Source of the DNA: a virus
Lineage: Duplodnaviria > Caudoviricetes
Length of the DNA: 53,556 nt
Reading direction: 5' to 3' (one strand)
Virus record (IMG/VR): IMGVR_UViG_3300048838_000256
Span: 1 to 53,556 of that record
Positions within the stretch are counted from its first letter, which is position 1. Each line of letters starts with the position of its first letter. Of the stretch, positions 1 to 53,556 are shown in pieces. Below the pieces are notes generated by a model that searched no databases, had not been told where the DNA came from, and was given only the letters and a program-made list of their open reading frames with translations. The position numbers and the translations under genes were made by a program.

Positions 1-72
1 ATATGCGCAATCAAAGCACGTCAACAAGTATTTTGTAACTGCGCAAACAAACATCACGCTTCGGCACCAGCG

Positions 73-131
73 CCCTAACCCGTCGCTTGAACTGACGGCC
101 TTACGGCCGCCGTTCAGCTCCCACGTTAGGC
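73..131 (+). other. Integron attC-like site (59-base element)
   Basis: CCCTAAC (73-79), 5-nt spacer, GCTTGAAC, central stem CGGCC-TTAC-GGCCG, GTTCAGC, GTTAGGC (125-131); exactly 59 bp with an unpaired base in the L box. Confidence 0.75.
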
Positions 132-164
132 GCAGCATAGCGCTACGCATGAATTGGCGCAACA

Positions 165-731
165 TCAAACGTCGATGACATCGTCCTCGTCATCCGGCTG
201 CGCGGCACTTGGCCGCGGCCTCACTACCGACCCGGTCAGCATGCCAAGCAGCGCAGCGAGGCCGCCGGCCTGCTGCTGGTTGTCGCGCTCGTACAGACCC
301 AGATGCCGCATCGCCTTGTCCAGCGCCTGCCCCTTGTCGTAGAACTCGTATTCGATCCGGCCGAGCTCGTCGATCTTGAACTTCTTGACCGCAGCGCGCG
401 TCGCCGGGTTGAGCTCGTGCGGCAGCTTGACCGTGCCGTCGTCGTTCATCACGTTGGCGATGTCGGAGTGCGCCAGTTTTCGGACCTCGGCGAGCACTTC
501 GACAGCGCGCAACTGCGACTGCTGCAGCGCGGCCTCCTTCAGTTCCGCGATCCTTGCAGCGATCGCGGGGTCATTGACCATCCGGCTCGCCTCTTCGTTC
601 GCGGTCGTTGGCTTGCCCTTGAACTTCGGGTACGCAAGCCGATAGGCCTGCGTGTGGGTCATCTTCCCCTCGGCCACCAACTGCGCGAACCGCTCGCGCT
701 GCGGCGTCAACCCTCGCTCTTCGAGTGCCAT
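165..731 (-). CDS. terS: Terminase small subunit
   Basis: LTPQRERFAQLV..HTQAYRLAY..ASRM..I.ARI.EL N-terminus and YDKGQALDKAMRHLG C-terminus; ATG at 731 overlaps the upstream stop (TGATG). Confidence 0.85.
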   Translation of the reverse strand: MALEERGLTPQRERFAQLVAEGKMTHTQAYRLAYPKFKGKPTTANEEASRMVNDPAIAARIAELKEAALQQSQLRAVEVLAEVRKLAHSDIANVMNDDGTVKLPHELNPATRAAVKKFKIDELGRIEYEFYDKGQALDKAMRHLGLYERDNQQQAGGLAALLGMLTGSVVRPRPSAAQPDDEDDVIDV

Positions 732-940
732 CACGCGCGGCCTTTCGTCGTCCTCGCAGCCCACTGCTGCCGCTGCTCGCCCACATGCGCATCAGCCTGA
801 GAATGCCGATGGCACTCGCGCGGGTACAGCACCGACACCAATTCATGCGCCGGCTTGAACTTGCACTGGCCGAACATACTGCGCGCAGCAGCGACGCCCT
901 TGAGGCGCAGGCTCATGCAGGTCAGGCACTGCACGCTCAT
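731..940 (-). CDS. Small Cys-rich hypothetical protein
   Basis: CxxC..C..C pattern; start and stop both overlap neighbouring genes. Confidence 0.6.
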   Translation of the reverse strand: MSVQCLTCMSLRLKGVAAARSMFGQCKFKPAHELVSVLYPRECHRHSQADAHVGEQRQQWAARTTKGRA

Positions 941-1494
941 GCCTTCACCACCGTGACCTCGACGCCGTGCACGTACAGCATCAGCGCGCGCTTCCAGCCC
1001 CTCTTGATCTCAAGCCACTCCTGCATCGTGCGCGCGCCCTTTGAAGCGTTGCACGTTCGACACAACAGCTGCAGATTTGCGCGCTCTGAAGATCCACCCC
1101 TAGAAACGGGAACAATGTGGTCAACCTCAAGCCGGCGATGAGAGCCGCAGGCAACACATCCAGCCGCTTTGTCTAAAGGCTGGTCCTTTAACGCTGGGTA
1201 TCTGGTGTCGCAACCCAACGCTCTGCGCCGTCTCTGTGTGGCGTTTCTTGAATCTCTGTTTGCCTTGGCCCACTCGCGCCCGCGCTCGTTGTGGCGCTCC
1301 CTGTTTGCAGCGACATAAGCCTTCATGTAAGCCGCCTGCTGCTGCTTGTTTGGCATATGTGACGACCACCGCGATCCCGGCGTCGCCTGCGATGCACTCA
1401 AACACTGGCGCGAGCAATAGTTTCTGTCAACAACCCGGTCGTGACGCTTCATAAAGAATGCGCCGCATTGCGAGCAGTTCATCCCGACCTTCAT
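937..1494 (-). CDS. HNH endonuclease with N-terminal Zn-binding motif
   Basis: CVACG..LEVDHIVPVSRGGS...NLQLLCRTCNASKG; N-terminal CSQC..YCSRQC; lower GC; ATGA overlap at 1494. Confidence 0.9.
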   Translation of the reverse strand: MKVGMNCSQCGAFFMKRHDRVVDRNYCSRQCLSASQATPGSRWSSHMPNKQQQAAYMKAYVAANRERHNERGREWAKANRDSRNATQRRRRALGCDTRYPALKDQPLDKAAGCVACGSHRRLEVDHIVPVSRGGSSERANLQLLCRTCNASKGARTMQEWLEIKRGWKRALMLYVHGVEVTVVKA

Positions 1495-1886
1495 GCCTTG
1501 ATTTCCCTTACCCAAATGCCGTGTCTCCACAACATCAATTTCCGCTTCAACCCCCACTCCGCCGTGCCGCACCCCTTCGGATCCTCGACAACCAGAGCGC
1601 CAGCCTTGTCTCTGTAAGTGAAATCCGCGATGTAAGTCATGGCCCTAATTTTTCGGCCATCCGGCAACACCTGCGCCGGCACTAACTCGAATGGAACTTG
1701 ACGCCGCAAGTCAGAAATCTGGCCGGCCTTGAGCATCCACTGCAGATCAACCCATCGCTTGGCCTCGGCCCTCGAATCGAACCGCACCCCATCGACCACG
1801 GTCGGCTCGTTGGCGTACTTGCGCCGCTCCTTCGTGCGCGGACTGTCGCGCCAGGCGGTCAGGGATGGGCGCGGGCGTGGCGTCAC
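1491..1886 (-). CDS. DUF1064-family PD-(D/E)xK nuclease (putative resolvase)
   Basis: KY.N...VDG.RFDSRAEA.R...L.RQVPFEL...YIADFTY...VVEDPKG...KRKLM; start inferred at GTG 1886. Confidence 0.85.
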   Translation of the reverse strand: MTPRPRPSLTAWRDSPRTKERRKYANEPTVVDGVRFDSRAEAKRWVDLQWMLKAGQISDLRRQVPFELVPAQVLPDGRKIRAMTYIADFTYRDKAGALVVEDPKGCGTAEWGLKRKLMLWRHGIWVREIKA

Positions 1887-1887
1887 G

Positions 1888-3300
1888 TCAGAACTCCCCG
1901 CCACCCTTGGTGCCCTTGCGCGCCTTGGCGGCCACGGCCATCGCCTCGTCGATGTTGGCAGTGCTCTCGCCCCAGCGTTGCACGCGGCCATCGAAGGCCA
2001 GCGCGCCGCGGTGCTTGCGACCCTGGCGGTTCTTGGCCAGCTTCGAGCCGACGATGCGCGGACCCTGCATGGTGTCGTCGCCCACCGACCACAGGAACCA
2101 GACCACATCGGCATCCTGCTCGATGGCGCCGCTGTCCCGCAGGTCCGACATGATCGGCTCGGCACCCGGGCGCTTCTCGACCTCGCGGTTCAGCTGCGAC
2201 AGCAGGATCACGGCAATGCCCATCTGCTTGGCCAGCGACTTGATGCCGCGGCTGATCGCCTCGACCTCAAGGTTCCGGTTGCTCGCGCGCTCTTCCGACT
2301 CGCACAGCTGCACGTAGTCGAGGATCAGTACCTGCAGGCCGGGCACGGCCCGGGCCTTCGCCCGGATGTCGCCCAGGCGCAGGCTCGGCTGGTCGTCGAT
2401 CCAGTACGGCAGATGCGCGAGCGAGTCGACACCCTCGACCAGGCGGCCCCAGTCGTCGTCCTTCAGGTTCCCGGCCTGCAGGCCGCCGTAGTCCACCCGG
2501 CCGGCCTCGGCGATGGCGCGCGTGCCGCACTCGTCCTCGGGCATTTCCTGCGACAGGAACAGCGTCGTGACCCCGTTGCGGGCCAAGTGCAGGCCGCACC
2601 GCTGCGCGAGGCTGGACTTGCCGACGCTCGGCCGGGCGGCCAGCACGTACACCCCGCCGGGGCGCAGGCCGCCATTGAGGGCTCTGTCGTGGTCCGGGAA
2701 GCCAAGCGGCCAGCCGGCCTGCGCCGTGCCGTCGGCCAGAGCCTGCACGCGGTCGATCACGCCGACCATCAGGTCGCCGATGCGCTTGGGCTTGCGCTTG
2801 GCCTCCATCCCCTGCGAGATCCGGGTGAACGCCTCGATGCCGCGCTCGACCACCGGCGCGACCGCCTCGGCCTTGAACGCATCGCTGACGACCTCGTCGC
2901 CGGCGCTGATGGTCTGCCGCAGCAGCGACCGCTCGCGCACGATCTGGGCGTAGCGGCCGATGTTGCCTGCCGTGCCGAGCGACATGCCCAGGTCGTTGAT
3001 GTAGGCCAGCCCACCGACATCCTCGTGCAGGCCCTGGACGCGCAGCGCCTCGAACACGGTGATGACGTCGGCCGGCTTGCTGGCCTGAATCATCCCGGCC
3101 ATGCACGACCAGAGCAACTGGTGCTCACGACGGTAGAAGTCGGCCTCGGTCAGCACGTCGGCGACCTTGTCGAAGGCCAGGTTGTCGTTGAGCAGGGCAC
3201 CCAGCACCGACTGCTCGGCCTCGATTGACTGTGGGGGCACGCGCAGGCCCGTCAGTTCCTCCATCGCTGCCCTGCCCTTGCCTGGGGTCTTCGTGCTCAT
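1888..3300 (-). CDS. dnaB: Replicative DNA helicase, DnaB family
   Basis: PPQSIEAEQSVLGALL, AARPSVGKS (Walker A), ILDYVQL, LSQLNR, DLRDSGAIEQDAD, AKNRQG. Confidence 0.97.
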   Translation of the reverse strand: MSTKTPGKGRAAMEELTGLRVPPQSIEAEQSVLGALLNDNLAFDKVADVLTEADFYRREHQLLWSCMAGMIQASKPADVITVFEALRVQGLHEDVGGLAYINDLGMSLGTAGNIGRYAQIVRERSLLRQTISAGDEVVSDAFKAEAVAPVVERGIEAFTRISQGMEAKRKPKRIGDLMVGVIDRVQALADGTAQAGWPLGFPDHDRALNGGLRPGGVYVLAARPSVGKSSLAQRCGLHLARNGVTTLFLSQEMPEDECGTRAIAEAGRVDYGGLQAGNLKDDDWGRLVEGVDSLAHLPYWIDDQPSLRLGDIRAKARAVPGLQVLILDYVQLCESEERASNRNLEVEAISRGIKSLAKQMGIAVILLSQLNREVEKRPGAEPIMSDLRDSGAIEQDADVVWFLWSVGDDTMQGPRIVGSKLAKNRQGRKHRGALAFDGRVQRWGESTANIDEAMAVAAKARKGTKGGGEF

Positions 3301-4304
3301 TGCAGGCCCTCCACGACGTGTTTGAGGCCCCTGTCGGACATGAGGTAGTCCAGGGTGCACTTCCAGCCTTCATGTCCACGCGCTCGGGGCGTCCTGCCCA
3401 TGAGGAAGTCGGACTCCCTGGCGCGGTCGAAGTAGGTGCGGAACCACGCGACGGCTTCGTCGTGGGTTGTGGCTCTGGGTCGTCCGTCGGAGAGCTTCGT
3501 CATGAACACCCACATCCACAGCTTGCGCATGCTGCGCTGGCGCTTCTCGTCCATGAGCCTGACGGCAGGGAGTTCCGGCAGAACCTCGTGGTAGGCCTTG
3601 ACGATCTCGTCGTAGCGGCAGGGAGGGATCTTCCTGGACGTGGCCCGGGGGGTCGACTGAGCCTGCGAAGTCGACGAGGCACCTTCAGGTGCCGGCTGGT
3701 CAGCATCGGTTTCCAGTTGAGAACCGTTCTCGCTACTGACCCCTACGAACGTAGTGAGTAGGGTATTAATCGGTTCCGGTGTCGTACTCACACCGTACTC
3801 ACGCGTTGGTAACGCGTTACATGATTCAGTGTTACGCGTTACATCGGCCTTCGTTCCTCGCTCTTTGGCGGCCGCCGCAGCGGCCTTCTTGGCGGCCTGG
3901 ACCTCGCGCCAGCGCGCAACGCGATCGGCGTCGCTGCGGCGCTGGGTCATCATTTCGACCACCATCTGAGTGATCGTCGGGTGGTACAGACGGCCGTCCG
4001 ACGCTTCGCACCAGCCACGGAGCAGAATCTCGCGGTACTCGGAAAACACCCGGCGAGGCAGCCCGATGCACCCGGCAAGTTCGCGGTCATCGGTGGGCAG
4101 CGATCCGCACGGCACCTGCTTCCAAGCGGCGTACCACGTGGCAAGCAGCAGGGGCCGCGCCAGCGGGAGGCCGTCCAGGGCCAAGCTGCCGGCCTCGTTC
4201 CATGTGCCAGACTGCTCGATGCGCTCGTAGTCCAGTTGGAACCGCCACCCCTTCGCCCGCACATCTGCGGGGTACGGCGGCTCCGGGCGCGCGTCCTCGG
4301 TCAC
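3297..4304 (-). CDS. Phage replication initiator (O-like)
   Basis: Immediately upstream of dnaB; N-terminus like YdaU/DUF1376 (QVPCGSLPTDDRELA..DGRLYHP); C-terminus AYHEVLPELP...FLMG...W...LDYLM; contains internal repeats; GTG start at 4304. Confidence 0.8.
   Translation of the reverse strand: MTEDARPEPPYPADVRAKGWRFQLDYERIEQSGTWNEAGSLALDGLPLARPLLLATWYAAWKQVPCGSLPTDDRELAGCIGLPRRVFSEYREILLRGWCEASDGRLYHPTITQMVVEMMTQRRSDADRVARWREVQAAKKAAAAAAKERGTKADVTRNTESCNALPTREYGVSTTPEPINTLLTTFVGVSSENGSQLETDADQPAPEGASSTSQAQSTPRATSRKIPPCRYDEIVKAYHEVLPELPAVRLMDEKRQRSMRKLWMWVFMTKLSDGRPRATTHDEAVAWFRTYFDRARESDFLMGRTPRARGHEGWKCTLDYLMSDRGLKHVVEGLQ
3760..3845. other. Putative replication origin (iterons inside the initiator gene)
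   Basis: CGTACTCAC x2 (3783, 3794), ACGCGTTACAT x2 (3812, 3834), palindrome GTAACGCGTTAC (3809-3820), AT-rich GTATTAAT; lambda-like position. Confidence 0.65.
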
Positions 4305-4900
4305 TCGGTCGGCGCCTGCGCCAGGGCGAAGATGGACGACGCGGCCCGCAGAGCCTGATCGCGGCTTGCCTTGGCCTCTGCCCGGCGCCTGGCCCCCTGC
4401 ACTGCTCTGCGCCCTACCATCAGCCCCCAGGCCGCCGCCTGCGCGCTCTGCGTGCTCTGTACTGCCCATTCGTGCAACTCTCCTTGCAGCTTGATCGCGG
4501 CCGTGCGACGCTGATCCAGCATCGCCCTGCGCGCGGGTGTATTCATCGCGCCGCGCTTGCCCGCGGCGCGCATCGCTTTCTTCATCCGGCCCTGGTGAAG
4601 GTGCTCGGGGTTGACGCAGTCGTGGCTTTGGCACGTGCGGTAGCGCACGTAGCCGTCGTTCACCGGCTCGTCGGGCCGGCCCAGCAGCCACGCCGCGGTG
4701 ACGACGTGCATCGACCCGTGGCCCGGCACCCAGACCCGGTGCTGGTTGAACTCCCGCCCCTGCGCCAGCGCTCGGCCGCGCGCCGTGCGCACGTGCCAGC
4801 ACGGCCCTGCCGAGGCGCCATGCCCCTCGTCGACGGGGTCGATCCAGCATCGGTTCTTGAGGTCTTCGACCGTGTAGAGCGCGCCAAGCTGATTCTTCAG
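4301..4900 (-). CDS. Degenerate His-Me finger/HNH-like protein
   Basis: PCWH...HRVW...YRTCQSHDCVNPEHL; start codon uncertain (about 4900). Confidence 0.6.
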   Translation of the reverse strand: MKNQLGALYTVEDLKNRCWIDPVDEGHGASAGPCWHVRTARGRALAQGREFNQHRVWVPGHGSMHVVTAAWLLGRPDEPVNDGYVRYRTCQSHDCVNPEHLHQGRMKKAMRAAGKRGAMNTPARRAMLDQRRTAAIKLQGELHEWAVQSTQSAQAAAWGLMVGRRAVQGARRRAEAKASRDQALRAASSIFALAQAPTE

Positions 4901-5265
4901 TCTGACTCGTTCGGCCGGCGGAGCTGCTGCGCCTTGCGGCCCGGCACCACCCGATACCGGTGATACCGACCGCACCGCATGTCCGTCGAGATCTCCACGG
5001 CCTCCACCGAGCGCAGGAACAGCAGCGCCCAGTCCACCGCCTTCTGACTGCGACCGGTGCCACGCACGATCGAGCCCCGCGGCCACCACACGCGCGACCG
5101 GCTCTTGTCCGCCAGCCACTCGAAGACCGCCTCGGTCGTCGAGCCACTGCGCCACTTCCCCAGCAGCAGTGACGGCGCCCTCGGCGGGGTCGCCTGCTCT
5201 GCCGCCTGCGCCGAGATCCGCAGCAGCTGTACCGAAATCCATGCCATACCCTCCTGTCGCATCAC
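4897..5265 (-). CDS. Hypothetical protein, possibly winged-helix DNA-binding
   Basis: IVRGTGRSQKAVDWALLFL...RYRV pattern; coupled to neighbouring genes. Confidence 0.55.
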   Translation of the reverse strand: MMRQEGMAWISVQLLRISAQAAEQATPPRAPSLLLGKWRSGSTTEAVFEWLADKSRSRVWWPRGSIVRGTGRSQKAVDWALLFLRSVEAVEISTDMRCGRYHRYRVVPGRKAQQLRRPNESD

Positions 5266-5684
5266 CTTGGCCGGGTCGTCGACTCATACGACGCGGCATC
5301 GTCCAGGTCCTGCAGCCGGGCCAAGCCCTCCTGCAGGCTCCGGCCCATCGCCAGCAGTTCGCGGCGAAGCTGGTCGGCCTCGTCGCGCGGCTTGACGGGC
5401 AAGGGAGGGGCGTAGTGCAGGACGGCACACAGGAACGCCATCGGGGCATGGCAGCCGGCGTCTCGGGCCAAGCGCATCACGTGCAGCGCCTCATCCAGGG
5501 ACAGCTTCTCGGCGCGCTCGGGGTCCAGGCTGTTGGTGAGCTTGCGGCGCGCGGCGTCGAGGTCGCGGGAGGCGGCGGAAGGCCAGAGTGCAGCAGCGAC
5601 GACCTTGCTGCCGCCAGCCGCCTTGACGGCCTCGATCAGCGCCTCGTGCCACGACTCCGGCAACGGGTTCGCAGTGACTGTCAT
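5262..5684 (-). CDS. CII-like transcriptional regulator
   Basis: AAGGSKVVAAALWP...L.NSLDPERAEKLSL; downstream of cro; GGAGG SD before ATG 5684. Confidence 0.65.
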   Translation of the reverse strand: MTVTANPLPESWHEALIEAVKAAGGSKVVAAALWPSAASRDLDAARRKLTNSLDPERAEKLSLDEALHVMRLARDAGCHAPMAFLCAVLHYAPPLPVKPRDEADQLRRELLAMGRSLQEGLARLQDLDDAASYESTTRPR

Positions 5685-5768
5685 AGCCCCTCCTGGGCCA
5701 CGGGTTGGAATGCGTTGGATGACCGCGGGCGCGGCCTGGTGCACGCTGGAGGCATGAACACCACGGCC

Positions 5769-5972
5769 CTACTCCACCTCGATGCGGCACTCGAACTGCG
5801 GGGACTTGCACATCCACAGTTCGACGACGGTGCGCGGCCCAATGTCGTTGTCGACCAGGGCCAGGTAGCGGCGGCATCCGTTGCGCAGCGGGCAGTCCGC
5901 CTGCCGCGGCGGCACGTCATCGCGCCATCCAGCGCAGCGCGGCACGTCGTCAGCCAGCGGCGGCACGCTCAC
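5769..5972 (-). CDS. Small Cys-rich hypothetical protein
   Basis: DVPRCAG..CPLRNGCRRY..C; GTG overlaps the cro stop. Confidence 0.55.
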   Translation of the reverse strand: MSVPPLADDVPRCAGWRDDVPPRQADCPLRNGCRRYLALVDNDIGPRTVVELWMCKSPQFECRIEVE

Positions 5973-6229
5973 GCGGCCATCCCGAGTGCGCGCAACTGCT
6001 CGCTGCGCTTGCGGCTGACGAGCTCGGGCCAGATCTTGTGCCACTCGTCGGGGCACATTTCCTGGCGCGTGACATCGCCACCGGTGAACAGTTCGATGGC
6101 GGCCATGTACTTGACCGGCACCGGCCGGCCGGCCGCCCACTGCAACACGCACACCGGGTGCGCACCGATCGCGCGGGCCAGCGCGTACCCACGGCCATGC
6201 ACGGCCTTGACCCAGGTGCTTAGTTCCAT
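5969..6229 (-). CDS. cro: Cro/YdaS-like repressor
   Basis: ALARAIGAHP..V.QW...RPVP....AIE..TGG.VTRQEM.PD.W..IWPEL; divergent from CI. Confidence 0.85.
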   Translation of the reverse strand: MELSTWVKAVHGRGYALARAIGAHPVCVLQWAAGRPVPVKYMAAIELFTGGDVTRQEMCPDEWHKIWPELVSRKRSEQLRALGMAA

Positions 6230-6313
6230 GCTGTGCATCATAGCGCGGCACTCCGCACCTGTATAGCCCAGTGCCGCGCCACGCCGCTATGCAGCCGGGT
6301 TCAACTCGCGCCC
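6230..6313. promoter_or_regulatory. CI/Cro divergent operator region
   Basis: Inverted repeat GCGCGGCACT (6243-6252) / AGTGCCGCGC (6270-6279) plus CATAGCG/CGCTATG pair. Confidence 0.65.
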
Positions 6314-6772
6314 ATGAGAACGATCGCCGAAATCCGCAAGGACCGACTGGAGTGGGTGCGCGAGCAGCACGGCTTGTCGCTGGCCGAACTGAGCCGCAAG
6401 CTCGGCCGAAGTTCTCGCGACAGCACGCTCAGTCAGATCCGCAATGGCGCGCCGGACAGCAAGACGGGCAAGTCCCGTGCGATGGGCACGAATCAGGCGC
6501 GGGCCATCGAGGACGCGCTCGGCCTGCCGCATGGCATCATGGACACAGAACTACCAAGTCAGGGAGTGACTGTGCCGACTGCTACTGTTTCCATCGACCA
6601 AGCCCTCAACGTGCTCGGCCTGGCCCTGCAGGGCATGCCGCCCGCGGCCCGGGAAGCGATCGCCACCAACCTTGCGGGATGGGCGCGCGATGGTGGTGCC
6701 GACCACTGGCGCGCGGGGCTGCAGGCCATGCTCCAGCACACGCAGAGGAAACTGCCGTCGCTGGCGGCGTAG
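6314..6772 (+). CDS. cI: CI-like HTH repressor lacking an obvious S24 peptidase domain
   Basis: IR..RL...SLAELSRKLGR..STLSQI.N...RAMG...AR.IE.ALGLP.G.MD; 152 aa. Confidence 0.8.
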   Translation: MRTIAEIRKDRLEWVREQHGLSLAELSRKLGRSSRDSTLSQIRNGAPDSKTGKSRAMGTNQARAIEDALGLPHGIMDTELPSQGVTVPTATVSIDQALNVLGLALQGMPPAAREAIATNLAGWARDGGADHWRAGLQAMLQHTQRKLPSLAA

Positions 6773-6881
6773 TGATCCAACTGCGCACAATGCCAGATCA
6801 GCGATATCCCCAGAACGAATCTCCCCGCATTCGCGTGGTGCCTTGCATGGCCGCGAAGAGCACAACTGACGGCATAGATCA

Positions 6882-7142
6882 ATGCGCGCAGGAGTAATCA
6901 CACTGTCGGTCATGATTGCTGCCTGCGGGCCGACGACGGCGCCGGAACCAAGGGCGCCCAGGCCGACGGAGCCGGCCGCGGTCAAGCAGACCATCACCCT
7001 GCCGGGAGGCGGGTATGCGCACGTGCTGACCATGCCGATCGACGAGTTCGACAGCGCCCGCTGCCTGGTCGTGACGACCCAGACCGGGAACGTCTCGGTG
7101 TCGTGCACCGAGCCCCGGATCGACCTCACGCCCGACGACTGA
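6882..7142 (+). CDS. Small lipoprotein
   Basis: Hydrophobic signal peptide with lipobox-like IAAC followed by a Pro-rich linker. Confidence 0.65.
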   Translation: MRAGVITLSVMIAACGPTTAPEPRAPRPTEPAAVKQTITLPGGGYAHVLTMPIDEFDSARCLVVTTQTGNVSVSCTEPRIDLTPDD

Positions 7143-7150
7143 ACCCGTCT

Positions 7151-7235
7151 GACGTTCGCGCGTAGCGCGGAGCAGACGTTCGCGCGCATTGCGTAGCGAT
7201 TTGCTGTTGACTTGTGCGCAGCGATGCGCGATGAT
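7151..7235 (+). promoter_or_regulatory. Early promoter with operator-like sites
   Basis: TTGACT (7207-7212), 17 nt, GATGAT; GCGYAGCG-type 14-mers at 7160, 7191, 7216; direct repeat GACGTTCGCGCG at 7151 and 7175. Confidence 0.7.
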
Positions 7236-7275
7236 CTCTCCGAGGCGGCAAGGATGCCGCCGACAGGGGATCCAA

Positions 7276-7389
7276 GTGAACTACCAACCGGTCATCAACG
7301 CGATCCGCGCGTTGCCCCCCGCAAACCCCAAGCCCGTCGCCGCGGTGGCGGTATGGCCGGACTTCGACGCCGAAGAGGTCGCAGCGTGA
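7276..7389 (+). CDS. Small hypothetical early protein
   Basis: GTG after AGGGGA; first ORF after the promoter; overlaps next start. Confidence 0.45.
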   Translation: MNYQPVINAIRALPPANPKPVAAVAVWPDFDAEEVAA

Positions 7390-7655
7390 GCGCGGGCCCG
7401 TTCGCCGGCCTGGCCGAGATCTGCGAGCAGATCAAGGCCAAGCACGCCGCGGCAGCAGCGGCCCGCCTTGCTGCCATGCCAGCGCCTGTGCCGCCGCGCA
7501 GGCCGACGCGCGAGGAACTGCTCGCGCAACTGGCCCAGGCCCGCAGCGGGTTCGACCCGTCCTACCCCTACAGCGACAACTACACCGAGTTCTGTCTGCA
7601 CGACAGGAAAGCCCAGGCAATCGCCCGCATCACGCGGGAACTGGAGGAAGCGTGA
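7386..7655 (+). CDS. Hypothetical protein
   Basis: GTGA overlaps at both ends; FDPSYPYSDN motif. Confidence 0.6.
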   Translation: MSAGPFAGLAEICEQIKAKHAAAAAARLAAMPAPVPPRRPTREELLAQLAQARSGFDPSYPYSDNYTEFCLHDRKAQAIARITRELEEA

Positions 7656-8008
7656 GCAAGAGCAACGTCCCGCAGCAGTACCTCGTCAACGAGGCACTGG
7701 GCTGCGTGTACTGGATCGAAATGAGCGACATCAACGTCGAGAAGGTGCGCGAGAAGTTCGGCGACGAGGCCGCGGCGATGCTGCAGGACTTGGTCGCGGC
7801 GGCGGCGGATGCCGGCGTGCCCAAGGGGGTGCAGTCCGCGGCGCTGATGTACACGCCGCTGCAGTCCGACGGGTCGTTCGACACCGGCAACGCCATCGAG
7901 GTCGACCCCGAGGCAATCCCGGGCGGCAAGAACACCTACAACGAGATCACGATGTTCATGGCCCGCATGGGCAACCTGGGCAACGTGGTCCCGTCGACCT
8001 TCAACTGA
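7652..8008 (+). CDS. Hypothetical protein
   Basis: GGAGG SD, strong GC3 bias. Confidence 0.75.
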   Translation: MSKSNVPQQYLVNEALGCVYWIEMSDINVEKVREKFGDEAAAMLQDLVAAAADAGVPKGVQSAALMYTPLQSDGSFDTGNAIEVDPEAIPGGKNTYNEITMFMARMGNLGNVVPSTFN

Positions 8009-8223
8009 TGGCGGCCGGCATGCGTGGCGACCGCCTGCACTTCTTCGAGCCGACCTGCCCGGTCGACGACGAGCACGACGCGGCACGCGACCGCGAATCC
8101 GAGGCGGCGCGCGAGGCCGAAGACGCCGTGCGCATGCCGCGCTGGTTCTGGGCCGTCGTGGTGCTCGCGGTGCTCGCCGTGCTCATCTGGTCCTGGGCTC
8201 ACCCCTGGGGCGTTCTCGACTGA
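8008..8223 (+). CDS. Small membrane protein
   Basis: C-terminal hydrophobic segment WFWAVVVLAVLAVLIWSW; TGATG overlap. Confidence 0.6.
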   Translation: MAAGMRGDRLHFFEPTCPVDDEHDAARDRESEAAREAEDAVRMPRWFWAVVVLAVLAVLIWSWAHPWGVLD

Positions 8224-8234
8224 AGGAGATCCAC

Positions 8235-8594
8235 ATGGAACAGGTCATGGCCGTCGTGAAGAACAAGGGGGATTTCGGCCCATGCGTCGAGGTCGCGTGC
8301 CCGCACTGCGGCACGGTGTCGGTCATCCACACGAAGAACCTGCCGCAGTACGCGCCCAAGGTCGTCCACTGCGAAACCGACGACGGCGGCTGCGACCAGC
8401 CGTTCATGGTGCGCGGCGAGATCCTGGCGGCGCCGGTGCGCCTGCAGATCGGGCTGTCGCTGTCCGACTTCTACACGCTCAAGCGCATGCCGAGTGCGCC
8501 GAACCCGGCCGGCCGGGTCGAGGGCCAGGCCATCACGAACCCGCAGGAGATCGAGGCGGCGATGGCGGACACGGAAGGCTGGGATGCGTCATGA
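8235..8594 (+). CDS. Zn-ribbon hypothetical protein
   Basis: AAGGAG SD; CPHC...C(ETDDGG)C. Confidence 0.7.
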   Translation: MEQVMAVVKNKGDFGPCVEVACPHCGTVSVIHTKNLPQYAPKVVHCETDDGGCDQPFMVRGEILAAPVRLQIGLSLSDFYTLKRMPSAPNPAGRVEGQAITNPQEIEAAMADTEGWDAS

Positions 8595-8767
8595 GCATGA
8601 AGCAGAAGCAGCATCGCCCCAAGCACCGCGCGCCGCACGGCAGCCCGATCTACACCACCCGCATCGGCGCGTGGGTGACGGCGAAGCAGCACAAGTGGGT
8701 CAAGCGCAACGGCGGCAGCGCATACCTGCGCGACCTGATCGCCGACGACATGCAGCGGGGGAAGTGA
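8591..8767 (+). CDS. Small basic ribbon-helix-helix-like protein
   Basis: TRIGAWVT..QHKWVKRNGGSAYLRDLI; ATGA overlap. Confidence 0.55.
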   Translation: MSMKQKQHRPKHRAPHGSPIYTTRIGAWVTAKQHKWVKRNGGSAYLRDLIADDMQRGK

Positions 8768-8877
8768 TGCCCGCGCCCATCACCGTCGAGCACTACCGCC
8801 TTCCCTGGCGCCGCCGCGTGCGGCGCCTCCTGAAGAACCTCTGGCGGTTCCTGACCGCCTCCACCCTGGAGCTCTGA
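8767..8877 (+). CDS. Small basic peptide
   Basis: TGATG overlap; fills the gap before the recombinase. Confidence 0.45.
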   Translation: MPAPITVEHYRLPWRRRVRRLLKNLWRFLTASTLEL

Positions 8878-8879
8878 GC

Positions 8880-9908
8880 ATGGACACCATCACCTACGAC
8901 GCGAAGACCGACAAGGTCGTCGTCGCGCACACCGACCTGCAGGTCATCGAGCCCGGCCAGCACGACCGCATGAAGTACATCGGCGGCGCGGACATTGCGG
9001 CCGTCATCGGCATCAGCCCGTGGCGCACGCCGCACGAACTGTGGCTGGACAAGAGCCGGCCGCGGGTCGAGGGCGCGATGGGCCGGCGCAACCCCAAGGC
9101 GCGCGGCGTGCGGTGGGAGTCCGTCGTCGCGGAAATGCTCGTCGAGCAGCTGCAGGAGGACGGCCACGATGTCGAGATCGTCGCGATGAACCGGCGCTAC
9201 AAGGACGCCGACCTGCCGTTCCTGGCCTCCGAGATCGACTTCGAGATCATCCTCGACGGCGAGGACGAGATCACGAACGTCGAACTGAAGACCGTCCACC
9301 CGTTCAAGCTGGTAAAGGACGGCTGGGGCGAGTCGGGCACGGACCAGATGCCCACCCACTACACGGCCCAGGTGATGCACGGCCTGGGCGTGACGCGCCG
9401 GCGCAAGGGGATCCTGGCGGCCCTGTTCGGCGCCGACGAACTGCGCGCCTACCCGGTGGCGGCCGACGACGCGGTCATCAACTACCTGCGCGGCGAGGCG
9501 CGGCGGTTCTGGAACAACCACGTGATCGAGGGCGTGGCGCCGCCGCCGATCAACCTAAAGGATCTCGACCGGCTCTACCCGAAGGAGCTCGAAGGCGGCG
9601 CGCCGCTGCTGGCCGACGAGGGCCTGGTGCACGCGCTGCTGCGCCTGCGCGCGGTCGACAAGGAGATCAAGGCGCGCGAGGCCGAGGCCCTGACCCTGGA
9701 GTTCGAGGTCAAGCAGCACATGAAGGACGCGGTCGCGGTCGTGCTGCCCAACGGCAAGACGGCCGTGGAGTGGAAGCTCCGCGAGGGCAAGGCGCTCGAC
9801 CACGATGCGCTCAAGGAAGCTCTCGGCGTCAAGGGCTACCAGAAGGCGCACAAGCCCTGGCAGTCCCGCGTGTTCTCGCTCAAGCCGTTCGCCACCGAAG
9901 GGCTCTGA
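8880..9908 (+). CDS. yqaJ: YqaJ-like viral recombinase (lambda-exonuclease family)
   Basis: R.KYIGGADIAAVIGISPWRTP.ELWLDK, FLASEID, ELKT, P.HY..QV.H.L.V, FW.NHV....PP. Confidence 0.92.
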   Translation: MDTITYDAKTDKVVVAHTDLQVIEPGQHDRMKYIGGADIAAVIGISPWRTPHELWLDKSRPRVEGAMGRRNPKARGVRWESVVAEMLVEQLQEDGHDVEIVAMNRRYKDADLPFLASEIDFEIILDGEDEITNVELKTVHPFKLVKDGWGESGTDQMPTHYTAQVMHGLGVTRRRKGILAALFGADELRAYPVAADDAVINYLRGEARRFWNNHVIEGVAPPPINLKDLDRLYPKELEGGAPLLADEGLVHALLRLRAVDKEIKAREAEALTLEFEVKQHMKDAVAVVLPNGKTAVEWKLREGKALDHDALKEALGVKGYQKAHKPWQSRVFSLKPFATEGL

Positions 9909-9942
9909 TCCCCAACGCTCACCAACCACGAAAGGAACCCAC

Positions 9943-10848
9943 GTGAGCACGAACCAACTCCGGCAGATGGCCGGATCCAACGCGCCGGCCAAGGGCGGCG
10001 GCAACGAGGTCGCCAGGTTCTCGGCGTTCATGGACAAGCTCAAGCCGCAGCTGGCGCTGGCGCTGCCGCGGCACATGAACGCCGATCGCATGGCCCGCCT
10101 GGCGCTGACGGCCTTCAGCACGAACCACGACCTGCAGGCCTGCAGCCCGCACAGCATCGCGGCCAGCATCATGACCGCGGCGCAAATGGGCCTGGAGCCC
10201 GGCATCGGCGGCCAGGGCTACCTGATCCCCTACAAGGGCACGTGCACCTTCGTGCCCGGCTGGAAGGGTCTGGTCGATCTGGTGGCGCGCGCCGGCCGCG
10301 CGACGGTCTGGACCGGTGCGGTGCGCGAGGGTGACGCCTTCGAGTACCAACTGGGCGACGCGCCGTTCTGCCGCCACGTGCCGGGCGACGACGCGGACGA
10401 CGCGGCCCCGTTCACGCACGTCTACGCCATCGGGCGCGTGCGCGACGCGGCCATGCCGGTGATCGAGGTCTGGTCGCGCAACAAGGTGATGAAGCACCTG
10501 CGCCAGTACAACAAGGTCGGCCAGCGCCACTACGCCAACTCCGGCGAGAACAACCTCGAAATGTACGGGCGCAAGGTGGCCCTGCTGCAGGTGCTCAAGT
10601 ACATGCCCGCGAGCATCGAACTGCAGAACGCCATCGACGTGACGCACGCGGCCGAGGAAGGCAAGGGCGTGGTACTCGAAGGCAACTTCGTGCACGTCAC
10701 CGAGCCGGATCCAGACCCCGAAACCGTCGAGATCCGCGGCGCCGGCAACGTCGGCCAGGAGGCCGGCCAGCAGCAGGGCGGCGGCGACGACTTCGTCGGC
10801 GACATGGAAGTCGAAGAACGCGCCGGTGCGGCGCAGGGGGCGAAGTGA
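9943..10848 (+). CDS. recT: RecT single-strand annealing protein
   Basis: ALPRHM.ADRM.R.AL, L..C...S......AAQ.GLEP...GQGYLIPY, GWKGLVDL..R, V.EGD.F.Y.LG; AAAGGA SD before GTG. Confidence 0.93.
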   Translation: MSTNQLRQMAGSNAPAKGGGNEVARFSAFMDKLKPQLALALPRHMNADRMARLALTAFSTNHDLQACSPHSIAASIMTAAQMGLEPGIGGQGYLIPYKGTCTFVPGWKGLVDLVARAGRATVWTGAVREGDAFEYQLGDAPFCRHVPGDDADDAAPFTHVYAIGRVRDAAMPVIEVWSRNKVMKHLRQYNKVGQRHYANSGENNLEMYGRKVALLQVLKYMPASIELQNAIDVTHAAEEGKGVVLEGNFVHVTEPDPDPETVEIRGAGNVGQEAGQQQGGGDDFVGDMEVEERAGAAQGAK

Positions 10849-11087
10849 TGGCTGCTCGCATCTACGCCGTCTACCACCGCACCACCGGCGTCGTGCGCCT
10901 CGTGCGCGCGGCGCACCCCGCCCGGGCCCGCGACCACGTCGCGGCCAGCACCTACGACGTGCGTGTCGCGTCGCAGGACGACATCGTCGCCGCGATGTCG
11001 GACGGCACCAAGGTCGAGACGGCCGGCGCCGAGCCGGATCCCGAGCCCGAGACGGATCCGCAGCAGCAGACGCTGCCGGTCGAGTGA
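10845..11087 (+). CDS. Hypothetical protein
   Basis: RIY.V....RLVRA....AR.HVA...V.VA.QDD; overlaps recT stop. Confidence 0.7.
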   Translation: MMAARIYAVYHRTTGVVRLVRAAHPARARDHVAASTYDVRVASQDDIVAAMSDGTKVETAGAEPDPEPETDPQQQTLPVE

Positions 11088-11224
11088 TGTCAAGCCGGCC
11101 TGGCAAGGCGCATGGCCGATGCGCGCAGGCGGCCCGGGGTGGCGAGCCCCGGACTCATAGCACCGTGGCCCGCGGTGACGAATCGGCCAGGGCGACCACC
11201 ACCTGACCCCTGGAGCACACCACC

Positions 11225-11584
11225 ATGTACGAAGTCCCCAAGCCGCGCGACGCGGCCACCGACGTCTCCGAGTTCATCACCGACCTCGACGGCGGCCAAC
11301 TGGAAACGATGCTGTCCGTCGCGCTTTCCAAGACCGCGGCGGCGGTCGTCGACAACGGCAAGAAGGGCAAGGTCGCGCTCGAGCTGGAGTTCGAGCAGAT
11401 CAAGCAGACCCATCAGGTCGTCGTCAGCCACAAGCTCGTGTTCAAGGCGCCCAGCCGCCTGGGCAGCACGTCCGAAGAGGTCAAGGGCGCGAGCGTGCTG
11501 CACGTCGGCAAGGGCGGCCGGCTCTCGCTGGCGCAGCAGCGCCTGATCGACGAGGGCGCGCAGGCCAAGCTCCCCAACACCTGA
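11225..11584 (+). CDS. YfdP-like phage protein
   Basis: TDVSEFITDLDGG...ALS..A..VV..GKKGKV.L; precedes the YfdQ-like gene. Confidence 0.7.
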   Translation: MYEVPKPRDAATDVSEFITDLDGGQLETMLSVALSKTAAAVVDNGKKGKVALELEFEQIKQTHQVVVSHKLVFKAPSRLGSTSEEVKGASVLHVGKGGRLSLAQQRLIDEGAQAKLPNT

Positions 11585-11600
11585 CCCACCAAGGAACACC

Positions 11601-12461
11601 ATGATCGAGAAAGACACCCTCCAGTCCCTGATGCAGGGTCCGGCCATCGAGGAAGCTCGCGCGTCGATCAACGCGGCGATGCTGATGGACGGCCCCGGCC
11701 TGGTCGCGCTGCCCGACAACTTCGACATCAACGATCTGGAGAACAAGCTCCCGCATCGGCGCCGCGCCCGCGGCACGATGACGACGCCGTCGATCGAGCA
11801 CTTCGCGGCCTACACCAAGCAGCACGCCGAAGACGGCGCGACCGTGTTCGTGAACAAGGTGACGGCCGTGGCCGTGCTCAACCTGGGCACGCCGGACAAC
11901 CCGGGGCAGGCCGACAACGCGGCAATGCTGTCCCTGGAAGCCACGGCAGCCTACAAGGCGCTGTACGACCTGCTGAACCTGTCCAGCCGCGGCGGCGTGT
12001 CGCAGCGCCAACTGGCCGAGTTCCTCGAGGACTGGGCGCACCAGATCGCGTGCCAGACTGGCATGGGCGACGCCATCGAGACGCGCAAGGCCTGCGACGC
12101 GGTGCGGCGCATCACGATCGAGTCGGCGCGCAAGGTCGAGGCCGAAGAGCAGTCGCTGAGTGCCGAGCGCAGCGTGATGGAGTCGGTCGCGGCGACCAGC
12201 AAGAACGCGCCGCTGCCCGAGTTCATCCTGTTCTCCTGCGCGCCGTTCGCGTGCTTGAGCAGCCGCGTGTTCGTGATGCGCTTGTCGGTGCGCACCGGCG
12301 ACGCGAACAAGCCGTCCCTGTCGCTGGGCGTGCACCTGATCCGCGAGGAAGAGCACGCCGAGCAGATGGCCCAGGAGCTCGCCGACAAGGTCAAGTGGGC
12401 GCTGATGGGCGGCGAGAACGACATCCCGGTCTACCTGGGCGAGTACCGCCCGCGCCAGTGA
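11601..12461 (+). CDS. yfdQ: YfdQ/DUF2303 family protein
   Basis: RRRARG...T.SI..F..Y, AVLNLGT...PG.ADN.A, SQ..LAEFLEDW, AVRRITIE, SVMESV.A.S. Confidence 0.88.
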   Translation: MIEKDTLQSLMQGPAIEEARASINAAMLMDGPGLVALPDNFDINDLENKLPHRRRARGTMTTPSIEHFAAYTKQHAEDGATVFVNKVTAVAVLNLGTPDNPGQADNAAMLSLEATAAYKALYDLLNLSSRGGVSQRQLAEFLEDWAHQIACQTGMGDAIETRKACDAVRRITIESARKVEAEEQSLSAERSVMESVAATSKNAPLPEFILFSCAPFACLSSRVFVMRLSVRTGDANKPSLSLGVHLIREEEHAEQMAQELADKVKWALMGGENDIPVYLGEYRPRQ

Positions 12462-12468
12462 TCGACCC

Positions 12469-12777
12469 ATGGCCGGCCTGACGTTCACGCCCGAAGAACT
12501 CGTCGACCTGACGGAGTACGAGCAGCCCGCCCGGCAGATTGCCCTTCTGCACCGTCGCGGGTTCTGGCGGGCGTACATCGGCCGGCATGGGCGTGTCGTG
12601 CTGGAGCGAGCGCACTACGATGCGGTCTGCCGCGGGGAGGCCGCGGCACCGGACCGCACCCCGAAGGTGCGAGGACGCGCAGGAGTGCGTCGTGAAGAAA
12701 GACCCAGCCCTTCCACCAAGGGTGTTCCCGCACGGCCGCTGGTATCGCATCGCGGTGGCCAGGGGCAGCAAGCGTGA
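12469..12777 (+). CDS. xis: Excisionase-like protein (DUF4224 type)
   Basis: TPEELVDLT.Y..PARQ...L...G...GR.GR.V; directly upstream of and overlapping the integrase. Confidence 0.75.
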   Translation: MAGLTFTPEELVDLTEYEQPARQIALLHRRGFWRAYIGRHGRVVLERAHYDAVCRGEAAAPDRTPKVRGRAGVRREERPSPSTKGVPARPLVSHRGGQGQQA

Positions 12778-13780
12778 GTGGACGAACCTGTCCCTCGTGG
12801 CCGATGGCCTGCCTGCTCTGTGGCGGGCCTACCGCGCCTTCGACGCCGACCCGGCGCTGTACCTCATGCCCGCGCTCATCGCGGACTGGCAGGACCGCGT
12901 GCTCGCCGGCAAGGCGCCCAAGACCCGCGAGGACACCAACCGGATGCTGGTGTACGTGGCCGACGCCTTCGCGGAGTTCAAGCCCGACGAGATCACCCCG
13001 CCGCACTGCGTCGAGTTCCTGGCGGCCTGGTCGGGCAAGGCGCGCAGCTTCAACAAGTACCGCGCCCTGCTGCGCGAACTGTTTCGCTTCGCCATCGAGG
13101 TCGGCCAGCGCCCCGTGGGCACGAATCCCGTGGATGGCGTCATCCGCACCAAGGCCGAACGCCCGCGCCAGCGGTGCCCGACCACCAGCGAGATCCGCCG
13201 CGTCAAGCTCGGGTGCCTGTACGGCGCCAGCGGCGGCCGGCGCAGCCGCACGGTGCGCACGCGCTCTGGCCTGACCATGTGCGCGCTGATCGAGGTCGCC
13301 TACCTGACCGGCCAGGACATCGGCCGCATCATCGCCCTGCGCGAGACGGCCAGCGCCGACCCAAACGAGCCGTTCCTGACCCGCGAGGGCATCAGCTTCC
13401 GGCGCAGCAAGACCGGAGGCCGCGTCGTCATCGAGTGGACCCCCAGGCTGCAGGCGGCCATCGCGGCGCTGCGCCGCATCAAGGCCGAGCGCATGCTGCG
13501 CCAGCGGGCCGAGCAGCGCGTGGAGACGCCCTACCTGTTCACGATCCAGACGGGCGAGCCAATGACCTACGAGGCGGCATCGAACGCTTGGCAGCGGGGC
13601 ATGAAGCGCGCCCAGGTGCAGCACTTCATGCTGCGCGACATCCGCGCCCGCGCGCTGACCGACAAGGATGCCAAAGAAGGTCGCCGCGAGGCCCGGAAGA
13701 TGAGCACTCACACCACCGAGGGGCAGTTGACCGACTACCTTCGGAACCACAACCCTGCGACTACGAAGGCGACGGCATGA
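12692..13780 (+). CDS. int: Tyrosine integrase
   Basis: LPPRV arm domain, TNPV, YLTGQ, SKTG, RDIR, H...Y; AGGAG SD before GTG 12692; adjacent attP. Confidence 0.9.
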   Translation: MKKDPALPPRVFPHGRWYRIAVARGSKREWTNLSLVADGLPALWRAYRAFDADPALYLMPALIADWQDRVLAGKAPKTREDTNRMLVYVADAFAEFKPDEITPPHCVEFLAAWSGKARSFNKYRALLRELFRFAIEVGQRPVGTNPVDGVIRTKAERPRQRCPTTSEIRRVKLGCLYGASGGRRSRTVRTRSGLTMCALIEVAYLTGQDIGRIIALRETASADPNEPFLTREGISFRRSKTGGRVVIEWTPRLQAAIAALRRIKAERMLRQRAEQRVETPYLFTIQTGEPMTYEAASNAWQRGMKRAQVQHFMLRDIRARALTDKDAKEGRREARKMSTHTTEGQLTDYLRNHNPATTKATA

Positions 13781-13984
13781 GCTACACGCACCACAGCATG
13801 ATCGAAGACAAATACATCGTAGGCAGCGCGCCGTTCGCTGTACTGAAGGCGCCACCGCCGCCGGCCATTGACGGACCAGCAGTGCGACCAGATTCTCGAC
13901 GGCCTGCAGCGGTGCCATGCGCAAGCATCTGCGCGCGAGTTCCTGCGAACATGGGTGCGCGACTGGGCCGCGCACCGGACATGA

Positions 13985-14170
13985 CCGTTACCAGAACCGG
14001 CCTCCGTTACCAGCAAGATGGTCGGGGTGAGAGGACTCGAACCTCCGACCCACTGCTCCCAAAGCAGTGCGAGATTCCTGACACGATAAGCACTTAGCTG
14101 CGATTCTGGTAACGCAACCGGCGCAGCGCAACCCCACGTTTCCCAGGTGACGCCATCCGGCCGTTACCAG
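13985..14170. repeat. Integrase arm-type sites of attP
   Basis: CCGTTACCAG at 13985, 14004 and 14161; inverted CTGGTAACG at 14106; flank the tRNA-derived core. Confidence 0.8.
14019..14071 (-). other. attP: attP core: 3' part of tRNA-Pro(UGG), not a complete tRNA
   Basis: Minus strand CGCACTGCTTTGGGAGCAGTGGGTCGGAGGTTCGAGTCCTCTCACCCCGACCA: anticodon arm (TGG), T arm, acceptor strand and CCA; the 5' acceptor strand and D arm are absent. Confidence 0.92.
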
Positions 14171-14186
14171 CTTTCGTGCGCCTACT

Positions 14187-14229
14187 GCATAGCATTTCGC
14201 TTGCCAGCAGCGCAGCATGTCGCTATTAT
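14187..14229 (+). promoter_or_regulatory. Sigma70-type promoter with two operator-like sites
   Basis: TTGCCA (14201), 17 nt, TATTAT (14224); GCATAGCATTTCGC (14187) and GCGCAGCATGTCGC (14210). Confidence 0.75.
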
Positions 14230-14256
14230 TGAGGCGTGGAAAGAAAGGAGCGTTGC

Positions 14257-14325
14257 ATGAAGTACCTGAAGGTGAACGCGGCTCTCGAAGTGGTCGACAT
14301 GTCGCGGCTCAACCCGGAGTTCTGA
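14257..14325 (+). CDS. 22-aa peptide MKYLKVNAALEVVDMSRLNPEF
   Basis: AAAGGAG SD 6 nt upstream; first ORF after the promoter; ends 2 nt before the next ATG. Confidence 0.55.
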   Translation: MKYLKVNAALEVVDMSRLNPEF

Positions 14326-14327
14326 CG

Positions 14328-14591
14328 ATGGCCCAGCAACCCGACAACAAGCCCGGCGCCTACTACGTGAGCGTGCGGCGCAGCGATGGCGACTACCGGT
14401 TCCTGCTGGGGCCGTTCGTGGACGACCACGGCAAGGCCCTGGCCCAGGTCGACGCGGTGCGCGCGAAGGCCGAGCAGCTGGACCCCAAGGCGGTCTGGTA
14501 CGACTTCGGCACGGCGCGGATCGACATCCAGCCTGACCGGGTGCCCCCGGCCGGGATCCTCAACCCCTACTTCCCGGAGGTCATGCAATGA
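14328..14591 (+). CDS. Hypothetical protein
   Basis: YYVSV...Y.FLLGPF..H..AL..V...WY.FGT; GC3 bias. Confidence 0.75.
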   Translation: MAQQPDNKPGAYYVSVRRSDGDYRFLLGPFVDDHGKALAQVDAVRAKAEQLDPKAVWYDFGTARIDIQPDRVPPAGILNPYFPEVMQ

Positions 14592-14791
14592 ACATCGAAG
14601 TGAGCGTGCGCAGCAACTACGGCGCGCCGGCGATCTACCCGGAGAACGACGCGGCCAAGGTGCTCGCGCAGATCGCGGGCACGAAGACCCTGTGCCCCCG
14701 CGTGCTCGAACTGGCGCGCGACCTGGGCCTGCGGGTGGTCGACGTGACGCCCGCGCCCTCCATCCTCGACCGATTCAAGGAGGCCGCGTGA
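14588..14791 (+). CDS. Hypothetical protein
   Basis: GGAGG SD; YG...IYP....A..LA.IAGTKTL. Confidence 0.75.
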   Translation: MNIEVSVRSNYGAPAIYPENDAAKVLAQIAGTKTLCPRVLELARDLGLRVVDVTPAPSILDRFKEAA

Positions 14792-15036
14792 ACTACGACA
14801 TCCTCCCCCTGAAGGACAAGATCGACGCCTATGTGCAGCAGCGCATGCCCGTCGGCAACTTCCTCTTCGCGCTGCTGTCCAACGACCTGAAGGAAGCGGT
14901 CGGCCGCGCCGACGACACGAACGTCCGCCTGCTGCGCGAGTACGTGATCTACCTCTACAACGAGATCCCGGCCGCGTGCTGGGGCTCACCCGAGAAGGTC
15001 GACGCGTGGCTCAACCCGCAACCGGAGGGCGCGTGA
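14788..15036 (+). CDS. Hypothetical protein
   Basis: AAGGAGG SD and GTG; G.FL.ALLSNDL.EAV.RAD..N..CWGSPEKV.AW. Confidence 0.75.
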   Translation: MNYDILPLKDKIDAYVQQRMPVGNFLFALLSNDLKEAVGRADDTNVRLLREYVIYLYNEIPAACWGSPEKVDAWLNPQPEGA

Positions 15037-15230
15037 TGCCCTGCATGTGCGGCGCGATCGACTGCCCCTCCTGCGGCCCGGCACAGGGCTACGAAGTGGT
15101 CCGAGTCTGGATCAGCCGCCTCAGGCGGTTTCGGACAATGACCCGCGAAGACGCGCTCGAAGAGGGGTTCGTCGTGGACGACGATGGGGACATCGTTGAG
15201 GATGATGAGCGCGAGGAGGAGGACGCATGA
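15036..15230 (+). CDS. Small Cys-cluster protein with acidic tail
   Basis: MPCMCGAIDCPSCG; Asp/Glu-rich C-terminus. Confidence 0.6.
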   Translation: MPCMCGAIDCPSCGPAQGYEVVRVWISRLRRFRTMTREDALEEGFVVDDDGDIVEDDEREEEDA

Positions 15231-15445
15231 CATCTACCCTCCTGCGCCACGGCGCGAAGCGGAAAGCGGCGGCCAAGCGCCTGCGGCCCCGCCTGCTGCG
15301 CGTTGACGTGGCCGAGGACTTCGACAGCGTGCGCCGGTCGTACTGGCGCGAGGCGCGGCCCGATGACGTCGTCCCGCTCCAGCGCCGATCGCCCGACTGG
15401 CCGCCCACCTACCTGCAACTGCTTGCCAGGCGCTTCGGGCCCTAG
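15227..15445 (+). CDS. Small basic hypothetical protein
   Basis: GGAGGA SD, ATGA overlap; stop overlaps the convergent stop of the giant gene (CTAG). Confidence 0.5.
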   Translation: MTSTLLRHGAKRKAAAKRLRPRLLRVDVAEDFDSVRRSYWREARPDDVVPLQRRSPDWPPTYLQLLARRFGP

Positions 15446-18400
15446 TTCAGCTTCTCCCGCAGTTCCTCGGCCAGCTTGCGCTTCTTCTCCACGATGACGC
15501 GCAGCTTCTCGTCGCGCTCGTCCTCGTCGATGCGGCCGGTGGCGAACTGGCGCTTGATCTGCGCGGCCTCCCGGTCGAGGTCGGACTGCACGGCCATCGC
15601 GCGGGCGGCGGCATTTCGGCGCAGCACGTCCTCGGGGTAGCTGCCCAGCTTCACGCCAACCGACGACGCCAGGGCCTGCGTGGGGCTCATTTCCCGCCCG
15701 AAGGCGTCCGTGCGGCCCGTCATCGAGCCCACGACGCCCTCGGTGGCGTAGGTGCCCGGCACGCCGACGATGTTGGGCATGGCGGCCTTCCACAGGTGGT
15801 CGGCGGCCTTCTTCGCTTGCTCGGTCACGGTGTCGGTGTCGCGGTTGGAGATCTCCTTGCCGGTGAACATCGACTTGTTGGCGACGATCTCGCCCACGAC
15901 GGCCAGCGGGCCACCAGGCAGCAGTGCGGGCGGCACGGGGATGGCGGCGTTGCCCTGTCCCACGTCGAGCACGTCACCCACGGGGATCCAGCGCCGGATG
16001 TCGAGGTACACCGGAGAGCCGTGCTCGTCGTTCCACGGCATGCGGATCAGCTTGGGCACGATGCCCCACACCTTGCCGGCCTTCTCGTCGGGCAGCAGCT
16101 TGCGGGCGCGCTCTTCATCGTCGTCGCCGCCGCCGGCCAGCATGACGCCGATCGCGTTCAGCGCGCCGGCCATCGCCATGAGTTTGAGCAGCTTGTGCGG
16201 GCGCTTGCCGGCGATCTCCAGCAGCATCGGCACGGCACGGTAGGTGTAGCTGATGAACGGCCAGAACGAGGCCCGCATGTTGGCGACCCACGGGGCGTTG
16301 ATCGAGTAGTCGAGGAACGACCGGCGCGCGATCTTGCCGGCCTCGCTGTCGCTGGCGCCGCCCTCCTTGGCGCGTAGCCAGGCGGCGAGGCGGAACACGT
16401 CGTCCTCGGCCTGGTAGAGGTCGATCAGGTTCTTGCCGTCCTGCACGACCTTCTCGACCGGCTTGGAACCGCGCAGGGCCTCAAAGGCGGCCGGGAACTG
16501 GCCGTGCAGCATGGCCTGCAGCGCGGCATACGCGCCGACCTGGCCGCGGCCGGTGGCTGCCGCGGCGGCGTTGACCTCGGCCCGCAGGAGGTCGCGGATG
16601 CCGTCCATCGTGTCCTGGGCGATCTCCTGCGACACCCAGCCGCCGATCGAGCCGCCCGACGCCTCGTAGCGCTGCAGGATCTCGCGCGCGGCCTCGCGGT
16701 CGGCCGCGCCGATCGTCTTGCCGGCCAGGTTGCCGACGGCGCCGATCATCCCCTTGCCCTGCCCCTGGTGGGCGGCCAACAGGATCTGCATGCTCTTGGC
16801 GACGTGGCCGGCCGTGACGTCGTGCCAGTCGGCCATGACCACGTTCGACATGATGTTGTTCATGTGCACGGCCGGCGACAGCGCGGTCTTCGCGGTCTTC
16901 CACGCGGTCAGGATGGTCTGGTAGGTCTGCCCGAACGGCATGGGCCGGTTTCCGATCTGGCGCACGTCGTTCCAGATCGGGCCCGGCAGGTAGCGGCCCG
17001 CCAGGTCGCCGTAGCGCGGCACGCCGGTCCCGGGGATCTTCGTGTCCGGCACGCGGACCCACTCGCTCGGCTTGAACGTGTCCTTGTATCGCTCCGACGC
17101 CTCGACGACCGGCCCGCCCAGGTCCTCGCCCGGCTTCTTCGCCTGGGTCTGCGCAAGCCACTGCAGGTACTTGCCGACCTCGACGTCGTGCACCATGCCG
17201 CGCAGGGTGCGGGCGATGGCGTACCGCGCCTCGTCGATCTCGCCCATGCGCACGCGCTCGTCCTTCGTGAAGTCGCGCCACATCACCACGTCGGCGCCCT
17301 TCGTGTCGACAGCCTCCCACGTGCCGGCGTTCTCCCAGTCGGCGTACTTGGCGGGCCGGGGCTCGCCGGCCGGCCAGAAGTTGACCTCGAGAAGCCGGCC
17401 CGGCCGGCGCTCGGACTCCACGCCCGGCAGCGCCTCGACGCCCTCCCCGGCCGGCGCGCGGCGCTCGAAGCGGATGAAATTCTCGCCCTTGAGCGACGTG
17501 TCGGCCTTGCCGGCGACGTCCTTGCGCTTCCACCACTCGGGAGCGGCGGTCTGGATCTGCTTCATCGACGCCTGGCGCACCATGCCGCGGCCCTTGTACT
17601 GCTCGCCCAGGATGGCGATGGCCCGACCGCGGGTCTGCTTCTCGGCGGTCGTCAGGTCGGCCGCGTGCTTGAAGTAGGAGCGGCGCAGGTAGGCGAACCG
17701 GTGCCGGTCGCGCGCCTCGGGGTCCAGCTGCCCCAGCTTGACCGCCTCTTCGGAGAGCTTGTCGATCAGGTTGCGGACCTCGTGCAGCACCTTGACCGAC
17801 TCTGCCGGCAGTTCCTTCATGAGCTCGTCGGCCGTGCGCGTGTCCTCGCCGGACATCCACTCGTAGGCGACGCGCGACTCGGCGCGGGTCAGGGTGGCGA
17901 GCTTGTCGACCAGGGTGCCGGCCGACAGCAGCTGGCCGCGCAGCGAGCCCTGGAACTCGCCGCGGCGATCGAGCACGGCCTGGGGGATGCCGTAGTCGCT
18001 CACGGTGCCGGCCTTGACGACCTCGGGCACCAGGCGGTCCAGCAGCCGTCCGCCAAGCCCGTAGGCGACGCTGGCGACCCGGTCCAGGCCCGTGACCTTG
18101 GACGCGATGCGGAACGCGGCGTCCAGCGGCCTGGGCGTGCTGGCGCTGGCCTGGATGATGGCCTCGGCGCGGGCGGCGACGTCGGCGGCAGCCGGGTTGT
18201 AGGTGGCGCCCGGCTCGGCGGCGATGCGCGGCCGGACCTTGGCCGGCAGCGACTCGGCGCGCAGGTAGTCGAACGCGGGGCTGGTGTCGGCCGTGACGCG
18301 GGTGCGCCTGGACTGCGGCAGCACTTCGCCGCTCGACACGCGCAGCCTCTCGACCATGCTGACGGCGGCGCCGTCGGCGCCGACGTGGATGGCGTCCAGG

Positions 18401-21400
18401 GTCAGGCCGTAGGTCTGCAGGGCCTCCATCACGAGGCGGTCGCGCCCGACGGCGACGAACTTCGACGCGGTGTTGGCGAGCGCCAGGCGGCGCAGCGTGG
18501 CGGTCGCGGCGGCCACGCGGGCGCGCTTGTCGGCCGCGGTCTTGCCGTCCATGATGGACAGCGCGTCGGCCGGAACGGTCGTGATCGAGTGCACCCGATT
18601 CTGGTGCGACAGCGCCATGAGCGTGACGGAGCCGTCGTCGACCTGCAGGCGGCGGGCGACGTTCATCACGTCGGCCGGGCTGCCGATCTGCGTGCCGGCG
18701 AACTCGCCGCCACCCTCAAACGGCTCGGCGGCACCGAAGTCCTTGGACTCCAGGAGCGAAATGCCGTTGCTGTCGATCGTCGCGTACTGGTTCGTGTCGA
18801 TGACGACGTGCCCCATGAAGCGCATGTCGACCGGGTTGGTGCCGCCCATCTGCGTGCCGGCGCGACTGATCTGCTCGGCGTAGCGCGCAAAGTCCTCCGT
18901 GACGCGCTCGTCGGCCCGGCTGGGCGTCGCCACGCCCGCAGGGTGGTTGTGCATCAGCCACATGCGCTTGGCGCCTTGCGCGGCCGCGGTGCGCATCAGG
19001 CGCTCCATGTAGGCGAAGTAGTTGTTGCCCACGATGACGGCGGTCGAGCCTGGCAGCCGGCTGGTGATGCCGACCTGGGCGACGATGCGCCCGGTGCCAT
19101 CGGTGAAGAAGGCGCGGAACGTCTCGAACCGCGGATCGCGGTAGACCTGCGCCAGCGTGGCGAGTTGCTGCGGCGTGCTCGCTACTTGCCCGACGAGGCT
19201 GACCCGCTGCCGGGCAGCGAGACCACTCGACAGGGCTCGACCAAGTATGGTGTCGGTTCGTCGAAGTACGCGGAGTGCGTCCGCAGCTGCTCCGCGAGCC
19301 GCTTCGACAGCCGGTCCTGCCTGGCTTTCGTCAGGTCGAGCGGCTGCGAACAGGTCGAGCTGGGTGTTGAAGAGGTCGGCTTGTGCGCCATTCTTGAAGG
19401 CCCGGCGGCCCTGGGCCGCCATGAGCGCATTGTCGTCGATCGGATGCTTCGCGCGCCACTTCGCGGCCAGGCGGTCGAACACGTCGGGCTTGTCGGCCAG
19501 CAGCGCGTCGACGTCCTTGAAGCCCCGGGCCTTGGCCTCGGCCTGCAGCCAATCCTCCTGCGCCTCCAGATCCTGCGCGAGGGTCTTGCCGCCGTAGGTG
19601 GGCTCGGGGTCGCGCGTGATGTTGGCGTCGGCCGGGTCGAACGTGCCGCGGTTGCCGATGGCGGACTTGATTTGCTCTGGACGCAGCACCGCGTACACAT
19701 CGCCCTTGGCCTTGCCGTCCGTGCTGGCGCTGTCAACCACGTTGCGCACGATCATCCCGTCGTGACCATGCTCGCGCGCCCACTGCAGCGCGCCCTGCAC
19801 GCTGACGGCGTTGCTCGGCAGGTTGCCGAACACCTTGGGCTTCCACTCCTGCCAGGGAACCGGGATGTTGTCATTGCGCTTGCCCAGCGCGTCGATCACC
19901 AGTGGGTTCTGCATCGACAGGTAGGCTTCAACCACTTGGGGCCGCTTGCCGGGCGAGCGCCACATGCCCCGCTGCATGGTGTACTCGCTCGCCAGCGCCT
20001 GGCTGTTCGTGAAGAAGGCGCCGCTCTTGGCGTCGAACTGCGAGAAGCCGCCATTCGGCGTCCCGTGGTACACCACCAGCGGCCTGCCCTCGGCGTCCAC
20101 CACTTTCGACCCACCGAACCAGCGCTTGAACGCAGGCGTGTCGGTCTGGTCGCCGTACCGCGCGCCGGGGTCGCGCGCCAGCATTTCCGGCGACATCATC
20201 CCCGTCGCGGCGAGCGTCATCGCCTCTTCGATCTCGGCGTCGGTCGCCTCGGGCCCGGCGGCGATCGCGCGCTCCAGGTCGGTGATCTCGCGGCGCAGCG
20301 AGGCCAGCATGCCCACCATCGGCCACTCGGCATTCACGCGCGGGCGCAGGGCGTCGATCTCGGCCTCCAGTTGCGAGATCCGGTCGCGCAGCGTGGTCGG
20401 CGCCTTGGCGACCTCGGCCACGGCGTAGCCCGCGCGCCGCGCGATGCCGACGTCGTCGTCGTTGAGGTCGCGGAACAGCGTGGTGTCCCAGCGCCCGCCG
20501 GTCTGGATGTCGACCTGCCAGCCGTAGTCGGTGCCGTGCTTCCACGACACGAACCGCACCGGGAAGCCGCTGATGCTGCCGATGGTCTGCGACGGCTGCA
20601 CGGCGCTGGACAGATCCTTCGCGCGCGCCTTGAGCGCCTGCGCCCAGTCTGCGCGCTTGACGTAGCCCTTGCCGCCGGCCTCGGCCCGGAAGTTGTCCCC
20701 CGACAGGTCGACGACCTTGGACGCCGCCTCGACGGCCTTGGGCAGCAGGGCGCGCGACGCGGCGATCTCGAGCTCGGCCTTCTGCAGCTGCTCCCGGAAC
20801 CGCTGCTTCTGCGTCTCGTGCGCCTGGTACAGGCGGTCCAGGCGCTCGGCGTCGGCGCGCTTGCCGGCCAACTGCAGCACGCGCGGATCCTCGGCCAGCA
20901 TGCCGGCCGCCTGCTCGGCCATGCTCGCCTCGCTCAGGTCGTCGATCTCGCGCAGGTTGGGGTCGCCCGACAGCGCCTGGTCGATGAACCGCTGCTTCGA
21001 GGCCACCAGGCCCCACATCTGCTCGTCGTAGGTGCCCTTCGCGGCGTAGGCGTGGATGTTGACCGTCGGGTTCTTGTTGCCCTGGCGCACGATGCGCCCC
21101 TCGCGCTGCTCCACGTCGGCCGGGAACCAGGGGGTGTCCAGGTGGAACAGGTGCAGCAGGCGCTGCTGGGCGTTGACGCCCGTGCCCATGTTCTTGCTGC
21201 TGCCGATCATCACGCGGACCTTGCCCGAGTTCATGTCGCGGTACAGCTTGACCTTGTCGGCCGACTTCTTGTAGTCGCTCATCCAGGCGACTTGCGACGC
21301 GGGCACGCCGGCATCGCGCAGGCGCTTGTCGACCCAGGCGCGCGCGTCGAAGCCGCGGTTCCTCGCGGCGCCTGCGCCAAACCCCAGGTCGGCGAACACC

Positions 21401-24400
21401 ATCATCGTCGCGCCCTTGTGGGGCTCGACCTTGCCGGCCTTGTCGGTGAACTCCATGTCGGCCGACGCCTTGAACTGCTGGATCAGGCCGTCGACCATCT
21501 GGTTCAGCTTCGAGCCCGGGTCGCTCGGGGCATCCGGGTAGACGAAGCGCATGTCGATCGCGGCCAGCCGGCCGTCGCCGATGATCTTGATGATCGGATC
21601 GGGGTTGCTCTCACCCCAGAACGACGGCTTCCAATCGCGCGAGTCCTTGTAGCGCTGGGCCAGCACTTCGCGGTAGGCGCGGTAGTCGCGCGTGAGCGGC
21701 GTCACGACGATGCGCCGCGCGCCGCCGCGGACCTTGGGCCGCTTGTCGCCCAGGAACTGCGCCAGGGTGTCGGCCGTGAGCACGTCGGCGAACTCGCGGA
21801 ACATGGTCGTGAGCTCGCCCACGTTCACGAACTTCTTGAAGCGCGTGACCTGCTCGTACTTGCCCGCGGCATTGGCCTCCAGCGACGTCGACTCGCGGCC
21901 GAACTGCGCGGCCCAGGAATCGAAGTCCTCGATGCCGGCCGCCTCCATCTGCTGCCGGCCCAGGAAGCGCTGGACGGTGTACATCTCGCCCATCGTGTTC
22001 GTCAGCGGCGTGCCCGAGAGCATGACCAGGGACCGGCCCGGGTTCTTCTCGTCGAGGTAGCGCGACGCCCAGTACATGCTCATCGACAGCTGCGAGCCCT
22101 CGGTCGTGATGCCCTTGACCTGGCGCGACGTGTTGATGTCGAGCTTGCGCGCGACGTGCGCCTCGTCGACGTACATCATGTCGACGCCCATTTCGTCGAG
22201 GCGGACGCTCTTGTCCTTGCCTTCGCCCAGCATGGTGGCGGCGAGCTTTTCCTCCAGGCGCTGCAGCCTGGCCTCCATGCGCTTGACGGTCTGAGAGCCC
22301 TTCTTCTTGCCCGTCTCGGCCTCGTCGTCGGCCACCTGCTGCTCGATCGCGGCGCGGAGCTCGACGATCTGCTCGGTCATCATCCGGGTCTTGAACGCCG
22401 GATCCAGGTCGAGCTTCTTGAACGCGTCGTGCGTGATGATGATGCCGTCGAGGTCGTTCAGCGCGGCGCGCGCGATGAAGCGGCGCCGGTTGTCGCCGGT
22501 GAAGTTGGCCTCGTCGGCGACCATCAGCTTGGCGGCCGGGTACAGCTGCAGCCACTCGCGTTGCCACTGGCCCAGCATGTGATTGGGCACGACGAAAATG
22601 GGCTTCTTGATGAGGCCCAGGCGGCGCTGCTCCATCGCGGAGATCACGGCCGCCCAGGTCTTGCCCGACCCGACGGCGTGCGCCAGGTAGGTGTTGCCCG
22701 ACTGGATGATCCGCCACGCGCCGCGCTTGACGTGGTCGAACACGTCGATCAGCCGGCTCGACCCGGGCATCGTCAGGTGCCGGCCATCGAACGCGCGCCC
22801 GATCGTGGTGTTGAACTTGTCGTTGTACAGGCCGATCAGGCGCGTCGTGCGCTCGGCGTCGCGCCACACCCAGGACGCGAACTCGTCGTGCAGGGCGTTG
22901 AGCTTGGCGGCGGCAGCCTCGGTCGCGGCCTTGTCGAGTTGCTTCGTCGCGTCCTTCCCGCTGCCCACGGTCTTGTAGACCTTGACCTTGCGGCCCGTCA
23001 GCGCGTGGTCCAGGAGCTCGCCCGCGTGGCGGTCGTAGGTGCCCCAGTCGGTCGTGGCCTTGGTCGGGCGGTTGCCCGCGACCCGCTCCTTGTAGCGGAT
23101 GCTCCACTTGCGCGTCGTCTCGTTGAACGACACGCGCGCGTCGACCTCGGCCGTCTCGCGCAGGAACTGCTCGTAGACGTCCGACGGGATCCAGTTCATG
23201 CCCATGCGGATGTTCACGTCCGCGGGCGACCGGCCTGGCGGCTGCACAGCCTCCAGGGCGGCGACGTTGCGCTCGTAGCGGCGGTCGCCCTTGGCGGCCT
23301 CGCGCGCCTCGGCGAGCTTGAGCTTCACGTTGCCCGACAGGTAGGCGTCAGCCGTCTCCCAAGCCTGGCCCTGCGGGTTCTGGTAGACCGCGGCGCCCAG
23401 CGCCTCGGCGGCCTCGGTCTCGGTGATGTCCAGGCGCGCGGCGATCTCCGGCATGTCGATGCGGCCCAGGTCGGCCAGCGTCGTCATCATCGCGTCGTGC
23501 GGCGCGGCGATCGTGGGCTCGGGTTTGCCGCCGAGCACGCGCTCGGACAGCGACTTGCCGGGCTTGACGTCGCCGGTTTCCTCGTTCACGTCCTCCAGGG
23601 CCGCGACCAGGGTGTAGTCGGGGTCGTCGGCCAGGCGGTTCAGCAGCGGGTAGACGCGCGTCTCGACCTCGTCCTGCTCCTTGACCATGACGGGGTTGCC
23701 GTCCTCGTCCTCGACGACGTTGCCGTCCGCGTCGACCTGCTCGACCTCGACCGCGACCTTGCGGCGCTGCACGGTCGACTGGTTAAGCAGGCCGTGCTTC
23801 TTCGTGAAGGCGGCATAGGCGGCCTGCAGCGCCTTGAGGCTGGCCTCCCAGTCGCCGCCGTTCAGCTGGTCGTGCTGCGCCTGCTTGAGCGCGTCGCGCA
23901 GCGGCACGTAGTCGGTCAGCAGGACAATGTCGTCCCGGGTCTTGCCCTCGACGGCCTTGGCCGCGCGTTTGGGCTTCTCGACGACGGCCTGGCCCAGCCC
24001 GCCCTCGCGCTGCATCAGCACGCCGGCGTCGGAGAGGTAGAAGCCACCCTCCTTGCGCGCCTTCGGGTTGAAGTCCACGTCTCGGACCTGCGCGGCCTGG
24101 GCGGCGCTGCCGGCCGGTGGCGCGAACACGTCGGCCGGCATGCGCTCGACCGCGGCGCGGAACAGGTCGCCGATGTCGCCGGCCGGCGCGGTGACGGTGT
24201 ACTCGCGCGCGGCACGCATGCTGCCGGTGGCCGCGTGCGCGCCCAGCACCATGTCGGGGTGCGCGTCGAAGTATTCGTTGACCGTGGCCTGCACGTCCGG
24301 CAGGGCCTTGCCGTCCTCGTCCACGCCGCCGCTGACCATCAACGGCTTGCCGTCGGCGTCAAACACGGGCTTCGTGCCCGCCCACGCCTGGCCGGCGTCG

Positions 24401-27400
24401 AACGTCTCGCCGGGCACCTTCTTGCGCAGGAACAGCACGTCGGTCACGACCTCGGTGCCGGCGTTGTCCTTGAACGCGGTCTGCGGCAGCCGGATGGCGC
24501 CCAGCAGGTCGGCGCGCTCGGCCATGAAGGCGCGTGCGCTGTCGTCCTGCTTGTCCATCGTGAAGCGGCTGGTGACGAACATCAGCAGGCCGCCCGGCCG
24601 CACCCGGTCGAGGGTCTTGGCGAAGAAGTAGTCGTGCAGCTTGAACGCGCGCCTGCGGTACTCCGGGTCGGACAGGACCGCGAACCCGGCGAATGGCGGG
24701 TTGCCGATGCCGACGTCGTAGAAGTCCTTGGGCAGCTTCGAGTCCATGAACGACTCGACGCGCACGTTCTCGTCGGGGAACAGGTGGCCCAGGATGGCGC
24801 CGGTGATCGAGTCGTACTCGATGCCGGTGTAGGCCGTGTTGGCGGCCAGGTTCTCGGGCATCAGGCCCGGGAAGTTCCCTTTGCCGCCGCCAGGCTCCAG
24901 CACCAGGCCACCCTTGAACCCGAAGCGTTCCAGGGCGCCCCACATGCCGCGCACGATGGGCGCCGACGTGTAGTGCCCGTACTGGGTCGAGCGCGAGGCT
25001 TCAGCCCATTCCTCGGGCGTCAGCGCGGCCTTGAGGCGGTCGCGCAGCGCCAGCCAGCGGCGCATGGCCGGCGCCGGGCCCGCCTTCTTGACCTGGTCGG
25101 CAGTGATCTCGGTCAGGTCGTTCCACGACAGCTTGGGGTCGGCCTTGCGCAGTACCTCGAAGGCATCGAACCAGCCGTCCGGCGTGCCGCCGTAGCGCGC
25201 CCAGCGGTCGCGGCGCAGCGTGCCGCCAGCCTTGTCGACGGCGGCCAGCGCGCGATCGAACGCCGGCAGCATGGCCTTGACCTTGTTGAGCTTGTCGCCG
25301 AAGAGGTTGTTGGCGATCTCGCTGGCGCCCCAGCCGACGAACTTGGCGAGCGTGGCCTGCTCTTCGCGCGTGGCCTTGCGGTTCTCGGCGGCCAGCGCCT
25401 TGACGAGCTCGACCGCCTCGACGTTCCACTCGGCGCGCTTGGCCCAGGAGCCGGGCGGACTGATGTCCGCATCGGTGAAGCGGTAGTTCAGCCCTGACTT
25501 GGGGCGGATCGTTCGTCCGGCAGGCTCTCCACCGCCTGCGCGAGCGCGACCTCGCGGGCGCTCTGGTCCGCGTTGTTCATCGCTTGCACCTTCTGCAGGT
25601 ACGGCAGCCCCTTGGCCGTCGCCTGCGAGTTCGCCCGCGCCGACGCCGTCACCGCGGCCTGGTTGACCGGGTCCGCGACCCCCCGCAGGTACGCCAGCCG
25701 CTCGCCCTTGGCGGCCAGATCCTCCCGGAACTTCGGCGCCCGCTCCTGCAGGGCCTTGTCCAGCGTTTCCATCAGCAGGGTCAGTGCCATCGCGGCCTCC
25801 TTCGTTGTCCCGATTATCGCTCGTCGCAGAGTTCTGCGATAAAATGGAGTCCGAAGGAGGTGACGAAGTGAAAGTCCCAGACAGGTTCCCGGAAGGCTCC
25901 AAGTTCTTCGAGTCTGACTCGGGCATGCTGGCCGTGCTGATCCCGTCCGAAGGCCCCTTCAACCTGGTCGGCGGCGAGCTGGTCAAGGCGCGGCGCTGGC
26001 CGCCGTCTTCGGAGGCGATGCCCTTGTCAGAAGCCTCCTGGCGCAAGCTGGCCGCGGCCGAAGCGGCGCCATAGAACACACGCTGCGCGGCGATGACCTC
26101 AAGCGCAGCATCCGACCCGGCCGGCATCACGCGCTCGATGTCGTACAGCTTGTGGCCCTGGCCCTCCTTGGCCGCGATCATTTCCGGGATGTTGATGAGG
26201 ATTTCGGCCTCGATGCCGCCGATCTTCACGTTGACCAACACGTCGCCGTAGCCGGAGCCCAGCAGGCCCGGGTCGCCGGTCAGGTCAGGCGCTTTCAGCG
26301 AGGCCGGCGTGCGGTTCTTGACCCGGCCCGGCGAAACCTCGAACCGCTTGTAGATCGTGTCCAGCACGCGTTGCGCGTCGGCGTAGCTGGAGACGACGAT
26401 CGTCGAGCGCAGCAGGTCGCGCATCTTGTCGGCCTGCATCCCGTTGTCCAGCACCAGCTTCTCGGCGCTTCGCCCGATGCTCTTGATCGGCGCCAGCAGG
26501 TAGCCGATCGCGCCGCTGACGCGAGCGATCTCGGCCACCTTGTCGTCGAACACAGGCTTCTGGTCGTTGGCGGTCTGCAACATCGGCGCCATCAGCGCCT
26601 CGGCCTGGGCGCGCTCTTCCGCGGTGATCGTCTGCTTCGGCGCATCGCCCGTCTGCAGCCGCTGCACGTCGGCCTTGGCCTGCGCGATCGCGTCGGCGGG
26701 CAGGTGCTCGGCCTCCTTGAAGTCCGTGATCTGCATGAGGCTCGCAGAAGGAGCCGGGGCGGCCGGTTGCGCAGCCGGCGCCCCGGCAAACAGGTCGCCC
26801 TGCACGGCGTCGGTCGCCGCGGCCTCGTCGTCGAAAAGGCCGCGCTGCGCGCCGCCCTGCTCCACCTTGCGCAGCGCCTCCTGGGCGGCCTGGCGGTACT
26901 GCTCGGTACTGACCTTGTTCCAGTGCTTGCGGGTCTTCGGGTCGGCTTTCAGCTGCTGACGCACCCAAGCGGTCAACCGCTTGAGGTCCGTGCCGATGAG
27001 CTTGATGCCCTTCTCGCACAGGTTGACGAGGATCTTCTGCAGGTCCGGCGCCTTCTCGCCAACCAGGGCCGCGCGCTGGTGGCGCGTCAGGAAGTCGCCC
27101 AGGTCGGCCAAGGCGTCCTTGAAGTCCTGCACGGCGGCGCGGCGCGGATCCGCCGCGCTCTCGCCCGACGTCGTGGTGCTCGGGAAGGCGTGAATGGCCT
27201 CCAGCACCTGCTCGGCCGGCGCGTTGAATCGCAGCGCGCGCAGCGTGTCGCCCTTGACCCGCTGGGCCAGCCAGCGGTGATGCCCGTCGATCACGTAGCC
27301 GTCAGCCGAAACCAGCGCCGTCGCGGTGTCGCCGGCGGCCTCCATCGCGCGCTTCGTCTTCTTGCGCGAGAACTCGGCCTGGGTCGGCTTGAGCGAGGCC

Positions 27401-30048
27401 GGGTCGACCTCGACGATCTCGTGCTCGATGCCGCGGGCCTTGAGGAAGTTGACCATCGCGCCGCGGTCGGCCATCTTGACCTGCGGCATCTGCGAGCGCG
27501 GGATGCCCAGCGTGCCGGACTCGGGAGCGAACCCGACCCAGTCGGGCCCGGTGGGGTCGTTCGCGGCCGTCGGCGCTGCCGTCGGCGCGGCGGGTTCCTG
27601 CACCTGGCGCAGCGCGCCATCGAGCAGCGCGCCGACGGTGGGCGCCTGGTCGCCGCCCAGCAGCGACGCCTGCGCCGGGTCGCCGGCAGCGTCCAGCGCG
27701 TCGGCGTAGGCCGTCAGCAGGTCGGCGATCCGGCGCGGCCGGCGCGCATTCTCGGCCATGAAGCCCAGCAGCTTGGCCGCCTCGGGGCTGCGGCCCTGGC
27801 CGTCGATCGCCTGCTGCCCCAGCGCCTCGCCGACGGACTGGCCGGACTGGCGCAGCCGCTCGAGCTCGCCCGCGGCCTCGACCAGGGCCGGCGTGATGTC
27901 GGCCGGGTGGCGGCGGCCAGCCTCGGCAAGCGCCTTGACCTGCGCGACGCGCGGCGCGGCCATGACCAGCGCGCGGGCGATGTTCCGGCCGGTGTCGTCC
28001 ATCGACTCCACGAGGCGGGTGAGCACGGGCGAGTCGCCGTAGGCCTTGGCCAGCACGGCGTTGCGCACGCGGGCGTAGCCGGCCGCCGACAGGCCGCCGT
28101 CGGCGTCGATGGCCGCGCCGCGCTCGGTCTGCGGCAGCGTGCCGACGAAGCGGCGGATGAAGTCGCGGGAGTTGGTGAACTCGCCGGTGTCGGTCGGGTT
28201 CAGGTCGTCCAGCGTGTCGATGCGCGCGGCGTCGGACAGGGCCTGCTCCCGCGGCGACATGGCGGCCACGGTCGGCGCGTTGGCCTGACGGGCGAACTCG
28301 GCGCGATTCACCGGCGTGGAGCGCACGCGCACGAGCACGGGATTGCGCATGCCCTCGATCTGCTCGGCGGCCAGGCCGAACCGGTCGGCGTTCTCCGACA
28401 GCCACGTGCGGTACTGCTGGGCCTTCAGGCCGTTGGCGGCGTAGACGCGGCGCAGCGCGATGGTGCGCGCGTTGCCGGATTCCACCAGGCCATCGGCGCC
28501 GATGATCGGCGCGCCGTCGGCAGCCGTGGCCGACTCGCCCAGGCGAGCCGGGTCCAGCCGGCCGACGATGCTCTGGATCTGGGTCGCACTCGCAGCGCGG
28601 TCGCGCTGGCGCGGCTGCAGGGACTGCGGGTAGGCCGGGTTCGGGCGCAGGTTCGTGTCGTGCGACGGCTGCATGTCTTCGGCCTCGACCAGGGCGTACT
28701 GGCCCTCCAGGCTCGCGCCGGCCTCGGTGGAGAAAGTGGTCGGCGCACCGGGCACCAGGGCGGGCCAGTCCTTCGACAGGGCGGCGCGCTCAGCCTGCAG
28801 CGCGGCGGTGTCCGCGCCGGCCGGCGCGGCGGAGATCTCGGCGTCGATTGCCTGCACGCGGTCGAGCGCCGTCAGGTCGGCGGGCGGCGCCTGCAGCGCC
28901 GCGGTGGCGGCGTCGGCGGCGGCCGGCTCGTTGTCGGGGACGGCGTCGCGGGGCGCCGACCCGGTCGCGGCCGGCGTTGGATCCGCGGCGGCGGCGGCCG
29001 GCTGGCCTTCGGCCTTGCTGGCGCGCAGCGCGTCGACGCCCGACGAGTAGGCGCTCATGCCGCCGCCCATGCCGGCGCCCGCCACCATGCCCTGCGCCGC
29101 CGCCTCGGCGACGCCATCGTCCCACGGCTTGCCCAGCGCCAGGTTCTGCCACACCTGCTCTTGCGCGGACTGCGGCAGTTCCTCTAGCACGCCTTCCTTG
29201 AACGTGTCTTTCGCCAGCGCCTTCGCGGCCTCCTTGACGGTCGCGCCGGCACCGCCGGCGGCGCCCATCCCCGCGGTCGCGGCCTTGGCCTCGACGTCCC
29301 GGAACCCGGGGATCTTCGAGGTCAGGAACCCGATGCCGGCCGTCGTCGCGCCGGCCGCGAGCGCGTGGCCGGCCGTGTCGGTGTAGTCGCGGCCGGCCTG
29401 GCGGCCCGACTCTTGGATCGAGCCGGCCGTCATGGCGCCCTCGGCTCCAGAGCTGGCCGCCGTCAGCTTGGCGACCACGGACGGCTGCGACAGGAACTTG
29501 GCCGCGGCCTCGGTGCCGGGGGCGATGCCGCGCGACGCCAGCATGCGCATCGCCAGGCCGCGCGCCGCGGCAGCGCTGCCCAGCATCAGCGGCGCCGACT
29601 CGACGACCGAGCCGAAGGCGGCGGACGGATTGCTTGCCAGAGCCAGGGTCGTGTCCCAGAACCCCTTGGCGTCCTGCACCGCCTTGTTGGCGGCCTTGCG
29701 GCTGTCGCTGTAGCCCTCCGACAGCGCCTGCTTCGTGCGCTCCGGGTCGTAGCCGACAGCGCCGAGGCCCTTGCCGACGAGGTTGCCGGTCGCAAGGTCG
29801 GCCAGGCCGACGACAGACTCGCCCAGGCCGACGACACCCTTGCCGGCGTCGATCGCCGTGTCGGTCGCCAGTTCGCTCCACGTGCGCTCGGGGGCGTCGA
29901 CCGGCTCGGCCGCGGTCGCGACGGGGGGCGCGGCCGGTGCCATCAGCGGGACGAAGCGGCCGGCTGCGGTCGGCGGTTGCGCCTGCAGGCCGTCAGCAGG
30001 GGCGGGGGCTTGCGGACGCTGCCCTGGCGTCAGAGGGACGAACGGCAT
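15442..30048 (-). CDS. darB: Giant DarB-like polyvalent virion-injected protein (4868 aa)
   Basis: ddrB-ParB (~28710-28270: LQPR.R, GAPI, VESGNAR); ParB-like (~27515-27180: LKPTQ, IDGHHRW); RelA/SpoT-like (~26620-26090); N6-MTase (LEPGGGKG, GNPPF); SF2 helicase (AHAVGSGKT, DEAH, QREGR..RQGN); ART-PolyVal (~20150-19620); JAB/RadC (HNHPAG..PS.AD); LPD38-like C-terminus. Confidence 0.93.
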   Translation of the reverse strand: MPFVPLTPGQRPQAPAPADGLQAQPPTAAGRFVPLMAPAAPPVATAAEPVDAPERTWSELATDTAIDAGKGVVGLGESVVGLADLATGNLVGKGLGAVGYDPERTKQALSEGYSDSRKAANKAVQDAKGFWDTTLALASNPSAAFGSVVESAPLMLGSAAAARGLAMRMLASRGIAPGTEAAAKFLSQPSVVAKLTAASSGAEGAMTAGSIQESGRQAGRDYTDTAGHALAAGATTAGIGFLTSKIPGFRDVEAKAATAGMGAAGGAGATVKEAAKALAKDTFKEGVLEELPQSAQEQVWQNLALGKPWDDGVAEAAAQGMVAGAGMGGGMSAYSSGVDALRASKAEGQPAAAAADPTPAATGSAPRDAVPDNEPAAADAATAALQAPPADLTALDRVQAIDAEISAAPAGADTAALQAERAALSKDWPALVPGAPTTFSTEAGASLEGQYALVEAEDMQPSHDTNLRPNPAYPQSLQPRQRDRAASATQIQSIVGRLDPARLGESATAADGAPIIGADGLVESGNARTIALRRVYAANGLKAQQYRTWLSENADRFGLAAEQIEGMRNPVLVRVRSTPVNRAEFARQANAPTVAAMSPREQALSDAARIDTLDDLNPTDTGEFTNSRDFIRRFVGTLPQTERGAAIDADGGLSAAGYARVRNAVLAKAYGDSPVLTRLVESMDDTGRNIARALVMAAPRVAQVKALAEAGRRHPADITPALVEAAGELERLRQSGQSVGEALGQQAIDGQGRSPEAAKLLGFMAENARRPRRIADLLTAYADALDAAGDPAQASLLGGDQAPTVGALLDGALRQVQEPAAPTAAPTAANDPTGPDWVGFAPESGTLGIPRSQMPQVKMADRGAMVNFLKARGIEHEIVEVDPASLKPTQAEFSRKKTKRAMEAAGDTATALVSADGYVIDGHHRWLAQRVKGDTLRALRFNAPAEQVLEAIHAFPSTTTSGESAADPRRAAVQDFKDALADLGDFLTRHQRAALVGEKAPDLQKILVNLCEKGIKLIGTDLKRLTAWVRQQLKADPKTRKHWNKVSTEQYRQAAQEALRKVEQGGAQRGLFDDEAAATDAVQGDLFAGAPAAQPAAPAPSASLMQITDFKEAEHLPADAIAQAKADVQRLQTGDAPKQTITAEERAQAEALMAPMLQTANDQKPVFDDKVAEIARVSGAIGYLLAPIKSIGRSAEKLVLDNGMQADKMRDLLRSTIVVSSYADAQRVLDTIYKRFEVSPGRVKNRTPASLKAPDLTGDPGLLGSGYGDVLVNVKIGGIEAEILINIPEMIAAKEGQGHKLYDIERVMPAGSDAALEVIAAQRVFYGAASAAASLRQEASDKGIASEDGGQRRALTSSPPTRLKGPSDGISTASMPESDSKNLEPSGNLSGTFTSSPPSDSILSQNSATSDNRDNEGGRDGTDPADGNAGQGPAGAGAEVPGGSGRQGRAAGVPAGGRGPGQPGRGDGVGAGELAGDGQGAAVPAEGASDEQRGPERPRGRARAGGGEPAGRTIRPKSGLNYRFTDADISPPGSWAKRAEWNVEAVELVKALAAENRKATREEQATLAKFVGWGASEIANNLFGDKLNKVKAMLPAFDRALAAVDKAGGTLRRDRWARYGGTPDGWFDAFEVLRKADPKLSWNDLTEITADQVKKAGPAPAMRRWLALRDRLKAALTPEEWAEASRSTQYGHYTSAPIVRGMWGALERFGFKGGLVLEPGGGKGNFPGLMPENLAANTAYTGIEYDSITGAILGHLFPDENVRVESFMDSKLPKDFYDVGIGNPPFAGFAVLSDPEYRRRAFKLHDYFFAKTLDRVRPGGLLMFVTSRFTMDKQDDSARAFMAERADLLGAIRLPQTAFKDNAGTEVVTDVLFLRKKVPGETFDAGQAWAGTKPVFDADGKPLMVSGGVDEDGKALPDVQATVNEYFDAHPDMVLGAHAATGSMRAAREYTVTAPAGDIGDLFRAAVERMPADVFAPPAGSAAQAAQVRDVDFNPKARKEGGFYLSDAGVLMQREGGLGQAVVEKPKRAAKAVEGKTRDDIVLLTDYVPLRDALKQAQHDQLNGGDWEASLKALQAAYAAFTKKHGLLNQSTVQRRKVAVEVEQVDADGNVVEDEDGNPVMVKEQDEVETRVYPLLNRLADDPDYTLVAALEDVNEETGDVKPGKSLSERVLGGKPEPTIAAPHDAMMTTLADLGRIDMPEIAARLDITETEAAEALGAAVYQNPQGQAWETADAYLSGNVKLKLAEAREAAKGDRRYERNVAALEAVQPPGRSPADVNIRMGMNWIPSDVYEQFLRETAEVDARVSFNETTRKWSIRYKERVAGNRPTKATTDWGTYDRHAGELLDHALTGRKVKVYKTVGSGKDATKQLDKAATEAAAAKLNALHDEFASWVWRDAERTTRLIGLYNDKFNTTIGRAFDGRHLTMPGSSRLIDVFDHVKRGAWRIIQSGNTYLAHAVGSGKTWAAVISAMEQRRLGLIKKPIFVVPNHMLGQWQREWLQLYPAAKLMVADEANFTGDNRRRFIARAALNDLDGIIITHDAFKKLDLDPAFKTRMMTEQIVELRAAIEQQVADDEAETGKKKGSQTVKRMEARLQRLEEKLAATMLGEGKDKSVRLDEMGVDMMYVDEAHVARKLDINTSRQVKGITTEGSQLSMSMYWASRYLDEKNPGRSLVMLSGTPLTNTMGEMYTVQRFLGRQQMEAAGIEDFDSWAAQFGRESTSLEANAAGKYEQVTRFKKFVNVGELTTMFREFADVLTADTLAQFLGDKRPKVRGGARRIVVTPLTRDYRAYREVLAQRYKDSRDWKPSFWGESNPDPIIKIIGDGRLAAIDMRFVYPDAPSDPGSKLNQMVDGLIQQFKASADMEFTDKAGKVEPHKGATMMVFADLGFGAGAARNRGFDARAWVDKRLRDAGVPASQVAWMSDYKKSADKVKLYRDMNSGKVRVMIGSSKNMGTGVNAQQRLLHLFHLDTPWFPADVEQREGRIVRQGNKNPTVNIHAYAAKGTYDEQMWGLVASKQRFIDQALSGDPNLREIDDLSEASMAEQAAGMLAEDPRVLQLAGKRADAERLDRLYQAHETQKQRFREQLQKAELEIAASRALLPKAVEAASKVVDLSGDNFRAEAGGKGYVKRADWAQALKARAKDLSSAVQPSQTIGSISGFPVRFVSWKHGTDYGWQVDIQTGGRWDTTLFRDLNDDDVGIARRAGYAVAEVAKAPTTLRDRISQLEAEIDALRPRVNAEWPMVGMLASLRREITDLERAIAAGPEATDAEIEEAMTLAATGMMSPEMLARDPGARYGDQTDTPAFKRWFGGSKVVDAEGRPLVVYHGTPNGGFSQFDAKSGAFFTNSQALASEYTMQRGMWRSPGKRPQVVEAYLSMQNPLVIDALGKRNDNIPVPWQEWKPKVFGNLPSNAVSVQGALQWAREHGHDGMIVRNVVDSASTDGKAKGDVYAVLRPEQIKSAIGNRGTFDPADANITRDPEPTYGGKTLAQDLEAQEDWLQAEAKARGFKDVDALLADKPDVFDRLAAKWRAKHPIDDNALMAAQGRRAFKNGAQADLFNTQLDLFAAARPDESQAGPAVEAARGAAADALRVLRRTDTILGRALSSGLAARQRVSLVGQVASTPQQLATLAQVYRDPRFETFRAFFTDGTGRIVAQVGITSRLPGSTAVIVGNNYFAYMERLMRTAAAQGAKRMWLMHNHPAGVATPSRADERVTEDFARYAEQISRAGTQMGGTNPVDMRFMGHVVIDTNQYATIDSNGISLLESKDFGAAEPFEGGGEFAGTQIGSPADVMNVARRLQVDDGSVTLMALSHQNRVHSITTVPADALSIMDGKTAADKRARVAAATATLRRLALANTASKFVAVGRDRLVMEALQTYGLTLDAIHVGADGAAVSMVERLRVSSGEVLPQSRRTRVTADTSPAFDYLRAESLPAKVRPRIAAEPGATYNPAAADVAARAEAIIQASASTPRPLDAAFRIASKVTGLDRVASVAYGLGGRLLDRLVPEVVKAGTVSDYGIPQAVLDRRGEFQGSLRGQLLSAGTLVDKLATLTRAESRVAYEWMSGEDTRTADELMKELPAESVKVLHEVRNLIDKLSEEAVKLGQLDPEARDRHRFAYLRRSYFKHAADLTTAEKQTRGRAIAILGEQYKGRGMVRQASMKQIQTAAPEWWKRKDVAGKADTSLKGENFIRFERRAPAGEGVEALPGVESERRPGRLLEVNFWPAGEPRPAKYADWENAGTWEAVDTKGADVVMWRDFTKDERVRMGEIDEARYAIARTLRGMVHDVEVGKYLQWLAQTQAKKPGEDLGGPVVEASERYKDTFKPSEWVRVPDTKIPGTGVPRYGDLAGRYLPGPIWNDVRQIGNRPMPFGQTYQTILTAWKTAKTALSPAVHMNNIMSNVVMADWHDVTAGHVAKSMQILLAAHQGQGKGMIGAVGNLAGKTIGAADREAAREILQRYEASGGSIGGWVSQEIAQDTMDGIRDLLRAEVNAAAAATGRGQVGAYAALQAMLHGQFPAAFEALRGSKPVEKVVQDGKNLIDLYQAEDDVFRLAAWLRAKEGGASDSEAGKIARRSFLDYSINAPWVANMRASFWPFISYTYRAVPMLLEIAGKRPHKLLKLMAMAGALNAIGVMLAGGGDDDEERARKLLPDEKAGKVWGIVPKLIRMPWNDEHGSPVYLDIRRWIPVGDVLDVGQGNAAIPVPPALLPGGPLAVVGEIVANKSMFTGKEISNRDTDTVTEQAKKAADHLWKAAMPNIVGVPGTYATEGVVGSMTGRTDAFGREMSPTQALASSVGVKLGSYPEDVLRRNAAARAMAVQSDLDREAAQIKRQFATGRIDEDERDEKLRVIVEKKRKLAEELREKLN
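19182..19391 (-). CDS. Overprinted out-of-frame ORF (69 aa) inside the giant gene
   Basis: GC3 bias shifts from the giant frame to this frame (CTC GAC CTG ACG AAA GCC AGG CAG GAC CGG CTG TCG AAG CGG CTC GCG GAG CAG CTG); no clear SD. Confidence 0.45.
   Translation of the reverse strand: MAHKPTSSTPSSTCSQPLDLTKARQDRLSKRLAEQLRTHSAYFDEPTPYLVEPCRVVSLPGSGSASSGK
25488..25790 (-). CDS. Nested out-of-frame gene, TnpV-like helical protein (100 aa)
   Basis: GAAGGAGG SD 5 nt before ATG; natural helical composition while the giant frame here is Gly/Arg/Ala/Pro low-complexity; pattern L.E..P....L...G....YL...VQ.MNN....ARE..L. Confidence 0.8.
   Translation of the reverse strand: MALTLLMETLDKALQERAPKFREDLAAKGERLAYLRGVADPVNQAAVTASARANSQATAKGLPYLQKVQAMNNADQSAREVALAQAVESLPDERSAPSQG
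25868..26074 (+). CDS. Nested antisense gene (68 aa), candidate immunity/antitoxin for the RelA/SpoT-like domain
   Basis: AAGGAGGTGA SD (25854-25863) before GTG 25868; TAAAAT at 25840; giant frame here is Ser/Pro/Thr-rich as expected for an antisense reading. Confidence 0.75.
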   Translation: MKVPDRFPEGSKFFESDSGMLAVLIPSEGPFNLVGGELVKARRWPPSSEAMPLSEASWRKLAAAEAAP

Positions 30049-30076
30049 GGCGGGGCACCGAAGAAACGATTCCCGT

Positions 30077-30091
30077 AGGCTGCCATGCTTG
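30077..30091 (-). promoter_or_regulatory. Late-promoter motif CAAGCATGGCAnnnT (copy upstream of the giant gene)
   Basis: One of five same-strand copies (30077, 32846, 43155, 44415, 53328), each shortly upstream of a structural gene start. Confidence 0.7.
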
Positions 30092-30093
30092 GC

Positions 30094-31569
30094 CTACTGC
30101 GCCTTGCCGATCTGCCCGCCCACGCGCACGAACTCGCCGGCCTTGACCTGGCCGGCCTTGAGCGCTGCGTCGAGCGCGGCTTCGGTCTGGAACTCGGGCA
30201 GGCTCTTGAACACCAGCAAGCCCTGGTTCGTGTCGTTGATCCCGGCCGCGCGCATGAACTGGAAGAACTCGGCTTCGCGGGCCGGGTTGCGGTTGACCAT
30301 CTGGCGGCCGGTCATGGGGTCCGTGATCGGCTTGCCGCCGCGGTCGACGGCCGGATCGCCCAGCAGCGACGTGACATCGCCGCCTTCGACCTTGGCCGCG
30401 GTGGGCTTGGGCGGGTTCGTGGCCGCCTTGAAGCCCTGCAGCGCGGTCGCGGCCTGCTGGCGCGCGTCGGGCGTAGCGCCGGGGTCCAGCAGCGTGCCCT
30501 GCAGCGTCGCCAGTTGACCGGCGACGGCGCGGCCGGGCGCACCGGCCTGGTGGACCTCCTGCGCGCGCCCCTCGGCAGCTGCGGCCCGCCCCTCGGCTGC
30601 GCTGGCTCGCCGGTCGGCACGGGCCCGCATGTTGCGGTCGAACTCTCCCTGCGACCACTGATACAGCGCCATCGGATCGCGGAAGGTGTTGAGCGCCGCC
30701 AGCAGCTGCCCGGTGTCCTGCATGGTCTGGTCGGGCATCGGCCGGCCGTCGGCCGCCTCGCGCTTGATGACGACGCCGCCGCCCTTGGTCGGCTGGACGT
30801 CGGTCACGCGAGCCCCGTCGGGGATGAAGCGGTTGTAGAACTCGCGCACGCCATCGAAGTTGCCGTTCGCCAGCTGCGCGGCAGCCTGCGCGGCGGCGTC
30901 GGTGCGCTGGGCCGTTTCCATGTGGATCTTCGCCAGCGCGCCGGCCTGGTACTTCTGGATCGCCTCGCCCGCGGCATCGACCCGGCCGGCCTCGACCAGC
31001 TTGCTGGCGCGGTACTGCGCGGCGGCCAGGTGATCGTCGATCGAAGCCTCGCGCTTGCTGCCATCCTGGCCGGACAGGCGGGCCTCGAACCACTTGCCGA
31101 CATCGGCGTCCAGCGCCTTGGCTGCAGTGGCGTCGGACTCGGCCTTCGCCGCGGCGCGCTCGCCACGCTCAAGGCTCGCCACCTGCAGCGGGCGGATCTT
31201 CTGCACATGGGCGCGGTCTTCGGCCGCCGCCGCCTGCGCGTCGGCCGCGCCACGGATGCGCAGCGCGCGCTCCGGGTCGCCGTACTTGTCGTACACCCCG
31301 GCCATCGCCATCATGCGCGCCTTCGACTGCTGCGCGTCGTCAGGCGCCTTGTCGTAGGTCTTGCCCAGGTAGGTGTACTGCTTCGTCGGCTCGGCCCCCT
31401 CGGGGTCGGCCACCATCGAGGCGTCGGGGACCGGACCGACCTGCTCGCCCACCTTGGACCGCGCGATCTCGCGCAGGTCGCGGTCCTGCATCACGCGGCC
31501 GATGGTGTCGTAGGTCGCCGAAAAGCCATCCAACAACGAAGCCACCGAGCGAAGATTAATCTTTGCCAT
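30094..31569 (-). CDS. Putative internal virion/ejection protein
   Basis: Ala/Gln-rich helical protein directly upstream of the giant gene; GAGGTG SD. Confidence 0.7.
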   Translation of the reverse strand: MAKINLRSVASLLDGFSATYDTIGRVMQDRDLREIARSKVGEQVGPVPDASMVADPEGAEPTKQYTYLGKTYDKAPDDAQQSKARMMAMAGVYDKYGDPERALRIRGAADAQAAAAEDRAHVQKIRPLQVASLERGERAAAKAESDATAAKALDADVGKWFEARLSGQDGSKREASIDDHLAAAQYRASKLVEAGRVDAAGEAIQKYQAGALAKIHMETAQRTDAAAQAAAQLANGNFDGVREFYNRFIPDGARVTDVQPTKGGGVVIKREAADGRPMPDQTMQDTGQLLAALNTFRDPMALYQWSQGEFDRNMRARADRRASAAEGRAAAAEGRAQEVHQAGAPGRAVAGQLATLQGTLLDPGATPDARQQAATALQGFKAATNPPKPTAAKVEGGDVTSLLGDPAVDRGGKPITDPMTGRQMVNRNPAREAEFFQFMRAAGINDTNQGLLVFKSLPEFQTEAALDAALKAGQVKAGEFVRVGGQIGKAQ

Positions 31570-31577
31570 CGTTCACC

Positions 31578-31781
31578 TCAACACAGGAAACCGCGCTCGC
31601 GCATGAACTCTTCAGGCAACTTGTCGCTCTTTGATCGGTTGCATGGAGGGCACAGCAACTGCAGGTTTTTTGTCGAGTGCGGGCCGCCCTTTGCCAATGG
31701 CAAAACATGATCGACATGCTTTCCCAACTTCGACAGAAGCCCGCCGCATTCAACGCACATCTTGCTGTACCCGGCCATCAC
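31578..31781 (-). CDS. Minimal HNH endonuclease domain (67 aa)
   Basis: CVECG...HVDHVLPLAKGG.H...NLQLLCPPCNRSKSDK; lower GC. Confidence 0.8.
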   Translation of the reverse strand: MMAGYSKMCVECGGLLSKLGKHVDHVLPLAKGGPHSTKNLQLLCPPCNRSKSDKLPEEFMRERGFLC

Positions 31782-32824
31782 AGCATCCCGTAGTTGACGA
31801 CCTTGTAGCCGTCGTGGCTAAACCCGATCGCCTCGGGCAACACGGCCTGGAGCTCGTCGATCATCACGCCGACCTGCTCGCCTGCGCCCCAGCGCGCGCG
31901 GTACGGCTTGCGGTAGCGGAACCTGTAGATGCCCACGCCGAGTTCCGGGTGCGTGCCGACGCGCTCGATGTCCTGCTTCGCGCTGCGCTCAGAAGCTGCG
32001 TACAACCGCGCCGCGCCGCCCAGCAGCGAGCCGATGCCGCCCAGGTCGGTGCCGGCCGCCTGGTCGGCACCGACCTTGTAGTTCGCCTGCGCGCCCCACA
32101 TGCCGGTTGCGTTGCCGCCCATGCTGCCAGCCATGCCGCCCGCGGCCTGCGCCGCCCCCGTCATCGCGCCGTAGCCGGCGTTGATGCCGCCCGCGCCCGC
32201 GTTCGCCACGTTGATCTGGTTGCCGCCGATGCCGGCGCCCTGCCCGGTCACGCCGATGGCTGCCGCGGGGTAGCCGGCCAGCGCGTTTGAAGCGCGGTCG
32301 ACCAGCATGCGGCCCTCGTTGCGGGCGACCATGCGCGCGTCGTTGGCGGCTGCCACGCCCACCCGGGCGGCGTCGATGCCCGACTTGCGCATCGCGGCGC
32401 CAGCGCGGCCGGAGTTCGGCGCCACGCCCATCGACGCCATGTAGCGGCCGGCCGCGGATCGGCTGTCGGCGACAGCCTGGCCCACGTCCGCCTGCGCGGC
32501 CGACGCGCGGCGCGTCTGCTCGGCGCCGACATCGAACGCGCCGGCCTCGCCGATCATCCTGTCCTGCAGGCCCGTCAGCGAACCGCGGCGGTTCAGCATC
32601 CAGGAGCGGTCGGACTGGCTCTGGCCGAACGCGGTCTTGTTCGCGTCGAGCGAGAACTGCATGGAGTCGCGCTGGATGTCGCGCAGCGGCGCGTTGTCCG
32701 CCTGCTGCTGTTCCATGAGGTCCATGACCTGCTGGATGGCCTGGTCCTGATAGCCCATCGACCGGATTTGAGCCTCGACGAGGCGAGGGTCCGGCGCCGG
32801 GACTTTGCTTGACTTCTTGCCCAT
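31778..32824 (-). CDS. Putative ejection/pilot protein with C-terminal S74-like chaperone domain
   Basis: MGKKSSKVPAPDP N-terminus, Gly/Ala/Met-rich core, SERSAKQDI..GIYRFRY..GVM..E...PEA..GY..VNY; AAGGAG SD. Confidence 0.75.
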   Translation of the reverse strand: MGKKSSKVPAPDPRLVEAQIRSMGYQDQAIQQVMDLMEQQQADNAPLRDIQRDSMQFSLDANKTAFGQSQSDRSWMLNRRGSLTGLQDRMIGEAGAFDVGAEQTRRASAAQADVGQAVADSRSAAGRYMASMGVAPNSGRAGAAMRKSGIDAARVGVAAANDARMVARNEGRMLVDRASNALAGYPAAAIGVTGQGAGIGGNQINVANAGAGGINAGYGAMTGAAQAAGGMAGSMGGNATGMWGAQANYKVGADQAAGTDLGGIGSLLGGAARLYAASERSAKQDIERVGTHPELGVGIYRFRYRKPYRARWGAGEQVGVMIDELQAVLPEAIGFSHDGYKVVNYGML

Positions 32825-32843
32825 GCTCGATCGCTCCTTGCCC

Positions 32844-33311
32844 CTAGGCTGCCATGCTTGCCGGCGCCCGCCAGCGCAGGGGCCAGCAGTCCTCGCGCCG
32901 CATGACGTAGATGAGCACGTCGCCGCCGTCGCTGGCCGCACCCGCGAGCGTGGCCTCGTGCTTGAAGCCCAGATGCTCGTCCAGCCGGCGCGCAGCCATG
33001 TTGCTTGCCTCGACCCACCCGGTCAGCCGCTGCAGGCCGAGCTCGTCGAACGGGTAGGTGAAGCAGTAGCGCACGAACTCACGCGTGAGCCGCGTGTTGG
33101 GGGCGATGGCGGTGTGCATCCACGCGTTGACGCCGTTCATGTTCTCGTAGATCACGCCGGCCTGCAGCGTGCCGCCTGGTGCGTCCAGCTGGCCGATCCC
33201 TTTGGCGGTGTGCGACAGCGGGATGCCGGTCTGCGCCGAGACGAACTCCCACACGCGCATGACGTCACACGTCAGCCGGTCGGCCCATGCTGGGCGGCTG
33301 GCGGCTTCCAT
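32844..33311 (-). CDS. GNAT-fold acetyltransferase-like virion assembly protein
   Basis: YPF.ELG..RLTG.V..SN..A.RL.EHLGF..E..L. Confidence 0.8.
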   Translation of the reverse strand: MEAASRPAWADRLTCDVMRVWEFVSAQTGIPLSHTAKGIGQLDAPGGTLQAGVIYENMNGVNAWMHTAIAPNTRLTREFVRYCFTYPFDELGLQRLTGWVEASNMAARRLDEHLGFKHEATLAGAASDGGDVLIYVMRREDCWPLRWRAPASMAA

Positions 33312-34624
33312 CACGCAAGCGTCAGGTTCACCGCCCGCGTCACGCCGTCGCCACCGCGCATGCTGATCCGAAGGGTCGTGTTGTTGACGCGCGTGAAGAC
33401 CATCGTGCTGTTCTCGTCCAGGGTCGGCACTGTGGTCCGCAGGTCGGTGATGACGTTGCCGACGCTGTCGATCAGGATGCGGGCGTTGTTGTTCTGGCCG
33501 CGGATCGACAGTTGGTCGGTGGCGTGGTCGTAGGTGATCCCGGCCTCGATCGCATCGTCGGTGTCGCACAGGTAGACCGCCGACGCGCCCTGCGGGTTTG
33601 CGCAAATCGACAGGGCGCAGCCGCTGGACGCCACGCCGCCGCCGACGGCCAGGGCCAGAGCGGTGCCGCCGTTGTAGCCGCCGGTCGGCGTTTCGACGGC
33701 GCCACCCAGGCGGCTGATGCCGACGCGCACCGGCGAGTCGCTGCTGTTACCGAAGGTGGTGTTCCCCAGAACACTGGCCGCGTTGTACGCCGTGACCTTG
33801 CCGGCGCTGTCGATCCGCATGCGCTCGCTGGCGCTGCTGGCGCCGTCGGCGGTGGTCAGGAACGACAGGCGCCCAGGCATGTCGTTCGTGCCGGGGGTGC
33901 CGTCCACCGTCGCGGTGATTTGCGCGCCCGGGATGACGTTGGTCCCATCGCTGCCGCCGAAGCGAACCGTGCCGAGCGTGTCCCCCGACTGCACCACGGC
34001 ATGCGTGCCCACCGTCCCGCTGCGCGACTTGGAGAAGTAGAGGTTGGAGCCGTTGATGTCGGCGCTGAATGCCTGCACTGACGCCGTGGCAGCCGAGAAG
34101 CCGGCGCCCTGGACCTGGAGCCCCGGGCTGACGCCGGATGCCGGGGAGAAGTTCGCCGTGCCGCCGATCAGCAGTCGGTTTCCCGCGTCGACGCGCAGCG
34201 CCTCGGTGCCGGCGGTCGAGGCCGCCAAGGTGTTGGGCGCCGGCCAGAACCAGCCGGTGTCCACGTCCGCTGCGTTGGCGACGCCCGGCGTGGCCGCGGC
34301 GCCGGCCGAGAACTTGCCGGCGCCGGCGCCGTTGACCATTGCACCCACGGCGGCTACCAGCGCCGCGGCCTGGGCGGCGAGGTCACGAATCTCGCCCTGC
34401 GTGGGGAACAGGTCGTACTGCTGGCCCGCCAGCGTCGAGCCGGCGTAGTTGCGTGCGAGCGTGATGCTGGTGTTGCTGTTCACCGCCAGCACCTGATAGG
34501 CGCGTCCGTCAGGCCCCTGAAACACCCAGCCCTGGCGCACGTTGGCGGCCCAGGACGTTCCGCTGCCGGTGACGGTCGGGCTGCCGTTGGTGACGGTCAC
34601 GGTTCCGGTGGTGTACCAGCTCAT
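33311..34624 (-). CDS. Tail fibre protein
   Basis: MSWY.TGTV.VTNGS.TVTG.GT.W N-terminus; repeated ERMRIDS.G-type units. Confidence 0.85.
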   Translation of the reverse strand: MSWYTTGTVTVTNGSPTVTGSGTSWAANVRQGWVFQGPDGRAYQVLAVNSNTSITLARNYAGSTLAGQQYDLFPTQGEIRDLAAQAAALVAAVGAMVNGAGAGKFSAGAAATPGVANAADVDTGWFWPAPNTLAASTAGTEALRVDAGNRLLIGGTANFSPASGVSPGLQVQGAGFSAATASVQAFSADINGSNLYFSKSRSGTVGTHAVVQSGDTLGTVRFGGSDGTNVIPGAQITATVDGTPGTNDMPGRLSFLTTADGASSASERMRIDSAGKVTAYNAASVLGNTTFGNSSDSPVRVGISRLGGAVETPTGGYNGGTALALAVGGGVASSGCALSICANPQGASAVYLCDTDDAIEAGITYDHATDQLSIRGQNNNARILIDSVGNVITDLRTTVPTLDENSTMVFTRVNNTTLRISMRGGDGVTRAVNLTLA

Positions 34625-34627
34625 GGC

Positions 34628-35185
34628 TTACTCCTGCGGCCACTGGACCGCGTCTGCTTCCTCGATTGTCGTTGCCGCGTCGACCGCAGCGCGAAGCGTG
34701 CGGGCGGTGGCGTGCGCCTGCTGCACGAGCGAGCCCAGCAACAGGCCGACGTTGACCATCGCGGTCGCGTCGAGCGTGACGACGGTGTTGTCGGCCAGGG
34801 TCCAGGCGATCGACACCGGCTGGCCCAGGTCGGTCAGCGTGCGCGCCAGCAGCACGCCCTCGGCGATGTTCTGGCGCTCCGGCGGCGCGGTCTGGAAGGC
34901 GCCGTAGGGCGTGACGATGCCGGCGTCGATGTGCGCCGCGCGCGCGAGCTTGATGCGCTCCCACGCCTGGGCCTGGGCCTGGGCCAGCGTGCGGACGTCT
35001 ACCCACGACAGGGTGCCATCGGGGCTGCACTGAAGCGCGCCCTCTGCAGGGCCTGCAGGCCACCCCGACAACGGCTCTGCCAGCGCGACGACGGTGTGCC
35101 CCTGCGGAACGACCGTGGCATCCGGGGCTGCCGTGATCCTGTCCACGGCGCCATCGGGAGCGACAACAGCGTGCGTGAAACTCAC
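34628..35185 (-). CDS. Tail fibre assembly-like protein (DUF4376 type)
   Basis: W.D.RTL...W..IK.AR, WTLADN..V.L, L.A.V.AA.T..E..AV.W. Confidence 0.75.
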   Translation of the reverse strand: MSFTHAVVAPDGAVDRITAAPDATVVPQGHTVVALAEPLSGWPAGPAEGALQCSPDGTLSWVDVRTLAQAQAQAWERIKLARAAHIDAGIVTPYGAFQTAPPERQNIAEGVLLARTLTDLGQPVSIAWTLADNTVVTLDATAMVNVGLLLGSLVQQAHATARTLRAAVDAATTIEEADAVQWPQE

Positions 35186-38010
35186 GGCGGACTCCCGAAG
35201 GTGCCAAACCCGACGCGGGAAATGGTCGCGGACAGCCCGTTGGAATCGATCACGGTGCAGGTCGCGCGCACGCGAATGATGCAGTCCTTGTTGCTCCTGG
35301 CTGAAGCGCTGGCGATGTTGCCGTCGGCGCCGCTGAACGAGCAGAAGCCGCCGTCGTCGCCGGATGCGGGCTCGGTCGTGTTGGCCCAGTCCCATGTCCA
35401 TGAGTAGGTGTAGGGGGCGGTGCCGCCCGTGGCCGTGACGGTGATCGAGCCTAGGGATCGGACGATGGTCGGGCTCTTGGTGAAGGAGTCGTTGGCGAAG
35501 TTGCCGGCCGCCGGCGTGACCTTGTTGAGCTTGATCTCCAGGTTCGTGCCGGTCCACTTCAGGTACTGGCTCGCATCGCCGACGCGCAGCTTGGCAAGCC
35601 CGCCGTCGATGCCCGTCCAGAAGCCGCTGACGGTGTTGGCGTAAGTCGCGCCGTTGACGCTGACCGAGCCGACGAACTGACCTGTCGAGCCGGTGATGTC
35701 GCCCTTGACCGTGACGTCGCCGGTCGTCGTGATCGAGAACGTGGTCTGCGACGCCTTGCGCCCGACGAGGCCGGTGTTGCCCAGGTACAGCCCATCGTTG
35801 ACCGTGCCGACGAGGATGGCCGTGGCCGCGTTCAGGTTGATCGGGCCGGTCAGAGTGTCGGCGCCCGACTTGGCGAGCCGGGCAGTCAGAGCCAGCGTAG
35901 CGTCGTCCTGGGCCGCCAGCGCGTCCGCGATGGCCTGCGTAGCGTCCACCTGGGCGGCGTCCGCGCGATCCTTGGCGTTCTTCGCAATGCGGTTGAGCAG
36001 GCTGTTCCGGCTCGCCCACAGGTTGTCCCAGTTCGTGTCGAACGTCGAGCGGACGATGGTGCTGGTCACCGAGCGGTTTACCAGCAAGCCGCTGGCACCA
36101 GTCAGGTAGGTGTTGAGCGTGCCGTAGTAGGTCGCGTATGTCGTGCGGTCCACGCCAGCGGCATCGGCCTTGGCGAGCAGGTCTGAGTGCCCCTGCAGCA
36201 CGCTGCGCCAGATGGTGAACAGTTGCTCCTTCTCGGCCGGCGTGAGCCTGTCGTCGGCCGCGATCTCGTCGAGTTCGTCCTGGGCGGCCGCGGCGTCGAG
36301 CAGGGCCTGGGTGGCGTCGGCTTCCGCGTTGGTGGCTTTCGTGACCAGGGTGGCCGCCACCATGCCGCCCACCTGCCCGGTGACGTTTCCCAGGAACGTC
36401 GACGCCGCGACCGACGCGCCGGCCGTCAGGACCGGCGAGTCGTCCAGCGCGAAGATCGACAACCCGCGCGCATTGATCTGGGCGGCGGTCAGCTGGCCCC
36501 GGATCGAAGCCGCGCCGAACTCGGCCGTGCCGTTGGCGCTGATGCGCCAGCCTGACGATCCCGACACGTAGTTCGTGCTCTGGATGTAGCTTCCAACGCG
36601 CAGCGAGCCGGCCAGGATCTGCGCCGCGGTGATGTCGGCGGCCGTGATGTCGTCGGCGACCAGGCTCTGAATCGTGGCGTAGACGGCGACCAGGTTCTCG
36701 ATGAACGCGCCGCGGATGTAGACGCCGGCCGGCCTGGTGACGCCGCTGTCATCCCAGGTGCCCGTCTTGACGATGAACGGGATCAGCGTCTCGGTCGTGC
36801 CGCCACCGCTGGGCGCCGCGACGTAGAAGGTGTCGGCCCTCACGCCGAAGTCGATTTTCGGGCCGCCGGCTGCGGTGGCGGTCGCCGACAGGCCGAACCC
36901 GCCGACCAGAGTGCTGCCGCCCGCGCCGACTTCCGCGCGCACGGTGTAGAGCGCCTGCACCGACCCGTCGAGCGATGCGGTCGCGCTCTCGGCAACCTGC
37001 AGCGCCGCGTAGGTGGGGTTGTTGTCGACGGTCGGGTTGTCGATGGCCGCCTGGAGGTCCAGGGACCGCTGCGCGACAACCGTCAGGTCTTCGTCGATCG
37101 AGGTCGTCAACTGCTCGACGGCGTCGGCCCGGGCCAGCAGGCCGGTTCCAGGTTCGGACACGACGGCCGTCAGCGCCAGCACGTCCTGCGCCAACCGCAC
37201 GTCGACCTCAGTCAATTCGGTCTGGACGCGCGTGATCGCGGCGCCGCGCGCTACGTTTTCCTCGTGCACCAGCAAGGCGGCACGCAGGGCGCCCATCGCG
37301 GCGCTGTCGTCGTTCTCGCCGATCTGGCCGATCGGCGTCCCCAGGTCCATGAACAGCTGGCTCGCCGTGATCTGGCCGGTCAGCACGTCCAGCAGGTAGC
37401 CCACATCGAGGCCCAGCGTCGTCGCGTACTGGCCGTTCACCCCGCCGGAGGGCGACACCTGCGGCACGTCGTCGTTCGTGCGGTTGATGAGCCAGAAGTG
37501 GACTTGCACGCCCAGGCCTGCCTGGTACGCGAAGATCGGCGCGATCTCCTTGGACACCAGCATTGCGTCGGAGAACGTCGGCAGCGGGCCGGTGCCGCCG
37601 TACTGCGCCGCCCAGACCTCGGTGTAGGCGTGGCCGTTGCCCTCCGAGTAGATCGGCTGCTCCCACTCGACGAACAGATAGGAGAACCCCGGCGTCACAC
37701 CCACGAACACGGCGGGCGGCGGCGGCGTCAGGTCGGGGACGTAGGTGTCGCCAGGCGGCCCGGGAACGCCAGGCGGCCCGGGCGGGCCCGGAATGGCGTC
37801 GACCACGCCAGCGTAGCGGCCGGACGACAGCAGCGCGATGAGCCCCAGGTCGGCCAGGTCGGCGAACGTGACGCCCTTCTGCAGCGGCGTGCCGCGACGA
37901 CCCTCGCGGGTCTGGATGACCTCGCGCACGCGCTCCAGGAAGCGCTGCAGCTGCGCCGTGTCGCTGACGACTACGTCGCCGACGTCGGGGACAGGCTTGG
38001 TCGTCGCCAT
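35182..38010 (-). CDS. Tail fibre / host specificity protein (J-like segment)
   Basis: PDLTPPP, H.YTEVW, A.YTV..GFGL..F.V.AD.F...PF.V...GVYI..AFI, IQS.NY..G..GW.I. Confidence 0.8.
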   Translation of the reverse strand: MATTKPVPDVGDVVVSDTAQLQRFLERVREVIQTREGRRGTPLQKGVTFADLADLGLIALLSSGRYAGVVDAIPGPPGPPGVPGPPGDTYVPDLTPPPPAVFVGVTPGFSYLFVEWEQPIYSEGNGHAYTEVWAAQYGGTGPLPTFSDAMLVSKEIAPIFAYQAGLGVQVHFWLINRTNDDVPQVSPSGGVNGQYATTLGLDVGYLLDVLTGQITASQLFMDLGTPIGQIGENDDSAAMGALRAALLVHEENVARGAAITRVQTELTEVDVRLAQDVLALTAVVSEPGTGLLARADAVEQLTTSIDEDLTVVAQRSLDLQAAIDNPTVDNNPTYAALQVAESATASLDGSVQALYTVRAEVGAGGSTLVGGFGLSATATAAGGPKIDFGVRADTFYVAAPSGGGTTETLIPFIVKTGTWDDSGVTRPAGVYIRGAFIENLVAVYATIQSLVADDITAADITAAQILAGSLRVGSYIQSTNYVSGSSGWRISANGTAEFGAASIRGQLTAAQINARGLSIFALDDSPVLTAGASVAASTFLGNVTGQVGGMVAATLVTKATNAEADATQALLDAAAAQDELDEIAADDRLTPAEKEQLFTIWRSVLQGHSDLLAKADAAGVDRTTYATYYGTLNTYLTGASGLLVNRSVTSTIVRSTFDTNWDNLWASRNSLLNRIAKNAKDRADAAQVDATQAIADALAAQDDATLALTARLAKSGADTLTGPINLNAATAILVGTVNDGLYLGNTGLVGRKASQTTFSITTTGDVTVKGDITGSTGQFVGSVSVNGATYANTVSGFWTGIDGGLAKLRVGDASQYLKWTGTNLEIKLNKVTPAAGNFANDSFTKSPTIVRSLGSITVTATGGTAPYTYSWTWDWANTTEPASGDDGGFCSFSGADGNIASASARSNKDCIIRVRATCTVIDSNGLSATISRVGFGTFGSPP

Positions 38011-38017
38011 GCCGGCC

Positions 38018-39640
38018 TCACGGCACCTGCCTGAGATCCTGCAGCGAGCCGGCCAGGGTCACGCCCTGCACCGCGCCGGCCGTCGCCACGCGGATCTTCC
38101 ACTCGGCGCCGCGCTTGCCACGCGGCAGCCGAAACGCCTTGCCGCTGGCAACCGACACGCTCGACAGCACCGCCTGCCCGTCCGACCACACCGATAGCGT
38201 GACCGGGTAGCTGCTGGCGATGACCTGCCCCCAAGCCATCGACTCCGGCCGCACCAGACGCTCCGTGCGCGAGTCGAAGGTCGCGGTCAGCGTCGAGCCG
38301 GCGTTCCACTTCTGCACGTTCGCGCCGTTGAGCACGTAGAGCGAGTCGGCCAGCTGGTCGTAGTGCGCGGCGGTGAACCCGCTGTCGCAGAAGTACAGCC
38401 CGACCGGGTCGCCCGGCCCGATCGACGGGTCGATGATGAAGCTCTTGCGACCGCCTCCCGGGTCATAGCTGCCGACGTACAGGCCCTCGTAGCGCCCAGC
38501 GATCAGTGTGCCCGGATTCAGCGCCAGCCAGTCCTCTTGCAGCGCGCGGCCACCCGTCAGCATGCGGTAGCCGCCGTCGCCGATGTAGTTGAGCCCGTCG
38601 CGCGACGGCCAGGCCACGCCATGACCGAAGGCCACGACGCCGAGGGCGGCAATGCACGCCTGGTCGATCTCGAGCGGCTGCGGCTGCATCGACTCGGGGC
38701 TGGACCCGCTCACGAGGTAGGGGTGCCCGGTCGTCAACACGACCAGGCTGGTGCGCCAGCGCGCCAGCGCCACGATCTCGTCGTCCAGCGGCACCCGGTA
38801 GGCCTCCGGCCACGCGAACGGGCGGAACGGCTCGCAGAAGTAGAGGTCTTTGCCCTTGAACGCGGCCATCATGCCGTTCCACAGCGAGGTCAGGCCCGCC
38901 AAGCTGCCGTCGGGGTAATCCCACTCGGCCGACGGCAGCGGGTTGAAAGCGTTGAACGCATCGCCGGTGTCGACGAAGGCGGTCGCAGCGGCCGCCTCGG
39001 TGACGTAGAGGTAGTCCGCGCCGGACCCCGCCACCGTGCGGTAGATCCGCCACTTCGTCAGGCCATGCGCTCCCGACGGTACAGATGCGTTGCGCGTGAC
39101 GCGAATCGTCGCCCCGGGCTTGGTCGTGATGACCGCGGCCGTGCTGGGCGCGCTCTCTTCCTCGCGGTCGTTGACCCAGGTCACGACGTAGGCGCGGCTC
39201 TCGTCGTCGCCGCTGCCGGCCACGGTCTGCGTCAGCGACGGCGTTGCATCTGGCACCGGCACGCCCAGCAGCCGCACACCGGTCGACGTCGGGTAGGGCG
39301 TCGCGCCAAGCCCGATCGAAGCGTCCGTCCACTTGGGTTGCCCGTTGCCGGTCCAGAACGTGCGCTCGGCATCGTCGCCAGGCAGCATCCCGCGCGCGAC
39401 GTCGACCTTCGTCGACCAGGCCAGCCAGTAGGCCGCGTCGCTCACCGCGTCGCGGCCCATGCGGTAGATCGTCGCGCTGCCACCCGGGACGGTCGCCACC
39501 GTCAGGGGCGCCTTCCACGGCCGCAGGTCGCCGCGGCCGGGCCGCTGGTTCCAGCACGCCACGCCCACGCCGGGCGGCACGATCAGCGGATGCAGCGCCA
39601 GGTTGGCGCCTGCGAATCGGTCGAAGCGCAGCAGGCTCAT
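38018..39640 (-). CDS. Tail tubular/nozzle-like protein
   Basis: RAYVVTWV..EES.PS, RIYRT, NG.MA.F....L.FCEP..P.AWP..Y, AFRLP.G; tail gene context. Confidence 0.7.
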   Translation of the reverse strand: MSLLRFDRFAGANLALHPLIVPPGVGVACWNQRPGRGDLRPWKAPLTVATVPGGSATIYRMGRDAVSDAAYWLAWSTKVDVARGMLPGDDAERTFWTGNGQPKWTDASIGLGATPYPTSTGVRLLGVPVPDATPSLTQTVAGSGDDESRAYVVTWVNDREEESAPSTAAVITTKPGATIRVTRNASVPSGAHGLTKWRIYRTVAGSGADYLYVTEAAAATAFVDTGDAFNAFNPLPSAEWDYPDGSLAGLTSLWNGMMAAFKGKDLYFCEPFRPFAWPEAYRVPLDDEIVALARWRTSLVVLTTGHPYLVSGSSPESMQPQPLEIDQACIAALGVVAFGHGVAWPSRDGLNYIGDGGYRMLTGGRALQEDWLALNPGTLIAGRYEGLYVGSYDPGGGRKSFIIDPSIGPGDPVGLYFCDSGFTAAHYDQLADSLYVLNGANVQKWNAGSTLTATFDSRTERLVRPESMAWGQVIASSYPVTLSVWSDGQAVLSSVSVASGKAFRLPRGKRGAEWKIRVATAGAVQGVTLAGSLQDLRQVP

Positions 39641-39650
39641 GCTGCGCCCT

Positions 39651-40268
39651 TCAGCACCACGTCGGCGTGGCGCGCGGCCCGCTGCGGGCGCGGTTGAAGT
39701 ACGTCGCGGCGATGGCGCGGCCGACCTCATCATCGAACATCGACGACATGGCGGAAGCCATGCGCTCGTCGCGGCCGTCGGGCGTCATCGCGAGCTTGGC
39801 CGCGGCGCCGTAGGCGATGGCGTGCGCGTACTGCGCGAACAGTTCGTCGGCCACCGCGGCGGCGTCGGCGGTCGGCTCCAGGGCCAGCCGGACCTCGACG
39901 GCCTCCACCGCCGAGGGTTTGGGGTAGATCGTCAACTTGGACGTGCCGGACAGGTAGGCCGCCTCGGGCACGCTGTTGTTGGTGACGACGTCGGCCAGCG
40001 CGTCGAGCTCGGCCGGCGTGGTCAGGCGCATGGCGCGGCCCCCGACGCGGCAGGACAGCAGCTTGGCGGCCTGCAGGCCGGTGCCGCAGTCCAGGGTGTA
40101 CTCGGCGGTCCCGATCACGGTGTTGAAGGCGGCCAGCGCCGCCTGGTGCGCCAGGGTGCGCCGGCAGAAGTCGATGGCCGCGCGCCGCGCCCAGAACTCG
40201 ATGGCCACGCTCGGCGCGTTGGGGCAGTGCTGCCCCACCAGAGGCAGGAACTCGGCCAGCGCCGTCAC
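39651..40268 (-). CDS. Head-tail adaptor-like protein
   Basis: F.P.V....P.AP......R.AAI.FC.RT; L.P...A..I..GA...L...P. Confidence 0.65.
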   Translation of the reverse strand: MTALAEFLPLVGQHCPNAPSVAIEFWARRAAIDFCRRTLAHQAALAAFNTVIGTAEYTLDCGTGLQAAKLLSCRVGGRAMRLTTPAELDALADVVTNNSVPEAAYLSGTSKLTIYPKPSAVEAVEVRLALEPTADAAAVADELFAQYAHAIAYGAAAKLAMTPDGRDERMASAMSSMFDDEVGRAIAATYFNRARSGPRATPTWC

Positions 40269-40271
40269 GGG

Positions 40272-40946
40272 TTACAGCCCGGCCGGGGTCGGCGTGGCGC
40301 CCGGCGTGTTCTGCACCGGCGACAGCGCCTTGTCCACCGTGCCCTTGACGCCCAGCAGTGCCTCGGCCAGCTGGCGGTACGCGCCGGCAGCGCCCTGGTC
40401 TGCGGCATGCTCGACCTCCTTGGCCTTGGCACGGAACAGCACGTAGTTCACGACCGGGTCGAGGTAGATGTCGGGCGGCGACAGATCCACGGACGCGAGA
40501 TCCCCCACGACGATCTTCACCGGAACGCGCGAGTAGACGATGTTCAGCGACTGGCCTGAACCCGGCGACGGCGGGTAGACGTAGAAGGTCGTCGGGTCGC
40601 GGTTGTCGAAGGTGAAGTCGGTCGGCGCGGCCTGCGTGGCGCCGTGCCAGGTCGGCTGCGACGAATCCAAGCGGCGTCGGTCGACCATGCGCATGGCGCG
40701 GCCGGTGGTCACGTTGTGGACCACGTCCAGCAGGCGCAGGCCGGGCGGCGTCAAGGCCGCGATCGACTGCTTGGTTCCCGCAGCCAGGGTCATGTTGGCG
40801 TTGACGACGCTGGAGTCCGGCCGCAGCAGCGCGACGAACAGGCAGGCATCGTTGATCCACGCGACGAGTTCTTCGTCGGACCAGCCGGTGCCAGTCTCGT
40901 CGTCGAGGATCAACCGCACGCGGTCGATGATGTCCTGGCCCTTCAT
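40272..40946 (-). CDS. Head-tail adaptor-like virion protein
   Basis: II.RV..IL.D....WS..EL..W.ND...RPD, L.AGTKQ, DP..FYVYPP, YVLFRA..K. Confidence 0.75.
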   Translation of the reverse strand: MKGQDIIDRVRLILDDETGTGWSDEELVAWINDACLFVALLRPDSSVVNANMTLAAGTKQSIAALTPPGLRLLDVVHNVTTGRAMRMVDRRRLDSSQPTWHGATQAAPTDFTFDNRDPTTFYVYPPSPGSGQSLNIVYSRVPVKIVVGDLASVDLSPPDIYLDPVVNYVLFRAKAKEVEHAADQGAAGAYRQLAEALLGVKGTVDKALSPVQNTPGATPTPAGL

Positions 40947-40958
40947 GTCGGCCTCCGA

Positions 40959-41333
40959 TCAGGTGCCGCGCTTGGCGCGCGGCTTGGCCGCGGGCTTGGC
41001 CGCGGGCGGCGTGTTGGCTTCTTCGGGCAGGGCCTCGGGGTCGGTTTCGTCGTCGTCGAGGTCTTCGCTGCCCTCGCCCGGGGCGTCGGGGTCCGCATCG
41101 GCCTCGCTGCCGCCGAGCGACATCAGCAGGTCCGCGGCCTGCGCCTGGTCCTCGGCATCCACGGGTTCGAAGCTGCCGGTCAGCAGCGCCGAGGCGATGG
41201 TGTCCTCGTCGTCCACGTCGCACACCAGATCGCCGCCGACCTGCTCGGCCTTGAACACGTAGCTCTTGCCGTTCTGGCCGCGAAGGATCACCGTGCCGTC
41301 CCGTCGCGTGAGAACCGTGGTCATCAGGCGCAT
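40959..41333 (-). CDS. Hypothetical virion-associated protein
   Basis: R.DGTV..Y.F....L.CDV; acidic then basic tail. Confidence 0.7.
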   Translation of the reverse strand: MRLMTTVLTRRDGTVILRGQNGKSYVFKAEQVGGDLVCDVDDEDTIASALLTGSFEPVDAEDQAQAADLLMSLGGSEADADPDAPGEGSEDLDDDETDPEALPEEANTPPAAKPAAKPRAKRGT

Positions 41334-41449
41334 GTCTCGTACCCTTCAAGAAAGGCGGGGGGCGCCTTGATGGGCAACCCCCCGCGACTGCCACGGCGAC
41401 CGAGGCAACTGCCCTGCCGCCACTCGTGCCATCACCCGGCGAGCCGGGG

Positions 41450-41920
41450 TCAGGCGGCGCGATACAGCAGGGTCAGGCCCAGCGTGCCGGCGGCCGGCGT
41501 CGTGGCACCGGTGGCCACCTTGACCGCCAGCTTGCGGTCGGACTGCGTGGCCTGGACGCTGACCATGTTGATGCCGGTGGGCGTGAGGCGCTGCTGGAAC
41601 GCGGCGTTCGCCGCGGTCGTCGCGCCCCAGGCGCCGCCGCCGTCGGCAGCAGCCGTCGAGAGGTCGACGCCGGCCGCGTTGAGGATGCCGACGTTGAGCA
41701 CCAGCGCCGCGGCACCGGTGTCCATGTCGGTCCCGTCGACGAGCACGTCGACCGGCACGCAGCCGGCCGGCAGCCAGCCGATCGGGCCGATGTCGCCGGT
41801 GTTGAGGTCGCCGGTGGCCATCGGCAGCGTCATGCGGCAGGCCACGACCTCGCCGCCCGACGGCGTGGGCATCGGCTTGTTGCCGGTGATGTAGGCATTC
41901 GAGCCCGTGAAAGCACCCAT
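41450..41920 (-). CDS. Capsid-associated/decoration protein
   Basis: Follows the capsid gene; AAGGAG SD; LPAG..VD..D.DTG...L.VG beta-rich pattern. Confidence 0.7.
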   Translation of the reverse strand: MGAFTGSNAYITGNKPMPTPSGGEVVACRMTLPMATGDLNTGDIGPIGWLPAGCVPVDVLVDGTDMDTGAAALVLNVGILNAAGVDLSTAAADGGGAWGATTAANAAFQQRLTPTGINMVSVQATQSDRKLAVKVATGATTPAAGTLGLTLLYRAA

Positions 41921-41950
41921 GATAGGTTCTCCTTGTTCAGTCGGTGGCGA

Positions 41951-43069
41951 TCAGCGCGACGCGCAGGCCGTGTCGATGGCGAAGCAGCCGAAGTCCTGCG
42001 CACCGACCTCGTCGGTCGTGAACCGGACCTTCTTGCAGCCGAAGATCGACGAGGACGAGATCACGACCTTGTCGCCGTTGTCCCGCGTCTCTTCGTGCCA
42101 GTCAAACCGCATGTTCGTGCCCGGGCTGCCGTAGGCGACGACCATCGCCTGCGAGCCCAGGAACAGCGCACGCGCGGCCTCGACGTTCGCAACGGAGCCG
42201 GCGTTGTTGAACCGGATCACGTTGCGGTGCGAGTGCAGGATCACGCCGCGGTACATGCCCAGGCCGCCCTTGAACATCGCGTTGTTGCGGCCCTCGGCGC
42301 CGGCCGCCGCGCGCTGGATGTCGAGCCAGTCGCCGGTCGTGGTGCTCTTGCGCAGGTCGTCCTCCTGCCACGAGTGCATCACGCACACGAACGTCTCGTT
42401 GCCGTCGATCTTGCACGGCTGCAGGACCGGGATGCCGGTCGGGCCGCCGCCCTGCACCGCGGCACGGGTCACTGCGGTGCCCACGGAGAACAGGTCGAAC
42501 TTGTCGTTCGCGTCGATGTTGTCGAACGCGGTGGCGTTGCCGCCATAGACGACGTGGTTTGAGTCCGGCGTGGCGAAGGCGTTGTTCGCGCGGCCGGTGT
42601 AGCCGGTCGGGAACAGGAAGTTCGGGTTCACGCCGCGGGAGCCGCTCATGTACATGAACGTCAGTTCGTCGTGAACGCGAGCCCACCAGTTCGACTGCTG
42701 ACGCCGCCCCTTCTCGCGCAGGTTGTGCAGCGTGCGCTTGCGGGTCATGCGACCGCCGGTGTTCACGCCGCAGCGGGCCTGGTCGATGTAGACCGCGTCG
42801 GTGTAGAAGCGCTGGCGTTCCTCGTTGTTCTCGAGGTTGTCCTCGCCCTCGACCGGAGCCATACGCATTTCGGCCAGCAGGTCGTAGAAGATCTGCTCGC
42901 CGGCGTCGGTTTCCAGATCGGTCAGGATCTGGATGGGCACTTCGGCGGCTTCACCGCGGCCCATGAAGCGCGAGGACCAATAGCCCTTCTGCGACGTGTC
43001 GAATGCCAGGAGGCCGCTGTACTTCTTGACGGCCTTGGGGTCGTTGACCCCGACGATGGTGCGTGCCAT
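41951..43069 (-). CDS. Major capsid protein, N4-gp56 family
   Basis: MART..GVND.KAVK.YS..L, L..DAG..I..DL, V.IDQ.R, G.M..KRT.H.LR, F.G.LG.Y.GV.LH.H, RALFLG.QA. Confidence 0.92.
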   Translation of the reverse strand: MARTIVGVNDPKAVKKYSGLLAFDTSQKGYWSSRFMGRGEAAEVPIQILTDLETDAGEQIFYDLLAEMRMAPVEGEDNLENNEERQRFYTDAVYIDQARCGVNTGGRMTRKRTLHNLREKGRRQQSNWWARVHDELTFMYMSGSRGVNPNFLFPTGYTGRANNAFATPDSNHVVYGGNATAFDNIDANDKFDLFSVGTAVTRAAVQGGGPTGIPVLQPCKIDGNETFVCVMHSWQEDDLRKSTTTGDWLDIQRAAAGAEGRNNAMFKGGLGMYRGVILHSHRNVIRFNNAGSVANVEAARALFLGSQAMVVAYGSPGTNMRFDWHEETRDNGDKVVISSSSIFGCKKVRFTTDEVGAQDFGCFAIDTACASR

Positions 43070-43152
43070 GAGAGTGCCCTTTCAGGTGTTGAACCAGACG
43101 GCACTCCTGCGCCACTCAGCCCGCTCCGCTCTTCGCTACCGGGCCTGCACGG

Positions 43153-43380
43153 TCATCCTGCCATGCTTGGGATTCCGTGCTGAAGCTGTTGCGCGCCGGA
43201 CTCGCGACTGATGCGCATGTCGCGCGGCGCGACGACGCGCAGCCGCGCCGCCTTGCCGCTCTTGTGCACGACTTCGACCTCCACGCCGGTGTCGCCGATC
43301 AGCAGGCGCTCGCCGGGGTGCAGGTCCATGCAGATCCGGCCCACACGCTGCTGATCGCTCGACACGTCGGCCTCGATCAC
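43153..43380 (-). CDS. csrA: CsrA/RsmA-fold protein
   Basis: GERLLIGD..V.V.V....G..ARL.V.AP.DM.I.RE aligns to the CsrA pattern; GTG overlaps the scaffold stop. Confidence 0.7.
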   Translation of the reverse strand: MIEADVSSDQQRVGRICMDLHPGERLLIGDTGVEVEVVHKSGKAARLRVVAPRDMRISRESGAQQLQHGIPSMAG

Positions 43381-44372
43381 AGGCGCGTGGTGGCCTGGAA
43401 GCGCGCGAACCGCTGCGGGTTCTTGGTCGCCATCGCGGCTAGCGCGTCCTCGAACGCCTCGCCTTCGAGGCCCAGGATGTCGTCGAACTCGCCGCCCACG
43501 TCGCCGGTTCCCTGGCCGCCTGGCACGTGCGCCAGCGTGGCATCCAGGCCCGCGGTGTCGGGCTTGCGCGCGGCGATGGCGTCGGCCTTCGCCTTGGCCG
43601 GATCGACGGCCGGCGCGGCGCTGACCGGCGCGATGCCGTTGAGCACGAGCACGCGCTTGTGGGCCTCGTCGAGGAACCACTGCAGCGGCTTGTCCTCGTT
43701 GGACTCGTCGGCGGCCATCGCCTTGAGGAAGGTGTCGAGTTGCTTCTGGCGCGCGGCGTCGGTGCGGTAGTCGATGCCGCCACCGTCGGCCTTGGCCGCG
43801 CGTTCGAACAGGCTGTTGACGGCCTGGTCGCGCTGCTGCTCCATCGACTGCCGCTGCATGTCCTGGGCGAGCTCGGCCTTCAGCTGCATGTTGCGCAGCC
43901 GCTGCTGCTCTTCGCTCAGTTCGCTAAGGGTGGCCTGCAGTTCGTCGCGGGAGATCTCGCCCTCGTCGAACTTGGCCCACAGGCCGGACTCCTTCTCCTT
44001 GGCCGCGTCGACCTGCTGGTCGAAGTCTTCTGGCAGCTTGAACGAGTAGGCCGGCGCTGGGCCGGGTGCGGGGGCCGGCTTGGGCGGCTCGGCGGCCGGC
44101 GCCGCGGCGGCAGGCTCAGGTGCCGGCGCGGGCTCTGCGGCCGGAGCCGGCGCGGGCGCGGCGCCCTTGCCTTCTTCGAGTGCAGCGCCTTCGTCAGCGT
44201 CAGCGCCTTCGTCAGCGTCAGCGTCGGCGTCAGCGTCGGCGCTGGCCGATGCGGTTGCAGGGGATGCGGAGGGCTCGCTGCCTGGAACGTCCTCTTCGGC
44301 CATCGCCGCCCGTTCTTCGTCGGTCAGCGTGTCGAGGATGTCCTTGTCGAGCGTGGATAGCGCGGGGGCCAT
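43377..44372 (-). CDS. Capsid scaffolding protein
   Basis: Acidic, Ala/Pro-rich N-terminus, coiled coil; upstream of the capsid gene; AAGGAAGG SD. Confidence 0.7.
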   Translation of the reverse strand: MAPALSTLDKDILDTLTDEERAAMAEEDVPGSEPSASPATASASADADADADADEGADADEGAALEEGKGAAPAPAPAAEPAPAPEPAAAAPAAEPPKPAPAPGPAPAYSFKLPEDFDQQVDAAKEKESGLWAKFDEGEISRDELQATLSELSEEQQRLRNMQLKAELAQDMQRQSMEQQRDQAVNSLFERAAKADGGGIDYRTDAARQKQLDTFLKAMAADESNEDKPLQWFLDEAHKRVLVLNGIAPVSAAPAVDPAKAKADAIAARKPDTAGLDATLAHVPGGQGTGDVGGEFDDILGLEGEAFEDALAAMATKNPQRFARFQATTRL

Positions 44373-44432
44373 GTGTGTGCCTTCCTTGGCAGGGTTCGGG
44401 TGGATGGGGCTTTCAGCGTGCCATGCTTGGGA

Positions 44433-44846
44433 TCAATCATCGAAGTCCAGCAGGCACAGCGCCAGCAGCGCGGCCTCCATGTCCTCGTCGGTGAAGCCTT
44501 CGGCGGGCACGGTGATAGCGAGCGTGGCCGGATCCACGCTCGCACGCTTGCCGCTGGGCAGCAGCACGTCAATGGCTGCAGATGGCCTGGCCCTGACTGC
44601 ACCCGCCTGGTCGGCGGTGTCTGCGCCTGCGGCCGGCAGCGGTGCGCCGACCTGGCCGGCTGGCAGCGGGCGCCGAAGCGCGTCGATCTCGTCCCAGGCA
44701 GCACGGATCCGCTCGTCATCGTCGCCTCCGCGCAGGCGACCACCACCGCCGATGCGGTCTGCCAAGCCGGCAGCAGGCTCCGCGACCGGGAAGCGCCACG
44801 ATCGTTCGGAGAACGAGCGCGCCGAGAAGCTGCTACGGTGAAACAC
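44433..44846 (-). CDS. Hypothetical protein
   Basis: F...SFS..SFS..SW.F N-terminus; DEDMEAALLAL end. Confidence 0.6.
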   Translation of the reverse strand: MFHRSSFSARSFSERSWRFPVAEPAAGLADRIGGGGRLRGGDDDERIRAAWDEIDALRRPLPAGQVGAPLPAAGADTADQAGAVRARPSAAIDVLLPSGKRASVDPATLAITVPAEGFTDEDMEAALLALCLLDFDD

Positions 44847-45348
44847 CGATGCCTCGCCAGTGGTCAAGCTCGGATCCGTCCCCGATGACCTGCGCGCCGT
44901 TCATGCGCCGCACATCCACCCCAGGCGGCGTGCTGTTCATGGCGGCCAGGACGGCGGCGGCGATCTGGCTCGATGTCGGACCAGTGCCCCCGCCCCCGCC
45001 CGAGCTGTAGCCGATTGCGATGCCAGGCGCCTCAAGCTGAATCCGAACGACGTAGTTGCCCACAGGGTCCACGAACGGGTCACCCGCGTCAGCATCCACC
45101 AACACCCCACCACGAACGATGAGGGTGTGGTTAGCAGACTGAGGGCGAATCCTCCAGCCGTTGAGAGTGAACAGGTACAGGGGAATAGCTGGAATTTCCC
45201 CGCCCACCGTGTCGAACGCGGGCAGAAAGTGGGCGTTGTCCTGCAACACCCAGTCTTTCCACCGCGACCACAGATCGGCAAGGACGATCACGACCGTCCC
45301 GGCGTTGCACAGGACGAGCCGATTTGGTCCGTCAAAGGTGTAGCTCAC
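44833..45348 (-). CDS. Putative virion structural protein
   Basis: FDG.N.L...LWSRWKDW..DN..F.PAF.TVGG..Y.F..NGWRIRP; AAGGA SD. Confidence 0.7.
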   Translation of the reverse strand: MSYTFDGPNRLVLCNAGTVVIVLADLWSRWKDWVLQDNAHFLPAFDTVGGEIPAIPLYLFTLNGWRIRPQSANHTLIVRGGVLVDADAGDPFVDPVGNYVVRIQLEAPGIAIGYSSGGGGGTGPTSSQIAAAVLAAMNSTPPGVDVRRMNGAQVIGDGSELDHWRGIGVSP

Positions 45349-45357
45349 TGGCCATCC

Positions 45358-46731
45358 TTACGGGTTGGCGTACCAGCGCTCCCGACCAGCGACGAAGACC
45401 AGTTTTGCCCCTTCAGCAGTCAGCGTGGTCTCCGCGATGGCGATCTTGGCCCCACCCTTGCCGACCGCGATGCCCTTGAGCGGCGTGTCCGCAGAGTAGG
45501 TCTTGGCGAAGGTCAAGCCGGCCGTCTTGTTGAAGGTCGACCCCTCGATGTTGGCGGGGGTTGCGTCCTGGAACGGAGCGGCACCAGGGTTGCCGTAGCT
45601 CGATGCTGGGAACACCCAGAAATAGCCGTCCGGATCGGCCGTCAGGAACGAGTCGAACTCGATGCTGATGGTCACCGACAGGGGGTAAGTCCTGTAAGTG
45701 CCGGCAAACGTATCGTCAGCCTGAGCGATGAAGTTGAACGACGCAGGGGATGGGTTGGCGATGTGGACACCGCCGACACCCGGCTGGAAGCGCGTCTTGA
45801 GAACCGCACCGTCCATGAACACCAGGGCCGGGGTGACCTTGCCCACCCGGTTTGTCGCGCCGGCATCAATGTCCACGCCCTGTCGAAGCCGCCACTGAAC
45901 CCAGGAGTAGATCTCATCAGCCTTCTTCAGGTTGCCGGTGATGACGACACGGTAGTTGTAGCTGGGGTTGGATCCCAAGGCGTAGGGCTGGGAAGCCGCG
46001 AGCCATTCGATGGTCATACCCGCATAGCCGGCAAGAGTTCCATCGGCTACCGTCACCCCTGCATCCACGGCATGCGTGACCGGGAAGTTGTACTTCTTGT
46101 AGGTCAGTTCCGGGTAGCCGATGTCGATGTTGCTCGACTCGTCATACGTGTAGCCAGCCCTACGCAGGAACACCTTGGCGTAGCTGCGATAGTCGTAATC
46201 CGGCGTACCGTCTCCGTTGGTATCCAGGTAGATCTGAACCAGCTCGTTGACGCCGAAGGTGTCCCCAGTGTTGAGGTGAGTGAAAAAGACCGGCGTTGCG
46301 TCCGTCGCGCTGCTCTGCACAAAGTACAGGTCCGCATTGACGTCGGTTCCTGCAGAGATCTGACCGAGGGTCGTGAAGCAGGCGAACATCGCCGTCGTCG
46401 CACCTGCGGCGTTGACATAGGCCACGCCGCAGTCCCTCACCATCTTGGTCGAAGCCGTGTTCTTGAACTGCCACCCGTTGACGAGTTCCATTGACTCGTC
46501 GTGGATCATCTCCAGCACGGGCAGAGGCACCGAGATCAGCAAGGGTGACGCCTTGATGACCTCTTTGATCTTGCTGAACAGACACTGGCCGGTCACTCCG
46601 TCCTTGGCCACCAGGCTCCCGCCGCTGACGAGTTCGATGGTTTTGGTCGTCGTGTCGAACCGCAGGTTCTCCGTGGTAGGCGAACCGTTGACGATGAACG
46701 TCAGTTGATCCGGGTCGGTGATTTTAGGCAT
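45358..46731 (-). CDS. Putative virion structural protein
   Basis: MPKITDPDQL..DGVTGQ.L.S..KE..NGW..RD.G; beta-rich; AAGGAGG SD. Confidence 0.7.
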   Translation of the reverse strand: MPKITDPDQLTFIVNGSPTTENLRFDTTTKTIELVSGGSLVAKDGVTGQCLFSKIKEVIKASPLLISVPLPVLEMIHDESMELVNGWQFKNTASTKMVRDCGVAYVNAAGATTAMFACFTTLGQISAGTDVNADLYFVQSSATDATPVFFTHLNTGDTFGVNELVQIYLDTNGDGTPDYDYRSYAKVFLRRAGYTYDESSNIDIGYPELTYKKYNFPVTHAVDAGVTVADGTLAGYAGMTIEWLAASQPYALGSNPSYNYRVVITGNLKKADEIYSWVQWRLRQGVDIDAGATNRVGKVTPALVFMDGAVLKTRFQPGVGGVHIANPSPASFNFIAQADDTFAGTYRTYPLSVTISIEFDSFLTADPDGYFWVFPASSYGNPGAAPFQDATPANIEGSTFNKTAGLTFAKTYSADTPLKGIAVGKGGAKIAIAETTLTAEGAKLVFVAGRERWYANP

Positions 46732-46741
46732 CGTGGCCTCC

Positions 46742-47137
46742 TTATGCCGGGTTCTTGTACCAGGGGTCTAGCCGCTGCTGAACTGGAATGGACTGAGCCC
46801 CCGGAGAAGATACGTAATCAAACTCCATGAGCTTGTACTGATTGTTGACAATGCGAATGATCACGTTGTTATTAGAGTTGCCTGACGCATACGCCGGCCA
46901 GCTAAGGGTTTGGCTTGCCACGCAGGACTCTACCCCTGCGACTTCTTCTCCGTTCGCATACACGCGGATTTCGGTGCCTTCTTTCACACCGCTAAAAGTT
47001 ACCGCAGCAACCCCAATCGGATCAGTCGGCAAGCGTTGATAGCCAATAACGTAGCCACGAATTGACCTGGCTTTACCATTGCCGAGAACAGCGAACGAAG
47101 GCCGCATGTCATTCTCTGTGAGCCAGGTCGACGCCAT
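46742..47137 (-). CDS. Hypothetical structural protein
   Basis: G...GTEIRVY...E.AG.E...IPVQQ..D.WY.NP; lower GC. Confidence 0.65.
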   Translation of the reverse strand: MASTWLTENDMRPSFAVLGNGKARSIRGYVIGYQRLPTDPIGVAAVTFSGVKEGTEIRVYANGEEVAGVESCVASQTLSWPAYASGNSNNNVIIRIVNNQYKLMEFDYVSSPGAQSIPVQQRLDPWYKNPA

Positions 47138-49095
47138 CAGGACACCACAAATTCAGGGTCAAAGAACACATACTTTCCGGCGAGTGACGCCGGACAGGAG
47201 CGTTCAAAACTGATGGTGAGTTCGACCTCGGTGTCTTTCTTTACGGGATGGCTGGTTGTCACTTCCATCTTGCGTGCTTTGAAGCCCGCGTAACTTCCAA
47301 AAACCCCCGCCCACGCATTAGATCCAGCCGGAAGTGCATCATTGGTATACGGCAGCCTTTGGGTTCTATACACGCCACTGCTGTCGATGTACGTCACAAC
47401 CATTGACACGTTCCGAGAGGTAATGTCAGCATCGGCAATATCACCACTGAATAGAAGCTCAGCCGTGATAGTTTTGATCCCGGTTGCAGTAAGGCTGATC
47501 TGAGAAAATCTCAGAGGAAACCCCTGCTTACCGAGATACTGCCCGCCCCAGAGCGCCCGCACGGACCAGGGTGTGCCATCTGTAGTCAAAGAAGAAAGCG
47601 TCGGGTAGCCCTCCCCCTTGATCCAGTCAGCAATGCCGTACAGATTTTCCAAGCGATACACGCCTGCATCCTTGGCGCTCACCAAGACGTAATTGGACCT
47701 GTGCGCAGTCGGGTGGTTGTCCGACGGAGGGATCAATCCGTACAGGCCGGTAGTCAGATCGCTGGGGAGCACCGTGATGCCGGTCACGTTGTCGAAAATC
47801 CCCTCGCACTCAGCAACAGTGTCAAGAGTGGCGGTAGTGACAGAAACCAGCGGGAATCGCCTTCCCGGGTCATTCTGGTCGTAAATGCGGCAGTTGCTTA
47901 CGTTCAGATGAGTCGCGTAGTTAGCCTTGGTCAGCCTGAAAAGACGACCCGATGGGTTACTTGACAGTCCGGTGAATACAAAATCGCAGTCATCAAAGAC
48001 CGCCATAGCGTAACCGTTCGGATAAGCCGCAATACCCAACCTCTCCGATGCGTAGCCTCCGATACGGTTATTCTTAAAAACACACCTTCTGTAGGTCATG
48101 GCGGAGTTGGCTGTCAGTTCCGCCACAAAATAGGCACCACTCAAAGATGCGTTGGACGAGATTTCGTAAGTGACTTCCTCAACCAGGCCGCTTGTATTGG
48201 CTGCGTAGCTCCACAACATCGCCCCGGTAAAATTGTTTGGGATGTCCTGAAAAACAGCCTTCAGCCTGTGGTTGTTTCCAATGATCGTTCCGGCTAAAAG
48301 AGTAAAAGGGAGATTGACCCCGCTATGAGTGGTGGCGCAGGTATACGTAAATACCCCGGCCTCCGGCCAAATGGTGCCGTCGTCGGCGATCAAGGTGAAG
48401 GCACGTAGGCTGGCCATGCCGGAACTCGAGCTTGTCTGATGGCGACAGCTCAAGTCCTGGCCGCTACGCCGCGTCCTTAGGAAAACCCGGTCCTCTGAGC
48501 CAGGACTGCTCATGACGGAGTGTAGAAAGGCCCCGTACGTGCAAAGAGCGCCACTCACGGAGCTGGCAACACTTGCCGCCAGGGCAGTTTCGTTCCCGAA
48601 GTATTTCCAGGGGCCGCTCACCCCACCAGAAAAGTTGGCCGCTGCTGGTGGAGCAGTCCATCCAGAGCCTGCCACCAGTCGGCAAGCGGAGTTGTTGGCG
48701 AAGTTCAAATTCGCCGAGGCGAAGCGCGTGTAGACGTTCAGAGTTGCCCCAGACGCCTGAGCCCAGACCAAGGCGCGCAGGTACACGCTTGGGATGCTGC
48801 CGTCCGCAGCCGTAGCCGCAGCCGTACTCGAATTGATCGCATTGGCGATGTTCGTCGCCAACGTGGACCCGCCTCCGTTCAGCGCGGAAACAGTAGCGCC
48901 CATGAGGCTGATCGTCCCGGAGGACGCAGATGCACCGGTCAAATCCCAGCTCGCCACCGCCGACGCTGGGGCAGCACCGAGACCGTTTGCCCGACCATCG
49001 CCGTCTTGTGGCAGGCTTGCCGGGCCTGCAGGGACGCTCTGGTACTCGCTCGGGTAGAGCGCGGTGTTTCCGTGGTCGATGAAGAAATCAGCCAC
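47137..49095 (-). CDS. Large beta-rich protein, possible beta-helix fibre/adhesin
   Basis: Ser/Ala/Thr/Asn-rich; repeats like YRRCVF, FDDCDF, VSNCRI; much lower GC in the 3' two-thirds; GAGGAGG SD before GTG 49095. Confidence 0.65.
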   Translation of the reverse strand: MADFFIDHGNTALYPSEYQSVPAGPASLPQDGDGRANGLGAAPASAVASWDLTGASASSGTISLMGATVSALNGGGSTLATNIANAINSSTAAATAADGSIPSVYLRALVWAQASGATLNVYTRFASANLNFANNSACRLVAGSGWTAPPAAANFSGGVSGPWKYFGNETALAASVASSVSGALCTYGAFLHSVMSSPGSEDRVFLRTRRSGQDLSCRHQTSSSSGMASLRAFTLIADDGTIWPEAGVFTYTCATTHSGVNLPFTLLAGTIIGNNHRLKAVFQDIPNNFTGAMLWSYAANTSGLVEEVTYEISSNASLSGAYFVAELTANSAMTYRRCVFKNNRIGGYASERLGIAAYPNGYAMAVFDDCDFVFTGLSSNPSGRLFRLTKANYATHLNVSNCRIYDQNDPGRRFPLVSVTTATLDTVAECEGIFDNVTGITVLPSDLTTGLYGLIPPSDNHPTAHRSNYVLVSAKDAGVYRLENLYGIADWIKGEGYPTLSSLTTDGTPWSVRALWGGQYLGKQGFPLRFSQISLTATGIKTITAELLFSGDIADADITSRNVSMVVTYIDSSGVYRTQRLPYTNDALPAGSNAWAGVFGSYAGFKARKMEVTTSHPVKKDTEVELTISFERSCPASLAGKYVFFDPEFVVS

Positions 49096-49525
49096 GATAA
49101 GCCTCCTCGACGCCTGCCGGCACACCCAAGATGACTTGCTTCTTTTCGACCGTCATCGGTCCAGAGCCGGGAAACGCCGGGTGCGCCTCAGGTTGTCCCG
49201 AGGCAATGAGCATGTCGAGCATCCCTGACACCTTCGGGTTCTTCAGGTCGATGTAGAGGCGGCCCGACAGCATCTCCCGAACAGCCAGGCACACCGGGTG
49301 TGCCGACGCGGCGATAGCCAGCCCGTCCATCCCCAGCCTGTCCTTGAACGGGCCGGGATAGAGGTGCCAAGCGTTGGCCGAAAGTTCAGGCGAGGGTACA
49401 GGCTCCGCCTGAGCAATGTGGTCGTGGGTGGAGAACTCCATGCCAAACCACTCGATAGGCTCGGGAGACTCGTAGCGGTAGACCTCGACCGCGTCGGACT
49501 TGCGGGTGACGGAGTAGACGGGCAT
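49088..49525 (-). CDS. Hypothetical protein
   Basis: TAATG overlap; GPFKDRLG..YIDL. Confidence 0.65.
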   Translation of the reverse strand: MPVYSVTRKSDAVEVYRYESPEPIEWFGMEFSTHDHIAQAEPVPSPELSANAWHLYPGPFKDRLGMDGLAIAASAHPVCLAVREMLSGRLYIDLKNPKVSGMLDMLIASGQPEAHPAFPGSGPMTVEKKQVILGVPAGVEEAYRG

Positions 49526-49956
49526 TACTGGACCCTCGTGCCGAATCGCGCGCACACCGACTCCAGGGTGCGCAAGTCGTAGATGTGGGGCTCGCGCAGG
49601 CCGAGCATGTCGGCCGCGGCTTCGGAGCAGAACCAGCGGCGCCGGCTGTGTCCGAACGGCGGGAAGGCCACGCCGAGCAGGCCCAGGATGTCGTAGCCCT
49701 TGCCGGCATGCTCGACTTCCCAGGCCGCCGGGTCGCGCTGCGCGTCGATCTCGTAGACGCGCCACTTGTCGGCCGGCAGCGGCATGTCCTTGCCGCGCAC
49801 GCCGCCGTCGAGGAACGACGACGAGACGCACCAGTGGGTGCCGTCAGACTGCTCGATTGCGACCTCGCAGTGCGCGCTGTCACCGCCGCGCAGCAGGCAC
49901 ACCACCCGCGAGAACAGGCGGGTGTCGTTGTAGCGGAAGGCGATGCGGGCGATCAC
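49525..49956 (-). CDS. Permuted papain-like (NlpC/P60, YiiX-like) protein
   Basis: HCE...GVR.K...G.GYD..G.L...RWFCSE. Confidence 0.8.
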   Translation of the reverse strand: MIARIAFRYNDTRLFSRVVCLLRGGDSAHCEVAIEQSDGTHWCVSSSFLDGGVRGKDMPLPADKWRVYEIDAQRDPAAWEVEHAGKGYDILGLLGVAFPPFGHSRRRWFCSEAAADMLGLREPHIYDLRTLESVCARFGTRVQ

Positions 49957-50147
49957 GCCGACCTCCCGGCCTCGTGGCCCGGCCCGGCCTCATCCAGCAG
50001 CGCATGGTCCGTGTTGCACATCCACCGCTGCACTTCGCGCGGGTCGGCCTCGACCGCCACCGCATCGTCACGCTCGGGGTGGCGGCTGAACCAGGCGCGG
50101 GCCTGGCGCAGCAAGCGGCGCAGCAGGCGCTCTGCGGCCTCGGTCAC
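49953..50147 (-). CDS. Hypothetical protein
   Basis: GTGA overlaps on both sides. Confidence 0.5.
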   Translation of the reverse strand: MTEAAERLLRRLLRQARAWFSRHPERDDAVAVEADPREVQRWMCNTDHALLDEAGPGHEAGRSA

Positions 50148-50233
50148 GACACCAGTCTCAAGGCCAGCCGCACAACCGCGCCGATCAGCGTCAGCATCAG
50201 GCCGCCGAGGACGATGACGATGGCGCGCTTCAC
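50144..50233 (-). CDS. 29-aa single-TM peptide MKRAIVIVLGGLMLTLIGAVVRLALRLVS
   Basis: GTG overlaps the portal stop and its TGA overlaps the next start; hydrophobic. Confidence 0.55.
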   Translation of the reverse strand: MKRAIVIVLGGLMLTLIGAVVRLALRLVS

Positions 50234-52851
50234 TCCTTGTCTCCTTCGTCCTTGACCTCGCCGATCATCTTGTCGCCCTCCTTGCGGATGACGACCGTGC
50301 GCTTGGTGGAGCCTTCAGCGCCTCGCGCGTCGACCTGCAGGTTCAGGGTGATGGGCGGGGCGGCAGGCGCAGCCTCGGCGGGCTCCGGCTTGTTGTCGCT
50401 CTCTCCCTTGTCGTCGGCCTCTTCCTCTGCCTGCGCCTTGGCAACCTGCTCGGCAGCCTTGACCGCCTGATCGGCCGTCTTGCGCGTGTCGGCCAGGTCG
50501 CGCGCCATGTCTTCGAGCTTGCGCGTCAGCGCCTCCAGGCGCTTGTCGCTGGCGGCCTGGATCTCGGCAGCGTCGCGCTGCGCCTCGGCCTGAATACGCG
50601 CGACCTCGACATCGGCGTCCTTCTGGGCCAGGGCGCGCTGCAGGTCGCCCGTGACCTTCTGCAGCTTGGCGGCCATGCTCTCGATCTCGCTGGCGGCCTG
50701 CTCGCGCACCTGGGCCAGCATGCGCTCCTGCTCGACCGCGGCGTGGCCGCCAGTGCCGTCGAGGTCCAGGCCCTGCCGCATACGGTCGACCTCGACCATC
50801 ATCTTCTCGGCCTCGGCGGCGATCTTTCGGGCCTTGGCCTGCTGCTCTTCGACGGCGGCGATGGCCTGCTGGCGCTGCAGCTGCATGGCCTCGGCCTGCT
50901 GCTGCTGCTGCTGCTCGACCTGCGCCTGCTCTTCAGGCGTCATCTGCTTGGATGGGTCAGGCTCACCCAGCAGCTTGCGCAGTTCGGAGACGAGCTCGTC
51001 CTTGTTGGGGAGGTCGCTGTACTGGAACGCCATGCGCAGGAAGCGCAGCGCGACCTCGGGCGGCTGCCGCTGGGCCAGCGAGGTCATCGCATCGAACATC
51101 ACCTGGCGCAGCGTCCCGGCGTAGTCCTGCTCGGCGACGACGAAGTCAGCCATCGACGCGGTGATGTCGTTGAGGAACCGCACCTGTCCGTCGGCCTCGA
51201 GTACCGGCTGGTTGACCTTGACCCACTCCATCATGCCGTTCGCGTCCGTCAGGCGGATGACGCGGTCCTCGGTCATGAACTGCTCGATCAGGCTCAGTTG
51301 CTTCTCGCCCTGCGCCTTCGTCGACCACCGCAGGTTGTCGAACGGCTCGGTGGTGGCCACGCTGCCCTGGATCTGGCGGGCCTTGATCGCCTCGCCGCTG
51401 ACCGCATTGGTCTTGCGCCCCAGGTTCTCGTCGTTGACCCCGAAGCTCCGCTGGATGGCCTGCTGGTTCAGGTTCATGACCTCGAACTGGCCTTGCGCCA
51501 GGCCGACACCGCTGCGGATCTCGACCTGCGTGCCCGGCTTCTTCGGTAGCACGCCGTCGGGGTTCTGCGCCTCTTCGCGGGCCTGCTCCCAGTCATCGAA
51601 GGCGTCCCGGTCGCCGATGATCTGGTTGGTGTTGAGCAGGTGCTGCGCCTTGGAGGCGCGCTTGTTGATGTCGAGTTGGATCCCGCGGACGCGGCGGATC
51701 ATCCCGTAGACCTGCCGATCGCGGTTCCTGCGGTAGCAGATGACCGGCGTGAGCGTGAAACGGTTGTGCCGGTACGGCGTCGGACCCCAAGCCAGCATGT
51801 CGGCCTCGGTGAAGACGGCCGTGAAGGTGCGCATCGCGATCTTGTCGATGATCGTGGCGCTGCTGCCGGCGGCGGCCAGGGCGGCGGCCAGGGCCTTGTC
51901 GCGCGGGTCAAACAGCGCACCAGCCATCCGGCCGGAGGCGATCACCTTGATCGGGACCGGCTTCTTGTACTGGCACTCTATGAGCTTCACGCGCCGACGC
52001 TGGGCGTCGACCATCGCCGAAGCCACGGACCCCACGCCCATGAAGCGCGCGGCGTCGGTGGTGCCGGCCGCGCCGTTGATCGTGCGGTTGTCGCCGAACT
52101 CGTCCTCGTAGGTGTCGAAAGCCCAGTCCTCGATGGCCGACCGGATGCGTTCTGCGCGGCCCGGGAACATCATCACGGCGATGTCCTCGTCCACCCAACG
52201 CCAGCGGAACAGGAATCGACCTTCTTCGCCCAAGATGTCGAGCGCGGACGAGTCGTGCAGCACGCAGCGCCAGTCCTCGTAGCGCGAGTAGATCCGCTCC
52301 TGCGTCGGGTCGTCGCGCACGCCGTCGTCCATCCATCCGATGCCGCCCTTGACCGCGTCGGAGAAGGCCCGCGACCGATGCAGCTGCACCCGGTTCACGT
52401 CGCTGACGTACTTCAGCACCTTGGTCTTCACGTCGGCGACCTGCACGTCGTCCTCGGTGCGCGGCAGCACCTTCCAGTCGACGCGGGCACGGCGCTCGGT
52501 GCCGATGACCCAGTCGCACATGGGCGCGACCTCGTTGAACACGAGCGCGGCCTGCTTGCGCGACTCGACGATGGCCGCGTCATCTTCGTCCCACTGCTCG
52601 TTGTCGTAGAAGTCGTGGTCGATGGCCATTTCCAAGCGGTTGATCGCCTGGCGGTCGCGCTCGTAGTAGTACCACTGCAGCAGCTTGCGGTGCTCTTCGC
52701 GGGCCTCGGCCTTGTCGAGCGCGTGCTCGCCTCCTCCCGACGTGGCAAGTTCGTTGGCCCGGGCGCCCACACCCTCGCCTGGCATGGGCGCGTCGAGCTC
52801 GATGGGGGCGTTGCGGTGGCCGCGCCCGGCGTAGCGGAGCACGTCACCCAT
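50230..52851 (-). CDS. Portal protein (P22-like podovirus type)
   Basis: D.DFYD.EQW, FN......V.G.E, AF.DAV..G.GW, YG..R.....Q...NKR.SK, NA.SG.AI.ARQ.QG; long C-terminal coiled coil. Confidence 0.92.
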   Translation of the reverse strand: MGDVLRYAGRGHRNAPIELDAPMPGEGVGARANELATSGGGEHALDKAEAREEHRKLLQWYYYERDRQAINRLEMAIDHDFYDNEQWDEDDAAIVESRKQAALVFNEVAPMCDWVIGTERRARVDWKVLPRTEDDVQVADVKTKVLKYVSDVNRVQLHRSRAFSDAVKGGIGWMDDGVRDDPTQERIYSRYEDWRCVLHDSSALDILGEEGRFLFRWRWVDEDIAVMMFPGRAERIRSAIEDWAFDTYEDEFGDNRTINGAAGTTDAARFMGVGSVASAMVDAQRRRVKLIECQYKKPVPIKVIASGRMAGALFDPRDKALAAALAAAGSSATIIDKIAMRTFTAVFTEADMLAWGPTPYRHNRFTLTPVICYRRNRDRQVYGMIRRVRGIQLDINKRASKAQHLLNTNQIIGDRDAFDDWEQAREEAQNPDGVLPKKPGTQVEIRSGVGLAQGQFEVMNLNQQAIQRSFGVNDENLGRKTNAVSGEAIKARQIQGSVATTEPFDNLRWSTKAQGEKQLSLIEQFMTEDRVIRLTDANGMMEWVKVNQPVLEADGQVRFLNDITASMADFVVAEQDYAGTLRQVMFDAMTSLAQRQPPEVALRFLRMAFQYSDLPNKDELVSELRKLLGEPDPSKQMTPEEQAQVEQQQQQQAEAMQLQRQQAIAAVEEQQAKARKIAAEAEKMMVEVDRMRQGLDLDGTGGHAAVEQERMLAQVREQAASEIESMAAKLQKVTGDLQRALAQKDADVEVARIQAEAQRDAAEIQAASDKRLEALTRKLEDMARDLADTRKTADQAVKAAEQVAKAQAEEEADDKGESDNKPEPAEAAPAAPPITLNLQVDARGAEGSTKRTVVIRKEGDKMIGEVKDEGDKE

Positions 52852-53296
52852 ACGTCGCGCCCTCGGTGCGCTCGACCTTGATCTCTTCCTCGCGGACGAC
52901 CTCGCCGTCGACCTTCAGCACGACCTCGCCCTGGACAACGTCGCTGAACTCGGGCAGCGGTGCCGACGGCATGCGCACGAGGTCGGGGATCCAGCCGGTG
53001 ATGACGCTGATGATTCTGGCCCGGTTGACCTTGCTGGGCTCAATGCCCAGGATGGTGCAGGCCATCAGCGACTGCTGCATCGCATGCTCCATCGCAATGC
53101 GGCGGGCCATCGCATCGGGGTGGTCGACGCCCCAGCGCCAGGCCGCGGACTCGTCGACGATGTACCAGCCGGCGTCGCGGCGGTGGGCCGGCAGCATGAC
53201 CAGGGCCCGCGAGTCGTTGACCCACGTGAGCACGACGACGAGGTCGCCGTGGCGCTGGTGCTTCCAGGCCTTGTTCAGGTCGAGGGATACGGGCAT
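52844..53296 (-). CDS. Hypothetical phage protein upstream of portal
   Basis: DL......GD....TW.N..RALV..P...ES.AW...PDL..MP.AP; follows a late-promoter motif. Confidence 0.7.
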   Translation of the reverse strand: MPVSLDLNKAWKHQRHGDLVVVLTWVNDSRALVMLPAHRRDAGWYIVDESAAWRWGVDHPDAMARRIAMEHAMQQSLMACTILGIEPSKVNRARIISVITGWIPDLVRMPSAPLPEFSDVVQGEVVLKVDGEVVREEEIKVERTEGATYG

Positions 53297-53348
53297 GGCG
53301 GGCAGCGGGCGGGTTGAGCCGCTGCGCAGGGTGCCATGCTTGGGACGA

Positions 53349-53555
53349 TCAGCCGCGTTGCAGCAGCATGGTGGCCTGCCCGAACGCCCCGATGTGCCTG
53401 CGCGACTGGATGCCGCGGATGTCGCGGCGCCAGCCGAGGTCTGCGCCTTGGTTCAGAAGCGGTGAGCCGGGCATGGGGATGCCGGCTGCGGTGAGCTTCA
53501 GGTCGCCAGTGACTGGGTTCGTCAGCGCCGTAGCCGTTGGCTTGGATGCGAACGT
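53349..53555 (-). CDS. 3' end of a gene truncated by the window edge (possibly beta-helix protein C-terminus)
   Basis: Open frame ...GDLKL..PGSPLLNQG..DIRG..R..HIGAF..TGA, similar to the SP.ID.G..D..G..R..DIGA tail motif. Confidence 0.5.
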   Translation of the reverse strand, partial: TFASKPTATALTNPVTGDLKLTAAGIPMPGSPLLNQGADLGWRRDIRGIQSRRHIGAFGQATMLLQRG

Positions 53556-53556
53556 G

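What the first reader, a model, noticed from the sequence alone, without database searches (positions are those of the whole stretch)
25488..25790. TnpV-like gene overprinted in the giant ORF, ending where the MTase-helicase module starts
Seen: strong SD (GAAGGAGG, 5 nt, ATG), a 100-aa natural helical sequence, the giant frame here reads as G/R/A/P-rich off-frame text, and the stop lies at the LNYRFTD start of the DarB core. Recalled pattern: resembles TnpV proteins (YL.EH.P..Y..L...G.L..HL...WV..MNNI...AEE.V). Known: P1 ulx lies next to darB and aids its packaging. Inference: a small DarB partner or chaperone gene was retained in another frame when upstream modules fused to DarB by read-through.
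Basis: partly seen in the sequence, partly recalled or inferred. Interest (0 to 1): 0.8.

Follow-up and report, generated by a model that had tools for sequence, protein, structure and literature searches.

The report
TnpV-like gene nested in giant gene
A real 100-codon gene for a small helical TnpV-like protein is written one base out of frame inside the floppy linker of this phage's 4,868-codon DarB-like virion protein gene, and related phages and plasmids keep both readings, although what the small protein does is still unknown.

Summary
Window 25488-25790 (-) is a 100-codon ORF with GAAGGAGG-5 nt-ATG. It lies in the +1 frame of the 4,868-codon giant ORF (15442-30048, -), and its stop overlaps the first conserved codon of the methylase-helicase core.

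- **Coding frame:** there, GC3 is 0.93-0.97 in the small frame and 0.48 in the giant frame.
- **Chance in the window alone:** this could keep the giant frame open (P about 0.41).
- **Relatives:** all 65 related phage loci show the same layout, with 0 giant-frame stops against 3-9 in the third frame.
- **Stop avoidance:** in 26 non-redundant loci, stop-creating T is used at 0 of 531 risky codon ends against 124 of 1241 safe ones.
- **Substitutions:** they shift to the small frame's third position.
- **Translation start:** 25 of 26 starts have an SD-like motif.
- **Family:** distant TnpV relative (hhalign 86.6%, E 4.4e-6). No Pfam score reaches the cut-off.
- **Canonical TnpV:** it is nested the same way in 6 of 6 chosen Firmicutes-type loci.

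P1 Ulx is not homologous. A chaperone or partner role is inference only. This scan has noted the same layout before on other DNA. My paper searches found no description.

The parts
25488..25790 (-). Nested gene: 100 codons plus TGA, encoding a TnpV-like four-helix protein (P0001)
   Evidence: ORF and translation. GC3 is 0.93-0.97 in this frame. Homologous ORFs sit at the same place and in the same frame in 65 loci. AF2 pLDDT 89.8. hhalign to canonical TnpV 86.6%.
25796..25803 (-). Shine-Dalgarno GAAGGAGG, 5 nt before the ATG at 25790
   Evidence: Read directly. An SD-like 4-mer lies at -20..-4 for 25 of 26 non-redundant nested starts, against 465 of 2333 other ATG triplets in the same loci.
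15442..30048 (-). Giant ORF of 4,868 codons: a DarB-like polyvalent virion protein
   Evidence: ORF. Pfam: ddrB-ParB 123 bits, ART-PolyVal 73 bits and RadC 35.6 bits are over their cut-offs; SNF2, ResIII, Helicase_C and Eco57I fall under theirs. The methylase part is 51-56% identical to annotated DarB-like proteins of Ralstonia and Burkholderia phages.
25491..26100 (-). Stretch of the giant frame that reads as low-complexity G/R/A/P/D/E/S text (a presumed disordered linker). Its last 300 nt are the nested gene read in the -1 frame.
   Evidence: Translation, GC by phase. The giant frame has no stop here and no ATG/GTG/TTG between 25884 and 25395. The upper bound near 26100 is approximate.
21079..25491 (-). 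Methylase-helicase (DarB core) module of the giant protein, beginning LNYRFTD at 25491
   Evidence: Pfam positions 1773-2990 of P0002. tblastn to DarB-like proteins and to P1 DarB (30.5% over 185 aa, E 1e-11). Alignment A7. The lower bound is computed from Helicase_C ending at residue 2990.

Best explanation
**Shown.** 25488-25790 (-) is a real protein-coding gene lying wholly inside the giant DarB-like gene, one base out of frame (+1 relative to the giant frame). It encodes a 100-residue four-helix protein that is distantly related to TnpV (PF14198). The giant gene reads the same DNA as a low-complexity linker just before its methylase-helicase module. In relatives, selection keeps the amino-acid sequence of the small frame and keeps the giant frame free of stops. 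This is therefore true dual coding.

**Inferred from sequence signals.** The small protein is made by its own initiation at the SD plus ATG on the giant gene's mRNA. The giant protein is made by ribosomes reading straight through.

**Inferred, about one chance in three.** The small protein is a cis-encoded partner (chaperone or adaptor) of the giant protein, which is packaged and transferred with the DNA. It would then be functionally comparable to P1 Ulx for DarB, without being related to it.

The confidence figure below is for the shown and signal-based parts, not for the function.
For: **Window**
- The ORF, SD and ATG are present.
- The GC3 signature switches to the small frame at 25500-25790.
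- The giant frame has no stop.

**Relatives**
- tblastn of P0001 hits Bcep22-type phages inside gp75, but in its +1 frame.
- The same ORF, with ATG and SD, is found in Bcep22, Gervaise, Y7, LASTA, PEp14, VvAW1, Itty13, Atu_ph08, POI1126, USP_18 and PBC5, and in 50 IMG/VR loci.
- In 65 of 65 loci the giant frame has 0 stops across the nested ORF, while the third frame has 3-9.

**Selection, in 26 non-redundant loci**
- T at the nested third position before AA/AG/GA occurs at 0 of 531 sites, against 124 of 1241 elsewhere (Fisher p 1.5e-20, not corrected for phylogeny).
- P(giant frame open) is 3e-5 to 4e-3 in loci of 42-58% GC.
- In 5 of 5 clades, 56-91% of differences in the readable flanks fall on the giant frame's third position. 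The upstream flank gave no usable pairs in 2 clades and showed no bias (0.33/0.36/0.31) in Gervaise-like phages. Inside the nested ORF, 42-66% fall on the nested third position and only 11-23% on the giant third position.
- SD-like motif at 25 of 26 starts; start codon ATG in 25 and GTG in 1.
- A stop lies 2-6 codons upstream of the start in 7 of 26 loci.

**Family**
- hhalign A1 against canonical TnpV: 86.6%, E 4.4e-6.
- A six-frame Pfam TnpV search of whole phage records finds the nested ORF as the top hit in 3 of 4 group-b phages (PEp14, LASTA, Atu_ph08; not POI1126).
- 24 of 150 profile-search hits match TnpV, and no other family recurs.

**Generality**
- Canonical TnpV is nested in the same frame relation in 6 of 6 examined gut-phage or plasmid loci of 39-53% GC: 0 of 140 against 72 of 329, Fisher p 8e-13. 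For L085 the Pfam score is 133 bits, over the cut-off. The other five were identified as TnpV by tblastn with the L085 protein only (E 2e-25 to 7e-6).

**Giant protein**
- JC1 gp69, the homologous giant protein, was found in virions with 51 unique peptides (PMC9144972, Table 6, passages read).
Against: - No direct evidence of translation of the small ORF exists here: no proteomics, Ribo-seq or RNA data were examined.
- In the window alone the open giant frame is compatible with chance (P about 0.41).
- P0001 itself has no Pfam hit, and a six-frame TnpV search of the window's record finds nothing.
- No nested protein reaches the TnpV gathering score; the best is 26.7 against 27 bits.
- Group b against canonical TnpV gives only 6% by hhalign.
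- PBC5 carries the upstream modules in the small frame because of a 1-nt deletion. Some metagenomic proteins (P0031, P0150, P0151) carry the TnpV-like part in frame at their C-terminus. Separate initiation is therefore not the only arrangement in nature.

**Against the partner function**
- Many canonical TnpV genes are annotated as stand-alone genes on plasmids.
- In the S. gallolyticus element the TnpV gene lies about 30 kb from the SNF2 gene.
- Ulx shows no similarity.
- The six Firmicutes-type loci were chosen because TnpV and a DarB-like gene co-occur there, so they do not measure how often TnpV is nested.
Confidence: 0.85

Rival explanations
1. Chance or annotation artefact. In a 70% GC genome a shifted frame stays open by accident, so either the small ORF or the giant read-through is not a real product.
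For: - P(giant frame open) is 0.41 for the window under a synonymous-codon null.
- Long shadow ORFs are common here, for example 16504..25497 (+), 2997 aa, antisense to the giant gene.
- P0001 has no Pfam hit.
Against: - 65 of 65 loci keep both frames, including loci of 42-50% GC where P(open) is 3e-5 to 2.5e-3.
- The substitution pattern shows purifying selection on the small frame.
- SD-like motifs occur at 25 of 26 starts.
- The fold is confident.
Confidence: 0.03
2. There is no separate initiation. The TnpV-like segment is reached by programmed +1 frameshifting from the giant frame, giving a shorter 'upstream modules plus TnpV-like' protein beside the full giant protein, like PBC5 gp22.
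For: - In-frame forms exist: PBC5 gp22 (2,180 aa) ends with the TnpV-like segment.
- PHROG phrog_938 matches group-b nested proteins at profile positions 2084-2173 of 2185.
- P0031, P0150 and P0151 have the segment at their C-terminus.
- From my own knowledge, SD-like motifs can stimulate frameshifting.
Against: - A stop in the nested frame lies only 2-6 codons upstream of the start in 7 of 26 non-redundant loci.
- The first codon is ATG in 25 and GTG in 1 of 26.
- The SD spacing is that of initiation.
- I saw no conserved slippery sequence by eye. This was not searched for formally.
Confidence: 0.07
3. The giant ORF is really two genes. Ribosomes start at the nested ATG and shift -1, or re-initiate, at its end (CTGA overlap) to make 'TnpV-like plus DarB core'. 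The upstream modules are a separate protein.
For: - The giant frame has no ATG/GTG/TTG between 25884 and 25395, only a CTG at 25491 overlapping the TGA.
- Gervaise has the same CTGA overlap.
Against: - Selection removes stops from the giant frame along the whole nested ORF (0 of 531). That would be needless if the giant frame were entered only at the end.
- The upstream part has no stop of its own.
- The position of the nested stop relative to the core varies. Bcep22 has TAA five codons earlier with no start-like codon, and Atu_ph08 and PBC5 have an extra domain between them.
Confidence: 0.05
4. Rival for function. The nested protein is not a partner of the giant protein. It is a small regulator or DNA-binding factor of the mobile element, as has been proposed in print for TnpV in transposon excision or integration, and it merely shares the giant gene's transcript.
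For: - Canonical TnpV is often annotated as a stand-alone gene on plasmids without a giant gene under the match.
- It lies about 30 kb from the SNF2 gene in the S. gallolyticus element.
- PMC9815147 (passages read) calls TnpV a gene 'involved in conjugative element integration'.
- The window has an inverted repeat TTATCGC/GCGATAA just upstream of the nested start.
Against: - The nested position inside giant methylase-helicase genes recurs in proteobacterial phages and in Firmicutes-type elements. That points to a link with the giant gene itself.
- The model has no recognisable DNA-binding fold: Foldseek found no match at E <= 0.001, and the best VIA Z was 6.2, to generic helical hairpins.
Confidence: 0.25

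Closest known systems
TnpV (Pfam PF14198), small protein of Tn4451-type transposons and Firmicutes conjugative elements
   Same: - Size about 100-125 aa and all-helical.
- Shared motifs: ..P..Y..L...G.L..(H/Y)L near the N-terminus and MN....AEE.. near the C-terminus.
- hhalign 86.6%, E 4.4e-6.
- Canonical TnpV is nested in the same +1 frame of giant SNF2/methylase genes in 6 of 6 loci examined.
   Different: - P0001 gets no Pfam hit, and its relatives stay under the 27-bit cut-off (best 26.7).
- It lacks the N-terminal 'LTYT..GDY.IP.L' segment of canonical TnpV.
- Here it lies directly before the methylase core of a phage virion protein, not 146-300 codons from the N-terminus of a plasmid or ICE protein.
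Embedded spanin gene Rz1 inside Rz (lambda; also reported for the Lessieviruses in PMC9144972, passage read)
   Same: A complete gene with its own start lies wholly inside another gene on the same strand in a shifted frame, in a phage.
   Different: - Rz and Rz1 are two small partners of one complex.
- Here a 100-codon gene sits in a 4,868-codon gene, and the host frame reads it only as a low-complexity linker.
- The +1 frame of Rz1 is stated from my own knowledge.
P1 Ulx with DarB
   Same: A small protein encoded next to darB. It is a head protein listed as 'Aids DarB localization' (PMC9024508 Table 1, passage read). This is the functional analogy behind the partner hypothesis.
   Different: - ulx lies downstream of darB and is not nested.
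- There is no sequence similarity (hhalign under 1%).
- Pfam TnpV finds nothing in P1.
comS inside srfAB of Bacillus subtilis
   Same: A small gene lying out of frame inside a very large multi-module gene.
   Different: comS is 46 codons and lineage-restricted. The nested TnpV-like gene is about 100 codons and is conserved across distant phage genera and Firmicutes-type elements.

Membership tests
TnpV (Pfam PF14198) | Match to the Pfam model at or above the gathering score (27 bits) | tested here: not met
   - P0001: no hit at E <= 10.
- Six-frame search of the window's record: none.
- Relatives: TnpV is the top hit in 11 of 18, best 26.7 bits.
TnpV (Pfam PF14198) | Profile-profile similarity to canonical TnpV over most of the domain | tested here: met
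   - A1 (window subfamily) against A8 (7 canonical TnpV): probability 86.6%, E 4.4e-6, 78 columns, TnpV positions 36-115 of 117.
- Group b against A8: only 6%, E 0.006.
TnpV (Pfam PF14198) | Small all-helical protein of about 110-125 residues | tested here: met
   100 aa, four helices, pLDDT 89.8. No solved TnpV structure was found to compare with.
Same-strand overprinted (dual-coding) gene pair | Both frames kept by selection in diverged relatives | tested here: met
   - 0 of 531 against 124 of 1241 stop-creating T.
- The substitution phase shifts in 5 of 5 clades.
- 65 of 65 loci keep both frames open.
Same-strand overprinted (dual-coding) gene pair | Both products actually made | not testable with these tools
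   - Signals only: SD plus ATG.
- The giant homologue is found in JC1 virions.
- No data exist for the small protein.
DarB-like polyvalent virion protein (host gene) | N6-adenine methylase plus SF2 helicase core related to P1 DarB, joined to further modules in one ORF | tested here: met
   - tblastn: 51-56% identity to annotated DarB-like proteins, and 30.5% over 185 aa to P1 DarB (E 1e-11).
- ddrB-ParB, ART-PolyVal and RadC are over their Pfam cut-offs.
- Helicase and methylase models are under theirs.
P1 Ulx | Sequence similarity to Ulx | tested here: not met
   hhalign probability 0.7% (A3) and 0.2% (A1).

The most novel reading that the evidence does not exclude
The nested TnpV-like protein is a dedicated transfer chaperone for giant polyvalent proteins. 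It would be used alike by phages, where the giant protein is packed in the capsid and ejected, and by conjugative elements, where it would be sent through the mating channel. It would be made from the very stretch of mRNA that encodes the giant protein's linker, so that the two are produced together in a fixed ratio and place. If so, the TnpV family, named for a transposon and of unknown role, would be an ancient partner of DarB-like anti-restriction proteins, and the long overlap would be a device for coupling their synthesis.
Probability: 0.25. Interest if true: 0.85.

Novelty: new variant of a known kind. Interest (0 to 1): 0.75.

Why it matters
Long same-strand overlapping genes that are demonstrably kept by selection are rare in bacteria and their phages. 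This one is about 300 nt long. It is conserved from proteobacterial podophages to Firmicutes-type plasmids and gut phage contigs.

It is absent from every isolate annotation I looked at: Bcep22, DC1, Gervaise, Y7, LASTA, PEp14, VvAW1, Atu_ph08, POI1126 and USP_18 list only the giant gene, and Itty13 lists ORFs on the opposite strand.

It also explains the odd G/R/D/E-rich 'linker' of these giant proteins as the shadow of another gene. It gives the orphan TnpV family a genomic context, and so a testable hypothesis. It also warns that gene callers and domain surveys of polyvalent proteins miss a component of DarB-like anti-restriction systems.

For this window in particular it adds a divergent, high-GC subfamily that Pfam does not detect.

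Tried and rejected
**Fold and binding**
- **Co-folding:** the nested protein (A4) with the first 520 residues of the methylase core (A7) gave no verdict (ipSAE 0.01 and 0.00, mark 0.32). This is not evidence either way.
- **Fold searches:** Foldseek against PDB and BFVD found no match at E <= 0.001. The VIA-align wide search gave a best Z of 6.2 (rmsd 2.5, 64 aligned), to generic helical hairpins. No fold assignment was made.

**Family searches**
- NCBIfam and PADLOC gave no hit for 6 nested or TnpV proteins.
- The ESM Atlas scored at most 0.87. Rank 5 is a cluster in which 31% of members carry TnpV. This is a lead only.
- **Ulx homology:** rejected.

**Promoters**
- By eye I saw -35/-10-like hexamers upstream of the nested start in the window and in Bcep22.
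- The scan tool found 0 promoter-like sites in window 25300-26300 and in L001 2500-3500, so I make no promoter claim.

**Closer relatives of the window**
- Only three proteins were found (73-76% identity).
- Two metagenome scans and one viral scan with P0001 found nothing.
- A viral scan with the Y7 protein also found nothing.

**Other checks**
- **Plasmids:** tblastn with the PEp14 nested protein found 1 record.
- **P0003** (+ strand ORF 25868-26074): no tblastn match in phages.
- **PHROG phrog_938 hit ('endolysin'):** explained by PBC5 gp22, which carries the nested segment in frame after a 1-nt deletion. It is not a lysis function.

**Paper searches**
- 'Bcep22'+'gp75': 2 papers.
- 'DarB-like'+'overlapping': 6 papers, none on nesting by their listing.
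- 'TnpV'+'polyvalent proteins': 0 papers.
- 'Ulx'+'DarB'+'antirestriction': 6 papers.
- 'TnpV': 38 papers.
- 'TnpV'+'SNF2': 1 paper.
- The statement that the nested gene is not in print rests on these searches only. Subscription journals are not covered.
- Supplements, for example the JC1 peptide lists, were closed and might hold peptides of the nested protein or of the linker.
Full report
**1. The observation**

The window is a whole IMG/VR virus record of 53,556 bases, 93% complete by CheckV and about 70% GC.

On the - strand a 4,868-codon ORF runs from 30048 to 15442. The 100-codon ORF 25790..25488 lies inside it on the same strand. GAAGGAGG (25803-25796), five bases and then ATG precede it. 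Its TGA (25490-25488) overlaps the CTG of L-N-Y-R-F in the giant frame.

The giant protein carries ddrB-ParB, ART-PolyVal and RadC domains over Pfam's cut-offs, and methylase and helicase models under them. Its methylase part is 51-56% identical to annotated 'DarB-like antirestriction' proteins of Ralstonia and Burkholderia podophages, and 30.5% identical to P1 DarB over 185 residues.

GC by codon phase shows that from 25500 to 25790 the small frame carries the genome's coding signature (GC3 0.93-0.97, GC2 0.48). On both sides the giant frame carries it. Across the small ORF the giant frame reads G/R/A/P/D/E-rich text. It has no stop, and no ATG/GTG/TTG between 25884 and 25395.

**2. Is it more than chance?**

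In this window alone it is not. The giant frame's first codon position coincides with the small frame's GC-rich third position, so stops are rare, and a synonymous-codon null gives P(open) = 0.41. The answer comes from relatives.

- **First relatives.** tblastn of the small protein found six Burkholderia Lessievirus records (35% identity, E 7e-5). Each hit lay inside the annotated giant gene but one base out of its frame.
- **Bcep22 and Gervaise.** Reading them showed the same layout: SD, ATG, about 107 codons, and a stop at the first conserved residues of the methylase core, with the giant frame open and G/R/D/E-rich.
- **More isolates.** The same was found in Pseudoalteromonas Y7 (47% GC), Klebsiella LASTA, Erwinia PEp14, Vibrio VvAW1 (50% GC), Pseudomonas Itty13 and USP_18, Agrobacterium Atu_ph08 and Ochrobactrum POI1126.
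- **Uncultured phages.** It was also found in 50 IMG/VR loci, and in 6 more Gervaise-type ones.
- **Frame counts.** In 65 of 65 loci the giant frame has 0 stops across the nested ORF and the third frame has 3-9. One locus is cut off inside the ORF.
- **Extent of the giant frame.** It runs to the end of the fetched DNA, or to an annotated gene start, in all loci except two cases: PBC5 (two records of one genome) and L073, where it opens 625 nt upstream and was not examined further.

**3. Selection on both frames**

In 26 non-redundant loci (at most 80% identity), a T at the nested frame's third position before AA, AG or GA would create a giant-frame stop. It is used at 0 of 531 such places against 124 of 1241 elsewhere (Fisher p 1.5e-20). 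P(open) is 3.3e-5 for VvAW1, 2.5e-3 for Y7, 8.5e-4 for L073 and 3.7e-3 for LASTA. These figures are not corrected for shared ancestry.

Within five clades of close relatives, 56-91% of differences in the readable flanks fall on the giant frame's third position. The upstream flank gave no usable pairs in two clades and showed no bias (0.33/0.36/0.31) in the Gervaise-like clade. Inside the nested ORF, 42-66% fall on the nested third position and only 11-23% on the giant third position. The Gervaise clade is the weakest, at 0.38/0.21/0.42.

So the amino-acid sequence under purifying selection there is that of the small protein. The giant frame is selected only to stay open.

**4. How the small protein is made**

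- SD-like motifs precede 25 of 26 non-redundant starts, against 20% of other ATG triplets (465 of 2333).
- The start is ATG in 25 and GTG in 1.
- In 7 of 26 loci a stop in the nested frame lies 2-6 codons upstream.

This favours independent initiation over entry by frameshifting.

There are exceptions. PBC5 carries a 1-nt deletion (plus a 12-nt insertion) about 45 nt upstream, which puts the upstream modules in the nested frame. Its gp22 (2,180 aa) therefore ends with the TnpV-like segment. That also explains the PHROG 'endolysin' match of group-b proteins at profile positions 2084-2173.

A few metagenomic proteins carry the segment in frame at their C-terminus or N-terminus, or fused to membrane-spanning tails. 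Their DNA could not be fetched.

**5. What the small protein is**

Two subfamilies exist. Group a holds the window, Bcep22, Gervaise and Y7. Group b holds LASTA, PEp14, VvAW1, Itty13 and Atu_ph08. They align in register (hhalign 64%, E 6.4e-5).

- **Pfam.** TnpV is the top hit for 11 of 18 nested proteins, but never reaches 27 bits (best 26.7, E 5.9e-6, profile positions 32-108 of 111). P0001 itself has no hit.
- **Whole-record search.** A six-frame TnpV search of whole phage records finds the nested ORF in PEp14, LASTA and Atu_ph08. It finds nothing in POI1126, Bcep22, Gervaise, Y7, VvAW1, P1 or the window's own record.
- **Profile against profile.** The window's subfamily against seven canonical TnpV proteins gives 86.6%, E 4.4e-6 over 78 columns. 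Group b gives only 6%.
- **Profile search.** Against 1.84 billion representatives it found 1,330 proteins at E <= 1e-3. The top 150 are mostly 75-130 aa, and 24 of them match TnpV with no other recurrent family.
- **Model.** AF2 gives a confident four-helix protein with no specific structural neighbour.

I therefore call it TnpV-like: a distant relative, not a Pfam-defined member.

**6. The same nesting with canonical TnpV**

In gut contig MT835575 a TnpV ORF scoring 133 bits (over the cut-off) lies in the +1 frame of a 3,176-codon ORF. That ORF has MutS_I, N6_Mtase and SNF2/helicase domains.

I then examined four more fecal contigs that hold both TnpV and a DarB-like methylase, out of the 31 fecal contigs with a TnpV match. 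I also examined one E. faecalis plasmid whose match lay under an annotated 'SNF2-related protein', out of 39 plasmid records. In these five loci the ORF was identified as TnpV by tblastn with the MT835575 protein only (E 2e-25 to 7e-6); Pfam was not run on them.

All six loci show the same picture:
- TnpV is nested with its own SD and ATG.
- The giant frame has 0 stops against 13-17 in the third frame, at 39-53% GC.
- P(open) is 8e-6 to 1e-2.
- Stop-creating T is used at 0 of 140 places against 72 of 329.

These loci were picked for co-occurrence, so they show that the layout exists with canonical TnpV, not how frequent it is. Many plasmid TnpV genes are annotated as stand-alone. In one Streptococcus element TnpV lies about 30 kb from the SNF2 gene.

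In these elements TnpV starts at giant codon 146-300, which is 1-3.6 kb upstream of the methylase. Direct abutment on the methylase core is therefore particular to the phage group. Even there, Atu_ph08 and PBC5 have an extra domain in between.

**7. Function**

Nothing here tests function.

The recurrent embedding in genes for giant methylase-helicase proteins suggests a link with the giant protein itself. These proteins are carried in virions: JC1 gp69 gave 51 unique peptides (PMC9144972, passages read). From my own knowledge they are thought to be transferred with the DNA.

My preferred reading is a cis-encoded chaperone or adaptor, at about one chance in three. The analogy is P1 Ulx, a 17-kDa head protein listed as aiding DarB localization (PMC9024508 Table 1; PMC12810830 introduction and discussion; passages read). 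But Ulx is downstream of darB, is not nested, and shows no similarity. A regulatory or DNA-handling role, as loosely claimed for TnpV in PMC9815147 (passages read), is the main rival.

**8. Novelty**

The isolate annotations I saw list only the giant gene, or for Itty13 ORFs on the opposite strand. My six paper searches found no description of a nested gene.

Embedded phage genes such as Rz1 in Rz are known, so I rate this a new variant of a known kind.

After my own analysis I looked up this scan's earlier notes. They report the same nested TnpV-like gene in at least 9 other phage genomes, and nested tnpV in giant ICE genes in at least 68 genomes. These are AI notes. My results agree with them and were obtained independently on this window and on the loci cited above.

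Noticed in passing
window 25868-26074 (+): A 68-codon ORF (P0003) with GAAGGAGGTGACGAA-GTG lies on the opposite strand, inside the giant ORF and diverging from the nested gene. GC by phase hints at + strand coding (0.62/0.48/0.83). It has no Pfam hit and no tblastn match in phages.
   Followed up: partly
window 25791-25867: A 77-nt stretch of lower GC lies between the two nested starts and holds the inverted repeat TTATCGC/GCGATAA. The giant frame stays open through it. The promoter scan found 0 promoter-like sites.
   Followed up: partly
window 16504-25497 (+): A 2,997-codon ORF lies antisense to the giant gene. It is a shadow ORF typical of high-GC DNA, and by GC phases it is not the coding strand.
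   Followed up: partly
L010 (Pseudomonas phage Itty13, NC_070969.1 2873-9763): The record's annotated CDSs over the DarB-like region lie on the strand opposite to the tblastn match. They are probably shadow ORFs called in place of the giant gene.
   Followed up: no
L014 / L040 (Sinorhizobium phage PBC5): A 1-nt deletion plus a 12-nt insertion about 45 nt upstream of the nested ATG, relative to Atu_ph08-like phages, puts the upstream modules in the nested frame. The giant gene is therefore annotated as two genes. This is either a real break or an old sequencing error.
   Followed up: partly
L079 (IMG/VR Ralstonia-phage-like locus), about 2850 onward: The giant frame jumps from the first residues of the methylase core straight to a region that lies several hundred residues further on in relatives. 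This looks like an in-frame deletion of the methylase part.
   Followed up: no
L015 (Streptococcus element MN270279.1), locus about 8989-9322: A TnpV reading frame (82 bits) with an internal TGA and a frame change lies directly after the end of the annotated SNF2 gene and before tet(O). PMC9815147 reports that cargo elements inserted in snf2 'carry a TnpV gene'. In such cases the TnpV might belong to the interrupted giant gene rather than to the cargo.
   Followed up: no
proteins P0011, P0022, P0042, P0063, P0065: These proteins have a TnpV-like N-terminal domain followed by hydrophobic, membrane-spanning-looking tails. P0034 has the domain in frame before the conserved 'IDPE...KPYL.SFWE' domain that precedes the nested gene in Bcep22.
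   Followed up: no
L011, L014, L036, L061, L068 (Atu_ph08/PBC5-type loci): An extra conserved domain (GPFGPILRGYEGKWREAALELERRQ...) sits in the giant frame between the nested gene and the methylase core.
   Followed up: no
P0001 (ESM Atlas): The nearest feature clusters (scores 0.85-0.87, leads only) are 90-96-aa hypothetical proteins whose few labelled members are mostly Actinomycetota. The host of this 70% GC phage is unknown.
   Followed up: no

Follow-up and report, generated by a model that had tools for sequence, protein, structure and literature searches.

A Tas1/Apk1-like domain in a giant polyvalent phage protein and a candidate Tis1-type immunity gene nested antisense in its linker

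Can a small gene lying antisense within a giant phage gene encode the immunity protein of a toxin domain carried by that same giant gene? This question arises from a viral genome (Duplodnaviria; Caudoviricetes; IMG/VR record IMGVR_UViG_3300048838_000256), the 53,556 nucleotides of which are hereafter called the window. The source record is a virus, and it encodes a P22-like portal (E 8.7e-148). The original prediction placed a RelA/SpoT-like toxin domain in a virion-injected protein, directly followed by a 68-aa immunity gene on the opposite strand and wholly inside the same ORF, with a ribosome site and an upstream TAAAAT. The domain, the small ORF and its upstream signals are present in the window (Table 1), the small ORF starting with GTG and not ATG.

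The host gene encodes a protein in which ddrB-ParB and ART-PolyVal domains score above the Pfam cut-offs, together with lower-scoring Pfam matches to RadC, SNF2, ResIII, Helicase_C and an Eco57I-type methylase. On these sequence matches, it is a polyvalent protein, in which many unrelated conflict-type domains are joined in a single phage polypeptide. The codon-position GC3 of the giant frame is ~0.93 outside positions 25488-25868.

Table 1. Features of the locus, with positions in the window.
Feature	Position	Strand	Basis
Host gene, 4868-aa polyvalent (DarB-like) phage protein	15442..30048	-	ORF list; open through both nested genes
Tas1/Apk1-like RelA-SpoT-fold pyrophosphokinase (toxSAS-like) domain, predicted; giant residues ~1150-1335	26044..26598	-	Profile, fold
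EIL replacing the family EIQ (Gln to Leu), catalytic beta-strand motif	26125..26133 (approximate codon positions)	-	Alignments A6, A8
Small antisense gene inside the host ORF (GTG start), candidate immunity protein of 68 aa, Tis1-like	25868..26074	+	Translation, family, linkage
Putative expression signals of the small gene: -10-like TAAAAT (25840-25845) and ribosome site AAGGAGGTGA (25854-25863)	25840..25863	+	Sequence
Second nested gene, 100-aa TnpV-like ORF, out of host frame; ATG, GGAGG ribosome site	25488..25790	-	Codon-position GC3
Intergenic-like 77 nt between the nested starts	25791..25867	.	Lower GC, no codon periodicity, imperfect palindrome

The motifs on which the toxin domain had been proposed were all found in the giant frame (PIKSIGRSAEKLVL, RDLLRSTIVV, GYGDVLVNV, IEAEILIN and GHKLYDIER), where they occupy residues ~1187-1306 (window ~26490-26130). 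Their attribution to a RelA/SpoT-like domain was borne out, as a profile of seven such domains (A6) matched Tas1 in the PDB (6ox6_A, E 6.4e-18; profile positions 39-212 on chain residues 256-437) and the AF2 model of the domain (pLDDT 94.5) gave 57 PDB matches in Foldseek at E ≤ 1e-3, the top one being the same chain (E 4.5e-8, TM 0.65/0.67), followed by other small alarmone synthetases (SaEAS, SAS1/2, RelP and Rel). By profile and by predicted fold, the domain is thus a RelA/SpoT (synthetase) fold, closest to the toxin Tas1. The Pfam model RelA_SpoT (PF04607) remained below its cut-off for the window's domain (14 bits against 27, E 0.063) and gave weak matches for six of the seven domain members (best E 2e-4), which we take as a sign of a divergent branch beyond the reach of this model rather than of exclusion from the fold. 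By likeness to Tas1, the domain would be a (p)ppApp-synthesising, ATP-depleting toxin.

The catalytic motifs of these synthetases comprise a Lys/Arg in the first motif, an Asp, a Tyr, Glu-x-Gln and His-x-x-Tyr. The residues K47, K55, D69, R72, K102, Y125, D127, E140, N144, H157 and R164 are invariant in the family and present in the window's domain. As originally pointed out, EIL stands in place of the usual ExQ: Gln142 is nearly invariant (at least 90% of the 30 alignment rows) and is replaced by Leu in the window and in its closest relative, EAEILIN being read in the window and in L001/L018, so that the activity of the window's domain may be altered or lost. The enzyme might indeed be an inactivated relic here, with the small gene being kept by inertia or as an orphan-type protection against the toxins injected by other phages, a reading in line with the shared Leu and with the orphan copies of the small gene found elsewhere. 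Nevertheless, comparison of the two phages that share the Leu gives a dN/dS of 0.22 for the toxin domain (170 non-overlapped codons), a sign of purifying selection, every other invariant position is retained and the small ORF has kept its start, its ribosome site and 74% identity between them; we therefore regard a relic as rather improbable.

Protein-coding genes that overlap antisense over a long stretch are a rarity in bacteria and phages, and reports of them often meet with doubt. The small ORF could be an antisense shadow of a high-GC gene, since long shadow ORFs do occur in this genome (e.g., 16504-25497 on the + strand, 2997 aa) and, in a resampling given the host protein, the small frame stays open by chance with a mean probability of 0.64 per locus (log10 sum -7.0, the loci not being independent). 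In contrast, the profile of the small protein retrieved a family of 49 database proteins at E ≤ 0.01 (183 candidates), and another search gave 89 representatives at E ≤ 1e-3, 42 of them at E ≤ 1e-10; these are proteins of ~75 aa, most database members having 64-90 aa. The 68-aa protein is modelled by AF2 with a confident fold (pLDDT 87), and the codon-position GC changes from the giant-frame pattern to that of the + strand (GC1 > GC2) over ~25870-25990. The start codon, the ribosome site and the amino-acid sequence are conserved over 27 distinct sequences.

The two readings of the shared DNA also differ in character. Opposite the nested ORF, the giant frame had been described as Ser/Pro/Thr-rich, and its translation is in fact rich in Ser, Thr, Pro and Gly, with 19% Ser over 30 loci and almost no Val, Phe or Trp, whereas the composition of the small frame is more globular (Phe 9.3%). 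Conservation is higher in the small-frame translation than in the host-frame one (identity 0.459 vs 0.420, BLOSUM 2.08 vs 1.70), and the diversity at codon positions 1 and 2 of the small ORF is equal (0.420 and 0.421), singling out neither frame. Neither frame is interrupted along the nested gene in any of the 29 distinct nested loci. By synonymous resampling, the host frame would be open with a mean chance of 0.40 per locus (log10 sum -13.8); since the loci are related, the product of the per-locus chances overstates the evidence for frames that are kept open.

The two coding regions are linked by their position relative to each other. In 32 of the 40 related viral loci found with the Tas1-like domain, the small ORF is antisense and overlaps the 3' end of that domain. 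The check originally proposed, namely to look in other polyvalent genes with a RelA domain for an antisense ORF and its ribosome site at this place, was thus positive. Seven of the remaining eight loci have an antisense ORF at the same place, a distant look-alike whose similarity to the small family is weak (hhalign E 0.001, probability 21%, 61 columns). In an earlier locus set, the Tas1-like domain adjoined the small gene in 9 of the 12 loci with enough flank. Among the three loci inspected for what comes next, the following domain varies (a methylase in the window, a ParB-like domain in L004 and another domain in L003), and the toxin domain and the small ORF stay paired in all three. Free-standing copies outside any giant ORF were also found (L008 and L016/L017). 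In L008, the copy is preceded by a winged-helix-like gene and followed by a Rha-like one, and the 2-kb contig contains no Tas1-like domain; therefore, the small protein can exist without a toxin in cis. Free-standing members of the candidate immunity family had not been part of the original prediction.

The 49-member family, the free-standing copies, the linkage in 32 of 40 loci and the conserved start signals and -10-like elements lead us to consider a chance shadow ORF as refuted, its probability being close to negligible. By its sequence conservation, the small ORF is a real gene linked to the Tas1-like domain, as had been supposed from the window.

The expression signals of this gene recur as well. 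In the 32 loci, the start is preceded at constant spacing by a ribosome site of the GGAG type and by a TAcAaT-type hexamer, which often has a TG immediately before it. Starts among these nested loci are ATG in 29, TTG in one and GTG in one; in L045, an ATG that has a ribosome site lies 30 nt upstream of the point where the match of the small-family profile sets in. A simple sigma-70 scan gave no full -35/-10 promoter for the small gene; the promoter named here is a sequence pattern, and the simple scan for terminators found none after the ORF. These signals could also serve an RNA: the conserved -10-like element points into the giant gene, and antisense transcription running past the ORF could reach the region coding for the toxin domain, tuning the giant gene and leaving the peptide a secondary role. 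Such an explanation is very improbable, given the conservation of the start codon, ribosome site and amino-acid sequence, the confident fold of the protein and the free-standing copies, which have no giant gene to regulate. An antisense transcript of this kind would be compatible with an immunity protein, the two not being exclusive.

A second nested gene lies next to the small one, and the two are divergently paired. In this 100-aa frame, the GC3 is 0.93-1.00, while that of the host frame drops to 0.37-0.60. Homologues of this ORF occur in L001, L004/L015 and L013; the one in L004 just exceeds the Pfam cut-off for TnpV (PF14198; 27.3 bits, cut-off 27; E 3.6e-6). No Pfam match at E ≤ 10 was obtained for the ORF of the window itself, which is tied to this group by tblastn (E 8.7e-7 to L013). 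An HMM built from four of these TnpV-like ORFs detected the gene in 20 of the 40 viral loci. The spacer between the two nested starts has a GC of 0.54-0.57, loses codon periodicity and contains inverted repeats, with arms at 25796-25820 and 25836-25860, which overrun its right edge, and at 25824-25830 and 25833-25839. The second nested gene shares a cassette with the toxin domain and the small gene, and it too was absent from the original prediction on this pair.

As for the function of the small protein, the suggestion that it is an adjacent immunity protein gained support from a structural search with its model, in which Tis1 (6ox6_B) was the best of 48,161 representative chains. This match is weak (Z 4.8, rmsd 4.1, 59 residues aligned, with rank 2 at Z 4.7), and a Z under 8 can reflect a common arrangement according to the tool. 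Foldseek with the same model gave no PDB match at E ≤ 1e-3, and profiles A5 and A9 matched no Tis1 sequence in a search of all PDB sequences at E ≤ 10. For this reason, "Tis1-like" here refers to fold and role and does not imply proven homology.

The predicted complex of the small protein with the toxin domain scored 0.87 (runs 0.88, 0.84 and 0.87), and the best of three controls 0.01, in agreement with the binding originally foreseen. Of 80 solved complexes, 58 attain this mark, as do 2 of 110 mismatched pairs; the calibration holds only roughly, as the complex was modelled with our own alignments. At least 97% of the contacts agree among the runs, and the partner pLDDT does not fall below 90. 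The predicted interface lies over the active-site cleft and takes in the invariant K55, D69, K102, R104, Y125, E140 and R164. The score may partly reflect the model's memory of 6OX6. The in silico results support that the small protein looks like the immunity protein of a Tas1-type toxin.

The small protein could instead be real and conserved without inhibiting the Tas1-like domain, as a small regulator or a moron-type gene that might control its TnpV-like neighbour or lysogeny functions and sits in the linker because any sequence is tolerated there. The regulatory-looking prophage contexts of free-standing copies (such as the winged-helix-like and Rha-like neighbours in L008), the divergent pairing with the TnpV-like gene in half of the 40 loci, the palindromic, operator-like spacer and the weakness of the Tis1 fold match would all suit such a role. 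However, the position behind the Tas1-like domain is fixed in most loci, whatever domain comes next, the structural search ranks first the immunity partner of Tas1, the toxin to which the domain itself is closest, the predicted complex stands far above its best control with the interface on catalytic residues, and the searches with the small protein gave no match to a DNA-binding family. A function other than inhibition is therefore unlikely.

The explanation that we favour, and consider probable, is that of a Tas1/Apk1-like toxin domain in a polyvalent phage protein with an antisense Tis1-type immunity gene nested in the linker. A phage with a P22-type portal would carry the pyrophosphokinase domain within its giant polyvalent protein, and the linker right after this domain would be double-coding, its opposite strand encoding a 68-aa Tis1-type protein made of a beta-sheet plus a helix. 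According to the model, this protein would bind the toxin domain one-to-one across the catalytic cleft, on the side of the acceptor nucleotide, leaving the enzyme silent. Because the small gene would be driven by a -10-like promoter of its own, we propose that its production is independent of the giant gene; the producing cell, a lysogen and the incoming DNA are all conceivable sources of the immunity protein. Since translation of the giant protein has to continue through this region as a single chain, stops are avoided in the host frame opposite the nested gene, where that frame may encode nothing but a disordered Ser-rich linker. The activity and toxicity of the enzyme, including (p)ppApp synthesis, the expression of the small protein and its actual binding, the injection of the giant protein and the timing of immunity are inferred.

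As a possible, though doubtful, extension, the nested gene could serve the phage to switch off a weapon that it injects. On arrival with the DNA, the Tas1-like domain would cause a short pulse of ATP depletion and (p)ppApp synthesis that stalls host defences, after which the Tis1-like protein, made at once from the promoter on the incoming DNA, would shut the domain off and let the phage replicate. Copies expressed in lysogens, or orphan prophage copies of the L008 type, could protect cells from such injected toxins, and the toxin domain with its antisense antidote, often accompanied by the TnpV-like gene, might be exchanged among polyvalent genes as a self-contained unit, by in-frame recombination.

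The locus offers an antisense overlap supported by many relatives that have diverged, by homologues that stand alone, by a confidently modelled fold and by a predicted partner that the host gene supplies, and it suggests that a toxin module midway in a giant polypeptide can still keep its cognate antidote adjacent, in a small gene that ordinary gene callers hide beneath the giant ORF. It also points to alarmone-type toxins as injected cargo whose action would be controlled by the phage; the orphan immunity genes of prophages may be one level at which phages compete with each other. The toxSAS field would thereby gain a large, uncultured, phage-borne Tas1-like branch with a very divergent Tis1-like partner.

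Among known systems, Tas1 (Apk1)-Tis1 of Pseudomonas aeruginosa, a (p)ppApp-synthetase effector of type VI secretion with its immunity protein (PDB 6OX6; PMC11782079, PMC12691689), resembles the phage pair most directly. Tas1 is the closest solved relative of the phage domain both by profile and by fold, and the small protein is similar in size to Tis1 (68 residues vs 76 in the Tis1 chain). The predicted interface over the catalytic cleft and the conserved Tyr also recalls Tis1-type antitoxins, which are described as blocking the acceptor site near this Tyr (PMC11782079). In contrast, the small protein has no detectable sequence similarity to Tis1, the phage toxin is a module in the middle of a 4868-aa polypeptide rather than a secreted effector, its immunity gene lies on the opposite strand within the gene that bears the toxin rather than beside it as a separate gene, and the window's domain has Leu for the conserved Gln.

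A similar logic has been described for FaRel-AT2faRel, a toxSAS toxin-antitoxin module whose antitoxin has a Tis1-like domain, and a general rule was proposed by which a (pp)pApp-type synthetase is neutralised by a Tis1-like domain at the acceptor site (PMC11782079). The phage pair would follow this rule, as far as its predicted side allows, whereas FaRel-AT2faRel is described there as a chromosomal tricistronic operon of separate same-strand genes, with neither phage-cargo delivery nor overlapping coding in that account. Closer in its phage setting is Apk2, a phage (p)ppApp synthetase fused to MuF and accompanied by a neighbouring immunity gene (PMC12691689). Compared by its description only, Apk2 likewise places an alarmone-synthetase toxin on a virion or cargo protein together with a cognate immunity gene. 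Its carrier is MuF rather than a multi-domain polyvalent protein, and the immunity gene at the apk2 locus is not nested, according to the figure legend.

RelA/SpoT domains have been reported in phage-type polyvalent proteins (Iyer et al., 2017; PMC5512222), with which the giant protein shares ddrB-ParB, methylase, SNF2 and ART modules and the idea of an alarmone-type enzyme delivered with the DNA. The passages of that study on these domains describe neither an immunity partner nor a nested gene, and the words "antisense" and "TnpV" are absent from its text (PMC5512222). Finally, antisense overlapping protein-coding genes of prokaryotes and viruses have been reviewed (PMC7457138, PMC8227390), and the present locus would likewise yield two proteins from opposite strands of shared DNA. 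Here, the small gene has free-standing homologues, a predicted fold and a putative functional partner in its host gene, which suggests capture of an existing gene into a linker that tolerates it rather than de novo overprinting.

The small ORF represents a genuine gene, tied in antisense orientation to the Tas1-like domain of the giant gene and provided with expression signals of its own. It reads as originally quoted, as an opposite-strand frame of 68 codons with a Shine-Dalgarno sequence and a TAAAAT hexamer ahead of it (see the table). Searches with this ORF yielded three distinct viral contigs and 10 metagenome loci, and an opposite-strand Tas1-like domain lies directly beside it in nine (L001, L003, L004, L009, L010, L011, L012, L014 and L015). 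The presence of the domain could not be judged in L013 because the contig stops 39 nt past the small ORF, and in L008, L016 and L017 the flank is present and contains no Tas1-like match.

Coordinates of the nested genes, their host gene and related small ORFs (the first three rows refer to the window, the others to the related loci named)
Feature	Position	Strand	Remarks
Polyvalent host gene	15442-30048	(-)	4868 aa; ddrB-ParB, Eco57I-type methylase, SNF2/ResIII/Helicase_C, ART-PolyVal and RadC matches
Small ORF	25868-26074	(+)	GTG start; AAGGAGGTGA at 25854-25863; TAAAAT at 25840-25845
TnpV-like ORF	25488-25790	(-), out of host frame	100 aa, ATG, GGAGG ribosome site
Distant-clade small ORF (MKSSK..EFLDVEG..)	L051, L053, L055, L056: ~3534-3800	minus strand of locus	antisense in last 400 nt of host
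Free-standing small-family members	L008: 354-701; L016: 1425-1661; L017: 3783-4019	(+)	without Tas1-like domain nearby

The reverse search, using the domain as a query, recovered 40 viral loci. The original prediction had proposed to test whether an antisense ORF with a ribosome site is kept behind RelA-type domains, and this arrangement indeed recurs: in 32 of the 40 loci the HMM of the small family matches on the opposite strand, starting 120-250 nt beyond the domain and overlapping its 3' end by 7-82 nt, with the host frame open over the whole 5-7 kb locus. These 32 loci encode 27 distinct small-protein sequences. The start is ATG in 29 loci, TTG in one and GTG in one; in L045, duplication of the N-terminal motif places the ATG 30 nt upstream. 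Ribosome sites of the GGAG type are located 5-10 nt ahead of the start, and a TAcAaT-type hexamer, often with TG immediately upstream, is found about 20-25 nt ahead of it. The domain that follows this cassette varies among three loci, being a methylase-helicase in the window, ParB-like in L004 and another one in L003, and in none of the three is the Tas1-like domain separated from the small ORF.

The HMM did not match in eight loci, whose Tas1-like domains are the most distant of the set. At the equivalent position, seven of these (L049, L050, L051, L053, L054, L055 and L056) contain an antisense ORF of 57-88 aa that resembles the family in its hydrophobic pattern and ends in P-I/V-x-x-x-E-F, and the eighth, L057, gave no clear candidate. 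Profile-profile comparison of these ORFs with the main family (E 0.001, probability 21%, 61 columns) suggests, without proving, a relationship. In four HMM-negative loci, the host is a protein of ~1080 aa instead of a giant one. The ~1080-aa protein of L051, L053, L055 and L056 ends in the Tas1-like domain, and the following gene starts at the host stop.

The small family extends beyond these loci. A four-sequence profile matched 49 of 183 candidate proteins at E<=0.01, nearly all of 64-91 aa and without names, and a 39-sequence profile searched against 1.84 billion representatives retrieved 89 at E<=1e-3 (42 at E<=1e-10). About two thirds of these 89 are small full-length proteins, while the long rows with multiple matching stretches look like repeat proteins that match just part of the profile. 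The family is characterized by the motif M-K-V-P-D-K-F-P-x-G-C-x-F, two beta-hairpins, P-x-S-E-A-x-F and a short helix, and the AF2 model of the small protein, which is confident (pLDDT 87), displays five strands and a C-terminal helix. In L045 and L046, the N-terminal K-x-P-D-K-F-P motif is duplicated in tandem. Free-standing members also exist on contigs with neither a giant ORF nor a Tas1-like match: the L008 copy is flanked by a winged-helix-like gene on one side and a Rha-like gene on the other, and those of L016/L017 occupy another context, near a transporter gene. These copies could be orphan immunity genes in prophages. For the small protein, Pfam, PHROGs, NCBIfam and PDB sequences gave nothing except chance-level LpxC rows (E ~0.25), the ESM Atlas gave no usable match, and no tblastn match to the small ORF or to P0014 was found in the GenBank phage collection. 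The first genome-contig scan was empty and the second returned one 1.5-kb MAG contig. A look-up of RNA runs covering 24800-27200 of the window returned none.

We compared the two translations of the same DNA. Conservation is slightly higher in the small frame: identity is 0.459 vs 0.420 in the host frame, and the BLOSUM62 score per site is 2.08 vs 1.70. The composition of the small frame is globular, with 9.3% Phe, whereas the host frame contains 19% Ser and almost no Val, Phe or Trp. Codon-position diversity (0.420 at position 1, 0.421 at position 2) does not discriminate between the frames. At 26026-26074 of the window, two Ala-rich helices are encoded on opposite strands by the same bases: residues 55-66 of the small protein, which form its C-terminal helix, and the final helix of the domain model, at positions 171-199 of the 200-aa segment modeled. 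Conservation of the DNA between the window and L001 peaks in this stretch.

The coding frame was decided from the GC content per codon position in a sliding count. Outside 25488-25868, the giant frame has a clear signature (GC3 ~0.93, GC1 > GC2). Within 25488-25790, the high-GC3 phase is that of a different minus-strand frame, corresponding to the 100-aa ORF; from 25791 to 25867 periodicity is absent and GC drops to 0.54-0.57; and from 25868 to ~25990 the giant frame and the plus-strand ORF share third positions, with GC1 and GC2 swapped to the plus-strand pattern. These three changes indicate two small, divergent genes inside the giant ORF, separated by a 77-nt intergenic-like spacer. The translation of the giant frame across the nested genes is Gly/Arg/Pro-rich and Ser/Thr/Pro-rich, consistent with the Ser/Pro/Thr-rich turn that had been described there.

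The collapse of the giant frame's codon-position GC at 25488-25868 raised the possibility that the giant ORF is instead two genes split by a small cassette. This reading was rejected, since no locus has a host-frame stop and such openness is unlikely by chance. The host frame runs without a stop across the small ORF in 29/29 distinct nested loci. When each small protein was kept fixed and synonymous codons were redrawn with the usage of that locus, the chance of an open host frame averaged 0.40 per locus (log10 sum -13.8); in the reverse resampling, the chance of an open small frame given the host protein averaged 0.64 (log10 sum -7.0). The probability was 1.0 in three loci, and these products overstate the evidence because the loci are related; nevertheless, the direction of the result is clear, and both frames are maintained open across the nested loci. 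Nor does the host frame contain a stop, in any locus, across the spacer or across the TnpV-like ORF of those loci that have it. A -1 frameshift that would fuse the TnpV-like ORF with the methylase module was also considered, and no slippery heptamer was seen when the sequences were inspected by eye. The openness of both frames and of the spacer/TnpV-like stretch leads us to conclude that the polyvalent protein is probably translated as one chain, in which the nested stretch would act as a disordered linker.

The second nested gene, the TnpV-like ORF, has homologs in the corresponding position of L001, L004/L015 and L013. The L004 copy reaches 27.3 bits against Pfam TnpV (cut-off 27), and the window copy has no Pfam match. 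An HMM of four such sequences identifies this ORF in 20 of the 40 viral loci, where it invariably occupies a short frame of its own on the host strand and is oriented divergently to the small ORF, and a single-sequence search of viral contigs with the 100-aa ORF gave no match. The stop codon of this ORF coincides with the opening residues of the methylase-helicase module. Substitutions in the ORF region between the window and L001 (35, 37 and 33 per codon position, 96 sites each) are uninformative. The spacer (25791-25867) is an imperfect palindrome whose 25-nt arms (25796-25820 and 25836-25860) are 76% complementary, with a perfect central 7-nt pair (TCGCAGA..TCTGCGA); this symmetry, which could represent an operator, was not seen in L001.

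Concerning the domain itself, all the RelA/SpoT motifs that had been noticed in the giant frame were found, at giant residues ~1187-1306, and the RelA/SpoT-like assignment can be narrowed to Tas1, the best match by both sequence profile and fold. A profile of seven homologous domains searched against the PDB retrieved Tas1 (6OX6 chain A) at E 6.4e-18, with the exported alarmone synthetase SaSAS next (E 0.11). Pfam RelA_SpoT matches the window domain weakly (14 bits vs a cut-off of 27) and is matched in 6/7 members (best E 2e-4). The AlphaFold2 model (pLDDT 94.5) has 6ox6_A as its top Foldseek match (E 4.5e-8, TM 0.65/0.67), followed by small alarmone synthetases, Rel, SpoT and CapRel. Neither tblastn against the GenBank phage collection nor a single-sequence search of viral contigs gave a match to the domain. 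The window retains the Lys, Asp, Arg, Tyr, Glu, Asn and His positions that are invariant across the family in a 30-row alignment. The Gln of EIQ is nearly invariant, yet it is Leu in the window and its closest relative, in line with the earlier reading of ExQ as EIL. The enzyme activity of the window's own domain may therefore be altered or lost, and nothing on the role of this Gln was found in the available text of PMC12691689. The dN/dS of 0.22 between the window and its closest relative (170 non-overlapped codons) indicates that the domain is under purifying selection, whatever its exact chemistry.

No sequence search links the small family to any solved structure, and Foldseek of the small-protein model against the PDB retrieved nothing at E<=1e-3. 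When this model was compared structurally with all of 48,161 representative chains, 6ox6_B ranked first, with a Z of 4.8 that is weak alone (rank 2, Z 4.7), an rmsd of 4.1 A and 59/68 residues aligned. This chain is Tis1, the immunity protein crystallized with Tas1, and the match carries weight because the single best chain is the partner of Tas1, the toxin matched by the neighboring domain. Complex prediction from alignments of 30 and 39 rows, one of the checks suggested originally, gave a score of 0.87 (runs 0.88, 0.84 and 0.87) vs 0.01 for the best control, where 58/80 solved complexes and 2/110 mismatched pairs reach the mark used; runs share at least 97% of contacts, with a partner pLDDT of at least 90. 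As the predictor may have drawn on a solved complex of this type, the score shows likeness to Tas1-Tis1, not binding. The predicted interface involves the invariant K55, D69, K102, R104, Y125, E140 and R164 of the domain and residues 15-20, 42-47 and 49-57 of the small protein, the last being the conserved P-x-S-E-A-x-W. Tis1-type antitoxins, as described in the available text of PMC11782079, inhibit (pp)pApp synthetases through occlusion of the acceptor-nucleotide site, and the acceptor base is contacted by the conserved Tyr. The models show a weak Tis1-like fold match, and they predict with confidence an interface located on the catalytic cleft.

The virus carrying this cassette has a GC content of ~68% and a P22-like portal, and DNA searches against phages and plasmids gave nothing beyond a short conserved methylase stretch. 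DarB, to which the giant protein can be compared, is packaged into the virion. The domain set of the giant ORF makes its product a polyvalent, DarB-like cargo protein sensu Iyer et al., 2017 (available text of PMC5512222); by analogy with polyvalent proteins and with DarB, we infer that it would be packaged and enter the cell together with the DNA. A candidate integrase ORF at 12539-13780 (+) gives a sub-threshold match to Phage_int_M (25 bits vs 27), and a temperate lifestyle is likely. Antisense to the giant gene, a 2997-aa open frame (16504-25497, +) looks like an ordinary high-GC shadow ORF because its phase shares third positions with the giant frame, a warning that ORF length by itself is uninformative in this genome.

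By analogy with work on Tas1-Tis1 and toxSAS (available text of PMC11782079 and PMC12691689), the domain would synthesize (p)ppApp and be toxic, and the small protein would neutralize it through direct binding. The antidote could act in the cell that produces the phage, during lysogeny, or, as an off-switch, once injection has taken place. In the main texts covered, including that of PMC5512222, no immunity gene nested antisense inside a toxin-bearing gene or polyvalent protein was found; immunity genes or RelA/SpoT polyvalent proteins listed in supplements could bear on novelty. RelA/SpoT domains in phage polyvalent proteins (PMC5512222) and Tas1-Tis1 and Tis1-like antitoxins (PMC11782079, PMC12691689) are already described in the available text of these studies. 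Therefore, toxin domains and antitoxins of these kinds are themselves known, and what appears to be new here, as we found no report of it, is the nesting of the immunity gene antisense within the toxin-bearing gene.
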